Shown in pieces: positions 1 to 64,000 of a DNA stretch of 64,000 nucleotides. The stretch comes from an uncultured virus (IMG/VR IMGVR_UViG_3300018080_000168) (lineage: Duplodnaviria > Heunggongvirae > Uroviricota > Caudoviricetes). Below the pieces are notes generated by a model. That model made no database searches and was not told where the DNA came from. It saw only the letters and a list, made by a program, of their open reading frames with translations. Position numbers and translations under genes: made by a program. The stretch is taken from IMG/VR virus record IMGVR_UViG_3300018080_000168. One strand, written 5' to 3'. The stretch's first letter is position 1. Every line of letters starts with the position of its first letter.

Positions 1-1
1 A

Positions 2-213
2 GAAGGAGAAGGCGAAGGCGAAGGCGAAGGCGAAGGCGAAGGCGAAGGCGAAGGCGAAGGCGAAGGCGAAGGAGAAGGAGAAGGAGAAGGAGAAGGAGAA
101 GGCGAAGGAGAAGGCGAAGGCGAAGGCGAAGGCGAAGGCGAAGGAGAAGGAGAAGGTGAAGGTGAAGGAGAAGGCGAAGGCGAAGGCGAAGGCGAAGGCG
201 AAGGCGAAGGCGA
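2..213 (+). repeat. GAAGG(C/A/T) hexamer tandem repeat, about 35 copies, encoding (Glu-Gly)n
   Basis: Directly visible; same frame as the ORF ending at 988. Confidence 0.95.
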
Positions 214-988
214 AAAAGAAGGGGAAGAAGAAGATAATAGACCAGAAGAAGACGAAACACCTCCAATGCCAGACAAAGATTCCCATGGAGACATTTACAT
301 GGGACTTAACAAAAAAACTTCTAAATGCATCATTAGAAAGAAGTCAGAGGACTATGCAATGAGTCCAGATGAGGAAAATCTTATTAAATGGGGTTTGGTT
401 GCCTTTCCTATTGGGAGTCTTATCACACTCCATCACTCGGAATTCCAAGTTGGTATTTGGGATTTAGATACATCTAAAATTTATGCATTTGGCAATTATA
501 ATCTTAATTTTTCAGATGAGGATAGACTTACAGAAGTTACAGCTGAAGATTCTACAGGTTGGACTGTAGTATGTGATGATACTACACCAAATCTTGTTCC
601 TGTTCTTTTGCCAAATAAATCTGAAAATTGTTTTACATACTTCCCAGAAGACCAAGTAGATAAAGTTCCGAAAATTATAAAGAATGTTCCAGGTAGAGGA
701 TTTTTCTGTGCAAAATTTTCTGCATTTGAGAAAACAAAAGCAAACAATCCTTTTAAATTTGCTTGGCCATCAGGAGTTAATTATGTTCCAGTGAAAGCAA
801 AAATAATTACATCTCCAATGGAGGAATTATTTGCAACTGAAATACTGCAACCTACAGTATTTGCAACTGCTGGTAAAAATTCAATAATTTATTTTGTGAT
901 TGATTACAATATTACAATAAAGAAAGATTTTAGAAATAATCGATTTAAAGTTGTTAATTTAAAAAAGTTTATGGAGGGAAAGCAATGA
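2..988 (+). CDS. 5'-truncated hypothetical protein with an (EG)n acidic linker and a C-terminal globular domain
   Basis: Frame is open from the window start through EGEG...EKEGEEEDNRPEEDETPP into the MPDKD ORF; stop overlaps the next ATG (ATGA). Confidence 0.85.
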   Translation, partial: EGEGEGEGEGEGEGEGEGEGEGEGEGEGEGEGEGEGEGEGEGEGEGEGEGEGEGEGEGEGEGEGEGEGEGEKEGEEEDNRPEEDETPPMPDKDSHGDIYMGLNKKTSKCIIRKKSEDYAMSPDEENLIKWGLVAFPIGSLITLHHSEFQVGIWDLDTSKIYAFGNYNLNFSDEDRLTEVTAEDSTGWTVVCDDTTPNLVPVLLPNKSENCFTYFPEDQVDKVPKIIKNVPGRGFFCAKFSAFEKTKANNPFKFAWPSGVNYVPVKAKIITSPMEELFATEILQPTVFATAGKNSIIYFVIDYNITIKKDFRNNRFKVVNLKKFMEGKQ

Positions 989-3750
989 GAAGAAACCCAA
1001 TGCCAGTGTGGAAGGGATACCTTTGGACAATAAAGAGAAATGTAGAGGAAAGAGAGCCTTGGAAAAACTCTTGGTGGGAAAAAGATAATTGGCGTGTCAA
1101 AAGATGGGCAGAATTTTTGCAAACCAGTTTGATAATCAATTTGAAAAAAGCATATGACAAAAATCATATGACAGTGGAAATGGGCAACAAAATTAAAGAC
1201 ATCTGTGGTCCAATTACCAAGGTTGGTATGACGAGTTATTTCAAACAGGGCATGTCCATATGCTCTGATTCACCAGAAAAAGAAAGATTGAGATGCTTCT
1301 TGGAGAAGGTTTATCCAGATTTGTATAGATTTTCTGTAGAATTGAATAAGGTAACAGGCAGAGATGCTTCATGGCCAACACCAGAGCAGTTCTTTGGGCT
1401 TGAAAAAGTACCAGAAGCAGCCCCAGAAGAGGAGAAGCCTAAAAAGGCAAGGAAAGTTGGCATGATGATAAAATTCTTGAAGGACTCACATTATACAACA
1501 GCACTTGAAGCAATGGATGTTGAGCCATGGAAAGAGTTTAAAATAACAGAAGAAAGTACAACTGAATATTATATATTTATCAAAGGTGGTTTGTTCAGCA
1601 TAGATAAGTCAGATGAAGGTGAACTTTGGAATTTTACATCTGAAGTTCCAAAGGGGAAAGGTGTTCCAAAAGCTGTGAAGCCTTGGCAATTAGTAGAAGG
1701 TGGAAAAATGGCTCCAGAAGTCAGAAAATCTTTGTTAGATGTAATACAGATTGTTGAGCCATACAAAAAACTTCGTTCTATACATGAAATTTTGCAAGAA
1801 AATTTTGTTTGGACAGAACCTGCTACTGCTAAAAAGAATGATATTGGACCTGATGAAGTATTTGTCTCTGTCTTTTTGATAAAAGATGGCTCTTTGGTTT
1901 TGAAAGGTGTTCCTGGTACTGGCAAGACACAGCTAATTGAAATGGCAACTATGATGTTTGCCAATGATATTATGATTGAGAGAGCAAAAGATTTGGAGCA
2001 TTTTGTGAGACAAGGCAAAAGCGGACCTATTTGGGAAGAGGGATACAAACCGCAGACATTTTGGAAAGGAGGTGATGCTTTGCTCACAAGGAAAATGTTA
2101 ATGGAATGGCTTGAAAAGAGAGGAGTCATTGGAATGGCAAAGCATAATGCCGATAAGGAAATTCAAGATGTATTTTTCACAACAGATATTGCCATTGAAC
2201 ATTACAAAAATTGGAAAATGACTAAAGAAACTCATGAAGCAATAGAAGTTGCTGCAGAGAAAGAGGTTGAAGAACAAGAAAGACTCAAAAAGGAGGGACC
2301 AGAAAAGGCAAAAGTTCCTATTGCAAGCACCAAAGAAGAAGAAGCACCTCCTGGATATTGGGAATTAGCAGAAAAGACAGAGGATGATATTGGAAGATTT
2401 TTGCCAAAGAAAAAGGGAGGAATTCCCAGAGCAAAAGATTTGTTCAATCCAAGACTGAAGAAAAATGCTGGAATACACCAGTCAGCTCATCAAGACCATT
2501 TTGCATGGCCTCCTTATGAATTAGATACATATTCATTTATGCCTGTTCCAAGAGAAATTGTTACTTCTGTTATCAAATTTCATAATGAAGCAAATAGAAT
2601 GAATCCAGATGTTGCTGATGCATTGTTAGGAATTATGGCAGAAAAAGAAGTTGAATTCCAGGGGAAAGTTTTTCCCTCTCCAGGTGTATATGATGAAGAA
2701 AATAGGAGAGTTATATATGATGACCAAGGAATTGGGCAGTTAAGTTTCTTGGATTACAATCCACATTTGGAGGTTGAACATCCAGAAATGGAATTGGACA
2801 GAGCTTTGCTTGATAGGATTACAGCTGGAATATTTCTTTCTGGTGGTAAGCCTTCAACAAGATTCTCTATTCTTGATAAAAGAGTCAGAGGAACAAGCAT
2901 GAAACCAAGAGATATAGTATTTGGTTTAATCAAAAAAGCATGTGAATCGAATGGCAAGAAGGGAATAGTGCCTATCACAAGATTAGAGCTTGAAGGTCTT
3001 TGGCAGATAAAGGACAATATACCTGTTGACCCAGAAATTGTTGCTTGGATTTCATATTTAACAAACATTCCTAATTTGACTAATAGAGCATATACTGGCC
3101 AGTATCTTGATGCAATGGCTGGATTGCCAATAGACAAAACATTGATGGTATTTAATGAAGTCTATGAAAATTTCCCAGATTTGGAGCCAACAGGAATGGT
3201 TGAAGAAGATGTACAGGCAGGTATTGACGGATTGCAGAGGCCTATGGGCTCAAGAGGTGCCGAATCTTTGCTTGACTTATACAGGGCATGGGTAATATTG
3301 AATGAGGCTGAGAGAGGCAAGAAAAAGCCTTGGGAAATAACAATGTTTATCAAATCTGACAAAGACCGAAAAAGAGTGTTCAAAGAGTTGACCCAATTGC
3401 TTCCTTATGTTATAGACCATAGACTTAATTTAGGTCTATCTGCAGACCTAAAACAGCAGTTCATGAGTTCATTCGATTTAATTAGCCATTATTTTGTTCC
3501 AATGCTCGAGAAAAGACAGGACAAAATCTTTGCAATTATGGAGAGCTGTATGAATATATTTGCAGTTAATGAGAATGCAAAACTTGAAGGCAATAGGCCT
3601 CCAATAAAGCAAAAAGAAGGAATAGAGAATACAATAAAGTTTGCTGCTGAAAAAGTTGGAGTCCCTGTTGGTGAATTCAAAGATGAAATATCTAAAGATT
3701 CATTGCTTTCGAGTTTGATTGATATAATCCCTGCAATTGCTCCAAAGTGA
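985..3750 (+). CDS. MoxR-like AAA+ ATPase with large insertions
   Basis: Walker A GVPGTGKT; Walker B region FHNEANR (cf. LADEINR); DALLGIMAEKEV; LDYNP; LDRALLDRI; GSRG. Confidence 0.8.
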   Translation: MRRNPMPVWKGYLWTIKRNVEEREPWKNSWWEKDNWRVKRWAEFLQTSLIINLKKAYDKNHMTVEMGNKIKDICGPITKVGMTSYFKQGMSICSDSPEKERLRCFLEKVYPDLYRFSVELNKVTGRDASWPTPEQFFGLEKVPEAAPEEEKPKKARKVGMMIKFLKDSHYTTALEAMDVEPWKEFKITEESTTEYYIFIKGGLFSIDKSDEGELWNFTSEVPKGKGVPKAVKPWQLVEGGKMAPEVRKSLLDVIQIVEPYKKLRSIHEILQENFVWTEPATAKKNDIGPDEVFVSVFLIKDGSLVLKGVPGTGKTQLIEMATMMFANDIMIERAKDLEHFVRQGKSGPIWEEGYKPQTFWKGGDALLTRKMLMEWLEKRGVIGMAKHNADKEIQDVFFTTDIAIEHYKNWKMTKETHEAIEVAAEKEVEEQERLKKEGPEKAKVPIASTKEEEAPPGYWELAEKTEDDIGRFLPKKKGGIPRAKDLFNPRLKKNAGIHQSAHQDHFAWPPYELDTYSFMPVPREIVTSVIKFHNEANRMNPDVADALLGIMAEKEVEFQGKVFPSPGVYDEENRRVIYDDQGIGQLSFLDYNPHLEVEHPEMELDRALLDRITAGIFLSGGKPSTRFSILDKRVRGTSMKPRDIVFGLIKKACESNGKKGIVPITRLELEGLWQIKDNIPVDPEIVAWISYLTNIPNLTNRAYTGQYLDAMAGLPIDKTLMVFNEVYENFPDLEPTGMVEEDVQAGIDGLQRPMGSRGAESLLDLYRAWVILNEAERGKKKPWEITMFIKSDKDRKRVFKELTQLLPYVIDHRLNLGLSADLKQQFMSSFDLISHYFVPMLEKRQDKIFAIMESCMNIFAVNENAKLEGNRPPIKQKEGIENTIKFAAEKVGVPVGEFKDEISKDSLLSSLIDIIPAIAPK

Positions 3751-3754
3751 TAAT

Positions 3755-4579
3755 ATGGTTAATCGGGTTGATGTACGAGTGGTTGAGCCAGTGGCCAGTG
3801 AAGATAACATTGAAAAATTGAGGAAAGGATTAGAGGAAGTATTCGATAAATGCAAATCTCTTTATGGAGACCGCAGAATACAATGCACTATGTTTGTTGG
3901 AGCACCATGGAATTCTCCCAATTATCCAGCAACTACAGGATGGACAAAATCTGGAAGAATTTTCATCAATACATGGCCAAATGGTATGCCAAGTGAACAT
4001 AGACATATAAAAATTACAGAAGATTGGATAAAGAATTCGGAGAAACTCAAATATTTGTATTTTCTTACTGTCCATGAACTTACACATAACTATACACCAC
4101 CAGAGAGTGTTGTTCCTTATTATCTTGTACAAAGACTAATGAAAACAAGAATGGATTTTGACACAGATAGAAATACAAGAACTGGAGTTATAGATGTTCT
4201 GTGCAACAACTATATTATGACCAACGATAAAATAAAGAATATCACAGGATATACAGGTAAAGACCTGGTTCGCTCTAAATTTTTGGTGGAAAAATGGGAG
4301 GACAGAGATGGAAATATTTTCGACCCAGCAGTTGGGAAAGCATCGGATTTGTTTGAGGATTATCACTATTATTATTATAACGATAAGAAACCAAGGTCTC
4401 CAATTCCAGAAATACAGCCTTTATTTGATACATATTTCAGACATAAAAAGCCTGTTTATACTTGGAAAGATGAATGGTATCCTTTGTTAATGCAAATAAT
4501 GCCGAAGTATCAAGAAGTTGCAAGAAGACGTCCACGTCCGAATCCAGGTTCAGGAGGTGATATATTTGGGAATGTTTGA
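3755..4579 (+). CDS. HExxH zincin metallopeptidase-like protein (MoxR/vWA-associated)
   Basis: VHELTH with downstream D...N; lies between the MoxR-like and vWA-like genes. Confidence 0.7.
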   Translation: MVNRVDVRVVEPVASEDNIEKLRKGLEEVFDKCKSLYGDRRIQCTMFVGAPWNSPNYPATTGWTKSGRIFINTWPNGMPSEHRHIKITEDWIKNSEKLKYLYFLTVHELTHNYTPPESVVPYYLVQRLMKTRMDFDTDRNTRTGVIDVLCNNYIMTNDKIKNITGYTGKDLVRSKFLVEKWEDRDGNIFDPAVGKASDLFEDYHYYYYNDKKPRSPIPEIQPLFDTYFRHKKPVYTWKDEWYPLLMQIMPKYQEVARRRPRPNPGSGGDIFGNV

Positions 4580-5927
4580 ACAGTATAAGCCTCCAAAGAA
4601 ATTACTTTGGCATGGTAGAGAAGTCGATATTGGTCTCTCTGAAGAAGAATTTGACTTGTGGATGGCACAATTTCTTTCACAAGCTGGTTCTGATTTTGAC
4701 CCAGAAGTGTTCAACAAATGGTGGTATTCAAAAGTAAAAATGAAAGCATTGGAAAAAATGGTTCCTGAAAAGATAGAGATTATGAAAAGACGTGGCTCAA
4801 GATTTAAAAAGAAAAAAGGCATTGCTCCATGGCATAAAAGAATTGAGTTTGGTCCAAGTGTTTCATCATTTGGAGGTTTACATTTTGGTACTGAATTTGG
4901 ATACCATAAAGAGCTCAAGAAAGACCCAAGAGGCAGGAAAGGAGGTATGGCTGGGAGTTTTGTGCTCATGATTGACTGTGGCAGAAATGTAGTCAATAGT
5001 GGTAATTACAGAGTATTTGGAGAAACCATACCGAATTGGGCTTGGCATGATGTAACTGCTGCAGCATATGCAGTTGTTGAAGAAGCAGAGAAAAGAAAGG
5101 ATACATTCACTATGGTAATGGGTCCAAGACCATGGGAAAGGGCTTGGGATAGATTTTGGTATGATAATTTGCAAGACAAATATGATGATGAAAAACTTAT
5201 TTACAGATGGTATTTTCGAGATGGTACTGAAGCATTTAGACGTGAGTTTGACCCAACAAAGAAGCTGTGGAATGTTCAGGGAATAAACCAAAGAGATTAT
5301 GATACATTGCTGCATAATGCATGGCCTCATGATGTAAATGCACCTTCTGGATGGCCACGTGGCGGAACACAATATTCACAAGAAGGTATGGTGTCTCCAC
5401 CAAGATTTGTTACTACGAGAGATTACAGTGCTGTTAGGAAGTTTTTGCTGATGATGCCAAACAATAATAGTGGAACAGCATTATCATTTAATCAATTTTT
5501 TTCTTATTTGACTAAATATTGGAGTTCTTTTTCGAAGACAGGAAAAGGTACAGTTATTTTTATTGGCTCTATTGCTTATCCAGGAACAGTAATACTTGCA
5601 TGGAAGACTTTTGAGTATCTGAGTATGTTTGCTGATATTTATTTGATTGATTTATTTGATGGTTCATATGGCGGTAAACAGTATTGGGATAGAGAAAAGG
5701 GCTGGGAAGATTATTTCTTTGGCGAGAAATCTCCAAAAAGAATAAAACTTAAAAGAGAAGCACAGAATAAGAAGAATCCAAAGTATCCTTGGAGATACAA
5801 AATGGGAGATTTTTATGAAACACCAACACCATTGCTTGTTAAAGGAAGAAGGAGAGTATTCAATTATATTTTTGTTCCAGATGTATCGCAATTAACAGAA
5901 AAAATTTTGAAGGAGTTGAAGAAATGA
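4572..5927 (+). CDS. Divergent vWA-domain protein
   Basis: FVLMIDCGRNV (degenerate DxSxS), NSGT, TVIFIGS; GGAGGTGA RBS at 4553-4560; gene context. Confidence 0.5.
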   Translation: MFEQYKPPKKLLWHGREVDIGLSEEEFDLWMAQFLSQAGSDFDPEVFNKWWYSKVKMKALEKMVPEKIEIMKRRGSRFKKKKGIAPWHKRIEFGPSVSSFGGLHFGTEFGYHKELKKDPRGRKGGMAGSFVLMIDCGRNVVNSGNYRVFGETIPNWAWHDVTAAAYAVVEEAEKRKDTFTMVMGPRPWERAWDRFWYDNLQDKYDDEKLIYRWYFRDGTEAFRREFDPTKKLWNVQGINQRDYDTLLHNAWPHDVNAPSGWPRGGTQYSQEGMVSPPRFVTTRDYSAVRKFLLMMPNNNSGTALSFNQFFSYLTKYWSSFSKTGKGTVIFIGSIAYPGTVILAWKTFEYLSMFADIYLIDLFDGSYGGKQYWDREKGWEDYFFGEKSPKRIKLKREAQNKKNPKYPWRYKMGDFYETPTPLLVKGRRRVFNYIFVPDVSQLTEKILKELKK

Positions 5928-6070
5928 AGAAAAAACAGCAAGTAAGAACTACAAAAATACAATTAACTATTAGAAAAGACCAATTGGCATGGCTCCAAAG
6001 AAAGCAGATTTATACTCCTTCAAAGATTTTGCAACGTGCTGTTGATGAATTGATGCGTAAAGACCCATAA
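5924..6070 (+). CDS. Ribbon-helix-helix DNA-binding protein, 48 aa (not in the ORF track)
   Basis: MKKKQQVRTTKIQLTIRKDQLAWLQRKQIYTPSKILQRAVDELMRKDP; strand-helix-helix pattern; ATGA overlap. Confidence 0.7.
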   Translation: MKKKQQVRTTKIQLTIRKDQLAWLQRKQIYTPSKILQRAVDELMRKDP

Positions 6071-6071
6071 T

Positions 6072-6132
6072 ATAACCCTGCAGTTATATTTGCATTACTT
6101 GAGGGTTATTAAGGACGCCTATACTTTATATA
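6072..6132 (+). promoter_or_regulatory. Structural-operon promoter: TATA box with an upstream 8-bp inverted repeat
   Basis: ATAACCCT (6072-6079) / AGGGTTAT (6102-6109); TTTATATA at 6125-6132; ATG at 6166. Confidence 0.65.
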
Positions 6133-6165
6133 TTACAAGTAGTCTTATAGATTTAAGTGGTACAC

Positions 6166-6684
6166 ATGTCTGAAGAGAATACAACCACAGAATTGCAAGA
6201 GGTCGTACTCTTGCCCCAGGAACCTGTATCGGAGGACCCACCTGAAGAGAACCCAAAACTGAAGCAGTTTACTGCTGGAGTTTCTTGGGAATCTATGGCT
6301 GGTGGTGTCGCTGGTGCTATGGCTGCTGGGATAGTCCCGAAAGTTCTCAAGTGGAACACAGGACTAAAGGATGTAGCTGCAAGCCTTGCTGCTACACTTG
6401 TCGGTGGATACCTTGTATCCAAGTGGAACAAGCAAGCAGCAATGGGATGGGTAATTGGAGGCTCTATCATTACCATAGTGAAGGGTATTCGTGTGGTAAT
6501 GAAGAGACCTGCTGGTGGTTCACTTCTCGGTGATGACCTCATTTATGACGTAGGCGACTACGACTGGGATGAGGACTACGAGGAGTTCTACATGGGTGAT
6601 GAAGATGATATCTTCACCGAAGAGGAGCTCTTCGGATTGGGAGAGGACCCAATTATCCCGACCGCCAATGTGGATGACTTTTAG
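6166..6684 (+). CDS. Membrane protein (three hydrophobic Gly/Ala helices, acidic termini), putative virion membrane protein
   Basis: Hydrophobic segments; directly upstream of the candidate capsid gene; EENP and repeated (L/V/M)G-D/E motifs. Confidence 0.65.
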   Translation: MSEENTTTELQEVVLLPQEPVSEDPPEENPKLKQFTAGVSWESMAGGVAGAMAAGIVPKVLKWNTGLKDVAASLAATLVGGYLVSKWNKQAAMGWVIGGSIITIVKGIRVVMKRPAGGSLLGDDLIYDVGDYDWDEDYEEFYMGDEDDIFTEEELFGLGEDPIIPTANVDDF

Positions 6685-6734
6685 GAGAGAACGGTCTACC
6701 GCTAATAAATAGGCGTTGAAAACAGGTGATTAGA

Positions 6735-7769
6735 ATGGCAGAAGTTGTTCAAAACAAACCGAAAGTCGTCAACACAATGAAGAGGGTAAAGGAAGAAATC
6801 GTGAGATTCGACATTCCTACAGCCGACCTTGGAGGAACACTTGGAGCAGGTGATGACCTGGAGCTTCAGCTCTGGCAAGGCTCTGGTGCCGACTACTATA
6901 CCGTAAGGATAGGAGAAGGCATGGAGTTGTTAAGCCTGGGAACCAAGTCTTTTGAAGATGGTACTGGCTGGATTGAAGAACTGTTCGTTCAGGACTTCAA
7001 TGGAAGCGAATGGAATCGTTTCTTCGTTATGCCCGAGGAAGTTACCCTTGCCAGCTCGAACGAGCTGCCTTTCAACCGAAGGTGCAACTTTGAGAGATTG
7101 ATGATGTCTTGGGGATACAAGTCCTTCTTGACGTCTAACAAGGACATTGCTCCAACTCTCAAGATGCCCGAAGGAGATAGGCTGCGTGTCTTCATAAAGG
7201 CAGATGACACAAATGGTGTTACTTGGCCAGCAGCTGGTCCAGCAAACCCAACTGTGGCAATTGCCAGGAGATACTTGCCTGGGTCTGACATAGACTACAA
7301 GCACTTTGACCAGTATGATGGAGGAATAAAGAGTACCAAGAGGTACTACAGCGATTTCCAGGTATTGGCCAACAGTGGTGCAGGCAACTACGAGATTGCG
7401 TGGGACCTAACCATCATCCGTAATGAAGCATACAAGTTCTTCCAAGCGGGTGTTGTTGGTTCTGTAGCTGCAGATAGGGCAAACTTGGTTGAGGCCAAGA
7501 TAATGATAGATGACCCATTGACAGAATACAACAAATATTTTGTCAATCCAGCATACAATGTGCTGCCTTGGGTAAACACCTATCAGACATATGTCGACCC
7601 TGCTGCTGCTGCACCATACCATGAACTGATTGAAACAACCCACCGATTTGCTCCTACGATTGATGTAATCAAAAATAGGAACAAGAATTTGACACTTTAT
7701 GTCAAAGATGGTGGTGTTGCTGCAACAAATGTTGTCAGCAGGTTCTATGGTATAAGGTACATCCTATAA
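6735..7769 (+). CDS. Putative double jelly-roll major capsid protein
   Basis: 344 aa, beta-rich, two homologous halves (EWNRFFVMPE..NELPF vs EYNKYFVNPAYNVLPW; PTLKMPEGDRLRVFIKAD vs PTIDVIKNRNKNLTLYVKD); GGTGA RBS; more C-ending codons; followed by a hairpin. Confidence 0.65.
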   Translation: MAEVVQNKPKVVNTMKRVKEEIVRFDIPTADLGGTLGAGDDLELQLWQGSGADYYTVRIGEGMELLSLGTKSFEDGTGWIEELFVQDFNGSEWNRFFVMPEEVTLASSNELPFNRRCNFERLMMSWGYKSFLTSNKDIAPTLKMPEGDRLRVFIKADDTNGVTWPAAGPANPTVAIARRYLPGSDIDYKHFDQYDGGIKSTKRYYSDFQVLANSGAGNYEIAWDLTIIRNEAYKFFQAGVVGSVAADRANLVEAKIMIDDPLTEYNKYFVNPAYNVLPWVNTYQTYVDPAAAAPYHELIETTHRFAPTIDVIKNRNKNLTLYVKDGGVAATNVVSRFYGIRYIL

Positions 7770-7774
7770 TTCGA

Positions 7775-7796
7775 AGAGGGCTGAAATTAGCCCTCT
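7775..7796 (+). terminator. Stem-loop after the capsid gene
   Basis: AGAGGGCT-GAAATT-AGCCCTCT. Confidence 0.6.
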
Positions 7797-7855
7797 CGAC
7801 TTTATCATACGCCCGACACCTTTGGTGGTGGTTGGTTGGAAAGAAGGTGAAACAA

Positions 7856-8305
7856 ATGCCTAAATCGAACAAAGACCCAAGATATGCAAGTTCTGGCGAG
7901 GCTCTACAAGTGCGAAGTCAGTACTATGATAGAGACCCATATCCAAAATTTTTCGAGGAGTCTGTTCCACCAAACAGAACAATCACTTATGCCTATCAGA
8001 ATGGTACAGAAGAGCTATCTGAAGTAAAAAGGATAAGAGTGAGAGCACATCCAGATGTGCTTGTTGCTGTTAGGAGACAGAAAGACAATCAGGACCAGAC
8101 CGTGATGGAGCAAAGGAGAGTAGGCTCTCTGCCCATTAAGGATGGTTGGCATGTCATTGAGTTCAGAACTGTTTCAGCTGATGTTCCTCTCATTATTGAG
8201 AAGAACCAAGCAGTGTATGTTGATGTAAATCATGCACTTGTCGGAAACCAGTTAGTTACAGTGGACATTGACAAGCAAGCAGTGAGATTCTATCTTGCGA
8301 GGTGA
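7856..8305 (+). CDS. Small beta-rich virion protein (single jelly-roll-like)
   Basis: Alternating beta pattern; GAAGGTGA RBS; follows the capsid gene. Confidence 0.45.
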   Translation: MPKSNKDPRYASSGEALQVRSQYYDRDPYPKFFEESVPPNRTITYAYQNGTEELSEVKRIRVRAHPDVLVAVRRQKDNQDQTVMEQRRVGSLPIKDGWHVIEFRTVSADVPLIIEKNQAVYVDVNHALVGNQLVTVDIDKQAVRFYLAR

Positions 8306-8310
8306 TATGA

Positions 8311-8748
8311 ATGGCACTTGAATTGGAAGAAAGAATTCTGCAAGAGGGAAGACCATTCCAACTTACTCTTTCTACTGCTGCAGATGCAGCTGAAGTTGAG
8401 TTTGCATTGGATACAGATACTCCACCGATTATTGGAGCATCTGGATTCTTTGAAGATAAGATGCTTTGGATTTCAGCTATGGAGGTTGATGCAGGTGCTG
8501 CAAGCACAATCGAATATCTGAAATTAGATGATGAGTTGGTGTTTGGATTCGACAGCACATTGAACGGTGTTGGTCTTCAGTTGAATGGAGAGCCAGATAT
8601 TGTCAACACATTGACTAATCCAAATGTCAAAGACAAGTATGGTCATATGCTTGCTTGCAGAAATTCAATAAAACTGAAGAACTTGGCAGGAAGTACAAAC
8701 ATCAGTACAGTTACCCTTTGGGGAGTCTATACCAAGAGAAATATGTAA
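8311..8748 (+). CDS. Small beta-rich virion protein
   Basis: GAGGTGA RBS; beta-rich; ends VTLWGVY. Confidence 0.45.
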   Translation: MALELEERILQEGRPFQLTLSTAADAAEVEFALDTDTPPIIGASGFFEDKMLWISAMEVDAGAASTIEYLKLDDELVFGFDSTLNGVGLQLNGEPDIVNTLTNPNVKDKYGHMLACRNSIKLKNLAGSTNISTVTLWGVYTKRNM

Positions 8749-8780
8749 GGAAAGAAATCTTCTTTCCTTCTTTCTCTTTC
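8747..8780 (+). terminator. Stem-loop with pyrimidine tract
   Basis: AAGGAAAGA-AATCT-TCTTTCCTT followed by a T/C run. Confidence 0.5.
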
Positions 8781-8794
8781 TCGGAGGGTAATAA

Positions 8795-9214
8795 ATGGCG
8801 TCAGAAGCAAGAATATCAATAGCACATGTTGTCAAAACTGTTGCATGTGAAGCTGGAGCAACGAATTGGACACTGGGAACCAAGATTACAATGCTTCGAA
8901 CAAGGAAAGTTCTCAAAAGTGTAAAAGTTTGGTTCAGTAGAGGTACAGGAAACCAAGTTCAGGTGAAGATTACCAAAGGTGGTGGAATTTTGCTTCCAGA
9001 CCCATCTATTATAGATGCAGACCCACCTGCCGATTATGGTGATGCTATTTCAGGAGATGGTTGGGAATTTGAATTTCCAATGGACACAGAGGTTAAAAAA
9101 TCAGAGACTTTGGAAATTTATTACAGAAATACCGATTCTGTTGATGTTCACGACATCCAAGTAACCTTTGAACTTCATGAATTACCAACTGAATTGTCGC
9201 ATCTACGGAGTTGA
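8795..9214 (+). CDS. Putative penton / single jelly-roll protein
   Basis: About 8 beta strands; ISGDG..FEFP..LEIYYRNTD..HDIQVTFEL pattern; precedes the spike genes. Confidence 0.45.
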   Translation: MASEARISIAHVVKTVACEAGATNWTLGTKITMLRTRKVLKSVKVWFSRGTGNQVQVKITKGGGILLPDPSIIDADPPADYGDAISGDGWEFEFPMDTEVKKSETLEIYYRNTDSVDVHDIQVTFELHELPTELSHLRS

Positions 9215-10311
9215 TACCTTTGGGTACTAACGACTCCTTTGACAAGCCTCGAAAAACCCAGAAGGTAACTTCTGTTACACCTGTAGAGGTACTTCAATAT
9301 AGAGATATGCTTGGCAATTTGCCAAGACGAAAGAAATACTCTAATAAAGTTACAGGTGTTCAAGACAAAAAAATCATAGGACAAAGATTTGAGGCTACTC
9401 AAGACAGAATGAAGGCTATTGGATTATATTTGCAATATGATTTTAGGTCGACAGGATTGAGGGAAGTTTCAGGAGTCTTGATGGTGAAGGTTTACAATTG
9501 GAACGGAGGAGCTCCGACTGCAATGAATTTGCCAAGTGGCAAATCTGCTGAAGTTGAAATAGATTTGTCAAGTGTAAAGAACTTGGATGAAACTATTTTT
9601 GAATTAGAGGAAGAACTGCCATTGGCTATTGGCAATGAATACTATTTTACTGTTGTGCAGACAGAGAACTTCAAGGAGAATAATGCAGTAGTGATTTCTA
9701 CATCTGCAAAAGTCTTTGATGGTACTGTTTTGCAGGGTGGGCTGTACACACTCGATTATTCAACAGGGCTTACAGCCCTTTTCGACCCAGAAACTGATTT
9801 AGTGTTTCAGGTTTATGTAAGTATAACAGAACTTGCCATTGAACTTGTTGGGGTTAAAGGAAAATCCTTGAGCGATATTTTCGATGCTCTTGCTACTGGC
9901 TTAACACATCCGTACTATTCAGAATATGGTGTAGCAGATTTCCAAAAACCATATTCTGACCATATTCAAGTAGTATTGGACCCAACCAATGCTAATGTTG
10001 ATGGAAATATTTTTGCCATTGTTTGGAGTGCTGCTGCTGATGTAGTAGTTGATTTGACTGCATTCGTATATCCGAGTATAGTTCCGCCTATTGACTTTGC
10101 AATAATTAGGACTACAGAAAGAGTACGAATAGATTGGGGTGAAACAGCTGATGCATTAAATTGCGGAAGCAAATATCGTTTGCTTGAAGAAGGGGATACA
10201 ATCATAATTCCTGAATTCATTGATAAATTTGCTTTCAGATTGCATGCACCAGGAGATACATCACCTACAATCTCATTAACCCTTTGGAAGACAGACGCAC
10301 CTGTTCCATAG
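9211..10311 (+). CDS. Beta-sandwich structural (vertex/spike) protein
   Basis: 366-aa beta-rich ORF in the structural operon. Confidence 0.45.
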   Translation: MIPLGTNDSFDKPRKTQKVTSVTPVEVLQYRDMLGNLPRRKKYSNKVTGVQDKKIIGQRFEATQDRMKAIGLYLQYDFRSTGLREVSGVLMVKVYNWNGGAPTAMNLPSGKSAEVEIDLSSVKNLDETIFELEEELPLAIGNEYYFTVVQTENFKENNAVVISTSAKVFDGTVLQGGLYTLDYSTGLTALFDPETDLVFQVYVSITELAIELVGVKGKSLSDIFDALATGLTHPYYSEYGVADFQKPYSDHIQVVLDPTNANVDGNIFAIVWSAAADVVVDLTAFVYPSIVPPIDFAIIRTTERVRIDWGETADALNCGSKYRLLEEGDTIIIPEFIDKFAFRLHAPGDTSPTISLTLWKTDAPVP

Positions 10312-10377
10312 GTTTAATGAAACAGCAAATATAGACGAAAAACCTACCCTAAACGTCTATAAATTACAACTTTGAAA

Positions 10378-13300
10378 ATGCCCAGACTTCCCTTTATTGC
10401 ACCTGGAACATCGAAGAAGACAATTTTCAATGGTCTTACAACAAAGAAGATAGTTGAATATTTGCCTATTTTGTCATGGGTTCATGCTGGTGGTGTTTCA
10501 GCAGTAGTTACTGCAAACCATTTGGGACAAACACCAGTTACATCTGCAGGAACAGCAGAAGGAACAATCACTGATTTACCAAAGAATCGTGCAACATTAT
10601 TAGACAGCTCTACAAAAGAGCCTATTGAAACACCTGGAGGACAAACGGTCTTTGCAAGATTAACAGAGGCTGCTGGTGTTTGGACTTTGAGCTTCTATTA
10701 TTTTTCTGGAGGATTAGAAACAGCATACAATCTTCCAGCTGGTACTTACGATTACTATTATGCTTCCAGAACAAATTTAAAAGTGGTTGCTGATGATTGG
10801 GCTGTACAAAGCATTGGCGGTGGATTGCCAATAGATGCTGATAAATATGCTTCTGACATTATTGTCGACCCAACAGGGATAACAGGAACTCATACAACTC
10901 TCACTGGAGCATTCGCTGCAGCTACTGATGGAGATATAATTTTTGTAAAAGCATCTGATTATACTGCAGAAGGTGCTCTTACAATGGCAAATAATAATAT
11001 ATTGTTATTGTTCTCTGAAAAAGCTATAATACAGCAATTATCTTTGACAGGAAACGATATTACTGTTATCGGTGGAGAGTTTACAAATGTTAGAATTTCA
11101 GGGAACAGGGCTCATTTAGAAAGATTATGGGTTACAACTACAATAAGTATTAATGCAAGCCTTACAAAACTTACAGTTGAAAATTGTAGAGCAAATAATT
11201 TCCAAACTTCTGGAATTTGTAATGTCAGCGAATTGTTTTTCTTTAAAAATAAGATTATTACGAATTGCCAATTACAAAGACAGTTGCCTCCTCCAGAGCC
11301 TATTTTTTCAAAGATTTACATGATTGGTAACGATTTGAACTTGCTTAAAATTGACGGAGAGATTGATGAACATATAGTAATCTCCAATAATACAATAAGC
11401 GGTAATCTTACATTGATTGGTCGGTCTGGTTCTGCTTTTGTAGATGTAATTATTGATGGAAATGATTGCTCTGGAGCATTGAGTGTTCAGGATAGTCTTG
11501 GAGTAACTCCAAAAAATCTGCGAATTTTTGGAAACTATTTTGCTGGTGGCATTACAATGCCAACCAACTATGATGACAGCCAATTCGAATTTGGAAATGA
11601 AACAAAACTTTTACAAAGAATTGCAGGAAATCCCACTGTGCCAATTATGGGAGACACATGGTTTGACACTACAACCAGTAGATTTAAAGGCTACAATGGA
11701 GGAGCTACAGTATTTCTTGACGCAGGTGGTGGTATTGACTCTTATGCAGCTAATATTATTATTGAGCCCACAGGAACTACTGGTACACATACAACTGTTA
11801 CTGCAGGATTTGCAGCTGCATCTGATGGAGACATAATTGTAATAAAAAATTCTGATTATACAGGAGAAGGAATAGTAACTTTGTCTAATAATAAAATTAC
11901 TTTAATTATGGGAGAGGGAGTGCTGTTGGACAGACTCGATATAACATCTGCAAATGATGTAACAGTTATTGGAGGTAATATTGACGATTGGTTGAGGATT
12001 GCTAATGCAGCAAAAGCAAATTATTTCCATATAGAGAGAGTATATGTTACAAATGAAATAGAAATTAGCTCTTTCGGAGCTGAATTTGTAAATATTGAAA
12101 ATTGCAACTTTGATTATCTTTTGTGTAATGGCAGTGCTAATGGAATTTCGAAATTAACAGTGTCTGATAATGTTGTTAGAGATAGAATAGATTTAAATCA
12201 AACTGCTGTAGCAACAAATTATACAAGCATAACAATCAAAAATAATAATCTAATAGGCACTCCAGCTGTTAATGCAATATATCTTCGTGGCCAAGGCATA
12301 GTTGATATATCTGTACTTAACAATACCTGTTTAAGTGCAGCAGGTGCTGGAGAAGGCATAATGATAGCAAATCAAGCAGGAATAGCAAATGATTGGATGA
12401 TAGAAGGTAATAAAATACCAAATTGGCGTATAAGGACATCCTCTATTGGAGTTTCAGTTGATGCAAGAATAGTAAATAATATTTGCAATGGCCTCTTGCT
12501 GTTCGGTTTGAGTACAAATTCACTTGAATATGGAAATGAGACAAAACTTATGCAGAGAATTGTTGGCAATCCTGTAACTCCTATTGCTGGAGACACATGG
12601 TTTGATACTACTGCAACAAGATTTAAAGGTTATAATGGTGCTTCTGTTGTCTTGCTTGATGATACATCGGATATATATGCTGCAGATTTGATTGTCGACC
12701 CATCTGGCAATACTGGCACCCATACAACAATAACATCTGCACTTGCTGCTGCATCTGATGGAGACATAATATTTGTTAAATATGCAAATTATGCTGCAGA
12801 GGGTGCTTTGACTATTGCTAACAATGGAATTACTTTAATCTTGGCAAAACTTACAGTGATATCGAGTATATCAATACAGGGAAATTATTGCACAATAATA
12901 GGAGGAGGAACAGCTAATATTAGTAGCAACGGTTATAACCATATCGAGTTATTGAGAGCACCTATTGGAACTCTCGATTTGGATAATTGCACTGATGTTA
13001 CAGTAACTGATTGCCAAATTGGAAATATCGATATACTCAACTGTAATAGGATTAGTCTAATCGGCAATTACAATACAACAGATTGCATTATAGACACATG
13101 CACTACTGGGCAAATAACTGGTAATTACTTCTCAGGAACTGCTGCATTTGACACACTCGAGTATTTTGCTATTGGAGACAATAATTTTGGTGGTAGCTGT
13201 GATTTAGATGGTCCCATGACAAGTGTTATTTTCACTGACAATATTTCAGTTGGAGGAACACTGAATATAGATGTTTCTGGCGGTGGAAACAGTGAGTTCA

Positions 13301-13497
13301 GAGTGATTAACAATATATTTGTAATTAGCATAACAGGTTCAATAGATGAATTAACTGAATTATACAATGACAAACAAAATGCCTTTCCTATTCGAACAGC
13401 AGACCCAGGTTCTCCAAGTGAAGGAGATAACTGGTACAACAACAATGATAAGCAATTCAAGGGATATGATGGAACAAACACGGTAATATTGGGGTGA
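10378..13497 (+). CDS. Spike / receptor-binding protein with three tandem parallel beta-helix modules
   Basis: Three copies of YA.D/N.I.D/EP.G.TGTHTT....AAA.DGDII..K...Y..EG and of the linker GD.W.......FKGY.G; N/I/G-rich coils. Confidence 0.8.
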   Translation: MPRLPFIAPGTSKKTIFNGLTTKKIVEYLPILSWVHAGGVSAVVTANHLGQTPVTSAGTAEGTITDLPKNRATLLDSSTKEPIETPGGQTVFARLTEAAGVWTLSFYYFSGGLETAYNLPAGTYDYYYASRTNLKVVADDWAVQSIGGGLPIDADKYASDIIVDPTGITGTHTTLTGAFAAATDGDIIFVKASDYTAEGALTMANNNILLLFSEKAIIQQLSLTGNDITVIGGEFTNVRISGNRAHLERLWVTTTISINASLTKLTVENCRANNFQTSGICNVSELFFFKNKIITNCQLQRQLPPPEPIFSKIYMIGNDLNLLKIDGEIDEHIVISNNTISGNLTLIGRSGSAFVDVIIDGNDCSGALSVQDSLGVTPKNLRIFGNYFAGGITMPTNYDDSQFEFGNETKLLQRIAGNPTVPIMGDTWFDTTTSRFKGYNGGATVFLDAGGGIDSYAANIIIEPTGTTGTHTTVTAGFAAASDGDIIVIKNSDYTGEGIVTLSNNKITLIMGEGVLLDRLDITSANDVTVIGGNIDDWLRIANAAKANYFHIERVYVTNEIEISSFGAEFVNIENCNFDYLLCNGSANGISKLTVSDNVVRDRIDLNQTAVATNYTSITIKNNNLIGTPAVNAIYLRGQGIVDISVLNNTCLSAAGAGEGIMIANQAGIANDWMIEGNKIPNWRIRTSSIGVSVDARIVNNICNGLLLFGLSTNSLEYGNETKLMQRIVGNPVTPIAGDTWFDTTATRFKGYNGASVVLLDDTSDIYAADLIVDPSGNTGTHTTITSALAAASDGDIIFVKYANYAAEGALTIANNGITLILAKLTVISSISIQGNYCTIIGGGTANISSNGYNHIELLRAPIGTLDLDNCTDVTVTDCQIGNIDILNCNRISLIGNYNTTDCIIDTCTTGQITGNYFSGTAAFDTLEYFAIGDNNFGGSCDLDGPMTSVIFTDNISVGGTLNIDVSGGGNSEFRVINNIFVISITGSIDELTELYNDKQNAFPIRTADPGSPSEGDNWYNNNDKQFKGYDGTNTVILG

Positions 13498-13501
13498 TAA
13501 A

Positions 13502-14842
13502 ATGGGAACAAATTGGGAAGTAGATAATACAGGAACACTCGTCAAGGGCACTGTTCCTACAACCAGATTATCTGGGAATGTTTCAGGACTTGTTGTAGTT
13601 GGCCAAGATGGTACTGCTGATGAAAATTTTACTTGCGACGGAACTGCTGATAATATACAAATCCAAGCTGCTCTCAATACAGGAAACAGTGTTTTAGTAA
13701 AACATGGAATCTATGAACTTAATTCAAATTTAAGTTTTTCAGCAGCAGGACAGATGATTATTGGTGAAGGAAGAGACCTTACAATATTGGAAAACAAAAC
13801 GGCAGGAGGCACTTGTATTACTGTCAACCAAGCTCGATGTACTATTTTGGATATTACTTTTCGTACGAAGACTGGCAGCAGTGGTGATACTTCTGCTATT
13901 GCTACTGCGGGTGGTGCAGCCGATTTGAACATAACAAGAGTCAGAATATATGATTTCGGAGGTTATGGTTTGCGTATGGGTGGAGGAGGACACATAACAT
14001 TATACGATTGCATTATCCAAGGAAATGACCTAAATACTGGAACAAAAGGGGAGGTTAGAGTAAACACTTATCCAGCAGAATTAATTGACTGCAGAATAGG
14101 AGACAGTACGACAGTAGGAGTTTCTGTAGAAAATTCCAAATGCTCTATACAGGGAAGCTTCGTGAATGGAGATATAGTGATTGATAGAAGTAACCAAACA
14201 AGAATAGAGAATAATCTAATTATCGGAGATATAGTATTGGATGACAGTATTTCTGCTGTAAAACAAACAATAATAACTGGAAATGATATCGATGGAAGCA
14301 TAACTGCAACTGGCAGCAATGGCATTCAAGGCATTATATCCAATAATACAATAACAACAAATATAGCACTTAATGTTGCAGGGTGTCTTGATTGGACAAT
14401 AATTGGGAACTATATGAACAGTGGAAGTATTTCTGTAAGAGGAGATTATTGTACTATACAAGGAAACCACTATGTTGGTTCAATAACAACTCGAAATGAT
14501 TATATTGCAATAATAGGAAACTCATTTGATACATCATCAGCAGCAACAATAACTTTAACATCTGGTTCAACTACAAGAAGCAGTGTAATCGGAAATACAG
14601 GTCTAAAAACTATTAATTCTGGCAGTAATCAAAACACCATCCATGGAAATACTTTTGTTTCTGGCGGTGGTGGGAATATCAACTTGACAAGTGCAGACTA
14701 TAATTCTGTTATTGGAAATACTTTGAGTGGTGGGAACATTAATTTAGATGCAAGTTCCCAAAGCAATACAGTTATTGGAAATACTAATTCAACAATAAAT
14801 AATCTTGGTGGTGGGACTAACCAAATAGCAAATAATACATAA
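13502..14842 (+). CDS. Parallel beta-helix (pectin-lyase-fold) spike protein
   Basis: DGTADNIQIQAALN..VLVKHGIY cap; repeated IIGN/ITGN coils. Confidence 0.8.
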   Translation: MGTNWEVDNTGTLVKGTVPTTRLSGNVSGLVVVGQDGTADENFTCDGTADNIQIQAALNTGNSVLVKHGIYELNSNLSFSAAGQMIIGEGRDLTILENKTAGGTCITVNQARCTILDITFRTKTGSSGDTSAIATAGGAADLNITRVRIYDFGGYGLRMGGGGHITLYDCIIQGNDLNTGTKGEVRVNTYPAELIDCRIGDSTTVGVSVENSKCSIQGSFVNGDIVIDRSNQTRIENNLIIGDIVLDDSISAVKQTIITGNDIDGSITATGSNGIQGIISNNTITTNIALNVAGCLDWTIIGNYMNSGSISVRGDYCTIQGNHYVGSITTRNDYIAIIGNSFDTSSAATITLTSGSTTRSSVIGNTGLKTINSGSNQNTIHGNTFVSGGGGNINLTSADYNSVIGNTLSGGNINLDASSQSNTVIGNTNSTINNLGGGTNQIANNT

Positions 14843-14851
14843 GGTGATTAA

Positions 14852-15523
14852 TTGGCAGAAACAGAAGAAAGAAGATTGGCTGTGCCAATACAGCAAGAAC
14901 GATTTACTGTAGTTGGTACTCTTGGAGAGCAGTTCATATTCACTGGTCCTCCTGCTCATTATCCAAATGGAATAATAGAAGTTTCTTTAAGAGAAGAGCA
15001 AAAAATAGACAAATGGATTGATGTGCCATTAGAAAGATGGCTCCAAGTTGATGAAACACATGTTGCATTGGTTTCAGATTTTCGTTTGCCTACTGGTTCA
15101 GTGCTGAAGATAACATATCTTTCTCCATCGGCAAGTGGCGGTGTAGTTGCTGTTCCTCCAAATGGCTCTCCACCATTAGAAGGAGATTTCCCTGTACCAC
15201 CAAGCTCTACAGCCTATACCACTGTTGTTGCTACTGATATTCAATCAACTTTGGCAACTTTAGAAGCATTATATGTGCATATAGACCCAGCTGTTGGAGC
15301 AGACTTAATTCTCGAATATTTTGATGAAAGTGAAGGTTGGATTCCATTTGATAAAGTGGAGAGAACCTCTGCAGAGTGGGGAGATACAGCAGCTGTTTAC
15401 CAACCCTATCCAGCTTTGAAAATGTTTGGAACAAGCAATGTTTTCCGATTTGGAATAAAGAATAATGATACTGTTCAAACAATCGATGTTTACTATAAAC
15501 TAATTATGGGAAGAGTGGTATAA
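14852..15523 (+). CDS. Structural protein, beta-rich
   Basis: 223-aa ORF, GGTGA RBS, TTG start. Confidence 0.5.
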   Translation: MAETEERRLAVPIQQERFTVVGTLGEQFIFTGPPAHYPNGIIEVSLREEQKIDKWIDVPLERWLQVDETHVALVSDFRLPTGSVLKITYLSPSASGGVVAVPPNGSPPLEGDFPVPPSSTAYTTVVATDIQSTLATLEALYVHIDPAVGADLILEYFDESEGWIPFDKVERTSAEWGDTAAVYQPYPALKMFGTSNVFRFGIKNNDTVQTIDVYYKLIMGRVV

Positions 15524-16942
15524 ATGACGATATATCCTCTCCGTGAGCCAGATTTAACAGGTCTCGATTGGCAAGAAGATGTAATATGCCAAGTCGATTT
15601 TGCTACTGCAGAACCTGCTGGTCCTACTGCTGGGGATAGATACATAAACACTGTAACAGGAAATTCTTCAATTACCGCACAGCCAGTAACAGCTGATTAT
15701 ATCTACGAATGGAATGGTTCATATTGGCTTGAAACTGTACCAGACCTTGCAACAGCTGTCTTTGAACAGTGTTCTGGAACTTTTTTGTTTTATAACGGAG
15801 CAGCATGGGTTCCATTTGGCTCTGGTGTTGCTCATAACTCACTTTCTGGATTGGATGGTGGCCAAGCAGTACCATCAGAATATTACCATTGGATTGGAAG
15901 TGAATATGTTGATAGATTCTTAAGAGATGGCTCAATAGCAATGACAGGCGATTTAGATGTTGGACAAAACGACATAATCAGAACAAAATATGAATGGCAA
16001 AAGCCTGTTAAAGATAGGATACATAACTATACACCAGGAGCTTTCCCACCACCAACTGTTGGTGATAGATACATTATACCATCATGGTATGCTGGAGGAG
16101 GTGCTTGGGCTGGACATCAAAATGAAATAGTCGAATGGCAAGGAGCTTGGGAATACACTACACCAACTGAAGGAATGGCTCTTTGGGACAAAAGCAAAAA
16201 TGAATTAGTTTGGTGGAATGGCTCTGCATGGATAAAAATACCAGAATATGAAACATTTGATTGGCAAAAACCAGTAAAATCGTGCTTTCTCGGAATTCCT
16301 CCTGGAGCACCCTCATTAGGAGATAGATATCTTGTACCAGTTGGTGCAGGAGGAGCATGGACAGGACATGATACTGAAATTGCAGTTTGGGAGATAACAG
16401 AAGTTGGAGCGATATCAGTCGTTTATAATTGGGTATTTTATACACCAAGTGTCGGTTGGGCTGTCTTTTGTCCTGCAAATCCTCCTTCACAGCCAATGAA
16501 TTATTTCTATTATTTTGATGGCACAAACTGGAAAAGATGGGAAGCCTTTCCATTAACATTTACTTCAAGTGCTCTTACTGAAACACAATATAGTGGAACA
16601 ACAAATTGGCAAACAAAAACTGCTGATGGAATTCCTAATCCAAATGGAGACTATATTGTATTCTTTTCCTGCCAATTTGGTGGCAGTAGTAAAGTAACAG
16701 AATTCGATTTGAGAATTTGGGATGCATATACCAGTACTGAATTATTATTGCACCAAATGGTGCCATCTTCGCCATTCAATATCGGACCTGGCTCACACTA
16801 TCCAATAATAGCAGCACAAATTCCTGTCTTCGGTCTTTCGCATGCTGGTCTGCATAATTTTGAATTGCAATTTAGAACGAATACAAGTACCAAAACTGTT
16901 GCAATCAAAAATGCAAGAATGATAATATGGAGGATTGGATAA
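15524..16942 (+). CDS. Fibre protein with three DUF2793-like repeats
   Basis: Three WQ..V...P..GDRY(I/L)...W....P modules. Confidence 0.65.
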   Translation: MTIYPLREPDLTGLDWQEDVICQVDFATAEPAGPTAGDRYINTVTGNSSITAQPVTADYIYEWNGSYWLETVPDLATAVFEQCSGTFLFYNGAAWVPFGSGVAHNSLSGLDGGQAVPSEYYHWIGSEYVDRFLRDGSIAMTGDLDVGQNDIIRTKYEWQKPVKDRIHNYTPGAFPPPTVGDRYIIPSWYAGGGAWAGHQNEIVEWQGAWEYTTPTEGMALWDKSKNELVWWNGSAWIKIPEYETFDWQKPVKSCFLGIPPGAPSLGDRYLVPVGAGGAWTGHDTEIAVWEITEVGAISVVYNWVFYTPSVGWAVFCPANPPSQPMNYFYYFDGTNWKRWEAFPLTFTSSALTETQYSGTTNWQTKTADGIPNPNGDYIVFFSCQFGGSSKVTEFDLRIWDAYTSTELLLHQMVPSSPFNIGPGSHYPIIAAQIPVFGLSHAGLHNFELQFRTNTSTKTVAIKNARMIIWRIG

Positions 16943-18378
16943 TGGCTGGACAATATGGTTACTTAAAAACACCTGTAAATATTCCTAAATTAGAATTAGA
17001 GATTATCGCACAATCATTTTCCCAAACTTTAACATATATCCAATGGACAGACCCATCATTAACCATACAATTTTCAGGAGACTTGACTCCAACAGAAGTT
17101 ACTACATTGGATACTGTTGTAGCAAATCACGATGGACTTCCTTTGACCGAATACGATTACTTCTGTAAGAATTGTGCATATAATTGGCAAGACAGAAATA
17201 TCAATCCGCCTACAAGCTGTCCAATATGCAGCAGTACAGAAATAATCACACAATCATCTATACCTACAGATGGAATTATCGTCATAAAAGAATTCAATGG
17301 TTCAGGCACATCTGGTCGTGTAAAAGACCCAGGAAGTGAAACTGGAAAATATCTCAAAGATGATGGCACATGGGGAGACCCACCAGGAAACCCACCTCCT
17401 GTTACAACTGTATTCACCAGAACTGGTGATGTAGTTGCCCAAACAAGTGATTATGATGCAGAACAAATTGACAATACACCAGCTGGTAATATTTCAGCTA
17501 CAAATGTACAAGATGCTATCGATGAGTTAGATGATGAGAAATTGAACATTGATGGCACAAAAGCAATGACTGGCAATCTTGATTTCGATGATAGTTACAA
17601 GCCAATAAATATCACAGAGCCAACAGAACCAGACCAAGCGGCAACAAGAAACTATGTTATAGGCAATAGTGGTATTCCAAAAGTAAAAGACAAAGATTTA
17701 ACAATACCGCCATTGGGAACAAATTGGGAATTATACATTGTTGGAGTAGGTGCAAGTAGCCTATGGTCAGGACATGATAACGAACTTGCATATTACAAAA
17801 ATGGTTGGCACTTCTTTACACCTTATGAGGGAATGACTGTTTATGTTGCAGATGAAGATAGATATTACTTTTGGACAGGCTCTACATGGACAATCATTAA
17901 TTTAACTTATTTTGGTTCTGGGAGTGCTACAGATGGTCAAATCCCCAAAGCAGATGGCTCTGGTGGCATTGCTTGGGAAGATGAAGGTGGAAGCAAAGGT
18001 ATAATACCATTCCCTTTACATTGCAGTGGTGGTGCAGGATATTCTGCAGAACAGACCATATATATTGGTCCGCCAGGAGTTTTTGCAGCTGTAGCATCTG
18101 CTCTCACAAGATTTCCAGCTGGTACAATAAAGAGAATAACTGCAAGAATTACAACCAATACTACAGATACAAACAGTACAATCAAAGTTTATGTAAATAG
18201 TGCAGCACAAGGAACAGGTCTTACATTTGCTTCAGCAGAAACAGGCCAAAAAACTCAAACGGAGAACATAACTATATCAGATGGCGACAATGTTTGTGCT
18301 CAAGTCGTTATAGGAACAGGAGGTCCGCAAGATGGTATATACATTAAGGAAATTACCATTGAATATGAACCAGCATGA
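16942..18378 (+). CDS. Fibre protein with a Zn ribbon, a DUF2793-like module and a C-terminal beta domain
   Basis: CKNC..CPIC; ATNVQDAIDEL; YIVGVGASSLWSGHDNELAYY..GWHFFTPYEG. Confidence 0.65.
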   Translation: MAGQYGYLKTPVNIPKLELEIIAQSFSQTLTYIQWTDPSLTIQFSGDLTPTEVTTLDTVVANHDGLPLTEYDYFCKNCAYNWQDRNINPPTSCPICSSTEIITQSSIPTDGIIVIKEFNGSGTSGRVKDPGSETGKYLKDDGTWGDPPGNPPPVTTVFTRTGDVVAQTSDYDAEQIDNTPAGNISATNVQDAIDELDDEKLNIDGTKAMTGNLDFDDSYKPINITEPTEPDQAATRNYVIGNSGIPKVKDKDLTIPPLGTNWELYIVGVGASSLWSGHDNELAYYKNGWHFFTPYEGMTVYVADEDRYYFWTGSTWTIINLTYFGSGSATDGQIPKADGSGGIAWEDEGGSKGIIPFPLHCSGGAGYSAEQTIYIGPPGVFAAVASALTRFPAGTIKRITARITTNTTDTNSTIKVYVNSAAQGTGLTFASAETGQKTQTENITISDGDNVCAQVVIGTGGPQDGIYIKEITIEYEPA

Positions 18379-18387
18379 GGTGTCTAA

Positions 18388-18498
18388 ATGTACAAAGTAA
18401 AATGCTTGACAATGAATATGGTAAAATTCTTCGAAGAATGTCCATCAACTTGTCCAATAGATGGTTGCGAGAATTTCACTTGTGAGGAGGAACACTAA
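18388..18498 (+). CDS. 36-aa Cys-rich peptide (not in the ORF track)
   Basis: MYKVKCLTMNMVKFFEECPSTCPIDGCENFTCEEEH; GAGGTG RBS; stop overlaps the next ATG. Confidence 0.55.
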   Translation: MYKVKCLTMNMVKFFEECPSTCPIDGCENFTCEEEH

Positions 18499-18833
18499 TG
18501 CCATCTACTGAAGACATGATTTATGATGCAGTCATGGAAGTCAGAGACGATGTAAAAGAAATGAAGAATTGCCTAACCAATGTAAAATTAGATGTAAAAG
18601 GTTTGCAAGGTGAAGTAAGCGTCGTTAAAGATGATGTTTCAGATTTGGAAAAAAGTTTCGATAGACATTTGAGAGATTTCGACAATCACAAAAACAATCC
18701 TAATATGCATTACAAAGACAATTACCAAGAAACATTTCGTGGTAGAATTAAACGTCATAAAGGCGAAATAAGTGTCAATAGCATAATTTCAGCAGTAATC
18801 TACTTATTGCTGGACATCATTAATATAGTATAG
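18498..18833 (+). CDS. Coiled-coil protein with a C-terminal hydrophobic anchor
   Basis: Heptad pattern and hydrophobic C-terminus. Confidence 0.6.
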   Translation: MPSTEDMIYDAVMEVRDDVKEMKNCLTNVKLDVKGLQGEVSVVKDDVSDLEKSFDRHLRDFDNHKNNPNMHYKDNYQETFRGRIKRHKGEISVNSIISAVIYLLLDIINIV

Positions 18834-18843
18834 AGGTGATAAA

Positions 18844-19275
18844 ATGTTACCAACAAAAGAAGCTCTGAAGGAAATGAAATACAAAGAACTCCAAGCAGCT
18901 GCAGAAGTAATGGAAAAGGAACTCGGAATTGAACTCCAAAGAAATGCAAAAAAAGTGGACCTATTAGACGAATGTCTTAATGCACTGCCGAAGGAGCCAG
19001 AAGTTGCAGTTGCTACAGATGTGCCAAAGACTGCAGATGTAAAGCCTGTAAAGGAAATGCCAGATACACCACTTCCTCCTGAGAAAGTCCAAAAACACCC
19101 AAAGAAACCTATCAATGTGAAGGTTGTCATGGGTGAAATCAGGAACAGGATTAGAGGGCAGCCAATGTCTGGAAGCAGACATTACCAAGCACAAGTCAAA
19201 GCAGAAGTTCTTAAGAGTATGGGCATAACAGAAGCTGAATTTAAGGAAGCTGTCAAATCAGAAAAAGGAAAGTGA
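18844..19275 (+). CDS. Hypothetical protein with an N-terminal helix-extension-helix-like domain
   Basis: LKEMKYKELQAAA...NAKKVDLL; GAGGTGA RBS. Confidence 0.5.
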   Translation: MLPTKEALKEMKYKELQAAAEVMEKELGIELQRNAKKVDLLDECLNALPKEPEVAVATDVPKTADVKPVKEMPDTPLPPEKVQKHPKKPINVKVVMGEIRNRIRGQPMSGSRHYQAQVKAEVLKSMGITEAEFKEAVKSEKGK

Positions 19276-19279
19276 TTGA

Positions 19280-19729
19280 ATGAGCAAACCAGCCAAATCT
19301 TTAGGAGCTGTAATCCTACTTATAGGCTTGGCAGTAATAGCAACAAGTACTGAAACCAATGTAATTATTGGTGGAGCTGTAATATCTCTAATAGGTCTTG
19401 TTACAATCGTCTTTGAAGAAAATATTGAAAAGAAGATTGGCAAAGAGGCCATGCAAGAAATTGCTGAAACAATAGAAGAAAATAAAGAGCAAATTGTTGA
19501 TATTGCTGAAAAATCTCTCGAAGGCAAAACAGACGAAGCAAAAGAAGAAGCAAAAGAGTTGATTGTTGAAAATGTTAAAGAAAAAATCAATGAAAAACTC
19601 GATGAAAAGTCTGAAAATTCCGAATCTGAAGAAAAAGAAGGAAAAGTTGAAGAAAAGGAAAAAGAAGAAGAAAAGCCTAAAGACGAGGGAGAGAAGCCTG
19701 GTAAGAAGGAAAAAAGCAAAAAAGACTGA
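19280..19729 (+). CDS. Membrane protein with two TM helices and a charged tail
   Basis: Two N-terminal hydrophobic helices; E/K-rich tail; last gene of the operon. Confidence 0.6.
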   Translation: MSKPAKSLGAVILLIGLAVIATSTETNVIIGGAVISLIGLVTIVFEENIEKKIGKEAMQEIAETIEENKEQIVDIAEKSLEGKTDEAKEEAKELIVENVKEKINEKLDEKSENSESEEKEGKVEEKEKEEEKPKDEGEKPGKKEKSKKD

Positions 19730-20675
19730 TAGATTTTTGTATCAGCAAACTATCGAATCTAAAAAACCGCTTTAGATAGCATACCTACAGCTTAACATCG
19801 TCGTGGTGTTAAGGTAAAGTTACCTTCGGAAAGATGTGCCAGAAAAAGGCTTGCAAATAGGCTTAAAATAAAAAAATATTTTTTTGAACTCCTATTTCTT
19901 CTATTTTTACCAAAAGTATTTATACTACTTTTCATCAGGAGGGTCGGTTTACCCGACCCAGGAAAAAAATAGGGGAGGTAATCGAAAAAAATAAAAAAAA
20001 TTAGGAGGTAGTAAGTTGAGTGCAAAAAAATAAGGGGGGAGGAGATGTATTGATGAAATTTTTGAATTGCATTTTTCGCACCGCATAGTAATTGTTTTAC
20101 ATGTATATATTTTTTTCTATTCACAGATTGAACATAGCAATAACGTAATTAGTTCTTCTATTTATACAGATACCGTAGGAGGAGGGGTTACTATATAGAT
20201 AACATAGCAATAACAGTTCTTTTCTTGCATGTACATCTGCACGGCTTTGCACTTAAATTATCTGAAAATGGGCAATTTAAGGTCAATGATGGGTGGCTAC
20301 TAATATTTTATAAAATTTTGCCTTAATTTACTCTATCATTTTATATAGGAGAACTAAAGACAGGGAAACCATTAACATCCGAGTTCACCCTACTTGTTGA
20401 TTTAGGGTCAAAATTGAATTTCGGTGCAAAGCCATCTGCAACAAAACATTTATATATGAATTCACTAACTATTTACTAAAATGTAATTAAATCGTAAAAG
20501 ATTTCGCTTTGAAACATGCTCCAATGCAAAAACAACACATTTACTAAAAGATATATTTTAGTAAATCAGTAATGATGTTCGGCAATCGGCATTTTTCCTT
20601 CATTCGAAAAAATATACTGCAATGCAAGAATTGAAAGTGCAATCTTTCCTGCTAATACAAAATTCTCTTCAGAGT
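19730..20675. other. Long non-coding region between convergent gene blocks, with hairpins, direct repeats and G-rich tracts
   Basis: GGGTCGG/CCGACCC hairpin at 19941-19959; AACATAGCAATAAC at 20131 and 20201; TTTATATA at 20340 and 20449. Confidence 0.7.
20539..20566. repeat. Perfect 11-6-11 inverted repeat (dif-like geometry)
   Basis: ATTTACTAAAA-GATATA-TTTTAGTAAAT. Confidence 0.85.
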
Positions 20676-21128
20676 TCATTCTATCCTCACAATACCAGAT
20701 GCTTTGTCCCAGCCAATATGCTTTCCATGTTCAAGAACAATGCCTGCTTCAGTTCGCCAATTGTGTAATGTATATCTTTCTTGCAAAGGTGTCCCTTGCC
20801 CAAGATAGCCAATTATTCTTCTGATTTCTTTTTCACCAGTCTTCAATGCAACAGTATTAAACAGAGACAAAGGCACATCATTCGCATCTCGAACTCTGTC
20901 TATTGCCACCAATAGAGTGGTATCCCGCCATTTTTTCAGACGGGAGACATCAAAAGGATAATTCGTATTATCATTCGTGATGAATGTTTCACCATCGAAA
21001 TATCCAATCATTACTTTATCACCATGTATCCTGCTGACAAGTCTGACAGCCCATAGCTCTTTGGCATCTCTTTGAGGCAATTTTGCTGAAGACAATCCAA
21101 CAATCTCCATGTAACTCTCCAAGGTCAT
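20676..21128 (-). CDS. YopX-like paralogue 3
   Basis: ESYMEIVGL..VRDAND..YTLHNW shared with neighbours. Confidence 0.6.
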   Translation of the reverse strand: MTLESYMEIVGLSSAKLPQRDAKELWAVRLVSRIHGDKVMIGYFDGETFITNDNTNYPFDVSRLKKWRDTTLLVAIDRVRDANDVPLSLFNTVALKTGEKEIRRIIGYLGQGTPLQERYTLHNWRTEAGIVLEHGKHIGWDKASGIVRIE

Positions 21129-21577
21129 ATCAACACCACAAACATTGCATATTCCCAATTTCTTTCATTATTTTTTTCATCAATTGTTATGAGAGCTGCT
21201 TCCTCTTGCCAATTATCAAGAGTGTACTCTTCTCGAGGATTAGCATTGCCCCAAAAATCAGCAATTTTGAATATGTCGTCATCTTTGCCCTGATAATCTT
21301 TCAGCATTGCTCTATCACCAAGAAAAATTTTTCTCCCATTAGCATCTCGAACATTGCCTAAAAAAATCAAAGAATGCTGTGGAATGCGAATTAAATCCAC
21401 TTTCTGGTCTCTATTTTTTCGTTTATTTGTTATGAAATTATACTGTTCAAAATATCCAATATAGACTTCATCTGGTAATGCTCCACGGGAATATTTTGCT
21501 GCACATAGCAATCGCCTCGACACACTTTCAGCCTTTGCCAATCCGACAATTTCCATATAGTCTTCAATCTTCTTCAC
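21125..21577 (-). CDS. YopX-like paralogue 2
   Basis: EDYMEIVGL..VRDANGRKIFLGD..YTLDNW. Confidence 0.6.
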   Translation of the reverse strand: MKKIEDYMEIVGLAKAESVSRRLLCAAKYSRGALPDEVYIGYFEQYNFITNKRKNRDQKVDLIRIPQHSLIFLGNVRDANGRKIFLGDRAMLKDYQGKDDDIFKIADFWGNANPREEYTLDNWQEEAALITIDEKNNERNWEYAMFVVLI

Positions 21578-22587
21578 TTATTCACCACAACATGCTCTGC
21601 TTTTACATTTATAAGTTCTTTTTCTGTCCTGATGTAAACAGCACATCCTTTCCAAGAGTCTAAATTAAATGAATTTCCACCCCATCCTGCTCCTTGAACT
21701 CCAAGTAACACTCCCACTCCCTTCAAATTCAGTCCACTATCGAATTTAACAGTATCACCTATCGAAAAGTCTTTCACTCTTCCAAGAAATTTCTGAACCT
21801 CCATGTCTTGCCAAACAATTTCTTTTTCATTCATCAATTGGTTATTGGATTGAAATTTGCCTTTTCTTATCGCACCAACAAATATTCCTTCTGGTGTTTC
21901 AGCTCCCCAAATCTCACCTTCCATGTCTCCAAAGAGAAGTTTCTCTTCTGGTGTCAAAGCAACTTTATTCTCTTCTACTCTCAAACCAACAATATCCATA
22001 TAATCCTTCATTTTTTTGGGTCGTCTTTTATCCAATATCTTTTCTTTTTTCGCTTCTCTTTTTTCTTCTTTTTTCGCTTTTCCTTTTAAAGCTCCTTCTC
22101 TCCAATTCTGCAAAGATTGAATGTAGTCAAAAAATATTTTTTTTATTGTTTCATTTCCTGCATACGGAGCCATTTCATCGCTATTAGGAACTATGTAAAA
22201 GAGTTCGCTCATACTTACATCCTGAAAACCCTCATCACTGCATTTGTCCTTGGACTCATAAACAATATAATCATTGAAATTAGCAACTTCTCTCCATGGA
22301 TTATCAGGTGAATTAACACCAACCATCACCTTTTGTTTGTATAATGGAGTTCCCTGTTGGCATCCTGGAGGCGGAGAAGCAACATGTACACCTCTTTCAA
22401 CATCGTAGATTTCATATACATGAACCCAAGTATAATACTTGTAGAACTTCTTTCTACGAAATGTGTATTCTTTGATAGCATTTCTCTTTTTCACCCTGCC
22501 AAGCATAATAAATGAATGAGGAGAATTAATTGGGTAATTCTCTGCATTAAATTCTTTCGGCATTTTTAACACCACTTGACTAATCAA
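21574..22587 (-). CDS. Hypothetical protein whose C-terminal domain is paralogous to the two downstream genes
   Basis: KDYMDIVGL..FSIGD..FNLDSW. Confidence 0.6.
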   Translation of the reverse strand: MISQVVLKMPKEFNAENYPINSPHSFIMLGRVKKRNAIKEYTFRRKKFYKYYTWVHVYEIYDVERGVHVASPPPGCQQGTPLYKQKVMVGVNSPDNPWREVANFNDYIVYESKDKCSDEGFQDVSMSELFYIVPNSDEMAPYAGNETIKKIFFDYIQSLQNWREGALKGKAKKEEKREAKKEKILDKRRPKKMKDYMDIVGLRVEENKVALTPEEKLLFGDMEGEIWGAETPEGIFVGAIRKGKFQSNNQLMNEKEIVWQDMEVQKFLGRVKDFSIGDTVKFDSGLNLKGVGVLLGVQGAGWGGNSFNLDSWKGCAVYIRTEKELINVKAEHVVVNK

Positions 22588-22739
22588 CTTCCTTGCATTT
22601 AAGTTTTTTCTTTTGTCTTCTCAAATACTGTACATGCAATTTATCTGGGTGTTCATCGTTCCACTTGTCTGTAAGAGGGAACTTTGGAACCTTTATAGAC
22701 TTTTTCTTATGTCCAAAATTCCATCCTCTTGTAATGCCA

Positions 22740-23000
22740 TTAGCCATTTCTCTCTCCAAATTTCTCAATATAACATTCGTCGCAATAGTATTTGCCAGTA
22801 GTTGGTTCAGGCTCTCCAAATCCAATTTTCTTGCCACAGAAATCGCATTTCCATTGGCTCTCCAACCATTTTGTAAGATTGTCCTGTCTTTCATCTTGTA
22901 CACCTTCATATCCTGCCAACATTGCATCAACAATATCTTCAACTGCATTGTAATGTTTGTCTTTGAGATATGAAATTTTCTGCTCCAGTGTCATGCCCAT
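22740..23000 (-). CDS. Zn-finger protein
   Basis: CDFC...YCDEC. Confidence 0.6.
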   Translation of the reverse strand: MGMTLEQKISYLKDKHYNAVEDIVDAMLAGYEGVQDERQDNLTKWLESQWKCDFCGKKIGFGEPEPTTGKYYCDECYIEKFGERNG

Positions 23001-23004
23001 ACAA

Positions 23005-23364
23005 TCACTTCCCAACAAAATCATCATTAATGTCGTCTGGACTGCCCTTAAATGAAACTATTGGAGTTTCGCCTTTGTCTTTGAGCATCTTTTCCAATTC
23101 CTTAATTGACATAAATGAATATTCCTCGTCTCCTGCCCACTGAACAAACATGAATACACTATGAATTTGTTTGCCATAATCCTTTTCAATGAGGTGTTTG
23201 TTTGTTGCAGAAATAATATGTCCAAAGATATCTGCTAACTGCTTTGCAAGTGAATCATCAGATTCTGTTGCTGGAGTAGAATATCGATGTATCAACTCGA
23301 ATTCACCTGCTGCAAAATTGTCTGTATCAATTTCTCGACCATTTGAGAATTTGATTTTAACCAT
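23005..23364 (-). CDS. Hypothetical protein
   Basis: 119-aa ORF with GGAGGTGG RBS. Confidence 0.6.
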   Translation of the reverse strand: MVKIKFSNGREIDTDNFAAGEFELIHRYSTPATESDDSLAKQLADIFGHIISATNKHLIEKDYGKQIHSVFMFVQWAGDEEYSFMSIKELEKMLKDKGETPIVSFKGSPDDINDDFVGK

Positions 23365-23539
23365 TAGTCCACCTCCTTCAATTCGTCTTTCAATTCCACA
23401 AAAAAGTCTTTTAGAGCTTCTTCTACCATCTTAACAGTTTCAAGCATTAATGGATTTAATATTTGCTGCAATTCATCCCCAGCTTCTTGTGAGATGCTCC
23501 ATTTTTTACTCCACTCTTTATATTTTTCTTGTATGTCGC

Positions 23540-24466
23540 TCATTCCGATTCCTCCTTTGGTGCTTCTGGAGCTGGTATCTTCGGTGTTTCCCTCTCTCTC
23601 AATATCCTATAAATAGATGGATACAAATTCCTCAAGACTTCCACTTCTCTCCAATCATACAAAGACATAGCCCACATGACAAAATCTTGTAGAGAATACC
23701 AAATTGAAACATCAGTAAGTGGTGTCAACTTTGGACCATCATTCTTCCCCCATTCAGCCTTTATATTGAATGCAGAAGCATTATTCCATGCTTCAATCTC
23801 TCTCTTCCTCATCCCGAGTTCTTTTGCCAATTTGCTCAAAAATATCTCCGTTGCTGGTAACTCGTCAAGGAATGCAATAGTTTCAAGACGTTCATCACAG
23901 CCCTCTTTAACTTTTTTCAATTCGCTGTAGATTCTCTTGGTTATCATATCGTTGCTCCAGTAATGTCTGATATTGTTTCTCCAAGAACCACCAATACCAA
24001 GAAATAACCCAGCATTGTTTGGAAGCATTAGAAATCCATCAATATGTATTCCGAGAGACATATCATAGGAGTTGGTGATTGTTACACCAAGCTTCACTTT
24101 ATGTCCTGCAATAACTCTTTCCTCAACACCATATACTTTTACCATTCTCCATGGAGCATTAGGATACTTCCTTGTCAGTAGTTCAGGATTTCCCTCTATT
24201 CTCCAAATTTCTTTTACAGCCTCAAGGAAAATACTCTCTATTGTCTGATGTGGAATAGGACGATAATGCCTTGAACAAGTAACTGTTGGCCAACCATTGG
24301 CTACAACAAGCCTTTCTGGACTTGCTCCAATCTCATCAAGCCAATATTCAGCACCTTCAACATCGGTGATTACATACTTTGTAACCTTGGTGTTTGCCTC
24401 TGTCCATTTGGGACAGATTGCTGCTATGTCTTTTAACTCTAAAACATCAATTTTTTCATTTTCCAT
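23540..24466 (-). CDS. DUF932-like protein
   Basis: SRHYRPIPH and ITNSYDMS motifs (cf. NSHDGS). Confidence 0.5.
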   Translation of the reverse strand: MENEKIDVLELKDIAAICPKWTEANTKVTKYVITDVEGAEYWLDEIGASPERLVVANGWPTVTCSRHYRPIPHQTIESIFLEAVKEIWRIEGNPELLTRKYPNAPWRMVKVYGVEERVIAGHKVKLGVTITNSYDMSLGIHIDGFLMLPNNAGLFLGIGGSWRNNIRHYWSNDMITKRIYSELKKVKEGCDERLETIAFLDELPATEIFLSKLAKELGMRKREIEAWNNASAFNIKAEWGKNDGPKLTPLTDVSIWYSLQDFVMWAMSLYDWREVEVLRNLYPSIYRILRERETPKIPAPEAPKEESE

Positions 24467-24480
24467 TTTGCACACTCTCC

Positions 24481-24540
24481 TGGAACTCATTGAGATTAGT
24501 TCCAATAGGTATATTGTTTACAAAGTATATAAAGTTTTTC
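24481..24540 (-). promoter_or_regulatory. Archaeal BRE/TATA promoter with a downstream inverted repeat
   Basis: Minus strand GAAAAAC-TTTATATA (TATA 24526-24533); TGGAACT/AGTTCCA at 24481-24504. Confidence 0.65.
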
Positions 24541-24549
24541 TATATTGGA

Positions 24550-24849
24550 CTATTTCTTATGGTTTCTTATAGCAAACATTGCACCAGGTTCCCAATCTTC
24601 TTCTTTCAGCTCTATAATGCTGCCACAATTTTTACATTTTGTCCATCCTTTGCTCACTGTTGGCAATGAAAAATCTGGTTCATGCTTTTTGCAATAACTC
24701 TTTCTGTTCTTTTTTAGCTGCGAATATATCCTCTTTTCACTTTTCTTCAAGCACTTTTGCCTATGATTTAAACTTTTTTCAGGCTCTCCACATGTTGGAC
24801 ATGTGTCTTTGTCCAAAAAATCTGCAAACCATTTCTTCAAAGACTTCAT
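24550..24849 (-). CDS. Zn-finger protein
   Basis: CPTC, CKKH, CKNC. Confidence 0.6.
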   Translation of the reverse strand: MKSLKKWFADFLDKDTCPTCGEPEKSLNHRQKCLKKSEKRIYSQLKKNRKSYCKKHEPDFSLPTVSKGWTKCKNCGSIIELKEEDWEPGAMFAIRNHKK

Positions 24850-25160
24850 ACTATCTTCCTCGGTCTAAAAATTACTTGGTCTTTCCTAATCATCTCACCA
24901 AACCATTTACAAGTAGCATAAGAGTTTCCTGTATGTGGGTCCAAGCCATCCTTTCCTTCAAGAACATCTCCATCGCTTACTTTTGCAGCTGGAATGAAAT
25001 CTGGACAAGCAGCACACTGCTCTACAGTAACTGGACCTTTCTTTCTGCACAAAACCCCAACAATATCGTTGTAATACGGATTTGGAGCAAAACCATGTGT
25101 TATATCAACTTTGCTTTGATAATCTTTCTTTGGTCTCTCAAATTTAGGCATCTTTGACAT
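24846..25160 (-). CDS. Cys-rich hypothetical protein
   Basis: C..CAAC..C; overlapping start/stop codons. Confidence 0.5.
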   Translation of the reverse strand: MSKMPKFERPKKDYQSKVDITHGFAPNPYYNDIVGVLCRKKGPVTVEQCAACPDFIPAAKVSDGDVLEGKDGLDPHTGNSYATCKWFGEMIRKDQVIFRPRKIV

Positions 25161-25509
25161 TTACTTCCTCCACAATTTCAGTTACCATGTCCAGCATCTC
25201 CAAAGTTTCCTGTATTGGTCTATTGCCAATTTCAGAAATGATGTTCCAAAATAAAGCCTTTTCGTTTCTATCTTTGGCATTGTAATCACAGCAAACTTTG
25301 ATGTCTGTCATTGGACAATCTTTACATGCATAAAGATGGCAAAAAGCACATGGACGTGAGTTCCAAGTTCCAGATTTTTCAATTTCAACTCTCATTAATC
25401 TCAGCTTTACTATTGTCCATTGTTTCGCCATTTCGAAATCTTTTATGTCTGGTAATATGCCATTGGCTTTGTAATTGTTGATTTCTTCAATCTTTATTTT
25501 CTCACTCAT
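25144..25509 (-). CDS. Cys-rich hypothetical protein
   Basis: CAFCHLYACKDCP..CC. Confidence 0.55.
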   Translation of the reverse strand: MSEKIKIEEINNYKANGILPDIKDFEMAKQWTIVKLRLMRVEIEKSGTWNSRPCAFCHLYACKDCPMTDIKVCCDYNAKDRNEKALFWNIISEIGNRPIQETLEMLDMVTEIVEEVNVKDA

Positions 25510-26255
25510 CTTATCAAATCCTTTCTCATTTCATAATATTTCAACAACTTTTCAAACTCCAAAGAACCCATCTGCCTCATCTTTTCAACTCTTTCTTTAT
25601 CTTTTTTCAGGTCTTGAATACTCAATTGAAGATATCTGGCTGTAGTAGTCAAAGAAGAATGACCAAGGTTCATTTGCAATGCTCTTATGTTACCGCCATT
25701 GTTCAAATAATCTACTGCAAATCCATGTCTAAACATGTGCGGATGGACCTTTTTTTCAACACCAGCATCTCTTGCATATTTAGTACACAAATATCGTACT
25801 TGATGGGGTGTAATTCCTGTTTTGTTACTTTTAGTGATTAATTGCCCAGATTTTCTTTGCTCTATTGTAACAAAAATTTTCAGTAAGTCAAGTAATTCAT
25901 TGTCTAATGGCACAGCTCTTTGTTTGCTTCCCTTTCCTATGATTAGCAATATTCTGGCTTCCCAATCAATATCTTCTATTTGAACCCCAGGGATTTCCAT
26001 TTTTTTCCATTTATAAGTATCTTCTCCTTTTATTATTTCTGGAGTTTCTTCATCTGGAATACAATTTTTCGGAATTTCTTTTACAGATATTCTTGCTCCA
26101 TTTTTCGTAATGTATTCTTCTGTTTCTCCAACTACTTCACCAACACGTAAACCATTATGTGCCATAAGCATGAATATAATCCTATCCCTCATATTCTCTG
26201 TGGGAATAGCCTTAATGATTTGGCTCATTTCATCATGTGTCAAATACTTCATCAT
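25506..26255 (-). CDS. Tyrosine recombinase (Xer-like catalytic domain)
   Basis: GLRVGEV, GKGSKQR, HPHMFRHGFA, LGHSSLTTTARY: full R-K-H-R-H-Y set. Confidence 0.92.
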   Translation of the reverse strand: MMKYLTHDEMSQIIKAIPTENMRDRIIFMLMAHNGLRVGEVVGETEEYITKNGARISVKEIPKNCIPDEETPEIIKGEDTYKWKKMEIPGVQIEDIDWEARILLIIGKGSKQRAVPLDNELLDLLKIFVTIEQRKSGQLITKSNKTGITPHQVRYLCTKYARDAGVEKKVHPHMFRHGFAVDYLNNGGNIRALQMNLGHSSLTTTARYLQLSIQDLKKDKERVEKMRQMGSLEFEKLLKYYEMRKDLIR

Positions 26256-26499
26256 TTTTTCCCTCCTTCATTCTTTTATGCAATTCCTGCAATGCCAGGC
26301 ATCCCAAAGCAATGCCTCCTGCAATCATTGCAGCCCTAAAAAATTTCAATTCCTTTGGATTTGCTGCAAGTCTTTTCTTTTCTTCTTCATCAAGAAAATG
26401 AAGATATTCCCAATCTATTTCTTCATAATTTTCATCACTCAACTTCTGCACCGCCATTGTATGACTGACATCGCTCACAATAAAATAGTAAGTCATCAT
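26233..26499 (-). CDS. Hypothetical protein
   Basis: 88-aa ORF in a tight operon. Confidence 0.5.
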   Translation of the reverse strand: MMTYYFIVSDVSHTMAVQKLSDENYEEIDWEYLHFLDEEEKKRLAANPKELKFFRAAMIAGGIALGCLALQELHKRMKEGKNDEVFDT

Positions 26500-26698
26500 T
26501 CTGTCTTTCGATTACGAATCTTTTCCCTGGACACCCTCTTCTTTTGCAAGTAGCAATATTTTTGCTCTCTATTGGATTTCTCAAACTGCAAATATGACAA
26601 ACTTCGGATAATGTAGCATGGACTTTTCCACATTCACAAATCCAATAATCTGGTACGAATCCAGATTGATTAGCCAGTCTTATTCTTTTGCCATACAT
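26435..26698 (-). CDS. Double Zn-ribbon protein
   Basis: CECG..CHIC..C..C..CERC. Confidence 0.55.
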   Translation of the reverse strand: MYGKRIRLANQSGFVPDYWICECGKVHATLSEVCHICSLRNPIESKNIATCKRRGCPGKRFVIERQNDDLLFYCERCQSYNGGAEVE

Positions 26699-26702
26699 CT
26701 TC

Positions 26703-27053
26703 TCACTTCGGTAAATATTTTCCAGCCTTTGTCAATGTATTCAGTGCTCCAATGACTTCTTTCGGTTTGATGTTGAAAATATCTTCTTCTTCATCTTTCT
26801 TTTTAGCTGTTTCCTTTTTCGGACTTTTCGAATATGGCATAATTGTTATTTTAAGCCCACATGCCCAACAAACAAAATTCACCTTCTTGTTTTTGCGTAA
26901 GGCACCTTTCAGAGACATATTAGCATTTCTTGGAATGCCACAATGTGGACACCAAATGTCTTTAGGAACTTCAGTTCTCACTTTCGACTTCCTTGGTGCT
27001 TTCGGGTTTGGATTCAGATTCCTCGCCTTCGGCCTTTTCTGTACTTTCTTCAT
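26703..27053 (-). CDS. Basic Zn-ribbon protein
   Basis: CPHC...CWAC. Confidence 0.55.
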   Translation of the reverse strand: MKKVQKRPKARNLNPNPKAPRKSKVRTEVPKDIWCPHCGIPRNANMSLKGALRKNKKVNFVCWACGLKITIMPYSKSPKKETAKKKDEEEDIFNIKPKEVIGALNTLTKAGKYLPK

Positions 27054-27378
27054 TAGATTCCTCCAAAATAGGTTTGAATTCAGGAGTTTCTCCCCAATTC
27101 CTCAACATTTCATCGTCTTTTTCGATTTCATCATATAGTTCTTCATATGCGTCAAAGTCTATACCGAAATCATCTGTTCCAGCTGTAATCATCATTGAAA
27201 GCACATCCATCGGTGAAAGTGCCATCCTTCTGAAACTTTCTAATAGCATTTCATTTCCAAATCCGACATGCTTTAAGTCTCCAAGAAGTTTGTAATTTGT
27301 TCTTGCACATTTAATGCACAAAACTCCAAGCAAGTTCATGGTTTCATCTATGTCTTTCTTTGTTTGTTCATCAAGCAT
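26971..27378 (-). CDS. Acidic hypothetical protein
   Basis: ORF in operon; E-rich tail. Confidence 0.5.
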   Translation of the reverse strand: MLDEQTKKDIDETMNLLGVLCIKCARTNYKLLGDLKHVGFGNEMLLESFRRMALSPMDVLSMMITAGTDDFGIDFDAYEELYDEIEKDDEMLRNWGETPEFKPILEESNEESTEKAEGEESESKPESTKEVESEN

Positions 27379-28663
27379 TTTCTTCACAGCTCCCAAATAA
27401 TTCTTCAAATGTTATGTGTCTTGGACAACTCAGCTTTTCAGCCTCATCAAAAACTAATTTTTCAGTAAATTTTCCAACTACTTGTCCTCTCACTCTGACA
27501 TCTCCATTTTCACTGATATAAAATACACCACCAACTCCTCCTCTTGCATTTTCAAGAATTGCTTGTAAATTAAGTGGTGTATGTGAGCAATAAAGCCTAC
27601 CATGACCTTTTTTGACAAATACATTACCCTTATAATCTTGAGAATACTTTTTTCCCCAACTTTCATATTTTTTGTTGGCTAATTTCATATCTGACGTACC
27701 AGATGCTAACAAAATGTATATTTTAGCAATTTTTCCTGGAAAGGCTCTAATAATTCTGCCTATTGTTTGAACATGGTTTCGTTGTGATAGAGGTGTAGAA
27801 GCCACAATACCAAGTGTTGTTGTTGGGTCGTTAAATCCCTCCTTAATCATTTTACTGGTTACCAAAACACGTGTTTCATGGTCTAAATATGATTTTAGAG
27901 TATCAAATTCAGAGGTGTAAATTGAACAGCCAATGCCTTCAGCAAATAATTTAGCCATTATTTTATTGATTTGGTCTAATCTTTCAGAGAAAATAATTAT
28001 TCTATCATTTGGATTCTCTTTTACCAACTCAACAGTCTTGTCAATCCTTTGAGGCAAATTGTACACAAAACTTCTTCGCCTCATTATTATTTGCATATAT
28101 TGGTCATGCCTAATTTCTCGTTCTTCAAGTGCTCTTATTGCATTTTTCACACTTCTTGTAAGCATTTCATGAGCTGCAATCTGTCTTTTTTCCATATTGA
28201 ATACTATATACTCTACATTAAAGGGTGCAACATTGGCTTCTTCCCAATCAACCTCAAGAAAAATTTTTCCGATTAATTCATACGACTTCTCTGGAGTTGC
28301 AGAAAGTCCCAAAACCCATTTACACTTGATATTAAGTGCTTTTTGGCGAACAGGTGATAAAAGACTATGACATTCATCAAAAATAATCAAATCATATTCT
28401 GCATCCTGCTTTGATGCCCAAAAGTATGTTTTGATATCAATCGAAGTTTCTTTAAATAATTCTTTCCATTGGCTTATTATTTGTTTTGTTGGACAAACGA
28501 TGAGTATCTTTGCATCAGGATTTTCTTTCCAAATATAATCAATTACTTTAAATCCTGCTCTGGTTTTCCCTGCTCCTGGAACAGCTTTTATTATACCCTT
28601 TCGACCATTCTTTTCCCAAAGTTTTATCACTTTTTTCTGCCATTCATAGTCTTCATTCTCCAT
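27371..28663 (-). CDS. Superfamily 2 helicase (XPB/Rad25-like)
   Basis: PGAGKT, DECH, GLSAT, EGFN, QTIGRIIR. Confidence 0.9.
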   Translation of the reverse strand: MENEDYEWQKKVIKLWEKNGRKGIIKAVPGAGKTRAGFKVIDYIWKENPDAKILIVCPTKQIISQWKELFKETSIDIKTYFWASKQDAEYDLIIFDECHSLLSPVRQKALNIKCKWVLGLSATPEKSYELIGKIFLEVDWEEANVAPFNVEYIVFNMEKRQIAAHEMLTRSVKNAIRALEEREIRHDQYMQIIMRRRSFVYNLPQRIDKTVELVKENPNDRIIIFSERLDQINKIMAKLFAEGIGCSIYTSEFDTLKSYLDHETRVLVTSKMIKEGFNDPTTTLGIVASTPLSQRNHVQTIGRIIRAFPGKIAKIYILLASGTSDMKLANKKYESWGKKYSQDYKGNVFVKKGHGRLYCSHTPLNLQAILENARGGVGGVFYISENGDVRVRGQVVGKFTEKLVFDEAEKLSCPRHITFEELFGSCEENA

Positions 28664-28680
28664 TTTTCAGCCTCCAAATA

Positions 28681-28706
28681 AAGAAAGAGAGCCACACTCG
28701 TGGCTC
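28681..28706 (-). terminator. Stem-loop followed by a T-rich tract on the minus strand
   Basis: GAGCCAC-ACTC-GTGGCTC at 28689-28706. Confidence 0.55.
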
Positions 28707-28707
28707 A

Positions 28708-28821
28708 TTAGTCGTCATCATTAGTTATGTCCTCAATAGATGTATCTCCATTACCACGTACAACTGTTTCAGTTACTTCCCTATCGATGTCATCGAAGCT
28801 CTTTCTTTTGTCCATTTTCAT
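28708..28821 (-). CDS. 37-aa acidic peptide (not in the ORF track)
   Basis: MKMDKRKSFDDIDREVTETVVRGNGDTSIEDITNDDD; AGGAG RBS; hairpin downstream. Confidence 0.5.
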   Translation of the reverse strand: MKMDKRKSFDDIDREVTETVVRGNGDTSIEDITNDDD

Positions 28822-28877
28822 TTCTCCTGTAACAATTTACTTTTTTGTTACACTTAAGTAAATGATGATACTTATAT

Positions 28878-29096
28878 TTAAACTGTTTGTTCATTCTTAT
28901 GTGGAGTATTGACATATCCGCATCTTTTGCATTTCTTTCTGTACACCCATCTTCCTGATGGATATTGCTTCACACCCATAATCCAATACTTCTTTTTGTT
29001 TTTCATAGTCTTTCCACAGCCTTTGCATTTTTTGCTTGAAGAAATTTGCATTGCTGCATGGAAAAGTTTTCCTGGCTTTCGTTTCATTCCTCGCAC
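28878..29096 (-). CDS. Basic Zn-ribbon protein
   Basis: CKGC...CKRC. Confidence 0.55.
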   Translation of the reverse strand: MRGMKRKPGKLFHAAMQISSSKKCKGCGKTMKNKKKYWIMGVKQYPSGRWVYRKKCKRCGYVNTPHKNEQTV

Positions 29097-29326
29097 TCTC
29101 CTTCTTGCAGTATTTTTTCTTTTATCTCACGGTGCTTTTTACGGTGTTCCTCTAAATTTCTATGTAAAGTTTCTATTATTTCTTCGCAACGTTGTTCTGC
29201 ATATTGTCTATTTGAATGTTCATTAAGAATTTTTAATTGACCCATTGCCCACGAATAAACATTCACTTCTTTTGAAAGCCTGTCCACTGCATTTTGTAAT
29301 ATTTTTTCTCGCCAAGTTTCGTTCAT
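29084..29326 (-). CDS. Hypothetical helical protein
   Basis: 80-aa ORF in operon. Confidence 0.5.
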   Translation of the reverse strand: MNETWREKILQNAVDRLSKEVNVYSWAMGQLKILNEHSNRQYAEQRCEEIIETLHRNLEEHRKKHREIKEKILQEGECEE

Positions 29327-29445
29327 TCCTCACACTCTCCTTCATTACATACAAAGCAATCTCTTATCGGAATGTATGATTTGCTACAATGTATTTCATC
29401 AATATAATGTTTACATCTTTGTCCAATTGGTTTAACTTTGTTCAT

Positions 29446-29946
29446 TCAATCAGCCTCCTTCAAAGTATCGGGGGGAGATAGTTGGCCTATACTAATTGTC
29501 ACATTAGCTATTGATGTCGCTTCTGCCTGTGCTTGCAACAAATCTATAATCATTTTTTCTGGTACGAGTATTTGTTTCTGTGTTACAACTTTCTCTAATC
29601 CAGAATTAAGCAAAAGCCCTGTACATGATGAACAGGGTGTATGTCCAAACAAATACAAAGTACCACCTTCGACCTTTGAGCCATGCTTTGCAGCATTTAC
29701 AATAGCATTAGCTTCTGCATGTACAGATGGACAGCATGGGTCATGTGCAGAATTTCCAGGAATAGAATCCGACCTTGCACATTTCCTACAATGGGGATAA
29801 CCAGCTGGTGGACCATTGTAACCAGCTGAAACTATCCTTTTGCCAATCACTATTATTGCTCCAACTTTTACTTTGAGACATTTGCTTCTCTTGCTTACTG
29901 CTTCTGCTATTCCCAAATAGTATTCATCATCTTTCACATTTTTCAC
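29446..29946 (-). CDS. dCMP deaminase
   Basis: SKC..VGA, GYNG, HAEANA, PCSSC. Confidence 0.92.
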   Translation of the reverse strand: MKNVKDDEYYLGIAEAVSKRSKCLKVKVGAIIVIGKRIVSAGYNGPPAGYPHCRKCARSDSIPGNSAHDPCCPSVHAEANAIVNAAKHGSKVEGGTLYLFGHTPCSSCTGLLLNSGLEKVVTQKQILVPEKMIIDLLQAQAEATSIANVTISIGQLSPPDTLKEAD

Positions 29947-30146
29947 CTCAACATTTTTTTGAACAAATCTAATCCAATAAATTTGACAAGCATACCATCA
30001 ATATCCCCTTTTTCTGCTTCCTCTTTGAGCAATTTCAAATTGTATGAAACAGTAGATGGTGGTAATCCCAATTTTTGAGCTATCTCTTTATTGTTATATC
30101 CAACTGCTCTCAATTTCACAATTTCTTTCTTGTTTTCAATTCTCAT
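29943..30146 (-). CDS. HTH DNA-binding protein
   Basis: GYNNKEIAQKLGLPPSTVSYNL. Confidence 0.8.
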   Translation of the reverse strand: MRIENKKEIVKLRAVGYNNKEIAQKLGLPPSTVSYNLKLLKEEAEKGDIDGMLVKFIGLDLFKKMLR

Positions 30147-31152
30147 TTTTCTTCACCATCCTACATAACTGACATAATTCAGTATCAATAATCCCTTCTC
30201 TACGCATATATTTACATCTTGGAATTTTGTATGGATATCTCTCGAGACATCCAACAGTATATCCAATTTGATATTCAGTTATGCCTTCATTATATTCTGG
30301 GTCGTTCATGAATATAGTTGCTATTTCGTCTCTGTCTTCTTTTGGCATAATCTGATTAGGATTATTGGACTTCCATTCTCTCCAAATATATGCTACTATT
30401 GCAACTCTTTGCATGTGCTCTAAATGTATTCCAGATTCTTCTAACTCTATCAAATCAGCTATGCAGATAGGGACTTCTGCATTTTGGACAAATTCAGATT
30501 TCTTTGCTTTTTCTCTAATAAAGCATTTTGAAACTATTTCTTCAGGAACTTTCCACAGCTCGAATTGGAAATCTTCTTGGTAAATTGGTCTTGAGTGTCT
30601 TTTTCTATCTTCTGGAGCAACGATTTCATCCAACAGCACTTTGCAAAATTTCTTTTTGCCACCAACTGCTCTTACAACACTTCCCATACCTTTATCATCC
30701 CAACTAATTTTTCTTGGGTCTATATTCCATCTCCAAAACTCATGGTTCTCCTTCTTAATTTTTGTTCTATGCAGAATATCTTTGGCTAATTTCCTTGTTA
30801 AAAATGTTCTCAGCTGTCTCCAATCAACATCCGACTTTGCATCAAGCCAAATTTGGAAATGATATCCCTTGCCACCAGAGTCATAAACATAGAAAGGAAT
30901 GCCAGAGTCTTTCAGTCTTTTTGAGAGCAACAAAGCAGTAAAGTAAAGAGTATGCTTATCATCGATATCCAAATCGAAAAGCAATTCATTTTTGCATAAA
31001 GTCCTGAATTCGGCTCTTGGATGCTTTTCCCAGTCCCAATCTTCATAAAGAGTCCAAGTACCAGGTGCTCCACTTGGAGTAGCAAGACATAATCTCATTG
31101 GGAAATCTGTAATTTCCATTTTTCGTATTTTATCAATCCACTCTTTTTGCAT
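30136..31152 (-). CDS. Archaeo-eukaryotic primase, PriS-PriL(C-terminal Fe-S domain) fusion
   Basis: FDLDID, SGGKGYH, NIDP; C-terminal PICI..HLEHMQR..YQI..PRC..C..C; start placed after the polymerase stop. Confidence 0.8.
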   Translation of the reverse strand: MQKEWIDKIRKMEITDFPMRLCLATPSGAPGTWTLYEDWDWEKHPRAEFRTLCKNELLFDLDIDDKHTLYFTALLLSKRLKDSGIPFYVYDSGGKGYHFQIWLDAKSDVDWRQLRTFLTRKLAKDILHRTKIKKENHEFWRWNIDPRKISWDDKGMGSVVRAVGGKKKFCKVLLDEIVAPEDRKRHSRPIYQEDFQFELWKVPEEIVSKCFIREKAKKSEFVQNAEVPICIADLIELEESGIHLEHMQRVAIVAYIWREWKSNNPNQIMPKEDRDEIATIFMNDPEYNEGITEYQIGYTVGCLERYPYKIPRCKYMRREGIIDTELCQLCRMVKKNEN

Positions 31153-31153
31153 C

Positions 31154-34100
31154 TCACTCCACCTTCTCGAAAATTTTTCTAACTTTTGTCTTCCAATTCT
31201 TCTTTTTTGGCCATCTGGCTGAAACTCGAAAAATATCTCCATGTTCAAATGATAAGTCGGGATACTTGTTTGCTTCCCTTGGGTCGACAAAGCCTCTGAA
31301 ATATTGGTTATCTTCAGATACAGCTTCAAATGTTATCTTTCCATTTATTGTTTTTACAGACTTGGCAATCCAAATCAATTCACCAGTTTCTCCAATTCTT
31401 TTTCCTCTTGCAGAAGCAAGAAGCCATAATGGTTTGCCCATCAAATATTCTGCATAAGGTTGAATTGGCATATCATTATTTATAGAAGCATTAAATTCAT
31501 CCATAAATACAAAATTATCTACATAAACCTTGGTAATTTTATTGCCATATGGATTGACTCTTCCTTTAACTAAAATAGGAAATCCACCTTTTTCTCCAAG
31601 TTCAAAGTATTTCCTATCCCATTCTTCTTTGTATAAATTGTACACCTCTGGAGCAAAATGCAACAAAACAAAATCTGTTTCATCAATGCTATTAGCATGC
31701 AGATATTTGGCACCTTCCATTCCTACATTATCATCTGCAAAAGCACCACCCTCCATACCAACTATTTTCCAATTAACATTTTCTACTGAAGGTATTATTG
31801 CTCTTAAAGTAACTTCTACATTTTCAAATTCTTCAAAATCAATTTCATTTATTTTAGATGGTGAAATACCCACAAAGTATTTTTTAATATCTTCATCAAC
31901 TCTTTCAAGAACAGTGTCTTCTACAGGATACGGTATTACAGAGGAAACAAATGCATCTTTTTGACTTTCAGTTATATCGGGATAAAATTCCCATGGCGAT
32001 TCTCCAACTCCATCTTTGACAACACCCCATTGTGCTAATGTCTTTTGCCCTCTCCCAACTCCTTTATCAAACATCGACATTAATGAAACTCTATTATCAA
32101 GAATCCAATTCACATTCGGACAAATAGTCCTGAATGCTTGAGCTCGAGCAAGATTCTCCCATTCAGCCTTTGAACATCTTACTCTTCTTGCGAAATCATA
32201 TATATCTGTATATGGAGCACTATCAACTATTTGTTTAGCAACCTTTTCACGCATACTTTTTACTGATTTTAGTCCCATATAGAAAGAATTTTCTAAAATT
32301 GCCCAATCAACACCACTGCAATTAACATCTGGCATTTCTGCAATGAATCCAAGGCGGTCCAGCTCTCTAATATAGGAAGAAATTTTATGGTCAACCTTTT
32401 CTGCTCTGAGCAGTGCTAACATAAACTCTTTGGGGTAATATGTTTTTAAATACATACATCGATAAGCAACAACTGCATATTCTGCTGCATGGGCTTTGTT
32501 AAAGCCATACGAACCAAAGAAAATAAGTCTATCAAATATTTCCCTGGCTAATTCCTCTGAACAATCGTGGCGTTGTGCTCCCTGTATGAAGACATCTCTT
32601 TGCTTGGAAAAAGTTTCAACACCTGTAGAATGTTTAATAATTTTCCTTATAGAATTAACTTTGCCCCAATCCATGCTGCCTAACTGCCTCAAAACCATTA
32701 ATATTTGTTCTTGATATATAGGGAATCCCAAAGTCTTCTCTAATACCTTATCATAAATTGGATGCAACTTTTTGACTTCCTCAAATCCATTCCTTGTTCT
32801 GATAAAATCAGCTGCAAGACCAGAATGCAGCGGACCAGGACGATGTAAAGCATTCAAAACCAATAAATCCTCAAAACTGTCTATTTTCATGCTTCTGGCC
32901 ATTTTAGTTATTCCAAGTGATTCAAATTGAAATACACCCAAAGTATTACCAAGAGAAAATTGCTCCAAAACTTTTTGGTCTTCAATATTAATCCTGTTCC
33001 AATCAATCTCTATCCCTTTTTCGAAAAGCATCTCCTTGGCTTCTGCAAGAATTCCTAATGTTGTTAGTCCTAAAATATCCAATTTAAGAATTCCAATCTC
33101 TTCAGCATCGCTTCCTTCATAAGCAGTTACCAGTCCCTTTGAAGCTCTCATTACAGGACTATAATCGTAAATTGGTGTTGGAGTAACTAATACTCCAGCA
33201 GCATGAGTACCATAATGTGATAAATGGCCTTCTAATTGCTCTGCAAATTTTCTTACTTGCGGATATTTCCTATCGAACCGTTTGCAAATATCAAACTGGT
33301 CAAAAGAATCTGAAATTGTGTAATCAACTCTTGCATCTCCTCCAGACCTTTGAATAATAGCCTGTGTAACTTTGTTTACCTCATCATATGGTATTGCTAA
33401 TGCTCTACTGATATCTTTCAAGCAAGACCTTCCTGTCAATGAAGCCCAAGTGCCTAAATGAATTACAGAGTCCTCTCCATATTCTTCCTTAAGATACTCT
33501 ATAACTTCATGTCTCCTATCATACTGAAAATCCATATCGATATCTGGCAAATCAGTTCTTGTTGGACTAATAAATCTTTCAAAATAAAGCTCCATTTCAA
33601 TTGGATTAACATCGTGAATGTAAAGGCAATAAGCAACCAAACTTCCACCAACAGAGCCTCTCCCTGGACCTAATTCAATTCCTCTATCTCTACACCAATT
33701 AAGTAAGTTATAAACAAGGATAAAGTAATCTGAAAAAGTTTTCTCTATTATCATCTCCAATTCATACTCTAATCTTTCTCTGTATTGTTGGTCTTGTTCA
33801 GGAATCCTCTCCTTTAATCCTTTCTTGGCTAAATCCTCTAAATATTCTGCTGTATCAGCATATTGCTTTGGTATATTAGGTTTTGGAATAATATTTTTTT
33901 GTTGTGGAATTTGGATATCAATTTCTTCTGCTATTGCAAGAGTATTCGCTAATATCTCATCAATTTTTTCCTTGCTAATTTGTTTTATGAGACTCTCTCT
34001 AATTTCCTTTTCTGACATCAAGAAAAGTGTTCTAACAGTATATGGTTTGCCCTTTCCTCCAGGCTGAGATTTCTTAATAATATCTTGAACTTGTACTCCA

Positions 34101-35338
34101 TTTTTGGTTAAATAATGAACATCATTAGAAACAATTATTGGCCTACTGTATTCTTTAGACAGCTCAAAAACTAAATTGTTATGATTAAGTTGCTGTTCCC
34201 ATGCATGTGGTTGAATTTCGAAATAAAAATTCTCTCCAAAAGCCTCAACCAAATCAGAAAGTATTTCCTTGGAGAAATAAATTATAGAATTTGTACAAGC
34301 AGTAGTAATTACTATATTGCCATCCTTTCCTACACTACATAGCTGTTCAGCAGTTACTCTTGGACGTCTGTAAAATTGTTGCTCTCCTAAAAATGTCAAA
34401 TACATTAACTGTTTGTATCCTTCATAATTTTTTGCCAACAAAACAGCATGGCGACTTTTTTTATCATCTGGGTGATTTATGACATAAGCCTCCATTCCAA
34501 TTATTGGTTTTATTCCATTAGAAATGCATTCATTAAAAAATTTCCAGCATCCTGCCATGTTTCCATGGTCAGTTATGGCCAAAGCCTTAAAACCCATAGC
34601 CTTGGCCTTTAATACAATTGCTTTCAGCCTACCAAAAGCATCTCCCTTGGAGTGCTCTGAATGAAGATGCAAATGTACAAATCCTTGTTCTTCATCAGTT
34701 TCCTCAAACTCTGATTCATCTATCCCATAAAGTACACCCTTGGAAGTTTGCTCTATATGTCGATTTAGACCTTGTTCATGGTCTTTCTTTTCTCTAATCA
34801 AATTTGCATCTTCCAAAATTTTTACAAGATAGTCCCACCCTCTTTCCCAATGGGGTTTATTAGCCTCTCTTGAACGCAAAACTGCAGATGGGTGGATTAA
34901 CGGTATAACTAATTTCATGCCATATTTTGGCTTTGCAAACAAGCTCCTTCCTATTCTTCTTGTTATGCCACTTTCCCCAGTTAATTCGTGTAGAGAGGAA
35001 TTTCCAACTGCAACTAATATATCTGGATTCAATTCCTCAATTTGCCTAACCAAATAACCACTACAGGCTTCTGCATACTTTTCACTGAATTTATTCCCTG
35101 GAGGTCTGCATTTGACAATATTCGTTATTCCATAGTCAAAATCCAAAGTTGCTAATTTTTCAGTCAAAATTTTCCCTGCAGGACCAACAAATGGTTCACC
35201 TTTCTTGTCCTCTTGTGCACCTGGAGCTTCTCCTATGAACAAAACCTTTGGAGAGGCAACTCCTTTATAAATTACAGGATTACTACGTGTCTTGTAGAGT
35301 TCACATTTTTTGCAATTGTAAATTTCATCATCAATCAT
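31154..35338 (-). CDS. dnaE: Family-4 uracil-DNA glycosylase fused to a family C DNA polymerase (Pol III alpha)
   Basis: [51 protein letters not shown]. Polymerase: [33 protein letters not shown]. Confidence 0.95.
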
Positions 35339-35687
35339 CCTGAACCCTCATTTCTTCAGACACATGTGCGACAACTCTCTTCTGCACACCAGTCTTCTGT
35401 AATTCAAAAACTCCTTGCTCTATCTTTATTGCCATCATAGTTAATACACAAAAATTGGCCATATCCAAAAGTTTGTCCTGAACTGCATACATATCCTCAC
35501 AGTGATTATCCCAAATTAGTGTCTTTAATCGACAGTAACACGAATGGATGTCTGCGAAGTTCAAAACTTTTTGGTCGATAAAGTCCTTTGGTTTCCATTG
35601 GTCTCCATATTTTTTAGATTTTTCTTGCATGATTTGCTGTTGGAGTTGGAATATCTCTTGCATCAAGTTCAAGTCATCTTGGTTCAT
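35331..35687 (-). CDS. Nmad1/DUF1599-like all-alpha protein (MazG-like NTP pyrophosphatase fold)
   Basis: EKSKKYGDQW...RLK...DKLLDMANFC. Confidence 0.6.
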   Translation of the reverse strand: MNQDDLNLMQEIFQLQQQIMQEKSKKYGDQWKPKDFIDQKVLNFADIHSCYCRLKTLIWDNHCEDMYAVQDKLLDMANFCVLTMMAIKIEQGVFELQKTGVQKRVVAHVSEEMRVQDD

Positions 35688-36336
35688 CTTCTTCACCAAC
35701 CTTTATCATTTTGGCATATGCACTGTCTGGATACCAATCGTCTTTTTTGATTATTTCATCCATGAAAATTTTTATTTGCTCCACCAAAGGATTTAACCAT
35801 TCCAATGCTTCTGCTCTTTTAACAAGAACTTCGAATCCTCCTTTCATTACAGGAATAATAGCATTATTCCCCATTATTTTTTCTTGGATACAGTAAACCA
35901 TGAGCGATAAGCTGTCTGCAGCCTCAACTAACTGTCCTTCAATATCCTTGGATTTAGCAGAAACCCAAATTTCATATCTCCTTTCAGCAATTTCCTTTGG
36001 CAAACAAGATAGCATTTCCTTCATACAAGCTTTATTGATTATTTGGATTTGCTCTAATAATCCTTTGCTACCATGCTTTACATTGTAAGGCAAATCACTG
36101 GAAATACTTTCCTCTGCGTCATGCATCAATGCTCTGCTGACTGCTTTGGCTCTGTCCACCTTCACTCCATTTGCTTCTGCATAATCACAAAGCAAATCAA
36201 CATAGAAAGCAACAAAGAAAGAATGCTCTGCAACACTTTCCTTGGAAATTTTAGGAACAGTAGAGTATCTGATAACATGGCTCAAATGCTTATGGCTACC
36301 AAGCATAAACTGTAGCATACTTGCTGTGCTTTCCAT
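35674..36336 (-). CDS. HD-domain 5'-deoxynucleotidase (YfbR-like)
   Basis: RY..ESVAEHS, ALMHDAEE..SDLP, AD. Confidence 0.88.
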   Translation of the reverse strand: MESTASMLQFMLGSHKHLSHVIRYSTVPKISKESVAEHSFFVAFYVDLLCDYAEANGVKVDRAKAVSRALMHDAEESISSDLPYNVKHGSKGLLEQIQIINKACMKEMLSCLPKEIAERRYEIWVSAKSKDIEGQLVEAADSLSLMVYCIQEKIMGNNAIIPVMKGGFEVLVKRAEALEWLNPLVEQIKIFMDEIIKKDDWYPDSAYAKMIKVGEEDEPR

Positions 36337-36492
36337 ATTAAGACCTCAAAACATTTTTGCTAATTAGTATGCAGACTAAAGATGGGTCTTCATTCAACTC
36401 TCCGACTGCTTCTTTCAATCTTTCCATATCAGGAAAGGTATCTGTCCAAATATGACCATCTGACCATACTTTTGCTACTTTATATTGGGTTT

Positions 36493-37017
36493 TCAATACA
36501 TCATCCCCTTTGCCATATTTTTCAGCTTGTTTATTAGCTGATTTGTAGTTGCACATTCAACATGTGCACACTCACTTAACATGATGTTCCAATTTCCAAC
36601 AGGTCCAGAATTCAAAAATACAATAGGCTTATTCAATGCATAAGCATATCCCATTTCCCAAACTGTTCCTATATCTGGTAACATTACGACACTTGCTCCA
36701 GCTTCAAACTGCCTTTCCTCATCCTCAATCCTTGCAATCACAGTTGCATTCTTTTTTCCACGATTTTCATCGTCAACCCAATCTAATGCTAATAGCTGAA
36801 CACCTCTATATTCAGTGATTGCTATCATGGCATCACTGGAGCGAATGGCATTGACATTGCTTTTGAATATCTGTTTTGTAGTCCCTTTATCGCTGTCATG
36901 CATAGGTGAGAAAACATGGAAATCCTCAACAAGAGCATCCCTGACTCGCTCGACTAATTCTGACTGATGGCGATTGAAAAATGGTCCTGCCAAATACACT
37001 CGCATTTTTCTTTTCAT
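36493..37017 (-). CDS. Nucleoside 2'-deoxyribosyltransferase / nucleotide N-hydrolase family protein
   Basis: VYLAGPFF, VFSP, DIGTVWEMGYAYALNKP, NIML. Confidence 0.88.
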   Translation of the reverse strand: MKRKMRVYLAGPFFNRHQSELVERVRDALVEDFHVFSPMHDSDKGTTKQIFKSNVNAIRSSDAMIAITEYRGVQLLALDWVDDENRGKKNATVIARIEDEERQFEAGASVVMLPDIGTVWEMGYAYALNKPIVFLNSGPVGNWNIMLSECAHVECATTNQLINKLKNMAKGMMY

Positions 37018-37029
37018 GAGTTTCCTCTC

Positions 37030-37791
37030 CTAATGGATGATTTGCCTTCCGTCTTCTGTCTTCTCTCTCCCACACCATTGGCTTGGAACCATGCACTTTC
37101 CATCTGTCTCACAAATAGGCTTGATATCAGCCCACCAAGGTCCCATTTTCCTTTCAACTTCATCAATCATCAAGTCAACTATTTGCCTGAACTCTCCTTG
37201 GACTCTAACACAGCTTCTCTTCACAACCATCTGTCGCCATGCACGATAGTTCGCTCCAACCATGATATCAGTTGTAATGTTCGTTGGTAGAAGGCCACGT
37301 GCTACTTCTGGATGCTCACCTGAATGCAAATTCTCTTGGTAAATACTATCAATCTTTTTCATTGCCTCGTAAAAGGCTTCTGGGTTTTTGCAATTTGGTG
37401 GCTGATGGAACATTTTTCGATTCGCAAAATCTTCTTTTGTTACCACTCTCATACCTTGTTGGGAATAACTGAATCCAACTCTGTTTCGAACTATCTGATG
37501 GGTAAAGGCTCGAGAAACATTCCCCAAGAACCAGTTCAGCTGTATGAATTCAAATGCATTCCCAAGAACTTCCTTTTTAACAACATCCAATATTTCCTGT
37601 TCCTCTGAATTCACAGGGTCGACTTCACCAAGAAGATATTTCTTCCAGAAATCCTCTCCAAACTGTTTGGCATCTGCTTGTATATCCTTTACCATGACAT
37701 CCCAAATCAATTTCACTAATTTCTCTGGCTGTGGTGTCCAATTCAATAAGACTACAATCGGCTTTGCTCCAAAATCTTTTTCATTTTTCAT
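37030..37791 (-). CDS. thyX: Divergent ThyX-family flavin-dependent enzyme
   Basis: VSRAFTHQIVRNR..SYSQQGMR, EVARGLLP, ANYRAW..KR..QGE. Confidence 0.8.
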   Translation of the reverse strand: MKNEKDFGAKPIVVLLNWTPQPEKLVKLIWDVMVKDIQADAKQFGEDFWKKYLLGEVDPVNSEEQEILDVVKKEVLGNAFEFIQLNWFLGNVSRAFTHQIVRNRVGFSYSQQGMRVVTKEDFANRKMFHQPPNCKNPEAFYEAMKKIDSIYQENLHSGEHPEVARGLLPTNITTDIMVGANYRAWRQMVVKRSCVRVQGEFRQIVDLMIDEVERKMGPWWADIKPICETDGKCMVPSQWCGREKTEDGRQIIH

Positions 37792-38041
37792 CTTCCAATC
37801 CTCCTAAAATTTCAGATAACTCTTTGAATACCTGAACGTAAATTGGTAATATCCTATAAAGTCTAACATTGTTGTATCCTACAAGTGTTTCGACAAGACC
37901 TACATTTTTCAATTTATTGGCTCTCCTATAAACAGTCTGCTTACAGAAACCTGTCTGCTCCATTACATCTTTTGTTGAAGCCCATTCCCTATCATGCTGG
38001 GCTATGGCCACTAACATACTTATATCAGAGCCACTAATCAT
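37781..38041 (-). CDS. Winged-helix DNA-binding protein
   Basis: STKDVMEQTGFCKQTVYRRANKLKNVGLV. Confidence 0.75.
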   Translation of the reverse strand: MISGSDISMLVAIAQHDREWASTKDVMEQTGFCKQTVYRRANKLKNVGLVETLVGYNNVRLYRILPIYVQVFKELSEILGGLEDEK

Positions 38042-38781
38042 TTTGCACCCCTTTTTCTTTTTGGAATTGGCTTTCCATCAAGGAACAAATCTTCAATTCT
38101 TTTTGCTGTTTTTTCTCCAAGGATTCCATGCCACCATCTACTTTCTTTCCAAGCCTTCTTTGTCTTGTATGGCTCATTTTTTATGTAAACTCGACGGTGC
38201 TCCATTGCTCTAAACAATTCATTCGGAATCGGATACCTTTCTGCAAGTTGCTTCGCTTTGTCATCGCCGACACCATAGAATTTGTATATCCCAGCAATAT
38301 CATTATAATCGTCAGCTCTATGAATTGGTCTATCAACAAAATTTATAGTTTCAAGTGATAATGCAATATCGACCATGAATTGGACTGCCTTTGCTCTGCT
38401 ATCAAACTTGAATGTTGGAAGCAAAAAGTTTCTCTTTCTCCAATGTGAAGAAACCCACTGATGAATTTCTCTTGGTGTACGTTTGTTTTCATCTCTCGCA
38501 ATAATTAATGCTTTTGGATTAACTGTAGCACACATATACATAGCCCAAATTTCATCCATAAGATGGCCATTGAAAAACGAATTTTGAAAGTCTTGATATT
38601 CCTTAAAAGTTACTACAAATTTCTCACAGCCTTCAGGTTTCAAATGGTAATCACCATATTCGAGGGTTGCAACTTCAATATCGAGTATTCCTCCTAAATT
38701 TTCATTTATTTTTTGGAAATGCTCTTTCATTATCGAATGCTCTGCACTGTCTATCCAAACCCTAATCTTCCCTGTTCTCAT
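38038..38781 (-). CDS. ERCC4/XPF-family nuclease with HhH
   Basis: IDSAE, LEYGDY, TFK (for ERK), DF.NS..GHL, YGVGDDKAKQL. Confidence 0.7.
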   Translation of the reverse strand: MRTGKIRVWIDSAEHSIMKEHFQKINENLGGILDIEVATLEYGDYHLKPEGCEKFVVTFKEYQDFQNSFFNGHLMDEIWAMYMCATVNPKALIIARDENKRTPREIHQWVSSHWRKRNFLLPTFKFDSRAKAVQFMVDIALSLETINFVDRPIHRADDYNDIAGIYKFYGVGDDKAKQLAERYPIPNELFRAMEHRRVYIKNEPYKTKKAWKESRWWHGILGEKTAKRIEDLFLDGKPIPKRKRGAK

Positions 38782-38966
38782 TCTCTATCTCCATTAACAA
38801 ATCAAATACTGGCAGTTGGCTTTCTATCAACTCTTTTGCAAATTTTTCGTCATTTTGATATTTGAGGACAAACTGTCCAATTGTAGCAATACCGTATTTC
38901 TGTGACAAGTCTTTCATCGATTTAAGCATGAAATTTGAAACTGCAATAACTTTCAATTTTTCCAAT

Positions 38967-39899
38967 TCATTTACCATTTGCAACACCCTCGAATAATTTT
39001 ACAATCATCTTCTCTCGCTCTGTCAAATGCTCTTGAATGACATCCCACCAGCATATTTTCCACCATTTGCAAAATCTGCAATGCCAATCACTGTCAACAT
39101 TCATTTCTCCGTTAATATCAAAAGCAGCCTTGAATGGCCTTTCTGGAATTTCTCTTGCTTCAACCAATTTAATCAAATCTTCATTTTGCTTAATGATTTG
39201 CTCGAAGAATTTCTTATCTGGCCAAACTTTGTACCATCTTCTTTCACTTGTATTTTTATTGTAATAATGCAAATATCCATATTCAAATTCACCTAATATC
39301 AAATAAGATTGTATCTGTGCATAATGCTCTAAAGACGGTCTATCTTCATAACCATAATAGTTTATTCTATGCTCTAATTTAGGAGCACCCAGTTTACATC
39401 CCTTGCAAAATCTTGCATTCGCCCACAGTCTTTGCCCACAGTTTGTACAATACCATCCTTGATTAGTTTTCCAAGCCCTTTCTTTGCAACTTTTACACTC
39501 AATTGGAACATCTTTTCCATTGAAATGAATTAAAAAATCTATGCTTCCAGAAATAAGATATTTCTTCGACCGAATTCTAAATTGTGCTCTGTCTGGAGAA
39601 GGCAAAAGTCCAGCATACAAAAGCCATTCACCCAATTCCTGCTCAACTGCGTCTCCCATTCTCCAAATAGACCTTTTATTCATCCAGTCTTCATTTGGCT
39701 CTTCTTTTATAAGAATTTCTCCAAATTCTTTTTCCATGTCTTCATGTGACATCCAAGAGAAATACCTGGAGCGAATACATTGCATCAATGCTGAAGGATA
39801 GTGATAAAGTGTATCCTGTGGATTATCAGGAATTATTATTTTGGATAAAACAAAATCTTGGACAGCTTTGTCCTGTTGGTATTTCATTTCCCATTCCAT
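38967..39899 (-). CDS. Cas4-like PD-(D/E)xK exonuclease with a Zn-ribbon insertion
   Basis: PSALMQC, GSID, ECKS, QIQSY, CRFC...C; inserted CTNC..CKGC. Confidence 0.8.
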   Translation of the reverse strand: MEWEMKYQQDKAVQDFVLSKIIIPDNPQDTLYHYPSALMQCIRSRYFSWMSHEDMEKEFGEILIKEEPNEDWMNKRSIWRMGDAVEQELGEWLLYAGLLPSPDRAQFRIRSKKYLISGSIDFLIHFNGKDVPIECKSCKERAWKTNQGWYCTNCGQRLWANARFCKGCKLGAPKLEHRINYYGYEDRPSLEHYAQIQSYLILGEFEYGYLHYYNKNTSERRWYKVWPDKKFFEQIIKQNEDLIKLVEAREIPERPFKAAFDINGEMNVDSDWHCRFCKWWKICWWDVIQEHLTEREKMIVKLFEGVANGK

Positions 39900-39911
39900 T
39901 TTTCTGTTCCT

Positions 39912-40021
39912 TGCCAGGTAAAGACAGAGTGTGAGAACCCAATCTCGGGGGAGAAAAGGCCAAGGCAACTCTGTCTTCTTTTGGACTCTCTGGCAGCCCA
40001 TTGGTTATGCCTTGTTGGGTT
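39912..40021 (-). ncRNA. Candidate structured RNA leader with crossing helices
   Basis: Four complementary pairs (6, 10, 7 and 7 bp) in 110 nt. Confidence 0.4.
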
Positions 40022-40049
40022 TGTCTATTGCTTTTGCTGGGGAGAGTGT

Positions 40050-40337
40050 CTATTTAGCCTTGAACTTAAAGACTTTTCCAAATCCATGGCCATCAATAGC
40101 TGCATAACAGCCACGTCTTTCGAGCTCTTGCAAGAATTCTTCAGATTTGATTTTGATGTAAGAAGGATTTTCCTTTTTACCAAAACCAACTTTTGTTCCG
40201 CCTTTCAATTGCCATACAAACAGTTTCTTTTCCTTGAGAAACTTGTCCAAGGCTTCTGCGTCTTCGATGACAGTCCATCCGTCATCTCTTGCAAGCTGCA
40301 TCCCATCTGGAAGTTCGAACTTGTAAGTCATTTCCAA
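40050..40337 (-). CDS. Hypothetical protein
   Basis: 95-aa ORF. Confidence 0.55.
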   Translation of the reverse strand: MEMTYKFELPDGMQLARDDGWTVIEDAEALDKFLKEKKLFVWQLKGGTKVGFGKKENPSYIKIKSEEFLQELERRGCYAAIDGHGFGKVFKFKAK

Positions 40338-40381
40338 TCACCGCAACCTTATTGTCCAAAGAAATATATATACTTTTCCTT

Positions 40382-40729
40382 CTATTTTTCCCATTCTGGA
40401 CTTCCTGGTACTACTCCTCCACCAATTTTCTTCCATTTCTTTAAATCTCTCAATTCCTCATTTGCAAGAGACTGGATGTAAAGCCTTACAACTTTGGAAG
40501 CAGGAAACTTTGGGAGATTAGAAGTCTTGTACCAAGCAGTAATTTGCTTCTTACATTCTATACTATCAATATTATATATAGCAGAAATTACATCAATAGC
40601 AGTCGCTGTATCAATATCACTCTTGGCCAATCTTATAAGGAAAGAATATCTTTTTTTAATCTTATTTGGACTTTCTTTACCTCGAATGATTTGTAATGCT
40701 TTGGCATCTCCCAAAAGTCCTTCGGGCAT
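40382..40729 (-). CDS. Hypothetical protein
   Basis: ORF with GGAGG RBS. Confidence 0.5.
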   Translation of the reverse strand: MPEGLLGDAKALQIIRGKESPNKIKKRYSFLIRLAKSDIDTATAIDVISAIYNIDSIECKKQITAWYKTSNLPKFPASKVVRLYIQSLANEELRDLKKWKKIGGGVVPGSPEWEK

Positions 40730-40730
40730 T

Positions 40731-41153
40731 TCATTCCTCCTTCTTTTCCTCACTCTCCAATTCTTTCAGTCTTTCCTTCTTGGCTTTTTCCATAGCCTGC
40801 ATTTGCTTGGCCACTTGCTCTTCTTGCTTTTTCTTGGATTGCTTTTCCAAATCTGTAGCCCAATTCCTGAATTCGTCTATGAGTTCCTTTTCTTCAATGA
40901 ATTTGGCCATCATACCATGCTCATATGCTGCTTTCTGCAAAGCCATTTCATGCTGTGTAACAGCATTCATAGTATTTCTCAAAGTCGAAATCAGATATTG
41001 GGTATTTGCAAGATATTCCTCTGGTCTATCTTTACCAAATTCTAATTCCAATCTCTGCAATCTTTCATCAAAGCCTGTAACCAATCCATCTACTTCTTTA
41101 AGCATCTGTGCTTTTGTCTTCTCCTTCTTCGCCATTCTTATTCCTCCATTCAA
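40731..41153 (-). CDS. Coiled-coil protein
   Basis: E/K/Q-rich helical sequence. Confidence 0.55.
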   Translation of the reverse strand: MNGGIRMAKKEKTKAQMLKEVDGLVTGFDERLQRLELEFGKDRPEEYLANTQYLISTLRNTMNAVTQHEMALQKAAYEHGMMAKFIEEKELIDEFRNWATDLEKQSKKKQEEQVAKQMQAMEKAKKERLKELESEEKKEE

Positions 41154-41469
41154 CTATTACTTCTGAAATGAATTTTGTGATTACTGCCAGGAAGTCTTCA
41201 GCATTTTTTCTGAATTCCTCTTTAGATTCTTCGTCCAGCTCTGAATAGGACTTTGCAAGTAAATCTCTCCAAACATCCATGTTATCCTGTGGGTCCATTA
41301 CATGACAAAGTGGTAACCCTTCCTCCAGCTCCATTTTCTTCCATTTAACCCAATGCCTGAATCCGATTTCAGCCATTTGCTCGAGCAATTCATCAATCGA
41401 TTCTATGATATCAAGAGAAATTCCAAACTCTGATATGAAATTCTGTATTATCATATTTTCATCTAACAT
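41098..41469 (-). CDS. Hypothetical protein
   Basis: GGAGG RBS; SYSELDEESKE motif. Confidence 0.55.
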   Translation of the reverse strand: MLDENMIIQNFISEFGISLDIIESIDELLEQMAEIGFRHWVKWKKMELEEGLPLCHVMDPQDNMDVWRDLLAKSYSELDEESKEEFRKNAEDFLAVITKFISEVIVEWRNKNGEEGEDKSTDA

Positions 41470-41531
41470 TGTAATCCTCCAATCTTGTTTGCATGAACAA
41501 AAAATCGTCCAATGTCAACTGAAAAGCATAC

Positions 41532-41732
41532 TCAATCTTCATCATCATCACCTGCGATAATCTTTATCATGCCCTTCATTTTCATTTTCAGCTCCTCTAA
41601 TTTGTTATGCATTTCAGTCAGCTGTTTATGCAATTCCTCATTCTCTTCAGACAATTTGGAATAGCATTTTTCACATACTGACAAATCGTTTGCACCGCAC
41701 TTATCACACTCTACATGCACATCTAATCCCAT
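41532..41732 (-). CDS. Zn-finger plus coiled-coil protein
   Basis: CDKC..CEKC; GAGGTGA RBS. Confidence 0.55.
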   Translation of the reverse strand: MGLDVHVECDKCGANDLSVCEKCYSKLSEENEELHKQLTEMHNKLEELKMKMKGMIKIIAGDDDED

Positions 41733-43120
41733 GGTACACTCACCTCTTGATTTTCTAAATATTCTTGACCAAGTGGTCCAATCCAAACAACCCAAGATTT
41801 CCCCTTCTTTTTCGATTTTACTATTCCATATTTCAGAAGGTCTTGGTAGAATCTTTTTACACCTGCTTCATTGCTGAACCACCCTCTTTGGACCATTACT
41901 TTTTTCAATTCAGTTACACCAACAACTGTTTCCAAATAAGAAAATGCACCTTTACTTTTCAAATATTTTAACACTTTTTCTGTCTTTTGGAGATTTTTGG
42001 TCTTCATTGGTAACACCGAATAATCATCATTAGTATATCTGTTCACCCAAATAACAGAATCTGCATAAGCAGTTGAAAAAATAGGGAATGCTTTTTTGAC
42101 ATCATCAACAGCAATATCAATGACTTCCCTTTGAGAATCTCTAATAATACTCATTATTGTAGAATATCTAATCAACTGTGTTTCTATATCAAAATATGCT
42201 ATTTTGAACATCCAAGACGGCTTTGGACCATGCATAGCAGAAAAATCCTTGAGACTATGCATACAACTCTTAACATAGTCCATAGTGCTTTCAGAAAGCC
42301 AAAAATCATAATTTCTTTGCCTCAAATATCGCAAATAATTCACAGCCTTTACAAAATTTTTTGGTTTCGGTGATTGTTTGCCTGGTGCATTTGTACCAAA
42401 TCTTTTCGTTGTTTCCTTCTCTGACAAGGGAAAATTCACACATATTATCTGGCTTCTTCTAATATCTCCTTCGGTCATAATTGACATTGGCACTTTCCTT
42501 GCTGGAAATCCTTGAACCAATGTACATTCAGGATAATAAGAGCAGTGGAAAGATTCTGGAATTCTTACCTGTGGCTTGGAAATTTTATTTGTGCCTATCC
42601 TGGATAAAGTTCCACGCAGAAGCTCCCTAATCTTCCTATTTTCACTGCTATCGAATGTGTAAACACTCAAAACTTCGTCCATTATAACGAAATCTGATGA
42701 CAGCTCTCCTGGAAATGGTTCATATTTCCACTTTCCACCCTCCTGCCATTTCTCTGTAGAGCCAATGAGTTGGTCGTAATGCGGTGTAGACTGTCTGAAA
42801 CAAACACTGTAAGGATTTAATCGTGATATTCCTGTCAATATTGCTGATTTGCCACTCCCAGGTTCACCTACAACTGTAAGATTTAGACGCAGCTCATCAT
42901 ATGTTTCCTCACCATGTATCAAATTCCAAGCTTCTAATTTTTCTTCCAAAGGCTCATTCCATTGGATTGGACCTTTCCGCTTACAAGCATTAGCCAATAG
43001 GCTCATACAGGCCACGGATATTGGTCCTATGCTCTGCTTGTTCTTTACCATAGGGAAGGCAGGTAACATCCAAGACAGAACTGTCTGAAAGTCCTGTTTT
43101 GCAAAGTCATCTTTACTCAT
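41723..43120 (-). CDS. Divergent MCM-like AAA+ ATPase (putative replicative helicase)
   Basis: LNLTVVGEPGSGKS, VIMDE, V.VDDVKKA helix, wH-like C-terminus. Confidence 0.55.
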   Translation of the reverse strand: MSKDDFAKQDFQTVLSWMLPAFPMVKNKQSIGPISVACMSLLANACKRKGPIQWNEPLEEKLEAWNLIHGEETYDELRLNLTVVGEPGSGKSAILTGISRLNPYSVCFRQSTPHYDQLIGSTEKWQEGGKWKYEPFPGELSSDFVIMDEVLSVYTFDSSENRKIRELLRGTLSRIGTNKISKPQVRIPESFHCSYYPECTLVQGFPARKVPMSIMTEGDIRRSQIICVNFPLSEKETTKRFGTNAPGKQSPKPKNFVKAVNYLRYLRQRNYDFWLSESTMDYVKSCMHSLKDFSAMHGPKPSWMFKIAYFDIETQLIRYSTIMSIIRDSQREVIDIAVDDVKKAFPIFSTAYADSVIWVNRYTNDDYSVLPMKTKNLQKTEKVLKYLKSKGAFSYLETVVGVTELKKVMVQRGWFSNEAGVKRFYQDLLKYGIVKSKKKGKSWVVWIGPLGQEYLENQEVSVPWD

Positions 43121-43292
43121 CCATTAGCCCTGCCTTCTCAACCAAAGTTCCTTCTGGGTAAATTTCAAGCCGACCTTTCCTCACAAGACAAAGTACATTA
43201 TCGCCTTTGTCTATTCCGAGCTCCTCCAACATGGCAGCAGGAAGATTGATGTAAACTCGAGTCCCTGCTGCCTGTATTTTCCTTTGCTCCAT
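43113..43292 (-). CDS. AbrB/SpoVT-family DNA-binding protein (not in the ORF track)
   Basis: MEQRKIQAAGTRVYINLPAAMLEELGIDKGDNV...LEIYP. Confidence 0.8.
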   Translation of the reverse strand: MEQRKIQAAGTRVYINLPAAMLEELGIDKGDNVLCLVRKGRLEIYPEGTLVEKAGLMDE

Positions 43293-43296
43293 GTTA

Positions 43297-44445
43297 TCAC
43301 TTCAAGGCAAATTTGCCGTCTTTCAATGAAATTTTTCCATTTTTCATAAGCAAATCTATTTGACTTGCTATTTCCATTTCTTTTGCACCAAGCTCGGATA
43401 CGAGTTCAGACGGTGAGTGTGGTCCATCTTTGAGAAGCTCCATTATCTTGTTTTCAAGAGATTCGCCTTCAGGAGCATCAATTGGAGGTTCATCTGCTTC
43501 AATTTCCTCTTGCTCTTCTTGCTCTTCTCCCTCCTCTTCTTCCTCCTCTTCTTCTTCTGGCTCTTCTTCTGGCTCCTCATCTGGTTCTTGCAAATCATAT
43601 AAAAGGTCTACGCAATATGCAAATCCACCAGCACCAAGATTGAAATTCTTGCCAGTCCTTTCCTCTCCGCTTCTATCTGTCCAAGTATTGTCAGATATGC
43701 GACCATACAGCAACATCTCCACACCTGGAACACCGATTTCTCTATTTTCAGCAGAAACTTCATTCAGGAAATTCACCATTTCAGCCCAATCTTGGTCTTT
43801 GACAAATTGGTTGAATTGGTCTATGTCATCTTGAGATGGAAGCAATAATGGTAATACATCCAAATCTCTAACAAAGAATCCTGACCTAACTCCAGAGCGG
43901 AAGTTGACTTTCAGATTAACCTTGTCTGGTGTTACAATGACACCTTCTTTGTCCCAACAACTCACATCAATCAACTCTCCACAAAGAAGAGCATACTCTC
44001 CATCACTACAATCAGAGATTTCTTTCGCTGCTGAAATCAAATCGTCTGGCAAAACTGGAGATGTTTTAACCTTGGACTTGTCTGTAAGGCGATACTCAAC
44101 TTTACCAGTGATTATGTAGGTTGTCTTCTCAACATCTGTAACAGATAGTTTGCATGGATATTCTGGCATATCCTTGTCCATGAAGAATTGAGCTGCTTCC
44201 CCATCCAAAAGCACATTTGCAACTCTTTTATTGTCAAAGTTGTCAAATTGCTTGAGAAAGAATCCCTCAACTTTCTTCAAATTCGTTTGCTGGGTATTCA
44301 GCTCTGTTGCAGCTGCTTTTATTGCCTGTGTTGCTGTTTTTCCCTTGCTCCTGTACTTCTTGATGGTCTTATCGACCTTCTTTTTCCATTCTGCACTTTT
44401 GTCCTTATCCAATAATGCTTGGTATATTCTATCATACGCTTTCAT
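43297..44445 (-). CDS. Putative RPA/SSB-like protein with an acidic linker and a C-terminal winged helix
   Basis: Beta-rich core, poly-E linker, C-terminal wHTH; adjacent to the helicase. Confidence 0.45.
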   Translation of the reverse strand: MKAYDRIYQALLDKDKSAEWKKKVDKTIKKYRSKGKTATQAIKAAATELNTQQTNLKKVEGFFLKQFDNFDNKRVANVLLDGEAAQFFMDKDMPEYPCKLSVTDVEKTTYIITGKVEYRLTDKSKVKTSPVLPDDLISAAKEISDCSDGEYALLCGELIDVSCWDKEGVIVTPDKVNLKVNFRSGVRSGFFVRDLDVLPLLLPSQDDIDQFNQFVKDQDWAEMVNFLNEVSAENREIGVPGVEMLLYGRISDNTWTDRSGEERTGKNFNLGAGGFAYCVDLLYDLQEPDEEPEEEPEEEEEEEEEGEEQEEQEEIEADEPPIDAPEGESLENKIMELLKDGPHSPSELVSELGAKEMEIASQIDLLMKNGKISLKDGKFALK

Positions 44446-44733
44446 TTTCCATTCCTCCTTATTTCTTGATTACATCTACTCTGCATTTTTTGCAAGTAAA
44501 TACCAATTTACCTTTATAGTGTGGCAGTAATTCCATTTTTCTGCCACATTGTGGACAATTAACTTCCGATTTCCAAGTTAATTCCTTTTTCCTAACCATT
44601 TCCCATGCCATTCAATCAGCCCTTGTTGGTGGATACATCTTTGCAGAGCAATATCCCATTTCTCTTATCAAATTTGTAAGTTCTCTACATCTTGGATGGC
44701 TGTAAACCGAATAGGGCAATCTTATTACTTCCA

Positions 44734-45021
44734 TTACTCTTCCTCCGTTGGAATAAAGGCAGCACATCGAGAGCAAACCTTTTTTCCTTTGTGCAAACCG
44801 TATGTCTCTCCTCTTTCAAATATTTTTTCGCAATTAAAGCAGCAACCTTCAGCCACTTTTTTACCTTTCCTGCCATCCAATACAAGTTCAAAATGCTTAC
44901 AAACACAGATGTCCTCTTCCCTTGGATTGAAAGTTATACATTTGCAATTACATTTTTCAGTGATATCCAAATTACATTTCCAACCTATTGGACCCTCATT
45001 AGACGGAATGCGATTAAGCAT
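44734..45021 (-). CDS. Cys-rich protein
   Basis: Multiple CxxC motifs. Confidence 0.5.
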   Translation of the reverse strand: MLNRIPSNEGPIGWKCNLDITEKCNCKCITFNPREEDICVCKHFELVLDGRKGKKVAEGCCFNCEKIFERGETYGLHKGKKVCSRCAAFIPTEEE

Positions 45022-45024
45022 CTT

Positions 45025-45450
45025 CTACCCTCCTGTAATCTTGGCAGAGCATTTTATTGCGTCTTCAACATTTTCGAACAATTCATATTCAACCCACCAT
45101 TTTCGTGGGCATCTGCCAAATCCTCCGATTTCCCTTTCGAATTCATCATCAATTATGAGTATTTCACCCTCACAGAACACTGGATAGTTTATTCCGAAGC
45201 CATCTTCTATTCTATCATCATAAATGACAATACATTCTTTATCATTTTCAAGATGGGGAGCATTGAAACAAACCCACTTGGCCTTCCCACTTTCCTGCAT
45301 ACCTTCAGCCAAATCAACATCGAAGTAGAGTTTGCCATTAATAAGATGCAGCATACCTGTACCAGCAAGATTTCCGTCTCCTGTCTTGGTATCGAAATCA
45401 TATTCTTTACCATTTATCTTTGGAACTTGAGTTATTACACAGAATTTCAT
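45025..45450 (-). CDS. Hypothetical protein
   Basis: 141-aa ORF. Confidence 0.55.
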   Translation of the reverse strand: MKFCVITQVPKINGKEYDFDTKTGDGNLAGTGMLHLINGKLYFDVDLAEGMQESGKAKWVCFNAPHLENDKECIVIYDDRIEDGFGINYPVFCEGEILIIDDEFEREIGGFGRCPRKWWVEYELFENVEDAIKCSAKITGG

Positions 45451-45453
45451 TCA

Positions 45454-45708
45454 TTAGCCTCCTTGTATTTTTTTTACTTCTGCTTGCAATTTTCTAATTT
45501 CCCATTCTGCCTTCTGGTTGGCCAATTGATTGTTCTTTTTGCTTGCACCATTATCAATGCTTCTCCATGCCAGAATAGGAAGTATGAATGCTATTATAAT
45601 TGCACCTTCAAGCCAAAAATAATACACTTCATATAATACGCACAGAAATCCAACAAATAAGGCTGAACTCATTAAAATCGCCTCACCTGTGTTATTCACT
45701 TCGCTCAT
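45454..45708 (-). CDS. Small two-TM membrane protein
   Basis: Two hydrophobic helices. Confidence 0.55.
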   Translation of the reverse strand: MSEVNNTGEAILMSSALFVGFLCVLYEVYYFWLEGAIIIAFILPILAWRSIDNGASKKNNQLANQKAEWEIRKLQAEVKKIQGG

Positions 45709-45906
45709 GCCATTGCCTCCACATCCATATCAGTAATTATATTTTCACTCATTCAATCACCAAATCCTCTACTATATATCGATAATGTGGTTTGCCTGGC
45801 AGAACATATTTTACCCATTTTTTGCCAGGTATTCTTGATATGCCCTTTTCAATTATAATGGCATTAGTTGGTATGTTACTAATGTTGCCATTGCACTTTG
45901 GACACT

Positions 45907-46308
45907 TCATTTGCCTCTCTCCAATGGTGTTCTGTCATCTTTCAATCTTCCCTCTTGAGCCAAAATCGTGAGAACCATGGCAAATAACACCATGTCATCA
46001 CAATCCAAAGATGGAAATACTCTGGATATTTCTTTGCCACAGCCAATACATGTTGTAGTGATTTTACGCAGTGGAATTGTTGGATTGAGAGGATGTTTGT
46101 CATTGTAAGCATGATAATTTTCACCATACGACCATCCACAATTTGTACAAGCAATCGGGATTCGTTTATTTCGGTAAATATCCATTGCAACTTCAGTATT
46201 TTTCAATTTTGCTAATCCGCTAAATCCAACCTCTTTTTTAGATTCTTTTTCAAGTTTTTCAGCGATTCGCTCTTTTTCTTCTTGGCTGCGTCTTGACCAT
46301 CTACTCAT
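45907..46308 (-). CDS. Zn-ribbon protein
   Basis: CTNC...CIGC. Confidence 0.55.
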   Translation of the reverse strand: MSRWSRRSQEEKERIAEKLEKESKKEVGFSGLAKLKNTEVAMDIYRNKRIPIACTNCGWSYGENYHAYNDKHPLNPTIPLRKITTTCIGCGKEISRVFPSLDCDDMVLFAMVLTILAQEGRLKDDRTPLERGK

Positions 46309-46677
46309 TGAGTTTCCTCCTTCTTGTGCCACCAACAATCAAATCCATGAATTGTCCTGCCATCATCCAATTTGATGACTGGGACTTCTGGAATTTCGAA
46401 AGCCATTTCTGTTTTTTCATCTTTGAAGCCAACTATGCAAGTATCAATGATTATACCTTCCCCTATTTTTTGCTCTTTGTTTGGTAGTGCATAACAAACA
46501 ACTGGTGTACCAATTTCCACTTTTTTGCCTCCTCTTAAAACAAGGTCAATATTCTCTTCAAATAGTCCAACAAAGAACAAGTGAATGCAAAGCCAAGCTG
46601 GAAACAGCAAGATTATGGCTAAATCATTTGGCCAAACTATCGTTATGCAAAGAAATATATTTATGACCGACCAAAGT

Positions 46678-46950
46678 CTAATCCAATTCAGCAAATACTC
46701 CCTCCTGTAGCTTGTCCTCACCACTTTTGCGAGTGTACATTTTGTATTCTGTAATCTGTCTCTTTTTCTTCTTTTTTGCTGTAAATTCCACCCAAAGGCC
46801 ACATTTAGAGCATTTGTCATAAAAATTATCTACTTGCCAAAACTCCAAAGTTTGTAAGCTGCAAGGTCCATCTTTGCTTTGGAATCCTTTCAAAATATGG
46901 CCACATTCAGGACATGGCATCTCAAAGAGGATTTCATCAAACATTCCCAC
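46678..46950 (-). CDS. Zn-ribbon protein
   Basis: MGMFD..CPEC..FQSKDGPC..CSKC. Confidence 0.6.
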   Translation of the reverse strand: MGMFDEILFEMPCPECGHILKGFQSKDGPCSLQTLEFWQVDNFYDKCSKCGLWVEFTAKKKKKRQITEYKMYTRKSGEDKLQEGVFAELD

Positions 46951-47750
46951 TAATATCCTCCTCCAATTTCCTCTAAAAAGATTTCATCAGACATGTATGT
47001 AACTCTGTACATACATGATTGGTTTGCTGCTCCATCTCTATCTTTGTCAACAGAAAGTGTCCAAAATTTTGTCCCAATAGAAGCCTCCCAATCTTGAGCA
47101 TCCCATTTATTCTCTATCTTGATTGAGCCAAAATAAAGTAATGCCAAACCTGCATGTTCAACTCCTCGGCCACCTGCTGGACTTTCATACTTGCCTCCTC
47201 CTCTAACTTCGGAAATAGCAAGAACAGGCACAACTCCTGACAATCTTTTGGCCAATTCACCTGTCCACTCTCTCACATCAGCTTCTGGAACTGCTTTTCC
47301 ATGGCCTGTTGGCTGGGCAAGTATAGTGGTAAGAGAATCTACAACAACAAGGTCAGGCTTCATCTCCATAACATATTTCAGGATTGTTTTTACAGCTCTC
47401 GGTGGTCCTGGTCGATAGGACTTCAAGTCAACAGTGTTTATAATGGGTGGATTAGGCTTTGGAGCGTCAAAACTATCTTCTCCGTATATGTATAGTACCT
47501 TTTTCTTTTGCTTGGCAAAATGGCCTGCAATAGTCCTTGCAAACAATGATTTGCCACACCCTCCTGGACCATAAAGAATTACCAAGCCTTCAGGCAATCC
47601 TCCACCTAATGCTTCATCAACACCAGATATGCCTGTTTTTATTCTGTTCGGCTCTCTTCTGGCTTTATTAAGCCTCATTTTAGCCTGTGTCCATTTCACT
47701 TCGTCTTTAACATCACCATCAAATGGCGACCAATTCTTTGGATAACTCAC
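46950..47750 (-). CDS. RecA-superfamily ATPase (RadB/KaiC-like)
   Basis: TGISGVDEALGGGLP, GPGGCGKS, VVVDS, GGRGVEH. Confidence 0.88.
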   Translation of the reverse strand: MSYPKNWSPFDGDVKDEVKWTQAKMRLNKARREPNRIKTGISGVDEALGGGLPEGLVILYGPGGCGKSLFARTIAGHFAKQKKKVLYIYGEDSFDAPKPNPPIINTVDLKSYRPGPPRAVKTILKYVMEMKPDLVVVDSLTTILAQPTGHGKAVPEADVREWTGELAKRLSGVVPVLAISEVRGGGKYESPAGGRGVEHAGLALLYFGSIKIENKWDAQDWEASIGTKFWTLSVDKDRDGAANQSCMYRVTYMSDEIFLEEIGGGY

Positions 47751-47920
47751 TTCTCTTTCCCTCCTACTTCTTCTATCATGTCCTCGACCACCTGGCTATT
47801 CTTTCTGGTATAACAAATTTTGAATTGCACTCATCGCAGCAAGTACCATCTTTATAAGGTCTGGCATTGTGGCCATAACCTTCATAAGATTTCCCGCAGA
47901 TACAGCAATCTCCAGCCAAA

Positions 47921-48238
47921 CTATGCTCCTCCTCCTATGCAATCCGTATGGAAAATTTCACCTTCGATTACAGCTACAACTTCACCCTTTTGTATGGGCT
48001 TTCCACACTTGTGGCAAAGTGTTGTAATGAAAATATCCTTTTCCTGGAAATGCTCTTGAACCTCTTGAAGGACTCCTCGAAAGTGTTCTTGAGCTTCGTT
48101 TCTGAAAGTTTTCAGCTGTTCAGCAACTTCAATCAAAGTTTTTCCCATTGAGGAAAGTAATTCCTCTGTAACATTGCCATTCAAGTCAATACTCAAACTT
48201 CCATCTTTGTCTTTGCTAATTCCTACATCATAATCCAT
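47921..48238 (-). CDS. Zn-finger (LIM-like) protein
   Basis: CHKC...FHTDC; GGAGG RBS. Confidence 0.55.
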   Translation of the reverse strand: MDYDVGISKDKDGSLSIDLNGNVTEELLSSMGKTLIEVAEQLKTFRNEAQEHFRGVLQEVQEHFQEKDIFITTLCHKCGKPIQKGEVVAVIEGEIFHTDCIGGGA

Positions 48239-48436
48239 GTTTTTTCCTCCTATGCTGTTTCTGCAACCAAAAATTGGACTCCTGCTTCTGAATTGAACTG
48301 CCAATCGTCTGGAATGTGAATTATTTCCTCAAGATAATATTTGCCATTTGGCAAATGAATTGTTTTAGTTCCCTCGCTCCCGAATTGTCTTACCATGTCC
48401 TCAAAATTCTCAATGAAATATTTGTCTGCCATTTTA

Positions 48437-49156
48437 TCACCTAATTAATCCCGCTTCTCTCAATTCTTTTATGCTTGCCTTTCTGTATTCAGTATTACAC
48501 TTAACAGTTTTTACCTTGAACCTCTCTCCGTTTCTTTCAAGAATTCCCTTTTGAATAAGATGTTTGATATATGCATCAGCCATTACAACAGCATTGCCAT
48601 TGTAATAATTAGACACTATCTTTCTTACTTCTTTTACAGTGAACTCGTCTCTTCTCAAGGTAATCTCCCTACTGGGATTGTGATAAATGACTTGTTCATC
48701 CACAATTTCAATAGGCTTTCCCAAATCTTTTAGAATAGCATGTTTTTGCTCTTTGAGAGTTTTAGCTCTATCTTTGTATTTGGCCAATGCAGATTTTTTG
48801 CTTTCTAAAGTTGCAATTAACTCTTTTTTGTCTTTCAAGTCTTTTTCTAATTTTCGAATTTCCCAGATATTCTTCTTTATTTGCTCATCCAACTTTTGAA
48901 TTTGGTCATTGAATGCTTCTGTTACTGCTTCAAATTCAAGTGTACGAGTAGGAGCAGAAGCCTTTACACCATCGCCAGATTTTTTAGCTGACTCCAAATC
49001 TATTTTGTTGTAATTCACCCATGCTTGAATTGAGCGAAAGGAAATGCCCTCTTTTTCAGCAATTTCTTTTGCTGTAAGACCTTCCTCTAAAAGTTTCATT
49101 CTTCTTTCGAATTTCTCTTTTTGCTTTCCACCTTTTTGGGTTCTCACATTATTCAC
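48437..49156 (-). CDS. HTH plus coiled-coil plus wH protein
   Basis: GLTAKEIAEKEGISFRSIQAW; first gene after the TATA box. Confidence 0.7.
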   Translation of the reverse strand: MNNVRTQKGGKQKEKFERRMKLLEEGLTAKEIAEKEGISFRSIQAWVNYNKIDLESAKKSGDGVKASAPTRTLEFEAVTEAFNDQIQKLDEQIKKNIWEIRKLEKDLKDKKELIATLESKKSALAKYKDRAKTLKEQKHAILKDLGKPIEIVDEQVIYHNPSREITLRRDEFTVKEVRKIVSNYYNGNAVVMADAYIKHLIQKGILERNGERFKVKTVKCNTEYRKASIKELREAGLIR

Positions 49157-49179
49157 CGAATCCCTAATGTGCGTATTAG

Positions 49180-49195
49180 TATATAAAGGTTTTTG
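49180..49195 (-). promoter_or_regulatory. Archaeal TATA box at the head of the long minus-strand block
   Basis: Minus strand AAAACC-TTTATATA (49180-49187), about 24 nt before the GTG start. Confidence 0.7.
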
Positions 49196-49227
49196 TAAGT
49201 GCCAAGAAGGTTTTAAAGTTATGCAAA

Positions 49228-49255
49228 ATTTACTAAAATGTTTTTTTTAGTAAGT
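49228..49255. repeat. Second 11-6-11 dif-like inverted repeat
   Basis: ATTTACTAAAA-TGTTTT-TTTTAGTAAGT. Confidence 0.8.
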
Positions 49256-49735
49256 CTTATTGGACGCATAAGTTGAAAAACTCCAATGTCATCTTTTTTT
49301 AAAAAGAGTAGATGACTTGCTGTTCTTTTATATACTTTTTGCAAAAATTTTATATACTTTTTGCCATCTTTTTTTTAGAGAGAAAAGATGACTCCAAGGG
49401 GGGGTTATATAAAAAAAATTTTATTTTTTCCAATTGTCAACAGTTACAGCAGTTACGCCTCCCTACACTTGTATGCATGTGGGCGTGTAGAGACAAATAA
49501 AAAATTAACTAATTCTCTTTAATATAATATTCTATTATAATATGTTACAATAATAAGATATATTTACTACTTTCTCAAACTATTCTTTTTTATTTATTCT
49601 AATGTAAGTAACTGCTGTAACCATTGAGTTACATTGGAGAGTAAATCCATCTACCTCGCAAAAGTTCATCCAATGTTTCAAAAAATCCGTAAAAAAGCGT
49701 AACTGTTGAAGTAAAATATTAACATTTTAGTAAGT
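49256..49735. other. Candidate replication origin
   Basis: 17-bp direct repeat at 49326 and 49348; 14-bp inverted repeat at 49443-49456 / 49608-49621 flanking an AT-rich core; G7 tract. Confidence 0.5.
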
Positions 49736-50212
49736 TTATTCTCCTATTTCCTCTTTCCAATACTTTTTTATTCTTTGTTGAGCCTGTACAAGAGTTTGCA
49801 AATTTGCTATATTCAGCTTCCTGCAGGACTCTAAATTTGCTTCAGAATTCATTATTGCATAGTTTCTTAAGGATGCAGGTGTAATATCACCACAATATTT
49901 ATGTACAATTCTTTCAATTTGTCTATTTGATAACATATCTTTTGTTCCAGGAAAGATATAATTGCTTGAGTCCAATCTATGCTCCATCCAATCAATTAGA
50001 ACTTCATAGGTATTTACAGAAATGCTTATTTTCCTCATTCCAATTTTCAATTTGCAGCTTGGCAATATATCAAATTTTGTCAAATCCACTAATTCAGAAA
50101 CTTTTAGCCCTTCAATACCAAGAAGCAAAAATATGCATCTGTCTCTACTCTTCCTAATTTTGTTGAAAGCGGTATTGAATTCCTCGGTACTTATTATATG
50201 CCTTTTGGCCAT
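49736..50212 (-). CDS. Degenerate tyrosine-recombinase-like protein
   Basis: RDRCIFLLLGIEGLKVSELV, YIFPG, TPASLR; lacks the catalytic R, H and Y. Confidence 0.7.
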   Translation of the reverse strand: MAKRHIISTEEFNTAFNKIRKSRDRCIFLLLGIEGLKVSELVDLTKFDILPSCKLKIGMRKISISVNTYEVLIDWMEHRLDSSNYIFPGTKDMLSNRQIERIVHKYCGDITPASLRNYAIMNSEANLESCRKLNIANLQTLVQAQQRIKKYWKEEIGE

Positions 50213-50216
50213 TCAA

Positions 50217-51527
50217 TCACCCAACTTCAAGAATTTCAGCCAAGACTTCTTCTTCCCAATATTCGGAGTGTCTCAAGGAATTGTGGAATCCCAATTCTTG
50301 CTGAATTTCTTTGTTAGTTAGTATATCTTTGACCTTATATTTATTTATTTGCATTATGTGGCTTATAGGGTCGTCCATTGGCTTAAAAATCAATGTCCTC
50401 GATTCTGTACTTGGAATTTCGACTATGATAGCACCATTATGCCAAACAAAAGAAAAATTGCCATTAGGCGATACCAACATTTTTGCACAATGTTTTTCTA
50501 AATGTGAAATATAACTTTCTTCATGGGTTTGTCTCCAGAAAAATTCTCTTATTTCATCATGTCCAACAGTAAAGTTGGCCTCTTCGAATCTTCTTTGGAT
50601 TTCTTCAAATGTCATTGGGCTTATGGATTCAGTTATTCTATTTATCAAATTGCGATAACTATCGATTTTTCTATAATTGCTGACTATTTCCTGTATGTCT
50701 TCAACAGTTCTTCTTTCAAAATGGCTATTTCCTTTGAAGAGTTGCCAATAAATTCTTTCTTGCCATTTGCCATCAACTTTTTTCATGAAACCACGTTTAA
50801 TCCAGATACCGTGTATTTCAACATGGCCAGGAAATTGGTCTTTGATTAAATTGTAAGCAATTGATGAATAAAAGGGAACTCTGATTGTGCCTTTGAAGGC
50901 TTCTTTGTTCATGGTTGTATAGAAATCTGCTCCACTTTTATGATAATTAAGAGAGGATGTTTTTATGATGATTGTTTCTTCAAGAAACTGTGGTTTTTGC
51001 ATTATGATTGCTTTTACAATGAAGGTTTTGCCTACTATCTCTCCTTCAATTTTTACTTCTGAAAATGACGGAAGTTGTTCAATTCCTTCAGAATCCCGCC
51101 AGACAATATCATGAGGGAATTTGATTGTTTTTATTTCATATTCAGCAAGTGTTTCATTGCTACCATTAATTGGTTTTGGATTGTATGTAAGATAAAATTC
51201 TTCATCGCCTTCCTCTTTCAGCTGTGTAACATAACCTATTTCAAATTCAGATGTTATTATCCCACTATGCATTCTGTTCGCAGACACCTGACCTACTGTA
51301 GAACAATCTTTTTTATCTGAAACAAATAGCCATTCAGACTCTGTATCGATATCTGCAATGTTGATAATATCACCAATCTTGAATGTATTATAATGCTTCA
51401 TTGCAAACATGGCATGTTGGCCATCTTCGAATTCGACAAAAAACTTGCGATATAGACCGTATGGTCCATCGTAAAGCTTCGGTTTGCCGATTTTAGCAAC
51501 TACACCTTCGTAATTTCCATTTTCCAT
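50217..51527 (-). CDS. Hypothetical protein, possibly tandem OB folds
   Basis: Beta-rich, F.IGD-type strands; has its own TATA box. Confidence 0.45.
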   Translation of the reverse strand: MENGNYEGVVAKIGKPKLYDGPYGLYRKFFVEFEDGQHAMFAMKHYNTFKIGDIINIADIDTESEWLFVSDKKDCSTVGQVSANRMHSGIITSEFEIGYVTQLKEEGDEEFYLTYNPKPINGSNETLAEYEIKTIKFPHDIVWRDSEGIEQLPSFSEVKIEGEIVGKTFIVKAIIMQKPQFLEETIIIKTSSLNYHKSGADFYTTMNKEAFKGTIRVPFYSSIAYNLIKDQFPGHVEIHGIWIKRGFMKKVDGKWQERIYWQLFKGNSHFERRTVEDIQEIVSNYRKIDSYRNLINRITESISPMTFEEIQRRFEEANFTVGHDEIREFFWRQTHEESYISHLEKHCAKMLVSPNGNFSFVWHNGAIIVEIPSTESRTLIFKPMDDPISHIMQINKYKVKDILTNKEIQQELGFHNSLRHSEYWEEEVLAEILEVG

Positions 51528-51562
51528 TTTATCACTTCCAATAATACTAATGGACACACTGA

Positions 51563-51613
51563 TATATAAAAGTATCTATTCCAATACAAATTGGAGCAAA
51601 AGTAATATATAAG
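51563..51613. promoter_or_regulatory. Divergent TATA boxes at the strand switch
   Basis: Minus strand TTTATATA at 51563-51570; plus strand AATATATAAG near 51605. Confidence 0.55.
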
Positions 51614-51648
51614 GGAAACACCATTATTGGTTTAACAAGGGTTGCCTA

Positions 51649-52005
51649 ATGAGTGAAGAAAGAATAGAAAAAATAACACTTCGATTGTCAATTGAAGCAC
51701 AAAAAAAGTTACTTGACATAGCAAAAAGATTCCCAGGAAAAGATGGTCGTCTTTACAATGATGAAGTAGTTATAAATTGTGTGCTTTCAGGATTGAGTCC
51801 AGAGGAAGTGTGTAATGCTATACCAGGAATGAAAAAGAAACGGATGTCAAGAAGAGGAGACAGAGGAGGAATTCTTTTTGTGTGTCCTAAATGTGGGCAT
51901 GTTTCTCAATCGTTTCAAGAGAAGGATGAACATGATGTTCTCTGTCAGGCAACTGTCGAAAATCCGTGGGGAGATATGAAATGGTTTGATGAGGTGAGAA
52001 CTTGA
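51649..52005 (+). CDS. RHH-like plus C2H2-like Zn-finger regulator
   Basis: KITLRLS..; FVCPKCG..F....H...C. Confidence 0.55.
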   Translation: MSEERIEKITLRLSIEAQKKLLDIAKRFPGKDGRLYNDEVVINCVLSGLSPEEVCNAIPGMKKKRMSRRGDRGGILFVCPKCGHVSQSFQEKDEHDVLCQATVENPWGDMKWFDEVRT

Positions 52006-53441
52006 ATGAGCAAAATGTAAAAAAAGTTTACTTGTGTCCCGAGTGCGGTGAGGAAATACTCAATCGTGAAGACCCAATTTGCGAGAATTGCGGTTGGTTT
52101 CCTGACAGAAGTAATGATAACGACGATATGACTGAAGAAATGATTAGAGATGCTGTATTTCAGTGGTTAGATGATGAATATGACCAAGGAAATACATCTC
52201 TTGATGTTCATGATATTACAGACGAATTGCAAATAAGTTTTGGCAAAGCAAGGGCTTACAAAAGAGAATGGCTTAAACTAAAAAAGCAAATTACAAATGT
52301 GAAAAAGAAAGAAGAGCAATTGCTTGAAAGAGAGCAATCTTTAAAAGATGAAATTGAAAAAGTCAGACAGGTTGCAGCAAGACAGCAGCAATATCAACAG
52401 CCACAATATCAGCAACCACAGCAAAATCCTAATAATGGTAATGACCATGCATTTCAAATGGTTATTGAGTCTTACAAAGAAAGAGTAGGGTTCTTGCAAG
52501 AAGAGCTTCGCCAATCAAGAACAAAGATTGCTGAATTAGAAAGAGAGCTGCGGTCAATCTTGCAGACACCAAGACAGCCAGACCAAAAGTGGGAAAAAGT
52601 TGAAGATGCTTTGATGAACAAATTTATTGAGTCAACTCTCAATCCTACAACACAGAGTTCTGGTAACTGGGTAAAAGACCTTGTTGGAGGCGTTGGACCA
52701 TATATTCCACAAATTGCACAAGAATTAAGAGGACTTTCACAGGATATGGCCAATAGGAACAATCCAAGTTACGACCCATATGCTGGTGTTCCACCGCCAC
52801 AGAATGTTACATCTTTGCCACCACCACCTATGCCACCCCAGCAAAGACCCTCTGTTCAAGTACCACCAACAGGCTTGAAACAGCAAACTATTCAGCAACA
52901 GCCATCAGCCCAACCAGCACCAACACCAGCACCAGCACCAGCACCAGCACCACAGCCAGAGCCTACAAAAACAGAGCCAGTAACAACAGAGCCACTGCCT
53001 ACACAAACACCACCAGCTACTGCCCAAGAAGTACAACAAGCAATACAGTCTACTTATCCAAATGTTCCTACTGATATTACAGAAATGGCAATTCGATGTG
53101 TAGAAACAGAGGCACCACAATTGCAAACTCTCGATGAAAAATTTGTTGCTACAATTGATGTTTTGAAAATTGTTGCGATGCTTCGAGACATAGGAATAGG
53201 CATGAAAAGAGTCATCTCTGGAACAGTTTCAATTCCAGCAGCAACTGACTTTTTAGTGAAAAATTATCCACAGTATGCAACTGTATTGGCAGAGTCTGGA
53301 TATGAAACATGGCTGCAAAAGGGTTCATATTTCTCAAGCCATCCAATACATGGCAAAGATATTGAATTTCTGAATAGACCAGATGTAAGGCAAGCAATGG
53401 AGCAGATTGTAGCAGAATTGAGAAGGAGGAATTCGGCCTGA
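52002..53441 (+). CDS. Zn-ribbon / coiled-coil / Pro-Gln-rich protein
   Basis: CPEC..CENC; heptads; (PA)n repeat near 52910-52955. Confidence 0.65.
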   Translation: MNEQNVKKVYLCPECGEEILNREDPICENCGWFPDRSNDNDDMTEEMIRDAVFQWLDDEYDQGNTSLDVHDITDELQISFGKARAYKREWLKLKKQITNVKKKEEQLLEREQSLKDEIEKVRQVAARQQQYQQPQYQQPQQNPNNGNDHAFQMVIESYKERVGFLQEELRQSRTKIAELERELRSILQTPRQPDQKWEKVEDALMNKFIESTLNPTTQSSGNWVKDLVGGVGPYIPQIAQELRGLSQDMANRNNPSYDPYAGVPPPQNVTSLPPPPMPPQQRPSVQVPPTGLKQQTIQQQPSAQPAPTPAPAPAPAPQPEPTKTEPVTTEPLPTQTPPATAQEVQQAIQSTYPNVPTDITEMAIRCVETEAPQLQTLDEKFVATIDVLKIVAMLRDIGIGMKRVISGTVSIPAATDFLVKNYPQYATVLAESGYETWLQKGSYFSSHPIHGKDIEFLNRPDVRQAMEQIVAELRRRNSA

Positions 53442-53461
53442 AAAGAAAGAAAAAAACTTCT

Positions 53462-54175
53462 ATGGCTTTATACAAGCCGAAATGGTGGAATAAAAGCTCC
53501 TATCAATTTCATGCGTTATTATTGATTATGATAATCGTTACAAGCTCTCCGCTCTACTTTATCGGTTATCAAATGGGCATTCTCGACCCAATTTTGTTGC
53601 AAATTCTGACGAATATCACTAATATTCTTGCTTTGAGTTATGCAGTTTATGTATATTCTGTTTATGATGTAGCAAGGAATAAGGCTGTTGATAAGTTGGC
53701 GGAAAAGGGTGTAGAAGTCCACACATTAGAAGAGGGTGTAAGTGCAATGCTTGCACGTGTAAATGAATTTGCTGATTGGATGGATGAAAACAAGCCTACA
53801 GTCAAGAGATTTTCAGAAAAATTCAAGAATGTTGATTTAGACAAAGTAACAGAAAACATTGAAGATATTGGAGAAATAATTGACAATTTCAGGAAAAGAG
53901 GCTTCAGCAAGGAAAAGATTGACAAATTCTTTGTAACATTGAGCAAAATCGACCCAGATAAACTTAATGAATTCATAGATGAATGGATTGAAAGACAGAA
54001 AATTGTTCAACCATACAAAGAAATAATGTTTAACTCTCCTAAAGAAGTTGGGAATAAGGCAACCCACAAAGTGCATCCTAAAAAGGACTCCCTTCCGAAT
54101 AAGGGTGCGAATTCCTTTTTCCCGCTTCGGGAAAAGAAAAAGAAGGGATTGATTGGCATCACCAAACCCAAATAA
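53462..54175 (+). CDS. Membrane protein, two TM helices plus a helical domain
   Basis: Hydrophobic N-terminal helices. Confidence 0.65.
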   Translation: MALYKPKWWNKSSYQFHALLLIMIIVTSSPLYFIGYQMGILDPILLQILTNITNILALSYAVYVYSVYDVARNKAVDKLAEKGVEVHTLEEGVSAMLARVNEFADWMDENKPTVKRFSEKFKNVDLDKVTENIEDIGEIIDNFRKRGFSKEKIDKFFVTLSKIDPDKLNEFIDEWIERQKIVQPYKEIMFNSPKEVGNKATHKVHPKKDSLPNKGANSFFPLREKKKKGLIGITKPK

Positions 54176-54425
54176 TGTAAAATGGCATGACAGCGATACA
54201 CCTGTTATCTGTGGGACGTGCAAACACATTGCACAGCTTGGAGATGGACAGTTTATCTGTTTGCGTAGGTCTGGTGCCATCAATCCCTATTTATTTGTTA
54301 TAAATCCAATGAATAATGCTGCACAATGCGACCTTTGGACAAAAGGAAAAACCTTGAAGCAATTAGAGAAGCAAGAAAAAAGCAAACTTTCTGCTGATGA
54401 GATTAACAAACTTTCTGGGAAATAA
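54153..54425 (+). CDS. Small Cys-rich protein
   Basis: CGTCKH..C..CDLW. Confidence 0.55.
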   Translation: MASPNPNNVKWHDSDTPVICGTCKHIAQLGDGQFICLRRSGAINPYLFVINPMNNAAQCDLWTKGKTLKQLEKQEKSKLSADEINKLSGK

Positions 54426-54455
54426 TTTTAATAGTAGTTCGTTGTTTTATACTTT

Positions 54456-54956
54456 ATGAAAAGATACATGCTGTTAGATTGGCTTTCCTATTATTTAAAC
54501 AAAAAACAATGGAAAAGTTTGCAAACATTCGATGAATTTGTCGGTTTTTGTGGGAGCCCTGCAAGATGCGGACAGGCTGCAATTCATCACTTTTCTTATA
54601 GATTCGATGGCGATGAGCATCTTTGGCAAAGTCCTAAAACAACATGGGAACGCAGAGGTTTATTCAATAAAATGCTTGGTGATTGTGAGGATTGGGCAAG
54701 ATTTTTCTGTTTATGTCTGAACAAAAATTGCGATGAAGATGCAGTTTTAATGGTTGTATCAAGCAGCAAAAAATGTCATGCAACTTGCGTTTCTCGCAAT
54801 TGGACAATAGGTACTTATTACAGAATAAAACATCCAAGTAACAAATATAAAGACATTGCAGAATTTTTTGTTTCTGATTGGAATAAGATAAAAATTTATT
54901 CACAAGAAACTGATGGTAATTTTCAATTAAGGAAAATTTTACAAATCGAGCGATAA
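54456..54956 (+). CDS. Transglutaminase-like cysteine protease (BTLCP/C93-like)
   Basis: YRFD..WQSP..T..GDCEDWA..HATC. Confidence 0.75.
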   Translation: MKRYMLLDWLSYYLNKKQWKSLQTFDEFVGFCGSPARCGQAAIHHFSYRFDGDEHLWQSPKTTWERRGLFNKMLGDCEDWARFFCLCLNKNCDEDAVLMVVSSSKKCHATCVSRNWTIGTYYRIKHPSNKYKDIAEFFVSDWNKIKIYSQETDGNFQLRKILQIER

Positions 54957-54987
54957 CTATTGGAGAAACACTTGGAGCTGTCTGCGT

Positions 54988-54999
54988 AAACTTTATATA
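54988..54999 (+). promoter_or_regulatory. Archaeal TATA box
   Basis: AAAC-TTTATATA (54992-54999), ATG at 55030. Confidence 0.65.
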
Positions 55000-55029
55000 G
55001 TCCTTAAAACAGTTTCCCTATTGTTTATA

Positions 55030-55713
55030 ATGTTAAGAAACTTTGACCGAGAAGGGTATCAAAGAGGTGGTCCGAAGTGGAGGGTTGCCGATGCCTATGT
55101 TCGAAGGGCTATAAAGGAGAATTTGCATAGGTCTCCTCAAGGTAAAATGCCTAATAAATGGTTGAGGAAGATAACAATAACTGATGAAAATTCCGACCAG
55201 GATAAGATAAAGAAAATAGCAGGTCTTATGTCTTTACTTGCACACCAATCCAGTAGAAGCAGAATTGTTAGAGATGTGGCAAGAGCAATCATACGTGCTT
55301 ATAATGTAGAGCCAAAGGATTTTGAAAATGAATTATGGGCTTTGCAGCACTGGATAATTAATAATATTCGATATACATTTGATACTGGAGAGCAATTCCA
55401 AACTCCGCAAAGAGTTTTGCTCGACTGGTATAATCACCATGATGGAGCAGACTGTGATTGCCTTACGATGCTTTATATCAGTTTGGCAAGAGCATTAGGA
55501 CATGTTAAATTAGCAATTGGATTGCTTGACTCTCGTGGAGATGGCACTATCTCCCATGCAATTGCTTTGGTTAAGTTGCCAAAACCAAAAGAGCCTTGGA
55601 TGTGGAAATGGATTCCAATTGAATTGACAAAGAAAGTTACATTTGGATGGATGACACCAAAAGTAACCAAGCTGTTTGCAGCACCGATTAAAGCAGGAGG
55701 TGGTGTGAGATGA
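55030..55713 (+). CDS. Transglutaminase-like (papain-fold) cysteine protease
   Basis: IRY..D..E.FQTP, ADCDC, SHAI, WIPIE: candidate C-H-E triad. Confidence 0.78.
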   Translation: MLRNFDREGYQRGGPKWRVADAYVRRAIKENLHRSPQGKMPNKWLRKITITDENSDQDKIKKIAGLMSLLAHQSSRSRIVRDVARAIIRAYNVEPKDFENELWALQHWIINNIRYTFDTGEQFQTPQRVLLDWYNHHDGADCDCLTMLYISLARALGHVKLAIGLLDSRGDGTISHAIALVKLPKPKEPWMWKWIPIELTKKVTFGWMTPKVTKLFAAPIKAGGGVR

Positions 55714-57818
55714 TTGAACTTGAAAATGGCCAAATGGCTATGTTTCCAGAAGGTGAGGGTACAGCTCCACATGATGTGGGCAAGATGTGGATAGTCAATC
55801 CTCCAATGAGAGTTGTTGCTGATTTGAAGGATGTCAGTGGTCCAGAGAAAGAGAAAATACACCAGTTAATTGCTGAAAAACTTGAAAAAGCTGGATTTAA
55901 AGTACAGGTAAAGAAAGGTAAAGTTTATTCAGATGGACCTCCTACATCTATTATGAATTTTTTGAAGAATTTCTTGCCTCCAGCAAGTCAGTTTGCACAA
56001 TTCGATAAAAATAAAGTGCTCATTAAATTGAGTCCTAATCCAAAAAACTTTGGATTTAGTGGGACTGTTATGCCACTAAAGAAAAATCCAAAGGTTAATG
56101 TAGTTACAAATCCACAGTTTAAAATTGACGATTTTGTAGTTAAAGTTGGCTCTGACATAAAGGGAAGAGTTTCAGGTTCCGATAATGGCAAAGTAATTGT
56201 CCAATGGGATACTGGAGACACAACAGAGGAACAGCCAACATCACTTACTAAATCTTCTGGTCCGCAATTAATTGATGTCAAAGAAGCTGACCACGGATTT
56301 GATTGGACAGTTTATAGATATTCTGGTGCAGTTTACGATTGGGGTAATTCAGACAGTGAATATCTTGCCTTGGCTGACGCCAGACGTGCATATAATGAGA
56401 TGGTTCAGGAGGAAACAAGATATAATCCTGATAGATATGGCCAGGGAATCTATTCTGATGAAAGTCTTGCAAGATTAAGAGAAGACGCTTGGAGACATTT
56501 CGAAAGTATGAAGATAGTTCCAACAATAGAAGAAATTTTCAATGATATGTGTGATGCCATAGAAGACGAAACAGGATATTGCGATGAGAACATAGTTGCA
56601 AGATTCTTGGGAATGGACGAAGATGATGAAATGGAAAATCCAAAGTTCAAACGGAAGGCCAGACAAGATTCATTGGAGCCAGAAGAGGAATACAGGGCTT
56701 GGATGCACAAACAGGAAGGAATGGGGATGATGAATCCAAACATTTATGCTGATGTAAGAGACCCAAATTTCACACCAAATCCCATAGGAGCAGCTATTGG
56801 TGGCTTGGCAAAAGCAGGAGCAAGAGTAGGAGCTCGGGCTGGTATGAAAGCAGCAAAGTATGGAGCAAGGAAGGGTGCAGGTCTTGCGAAGGAAGGAGTA
56901 AAGTCTGGTGCAAGATATGGAGCCAGGAAATTGCTTGAATATTCTGCTCCGCCACAAGGTTATGCTTATAATGGACCACCATATGGTTGGTCTTGGCAAG
57001 ATTTGCAGAATGCAAAAGTGGAGCTACAAGAGTTACGGAAACTCGGAGACCCAAGATATAAGGATTTAGAGGAGCAAATCGATGAAGTTCAAGTTTATTA
57101 TGATGAAATAAGTTCAAATCCAGGTGATAATATGCAGATTGTAGAGCCAAATCCCCCTAAAAAGACAATGTTTTTCGAACCGAAATACAAAAAGTATGCA
57201 AAAATTATTACTGTCAAATCGATTCCAAAGGCAAAGGAATCTTTGAACAAACTATCTGCAGAATGGAAAAATGCTGATAGAGAAAAGAAAAGAAGGATAA
57301 TCAAAGCTGCTACATTGGCAGCAAACAGAGCAGTTGGCATGACCAAAAGGAAGAAAAGACCACTGCGACAAAAAACTAAAGATGAGAAACTCAAGATTGC
57401 GAAACTGTATCGTGAATGGATTAAATCACATTCACTTTCCTCAAACCCAAATGGAGACGAGGAGGTGCCTGAAATGGAAGAAACACAGCCAATAGAGGAG
57501 CAGGAGGAGGAAATTCAAGAGGACAAAGAGATGTATGAAAACAGTCCTCCTGAACAAAATCCACCTGACGAGTCCCAAGAGGCTTCTGATGAAGCAAACG
57601 ACCCTGAAGAGGAGGAAACCAAAGAAGAAGAAGAAACAGAAGAGCAAGAGGAAGAGGAAGAGCCAAGTGCGGTTCCTGTTGTGAATCCTCCTGAAGCCGA
57701 AGAAAAGCCTTCGGAACATCTTCTGAAGTTCCTTGGATGGGGAAATCCTGTTGGCACTGACAAGAAAATCAAAATATACAGGTGTGTCAAGTGCAACAAA
57801 ACATTCAGGGGTGCGTAA
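55710..57818 (+). CDS. Modular protein punctuated by Asn-Pro motifs (putative polyprotein)
   Basis: 14 NP dipeptides separate compositionally distinct segments. Confidence 0.7.
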   Translation: MIELENGQMAMFPEGEGTAPHDVGKMWIVNPPMRVVADLKDVSGPEKEKIHQLIAEKLEKAGFKVQVKKGKVYSDGPPTSIMNFLKNFLPPASQFAQFDKNKVLIKLSPNPKNFGFSGTVMPLKKNPKVNVVTNPQFKIDDFVVKVGSDIKGRVSGSDNGKVIVQWDTGDTTEEQPTSLTKSSGPQLIDVKEADHGFDWTVYRYSGAVYDWGNSDSEYLALADARRAYNEMVQEETRYNPDRYGQGIYSDESLARLREDAWRHFESMKIVPTIEEIFNDMCDAIEDETGYCDENIVARFLGMDEDDEMENPKFKRKARQDSLEPEEEYRAWMHKQEGMGMMNPNIYADVRDPNFTPNPIGAAIGGLAKAGARVGARAGMKAAKYGARKGAGLAKEGVKSGARYGARKLLEYSAPPQGYAYNGPPYGWSWQDLQNAKVELQELRKLGDPRYKDLEEQIDEVQVYYDEISSNPGDNMQIVEPNPPKKTMFFEPKYKKYAKIITVKSIPKAKESLNKLSAEWKNADREKKRRIIKAATLAANRAVGMTKRKKRPLRQKTKDEKLKIAKLYREWIKSHSLSSNPNGDEEVPEMEETQPIEEQEEEIQEDKEMYENSPPEQNPPDESQEASDEANDPEEEETKEEEETEEQEEEEEPSAVPVVNPPEAEEKPSEHLLKFLGWGNPVGTDKKIKIYRCVKCNKTFRGA

Positions 57819-57820
57819 AG

Positions 57821-59797
57821 ATGGATTCGTGGGATGATGATATCTATGCACCCCACCTTGGGGCATCTCCATTTCTCGATGTGGAGACTGGCTTTGTCGA
57901 TAGTGCTTACAGAGTCAGACACCTTTCGGATACTGAAAAATTGGTTGCAAAGCAAGTCAATCGTGCAAAAGTTGCCGATATGATAAAGAAAAAAGGGAAG
58001 AAACCAAAGTATGTTAAATTCTGGAAGGTTCCAAAACCAATCCAATTGCCCAAAGCGACATATCCCGAGGCTGTGCGGGAAGACATCAAGAAGTGGGCAT
58101 ACAGGAATCCAGTGAAATATGCTGAACTTCAATCCAAGGCACAAGCATCCAAAATCTCCAGGCAATGGAAAACAAAGGTAAAAAAGAAGAGAAATGAATT
58201 GCGAAAACAAATGATGATTGATTTGCAAAAACTTACCAAAGAGATGAAGGAAGCAGTGAAAACAGGTGCTGTTTCAAGCAAAATGGCAAATGAGTTATTC
58301 AAGCAGAAACGCAAGGAATTACAGAACAACATGAAATTACAATTACAGGCTATTAAGAAGTCTTCCCAACAGGAAATGAAAGCTGACAAGGTTAAGTCTT
58401 TAGAAGTTTACAACAAAGTTGTCAGAGCAAGAGGGAACTATATTGACGCCAAGGCAAGAGAGGCAGAAAGTGAAAAACGTAGAATCCAGGGTTTGGTCCA
58501 GAAAGGTGAAATGGACCCAAAAGTAGCCAATCCAATCATTAAATCTCTTGACCAGCGAATAAACAATCTACAGCTTGGCAAGAAACAGCTTCAGCAAAAG
58601 GCAATAGGCAACAAAGTTACTTTCTTGGCAAAACATAAGATTCTGCCAGAAGATAGAGCAAGAGAACTTTCTGATAAAATAAAGAGAGGAGCCAAAAAAG
58701 TTGCAGCTGAAAAAATCATTACAAGTCCAAAGATGCAGAAGGAAAAGAGCGATTTGTATTCTGGAATCAAATGGGAGCAGGCATATGAAGCAGCAATATC
58801 CCATGCAGAAAATGTTGGTGCTTCTTGGGTGATTATTCCGCTGAAAAAGGAGAATGAAACAATCACTGAAATCAAAATGCCTTTGAAAGTTGCCAAGACA
58901 AGACTTGCCAGGCTGAAGATGGGAAACAAGCTGCATGAAGGCAGGATAACGAAAATGAAGGGCAAGGAAAAAGTACCTTCGGGTGTTATTGCTGTTTCAC
59001 AGTATGGCCAAAGGATAGGTCCAGAGGCTATTACTGCACAAATTAACTATATCAAACAGCAATCTGAAAAGGGCAAAATTAATAAAAGTGTTGCAAACAA
59101 AGCCATAATGCACTTGATGAAGGCGAAACAAATGCTGTATGTAAAAGGTCCAAAGAGAAGAGTAATGGTTGTACCTGTTTGCAGAGAAGCTCTAAAGAGA
59201 GGAGCTCCTGCAGGAGAAAAAGTTGCTGTAAGCAAGCCAGGAGTACCCATAACCAAGAAGAAGGCAATTCCTGCAACTGTTCCAACTGCAATTCCGCACA
59301 AAACATATGTTAAAACTGAAGTCAAAACAGTTAAGCCGAAAGCAAAGATTGCAAAGAAAGTTGCAAAGAAAGTACCAGTTGCGAAAAAAGCTGCTGTGCC
59401 AGTTCCTGCAGTAGAGGAAGACATGTTTGAGTCTCTTGTAAGTGCATTTACAGACATGTTCAAAGGATTTGACTTATTTGGCAAGGAAGAAGCACCAGCA
59501 ACTGTCGTTAAGAAGACAACTGTTGTCAAAGTGCCTAAAAAGGTTGCAGTAGCCAAAAAGAAAGCCAAAAAAGTAAAAAAGAAGGCTGCACCAGTGAAGG
59601 GACCGAACAAATTGGTGCCAGATGAGGCAAAGAAAACAGAAAGTGGAGGATTTGATTTCTTCCCCGAAGATTTCCTGAAGGTCAATCTATTTGGTGTACT
59701 GCCGACTGACCCAGACGAATTGCCAGATGCCTATGTGCCTCAAGATTCAAATTTCTACAATGTTCAAGCAGAAAGAGGCTATGATGAGATAGTGTAG
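57821..59797 (+). CDS. Lys-rich, largely helical protein (putative core / DNA-condensing protein)
   Basis: Very basic, K/A/V/P-rich C-terminal half; acidic N-terminal peptide ending PHLG. Confidence 0.6.
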   Translation: MDSWDDDIYAPHLGASPFLDVETGFVDSAYRVRHLSDTEKLVAKQVNRAKVADMIKKKGKKPKYVKFWKVPKPIQLPKATYPEAVREDIKKWAYRNPVKYAELQSKAQASKISRQWKTKVKKKRNELRKQMMIDLQKLTKEMKEAVKTGAVSSKMANELFKQKRKELQNNMKLQLQAIKKSSQQEMKADKVKSLEVYNKVVRARGNYIDAKAREAESEKRRIQGLVQKGEMDPKVANPIIKSLDQRINNLQLGKKQLQQKAIGNKVTFLAKHKILPEDRARELSDKIKRGAKKVAAEKIITSPKMQKEKSDLYSGIKWEQAYEAAISHAENVGASWVIIPLKKENETITEIKMPLKVAKTRLARLKMGNKLHEGRITKMKGKEKVPSGVIAVSQYGQRIGPEAITAQINYIKQQSEKGKINKSVANKAIMHLMKAKQMLYVKGPKRRVMVVPVCREALKRGAPAGEKVAVSKPGVPITKKKAIPATVPTAIPHKTYVKTEVKTVKPKAKIAKKVAKKVPVAKKAAVPVPAVEEDMFESLVSAFTDMFKGFDLFGKEEAPATVVKKTTVVKVPKKVAVAKKKAKKVKKKAAPVKGPNKLVPDEAKKTESGGFDFFPEDFLKVNLFGVLPTDPDELPDAYVPQDSNFYNVQAERGYDEIV

Positions 59798-61498
59798 GTG
59801 ACGATGATAGAAATGAATTGTCCAAACTGCAAAAACATAATCCTTGAGCCGAGGAAAAGCAACCCACCAGGGGCATTAGTATGTCCCATGTGTGGTAAAG
59901 GATGGATTCCGACAGAGATTCGCTCTAATCCAACCAAGCCAACTCGCACTGGTGGTCGACACTACAAGCCATCTGAACGTCAAAGGATAATGAAAACCAA
60001 GGAATTCAAAAAATGGTGGAAGGAAAGATGGCATGATAGTCATGGTGGTATGCCACAGCGTTGGCCAGGGGATAGTGGCAAGTTTCATGCATTTATGACA
60101 GATGTTGGCAAATTTGCATCACGAAAGGGCAAGAAAGGATGGCCAGATGCAACTTGGCTGTCAGATAAAGCTCGTTCAGATGTTACACAAGTCCGCAAAT
60201 ACCTTCATGAAATCGGAGAGGGGAAACGTACTATTGGCGGACAGAAAGCCAAGAGAAATCCTAATATGCTTGTTGAGTGGGATGAAATTGAAGAAGAAAT
60301 AGTATATGGCTTTTTAGAGGAAAATCCTGGCAATTGGGATGACAATCCTGTACCAGAAGTCAAGAAGGTTGAAAAACACATCAGGAATTGGCTCAAGCTA
60401 ATGGGACAGAAAAAATACAAAGAAGCTGAAGAAATTAATGTAAAGAAAATCAAACCTGTTCTTGGCAAAGGTGTATTACCCTATGCTCCTTCAAAGAAGG
60501 AAATAAAAGACCCAAAGAAGTTCCTGAAACTTGTTAGCTGTATTTACCAAGTCGGCAAAAGGTCAGAATTAGCTGGAGAGGGTCCAGTCAGCCCATACGG
60601 TGTTTGCAGAGCCAGTGTTATGAAAAATCCAAAGTGCACACTCGAAGATGTAAAGAGCAGATTGGATACCTTGGACCTTAAAGATGTAACTTATTTCCAA
60701 GATAAAGCTGAAATTGACAATGGGAAAGCTGAAAGAAGATTCTCAAGTCAGACACTTCTTGAAACTCGCAGAGGGGTTGAGGACGATGATTTTCCCGAAT
60801 TAACCAAGAAAGGTAAAGAAATTCTTAATGAAAGATTGGCAAAGCATTTCAAAGGAATGCCAGTAACATACAGTTTTTACGAAGGTGAAAAGGGAGATTT
60901 CTTTATTATTGTGGAGTTGGTGAAGAAAAATCCTCCAAGCAAGGAAGATTGGGAAGATGCTATTGCAGGCGAAGGATGGGCTATTCAAGATTATACCAAT
61001 ATGCTTGATGGTGCTACACCAGAAGAGCGAAAAGTTCTCGAGCATATTATTGAAGAAGAAAAAGAGCATCTTGAAGAATTGCTCATGCTGAAACATTGCA
61101 AACTTAATCCAGGAAAAGCCTATGAATATTTGAATCCGAAGCCAACAGGTTATGGTGAAGACCCACAAGCATATTGGGTTACTGTGCTTGTGCATCCTAA
61201 TGGAGAGCATACACTGGTTCAGGATTGGGAAGGGAAAATCGTTGTAAGAGGTTCGAAAAAAGGAGCAATGGCTGTTGGCAAATCTATGCAGGATGACGTC
61301 AAGATGGCAGGAGGCCAAGTCTCGGGAAAGATAGTTCCTGTTAGACTTTGGGATGTTGGACAAGATTTTGGTGCAGAAGGCCATGAAATTTCATATAGAC
61401 CAAATCCAGAAGGTGGTGGTGATGAATCCTTTCGAGAAAATGGAGCCGAAGGAAGTGTTCGAAATAGTGTACAAGGAGGTTCGGAACAAAATGCCTGA
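59798..61498 (+). CDS. Modular NP-punctuated protein with Zn-ribbon and ferritin-like modules
   Basis: 10 NP motifs; CPNC/CPMC; E..AI..Y...HIIEEEKEH. Confidence 0.7.
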   Translation: MTMIEMNCPNCKNIILEPRKSNPPGALVCPMCGKGWIPTEIRSNPTKPTRTGGRHYKPSERQRIMKTKEFKKWWKERWHDSHGGMPQRWPGDSGKFHAFMTDVGKFASRKGKKGWPDATWLSDKARSDVTQVRKYLHEIGEGKRTIGGQKAKRNPNMLVEWDEIEEEIVYGFLEENPGNWDDNPVPEVKKVEKHIRNWLKLMGQKKYKEAEEINVKKIKPVLGKGVLPYAPSKKEIKDPKKFLKLVSCIYQVGKRSELAGEGPVSPYGVCRASVMKNPKCTLEDVKSRLDTLDLKDVTYFQDKAEIDNGKAERRFSSQTLLETRRGVEDDDFPELTKKGKEILNERLAKHFKGMPVTYSFYEGEKGDFFIIVELVKKNPPSKEDWEDAIAGEGWAIQDYTNMLDGATPEERKVLEHIIEEEKEHLEELLMLKHCKLNPGKAYEYLNPKPTGYGEDPQAYWVTVLVHPNGEHTLVQDWEGKIVVRGSKKGAMAVGKSMQDDVKMAGGQVSGKIVPVRLWDVGQDFGAEGHEISYRPNPEGGGDESFRENGAEGSVRNSVQGGSEQNA

Positions 61499-61820
61499 TG
61501 TTCAAGTTTCTTTCGAACAATCACCTGAAATTGAAGCAATGCACGAAGAAAGTCCAAGGATATTTTGCGGAAGTTTGCCTGGTCAAATATATTATTGCAA
61601 AGATTTTGCAGATTTGCCAGTCATGAACCAGTTTGGCATAATGTGGCATGAATTCGGACACCAAATTCACTATATTCTTAAAGATGAAGACCATCCTATA
61701 TTATTGCAATTACCAAATGATGACGAATTAATTGCAGATTATCTTATCGAAATGATGTTCAATAAGCGTATCTTCTATTCAGGAGATAACAAATTACAAT
61801 ATGTAATGGAGGCTACCTAA
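61422..61820 (+). CDS. HExxH zincin-like metallopeptidase
   Basis: WHEFGH...ELIAD; GGTGGTG RBS. Confidence 0.7.
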   Translation: MNPFEKMEPKEVFEIVYKEVRNKMPDVQVSFEQSPEIEAMHEESPRIFCGSLPGQIYYCKDFADLPVMNQFGIMWHEFGHQIHYILKDEDHPILLQLPNDDELIADYLIEMMFNKRIFYSGDNKLQYVMEAT

Positions 61821-63868
61821 TGCCCATAGAAATTGATATAATAGGCCAAGCCGAAGGTCGAAAGGCTTTCCAACCACTTCCGAGTGAGGTTGTAGTTGGT
61901 AAAAAAAGACTTGCAATAAGTGAGAAACCTGCTGGCAAATTAGAAACGAGAAAGGCTTCTCTCGTACCGAAAGCTGGATTTGTAGAGCCGAAGACCTTCA
62001 AGAAACTGATGAATGAAAATCAGAAGTGGAGGAAAGCTGCTTGGGACATGCAAACCATTGCCAAATATCATGGTGAAGGCGGACCAGCTAAAATGGCAAA
62101 CAAAGTTGAGGCTGGTAATAGAATTCTATATGTTAGTCCTGGATTTGCATACAAGTGGCACACTTTCTTAAGAGATAAATCTTTCGAAGCCCTTAAACTG
62201 CTTGTAAAGGCTACAAGAGAGAAGGATGCCATTGAGAGGAAGAAAAGCCTTCAACAAGCAATTCGAAGGATGGCATTCTTGCGAATAAAATTTGGAGCTT
62301 CTCCAGATACAGTATCACTCAAAATAGTTGATGATATAGGAGATGCAGGAATGTTTACCACCCAAGACCAGACAACTTTATATCAAGGTATTGATGACTT
62401 TGAAGGACTTGGTGAGATAAGCAAGTTTTATGGAACAGAAACTGGCAGAGAGTGGTATCTTGCAAGAGACCCCAGAGAGCCAACCTATCATATGGGCAGT
62501 GGTGGGACAGTGAATTATGGTCTGCGTGTTAGAGGTGGCGGTGGCTCTATTTACAATACATCAGGTGCAGATGTTCCTACCCTTACTACTCCTAATCAAG
62601 CACCAGAAATGTTGCCTCTGGCACCACAGCAAAGAAAGGAAAGAATGCTCATGCCAGAACGTGGTGCTCCATTGAGGTATATCGTAGAGGACCTTGGTGA
62701 AGATGGCCAAACTCTAAAAGACCTTGGATTTTGGGAAGGAGCTCTTGATGTTGGCTATGCAGTTGAAGAGGATGGTCTTTACATGCCAGAAAATCAGAGA
62801 ATCGATTTCCGTGTGATAAAAGCAACTGATTTCGCATCATTGCCAAGCGATGGTGCGATACTTGGAGCTGCAGAAGAATATGAAACTGTACCAGCTGTTG
62901 ATGTAATGGGAGACCTGGGATTCGACAGTATGCTTGATGAAATATTTGCATTAGATGTGCCTGCAAAAAGGCCAAAGAAGAAGACATCTTTTGCAGCAAA
63001 AGCAATAGCATTAGCCAAGAAGAAGGCACAAGAATTTGCTGCAAAGAAGAAAGCACAGGAATTAGCAAAGAAGGCAAAAGCACAGGCAAAAGCTGGTGCA
63101 AAAGCTCCAAAACCAGCGAAACCAGTTCCTCTTATTCCTTGGATTACTAAATATGCAGTAATTCCGAAAATTGAGAAACTTCTTAATGAGAAAGACCTTA
63201 CATCTCAACCGAGGTCTGCTGCTTCAACTGTAGTTTGGTTAAAGATTCTAAAAGCTGGCAAAATTCCTTCCAATAGACAGCAAAAAGAAGCACAAAATGC
63301 ATTGAAATTTTTGAGGTCTCTTCCAAACAAAGGGATAAAAGTTTCTGTTCCAAAGGTAATAGAATCCAAGAAGACACAAAATGCAAAGAAAGTTGCAGCT
63401 TCAGCAGGAAAAGGGTTGAAGGAAGGCAGACTTGAAGCAGCAAAAGCAGCACAAGGATTGGCAAAATTGGCAAATGAAGCAAAGAAAAAGTCAATGCTCG
63501 AGAAAGCCAAAGCCCAAAAGAACAAACAGGAAGCTGCAAAGTGGAAACAAAAGGGTGTACTTGCTCTTGCAAAGCACCATGAAGAAGAGGCAAATAAAGC
63601 AGAGCTTATGTCTGAAGCAGCTGAAAATACAGCATTCGACCTTGCCAATGAGGCAAAGGAAACTGCATTGTTTGCAACTGACGCACCACTCGAACTTGCT
63701 ACAAGTCTTTTCAACAACATTATACCAGAGGCAAAAGAAGCAGCTGTTACAACTGAAATACTTGGACAGGAAATAGACAAACAGCAACTAATTTTGCTTG
63801 GCGGTGCTGCCTTAATTGGAGTGATTGCTTTGGGTGGATTTGCTGCAAAGAAAAGGAGGTCGAAATAA
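61820..63868 (+). CDS. Large protein with repeated (L/M/I)G motifs, a K/A-rich coiled coil and a C-terminal TM anchor
   Basis: LLGGAALIGVIALGGFAAKKRR anchor; DIG, GLG, HMG, DLG, ILG, VMG motifs. Confidence 0.65.
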   Translation: MPIEIDIIGQAEGRKAFQPLPSEVVVGKKRLAISEKPAGKLETRKASLVPKAGFVEPKTFKKLMNENQKWRKAAWDMQTIAKYHGEGGPAKMANKVEAGNRILYVSPGFAYKWHTFLRDKSFEALKLLVKATREKDAIERKKSLQQAIRRMAFLRIKFGASPDTVSLKIVDDIGDAGMFTTQDQTTLYQGIDDFEGLGEISKFYGTETGREWYLARDPREPTYHMGSGGTVNYGLRVRGGGGSIYNTSGADVPTLTTPNQAPEMLPLAPQQRKERMLMPERGAPLRYIVEDLGEDGQTLKDLGFWEGALDVGYAVEEDGLYMPENQRIDFRVIKATDFASLPSDGAILGAAEEYETVPAVDVMGDLGFDSMLDEIFALDVPAKRPKKKTSFAAKAIALAKKKAQEFAAKKKAQELAKKAKAQAKAGAKAPKPAKPVPLIPWITKYAVIPKIEKLLNEKDLTSQPRSAASTVVWLKILKAGKIPSNRQQKEAQNALKFLRSLPNKGIKVSVPKVIESKKTQNAKKVAASAGKGLKEGRLEAAKAAQGLAKLANEAKKKSMLEKAKAQKNKQEAAKWKQKGVLALAKHHEEEANKAELMSEAAENTAFDLANEAKETALFATDAPLELATSLFNNIIPEAKEAAVTTEILGQEIDKQQLILLGGAALIGVIALGGFAAKKRRSK

Positions 63869-64000
63869 TGACGATGACAAGAATAGTGCAACCGAGGATG
63901 GAGGTTAAGTCTGTAGCACCAGCTGTTCCTATGGATTTTTCATATTTCCCAGATGTATTATCACCATTTTCCGCAGAGTCGAGAATGTCAGATACAAAAG
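63868..64000 (+). CDS. 3'-truncated hypothetical protein
   Basis: ATG overlaps the previous stop; AGGAGGT RBS; open to the window end. Confidence 0.5.
   Translation, partial: MTMTRIVQPRMEVKSVAPAVPMDFSYFPDVLSPFSAESRMSDTK

Follow-up and report, generated by a model that had tools for sequence, protein, structure and literature searches.

In the flavin-dependent thymidylate synthase ThyX, His53 stacks the folate and forms a hydrogen bond with Tyr91 that gates the folate site (PMC11940539). The enzyme is reported to make dTMP also from free formaldehyde through a flavin N5-carbinolamine, which is attacked by dUMP after activation by Arg174, and Tyr91 and Ser88 help to expel water (PMC8316439). 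Mutants of Tyr91 slow T. maritima ThyX 100- to 1000-fold according to the same accounts (PMC8316439, PMC11940539). PolB of polyoxin biosynthesis (UMP/dUMP methylase) is a ThyX homologue used outside housekeeping dTMP supply, a role also considered below for a viral protein. Unlike that protein, PolB has all of His53, RHR, Ser, and Tyr, and according to its PDB title it is still a methylating enzyme. Other rewired thymidylate synthase homologues acting on pyrimidines before replication have the ThyA fold, which is unrelated to that of ThyX; these are the dUMP/dCMP hydroxymethylases of phages and the flavin-using dCMP hydroxylases (RB69 gp48), whose products are known and small.

Several phages with modified thymidine carry ThyX-related genes. 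The base of SP-15 is a C-linked 4,5-dihydroxypentyluracil made before replication, two Thy1 genes are present, and Kropinski et al. proposed gp130 as a hydroxymethyl-dUMP synthase (PMC5977210). The entry of ribose label into this base is reported by a title cited in that paper (PMC5977210). Linkers of 88 and 104 Da were described for Carin-5 and YerA41, with a fragment mass of 346 for YerA41 (PMC12686479, PMC9023294). In the DNA of F8 and 14-1, thymidine derivatives of 362 and 390 replace about one quarter of T, apparently at TG, and the authors interpreted them as an erythrose/threose alcohol and a circularised aldopentose derivative confined to TG (PMC12191111). This confinement suggests a post-replicative step in the two phages. 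The SP-15 pathway has been unsolved since 1972-78; the papers on Carin-5, YerA41, and the Pbunaviruses, in their accessible text, likewise offer no solved pathway and mostly start from an assumed hydroxymethyluracil precursor.

A ThyX-Like Protein in an Uncultured Virus

The window analysed here is a stretch of 64,000 bases, the first part of a 73,934-base viral record from sediment. A gene at 37030..37791 on the minus strand has an ATG start and encodes a ThyX-fold flavoprotein of 253 aa. It matches Pfam Thy1 (PF02511) with an E of 1.5e-29 and 103.6 bits, against a curated cut-off of 24.8. The AlphaFold model from a 127-sequence alignment has a mean pLDDT of 90.9 and replaced one from a shallower input of 9 sequences (pLDDT 69). 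Every Foldseek match listed for the model is a ThyX-family structure, the best being M. tuberculosis ThyX (TM about 0.66).

Residues were mapped by a profile alignment to T. maritima ThyX with a tag offset of 14, and the numbers of that enzyme are used throughout. The segment LGNAFEF (residues 76-82; 37546..37566, minus strand) corresponds to the folate-stacking segment HxxxxEH, with Leu76 in place of His53 and Phe82 in place of His59. The segment RNRVGFSYSQQGMRV (residues 102-116; 37444..37488, minus strand) corresponds to RHR-x7-S-x-R-Y, with Asn103, Gly113, and Val116 at the positions of His79, Ser88, and Tyr91; RNR-x8-G thus stands where the orthodox RHR-x7/8-S signature would be. The kept residues are Glu81 (Glu58), Arg102 (Arg78), Arg104 (Arg80), Arg115 (Arg90), Arg165 (Arg147), and Arg192 (Arg174), so that Glu58 and all the dUMP/FAD-binding arginines have equivalents. 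ARGLLP is found at residues 164-169 and NYR at 181-183. The protein also retains each of the 16 positions at which the 127-sequence alignment is invariant or at least 90% conserved. The protein is a member of the Thy1 fold family that fails the orthodox ThyX signature.

The first-pass annotation, made from the sequence alone, had listed the changes at His53 (Leu), His79 (Asn), Ser88 (Gly), and Tyr91 (Val) and the survival of the arginines, ARxLLP, and NxR, and the profile alignment bears out both lists, with each replacement correctly assigned. Its view that FAD and a nucleotide are still bound is also very likely correct. Compared with ThyX (T. maritima TM0449, M. tuberculosis; PF02511), the protein has the fold, Glu58, Arg78/80/90/147/174, ARxxLP, and NxR in common, but it is only about 19-20% identical, has His53/59/79, Ser88, and Tyr91 replaced, belongs to a separate clade, and has other gene neighbours. 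No verified enzyme among the structures from T. maritima, M. tuberculosis, C. glutamicum, and PolB shares the replacements: all keep His53, RHR, and Ser88. Position 91 in these natural enzymes is Phe in C. glutamicum and Tyr in the other three.

Asn103 and Gly113 are each one base away from His and Ser, and a sequencing error was considered as their origin. The sole contig covering the gene, a public one with a depth of 14.8, is identical to the stretch and may be the source of the same DNA, hence not independent; two other sequencing runs had no coverage of the gene.

A Divergent Clade of Viral ThyX Homologues

Homologues were collected with profiles of the ThyX-like protein and supplemented with those of annotated phages, giving 307 distinct sequences, a query-biased and partly redundant set in which 287 were scorable. 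His53 is missing in 174 of these 287. Tyr91 is found in only 1 of the 174 (36 have Phe), versus 85 of the 113 homologues with His53. Within the His53-less group, position 88 is Ser in 114, Ala in 35, Thr in 23, and Gly in 2, and position 79 is His in 95, Thr in 45, and Asn in 11; Gly at position 88 occurs in just 2 of all 287. The four replacements therefore do not carry equal weight. The joint loss of His53 and Tyr91 marks the clade as judged from these alignments, and the changes of Ser88 to Gly and His79 to Asn are variation tolerated inside it, that of Ser88 being the least telling because the position is variable among His53-less proteins.

In a FastTree phylogeny, 200 of 297 sequences, including the window protein, form one clade with a support of 0.999 (0.977 in a further tree). 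His53 is retained in 22 of the 200 members, and 83 of the 97 sequences outside the clade read H/H/S/Y at the four positions. An IQ-TREE analysis of 22 divergent versus 15 canonical sequences gave SH-aLRT 88 and UFBoot 94, the latter just below the usual bootstrap bar of 95. The window protein sits on a long branch (0.62-0.85), and its nearest relative (P0002), 49% identical, keeps His79 and Ser88. The clade also holds proteins of Pbunavirus F8, 14-1, and R12, Wifcevirus ECML-117, Cronobacter phage Ss1, and Rhizobium phage TM30. A pattern-limited scan of GTDB genomes gave 26 hits, all of them canonical (His53 and Tyr91). The clade was thus found in viral and metagenomic sequence only, and no cellular member turned up. 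When the window protein alone was used to search viral contigs, no relatives were returned.

In all 32 related genomes or records that carry the mutase-like partner described below, most of them incomplete, no thymidylate-synthase-like gene other than the divergent one is present, and none of the 32 has a second Thy1 or a ThyA. The sole Thy1 of F8 and of 14-1 also belongs to the clade. The 'thymidylate synthase' of F8 (gp59), 14-1 (ORF59), and the Wifcevirus resembles the window protein in its clade, in the absence of His53 and Tyr91, in its position next to DnaE, and in being single copy. It differs in its subclade and in its partners: a mutase-like flavoprotein and a HAD phosphatase are present and NDT and HD are absent. 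The window has NDT and HD and no mutase-like gene. A comparison of 16 F8 genes with those of 14-1 did not find the cause of 362 versus 390; the ThyX-like proteins are 94% identical, the mutase-like proteins 97%, and the HAD proteins 80%.

In the openly accessible main text of the literature covered, no measured activity or sugar-aldehyde transfer is assigned to proteins of this clade, and the accessible parts of PMC8989533 and PMC13307970 contain nothing on its enzymes. The clade is a widespread, uncharacterised group of viral proteins that most likely make modified uracil nucleotides.

Gene Neighborhood of the ThyX-Like Gene

The ThyX-like gene heads a tightly packed run of minus-strand genes. 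The next gene begins 12 bases past its stop and encodes a nucleoside 2-deoxyribosyltransferase-like protein (NDT) of 174 aa (36493..37017, minus strand; PF05014, E 7e-18), in which Tyr8, Asp115, Glu121, and the NxM motif are kept and Asn54 occupies the position of the acid/base Asp of several solved NDTs. The same holds across five aligned NDTs, where Tyr, Asp, Glu, and NxM are kept and Asn replaces the Asp of 6evs and of the unmutated 8qc0/8rh3; this exchange may favour hydrolysis. A 72-aa ORF overlapping the end of the NDT gene (36338..36556, minus strand) may not be a gene, as it has no Pfam or PHROG match and no match in the related loci fetched. It is followed by a YfbR-like HD nucleotidase or dNTP triphosphohydrolase of 220 aa (35674..36336, minus strand; PF12917, E 1.3e-27), which also matches PHROG 7076 'dATP triphosphohydrolase' (E 1e-20). 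The 122-aa protein at 35331..35699 (minus strand) is Nmad1 (DUF1599)-like; its Pfam match is weak (E 0.078), and it is matched by a profile of neighbours in related loci (E 5.8e-15) and by Atlas features (0.92).

Further along the run, a Family-4-type uracil-DNA glycosylase (UDG) with GEAPG and HPS motifs is fused to a DnaE-type DNA polymerase in a protein of 1394 aa (31154..35338, minus strand). Fusions of UDG and polymerase have been described for PolA in T-modified phages (PMC13697223); that of the window involves DnaE. An archaeo-eukaryotic primase with small- and large-subunit-like parts (30136..31329, minus strand) and a dCMP deaminase, the predicted source of dUMP (29446..29946, minus strand; PF00383, E 1.4e-21), complete the run. 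Among the scanned ORFs of the genome, no second Thy1, ThyA, dNMP kinase, SDR, glycosyltransferase, or hmdU kinase was detected, and the mutase-like flavoprotein is absent from the whole 73.9-kb genome (best E 1.7).

The primase and an ERCC4-type nuclease look archaeal, and the virus is probably archaeal. A check for capsid proteins gave a weak lead only, to PM2 P2 families (0.80-0.81). The completeness of the record is no more than probable, because the 50-base repeat at both of its ends falls within a Ser-Pro tandem repeat of low complexity and its IMG/VR class is linear.

Alternative Partner Genes in Related Loci

NDT and mutase families both act at the anomeric carbon of a sugar. A mutase-like flavoprotein, about 300 aa long and by profile structurally closest to UDP-galactopyranose mutases (E 2e-6), adjoins the ThyX-like gene in 66 of 88 clade loci, or in 56 of the 61 loci of at least 8 kb. 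It occurs in 0 of 78 canonical ThyX loci and in 0 of 80 NDT loci. UDG genes are present in 20 of the 61 clade loci and Nmad1-like genes in 18, versus 0 of 55 canonical loci for either. Locus L110 has NDT and HD and no mutase-like flavoprotein, like the window. In the reverse direction, the best 80 of 409 viral loci found by NDT alignment alone have a divergent Thy1 within 3.4 kb in 64 cases and none in 16; the 64 fall into 16 clusters at 50% identity, with one cluster holding 35 loci. Twelve of the 80, all from this one large cluster, also have a canonical ThyX, so that the divergent copy is not needed for dTMP there. Some of the NDT-linked divergent enzymes fall in the window protein's own subclade. 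Since each occurs where the other is absent, NDT and the mutase-like protein look like alternative partners of the divergent ThyX.

Other neighbours at related loci include SDRs, radical SAM enzymes, glycosyltransferases, kinases, dUTPase, and dCTP deaminase. Glycosyltransferase genes follow close relatives of the window protein at two loci (L112 and L094), and two NDT and HD loci of similar gene order (L226 and L257) lack a Thy1 within 8 kb.

A search with SP-15 gp130 gave 10 hits in 50,697 phage records, including Carin-5 and YerA41. SP-15, Carin-5, and YerA41 each combine NDT (that of Carin-5 lying outside the query alignment), a YfbR-type HD protein, and a divergent Thy1 without equivalents of His53 and Tyr91, and a UDG and a deaminase accompany these genes in the three phages as in the window genome (SP-15 gp127/gp129/gp130/gp90 and their equivalents). 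SDRs are present and the mutase-like gene is absent in these phages; F8 and 14-1 are the reverse, with the mutase-like gene and no NDT or HD. A second ThyX is found in SP-15 and a ThyA in Carin-5; YerA41, GXN1, and Va2 have neither. There are also differences from the window: the three phages carry SDRs, glycosyltransferases, and PolA, and the window genome has no SDR or glycosyltransferase; their Thy1 proteins are about 400 aa long and have lost further arginines. The window protein does not align with them pairwise (best E 1.6), and they are reached by profile match only (92% over 127 columns) and are too divergent to place in the tree. The link to SP-15 therefore consists of gene content in common and of the parallel loss of residues.

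The first-pass annotation had also proposed an activity other than ordinary folate-dependent dTMP synthesis. This is very likely, given a separate clade with no cellular member found, nucleotide- and sugar-handling neighbours of its own, and sole chemically studied members that come from phages with modified thymidine.

A Proposed Folate-Free Alkylation of dUMP

With the dUMP/FAD half of the site kept, the folate half lost, and neighbours that could release deoxyribose, an aldehyde larger than formaldehyde is the simplest reading. We tentatively prefer, as the best reading of these sequence data and one held at somewhat less than an even chance, an alkylation of dUMP at C5 that needs no folate and uses a sugar aldehyde, in this virus 2-deoxyribose. 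The dCMP deaminase would supply dUMP, the HD enzyme would turn dNMP or dNTP into nucleoside, and NDT would cleave the nucleoside and release deoxyribose. The N5 of reduced FAD would capture the aldehyde, in the way that formaldehyde is captured in T. maritima ThyX; the C5 of dUMP activated by Arg174 would attack the adduct, water would leave, and FADH- would reduce the product. The predicted product is 5-(3,4,5-trihydroxypentyl)-dUMP, which would replace part of the viral thymidine. Kinases, perhaps of the host, would make the triphosphate, the viral DnaE would insert it, and the fused UDG would remove plain uracil, with ordinary dTMP coming from the host. With Tyr91 and Ser88 lost, the window protein has no identified acid catalyst for the expulsion of water.

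More tentatively still, viral ThyX proteins without His53 and Tyr91 could as a group be flavin-dependent alkyltransferases that join a sugar to uracil by a C-C bond, the aldose being freed by NDT (deoxyribose) or by the mutase-like flavoprotein, loaded onto N5 of FAD, and passed on to C5 of dUMP. By hand arithmetic (dU 228 plus aldehyde minus 16), formaldehyde gives 242, 2-deoxyribose 346, the mass seen in YerA41, and ribose 362, the mass seen in F8. The mass of 390 has no fit to this reductive formula with a common aldose, a hexose fitting only without reduction, and 330 needs one oxygen less. The F8 and 14-1 masses fit O-linked sugars of hydroxymethyl-dU equally well. SDRs were considered as the cause of 330 versus 346 and dropped, as YerA41 also has them. 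The case for the window virus is weaker than that for the clade.

If true, the reading of the clade would name the missing enzyme of the SP-15 dihydroxypentyluracil pathway together with the partners that supply its donor, and would add a new C-C bond-forming flavin reaction. One chemistry would then explain the pentyl linkers of SP-15, Carin-5, and YerA41 as well as the modified thymidine of the Pbunaviruses, and the window, from a probably archaeal virus, would hold a minimal form of the system. Many phage genes annotated as 'thymidylate synthase' would mark modified genomes, including those of widely used therapy phages and genomes resistant to sequencing.

Restriction Sites and the Extent of Modification

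The genome contains 0 GATC versus 210 expected, 0 CTAG versus 92, and 0 CTWAG; CCGG, CGCG, and GCGC are also fully absent. GTCAC/GTGAC (4 versus 43 expected) and CTCAG/CTGAG (10 versus 69) are strongly depleted, and the fully absent sites all lack TG. This full avoidance of T-containing sites makes a dense replacement of T unlikely in this virus, so any substitution would be partial, and a partial one is possible. F8 and ECML-117 avoid some T-containing sites. In the SP-15 stretch, avoidance is confined to T-free palindromes, and those of Carin-5 and YerA41 have no avoidance of T sites. Across groups of loci, avoidance of T-containing palindromes is weaker in the NDT type than in the canonical one (median 0.95 versus 0.81; n 32 and 22; p 1e-5) and stronger in the mutase type (0.74); this comparison was not used as support, because T-free sites are also unavoided in NDT-type loci and host and habitat confound it.

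Other Possible Functions

The enzyme might instead make another C5-modified dUMP, 5-hydroxymethyl-dUMP if water quenches the exocyclic methylene or 5-hydroxy-dUMP if flavin and O2 react, with sugars added later and with NDT and HD recycling or depleting normal nucleotides. The same evidence from clade, neighbourhood, and paralogy serves this alternative; the proposal for SP-15 gp130 fits it (PMC5977210), and ThyA homologues that switched from folate to flavin and hydroxylate dCMP offer a precedent (PMC13326640). The F8 and 14-1 masses fit O-linked, TG-restricted derivatives, and glycosyltransferases lie near close relatives. We nevertheless regard it as rather unlikely: hydroxymethylation would still need the lost folate site, the C-linked pentyl chain of SP-15 and the alternation of NDT with the mutase-like protein would go unexplained, and the genome has no glycosyltransferase or hmdU kinase. 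A thymidylate synthase that still supplies dTMP through a remodelled one-carbon site, with folate bound otherwise, formaldehyde, or an archaeal pterin carrier, is unlikely as well. No cellular hit (0 of 26) shares the losses, the slow Tyr91 mutants of T. maritima ThyX speak against it, divergent copies stand beside a canonical ThyX in 12 of the 80 NDT loci, and the single copy is also found in F8, 14-1, and YerA41, where thymidine is modified. It draws on the gene being the sole thymidylate-synthase-like one here and in all 32 related genomes or records, on its company of dCMP deaminase and UDG, which is the standard set for dTMP supply, on the intact core arginines, and on T-containing sites being avoided as in unmodified DNA.

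Descent from a base-modifying enzyme that is now decaying or inactive in this virus would agree with the long branch, with the rare Gly at position 88, with a genome that lacks a mutase-like partner, kinase, and tailoring enzymes, and with the absence of relief from site avoidance. The intact reading frame, tightly packed with NDT, HD, and Nmad1, the 16 conserved positions, the confident model, and the intact catalytic motifs of NDT and HD make such decay improbable. Action on dCMP, or reduction of a pyrimidine without addition of carbon, had been suggested by the first-pass annotation and would suit an enzyme that lost the residues of its one-carbon-handling loop and kept flavin as reductant. 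No support was found for the reduction. A dCMP substrate is unlikely because the protein retains the equivalent of the uracil-activating Arg174 and the genome has genes for a dCMP deaminase and a UDG-polymerase fusion; dCTP deaminase and dUTPase accompany related loci, and the C-containing CCGG, GCGC, and CGCG are fully avoided. The two activities together are very improbable for this protein, and in all the phages with such a gene whose DNA chemistry has been studied, the modified base is T and not C.

Partners and variants of the divergent ThyX module

The divergent ThyX is accompanied by a UDP-galactopyranose-mutase-like flavoprotein in 66 of the 88 loci of its clade. Pbunavirus and Wifcevirus both have this pairing, as do many phages that have not been cultured. 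In Pbunavirus F8 this flavoprotein is the unannotated gp65 (L084:13173-14174), and 361 phage records match it.

The module also occurs in other forms. Two viral loci, L226 and L257 (~7800-14500), carry NDT, HD and kinase-like genes together with a glycosyltransferase or methyltransferase and a UDG, and neither has a Thy1 within 8 kb; this arrangement is possibly a ThyX-free form of the NDT and HD module. At locus L227, a radical SAM gene is flanked by two divergent ThyX-like genes (9295-10200 and 11533-12474) in the same cassette. A long intein-like insertion interrupts the SRAF/THQ motif of the divergent ThyX-like proteins L120:1-1998 and P0093. NDTs resembling that of the window are present in Enterococcus phages VPE25, VFW and 9183 (matches H171-H180).

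Annotation of Carin-5 and YerA41

The table of the Carin-5 paper gives XPT09308.1 as thymidylate synthase (PMC12686479). The SP-15-gp130-like gene of Carin-5 is instead XPT09188.1 (L089:7998-9224); the genome also encodes a ThyA. YerA41_086 (L090:11380-11916) is annotated as a mannosyltransferase, but it aligns with NDTs and retains their catalytic residues.

Replication and other genes of the window virus

A bacterial-type DnaE polymerase with a fused family-4 UDG (window 31154-35338, minus strand) is combined in this one virus with a neighboring archaeo-eukaryotic primase (30136-31329, minus strand). Further archaeal-looking genes encode an ERCC4 nuclease (38038-38781), a Cas4-like protein (38967-40001), a KaiC/RecA-like ATPase (46950-47750) and a weakly MCM-like protein (41723-43120). 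An ATP-dependent DNA ligase is encoded at L285:7190-8473, in the remainder of the genome.

The gene at 6726-7769 (plus strand) encodes a candidate double jelly-roll capsid protein, for which the Atlas leads to PM2 P2 were weak (0.80-0.81) and unnamed viral clusters matched strongly. Two tyrosine-integrase-like genes (25506-26255 and 49736-50212, both minus strand) and two DUF2793/tail-fiber-like proteins (15524-18378, plus strand) were also found. Each contig end carries a Ser-Pro-coding tandem repeat (window 1-294 and genome end, ~73570-73934), and the two are probably a single ORF split by assembly.

Restriction-site avoidance

Site counts across the 74 kb of the whole genome (window 1-64000 plus L285) gave zero copies of GATC, CTAG, CCGG, CGCG and GCGC, and likewise of CTAAG/CTTAG and GGCCC/GGGCC; CTATAG, GGTACC, GTATAC and GTTAAC are absent as well. 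This is restriction-site avoidance of unusual strength, which could offer a clue to the identity of the host.
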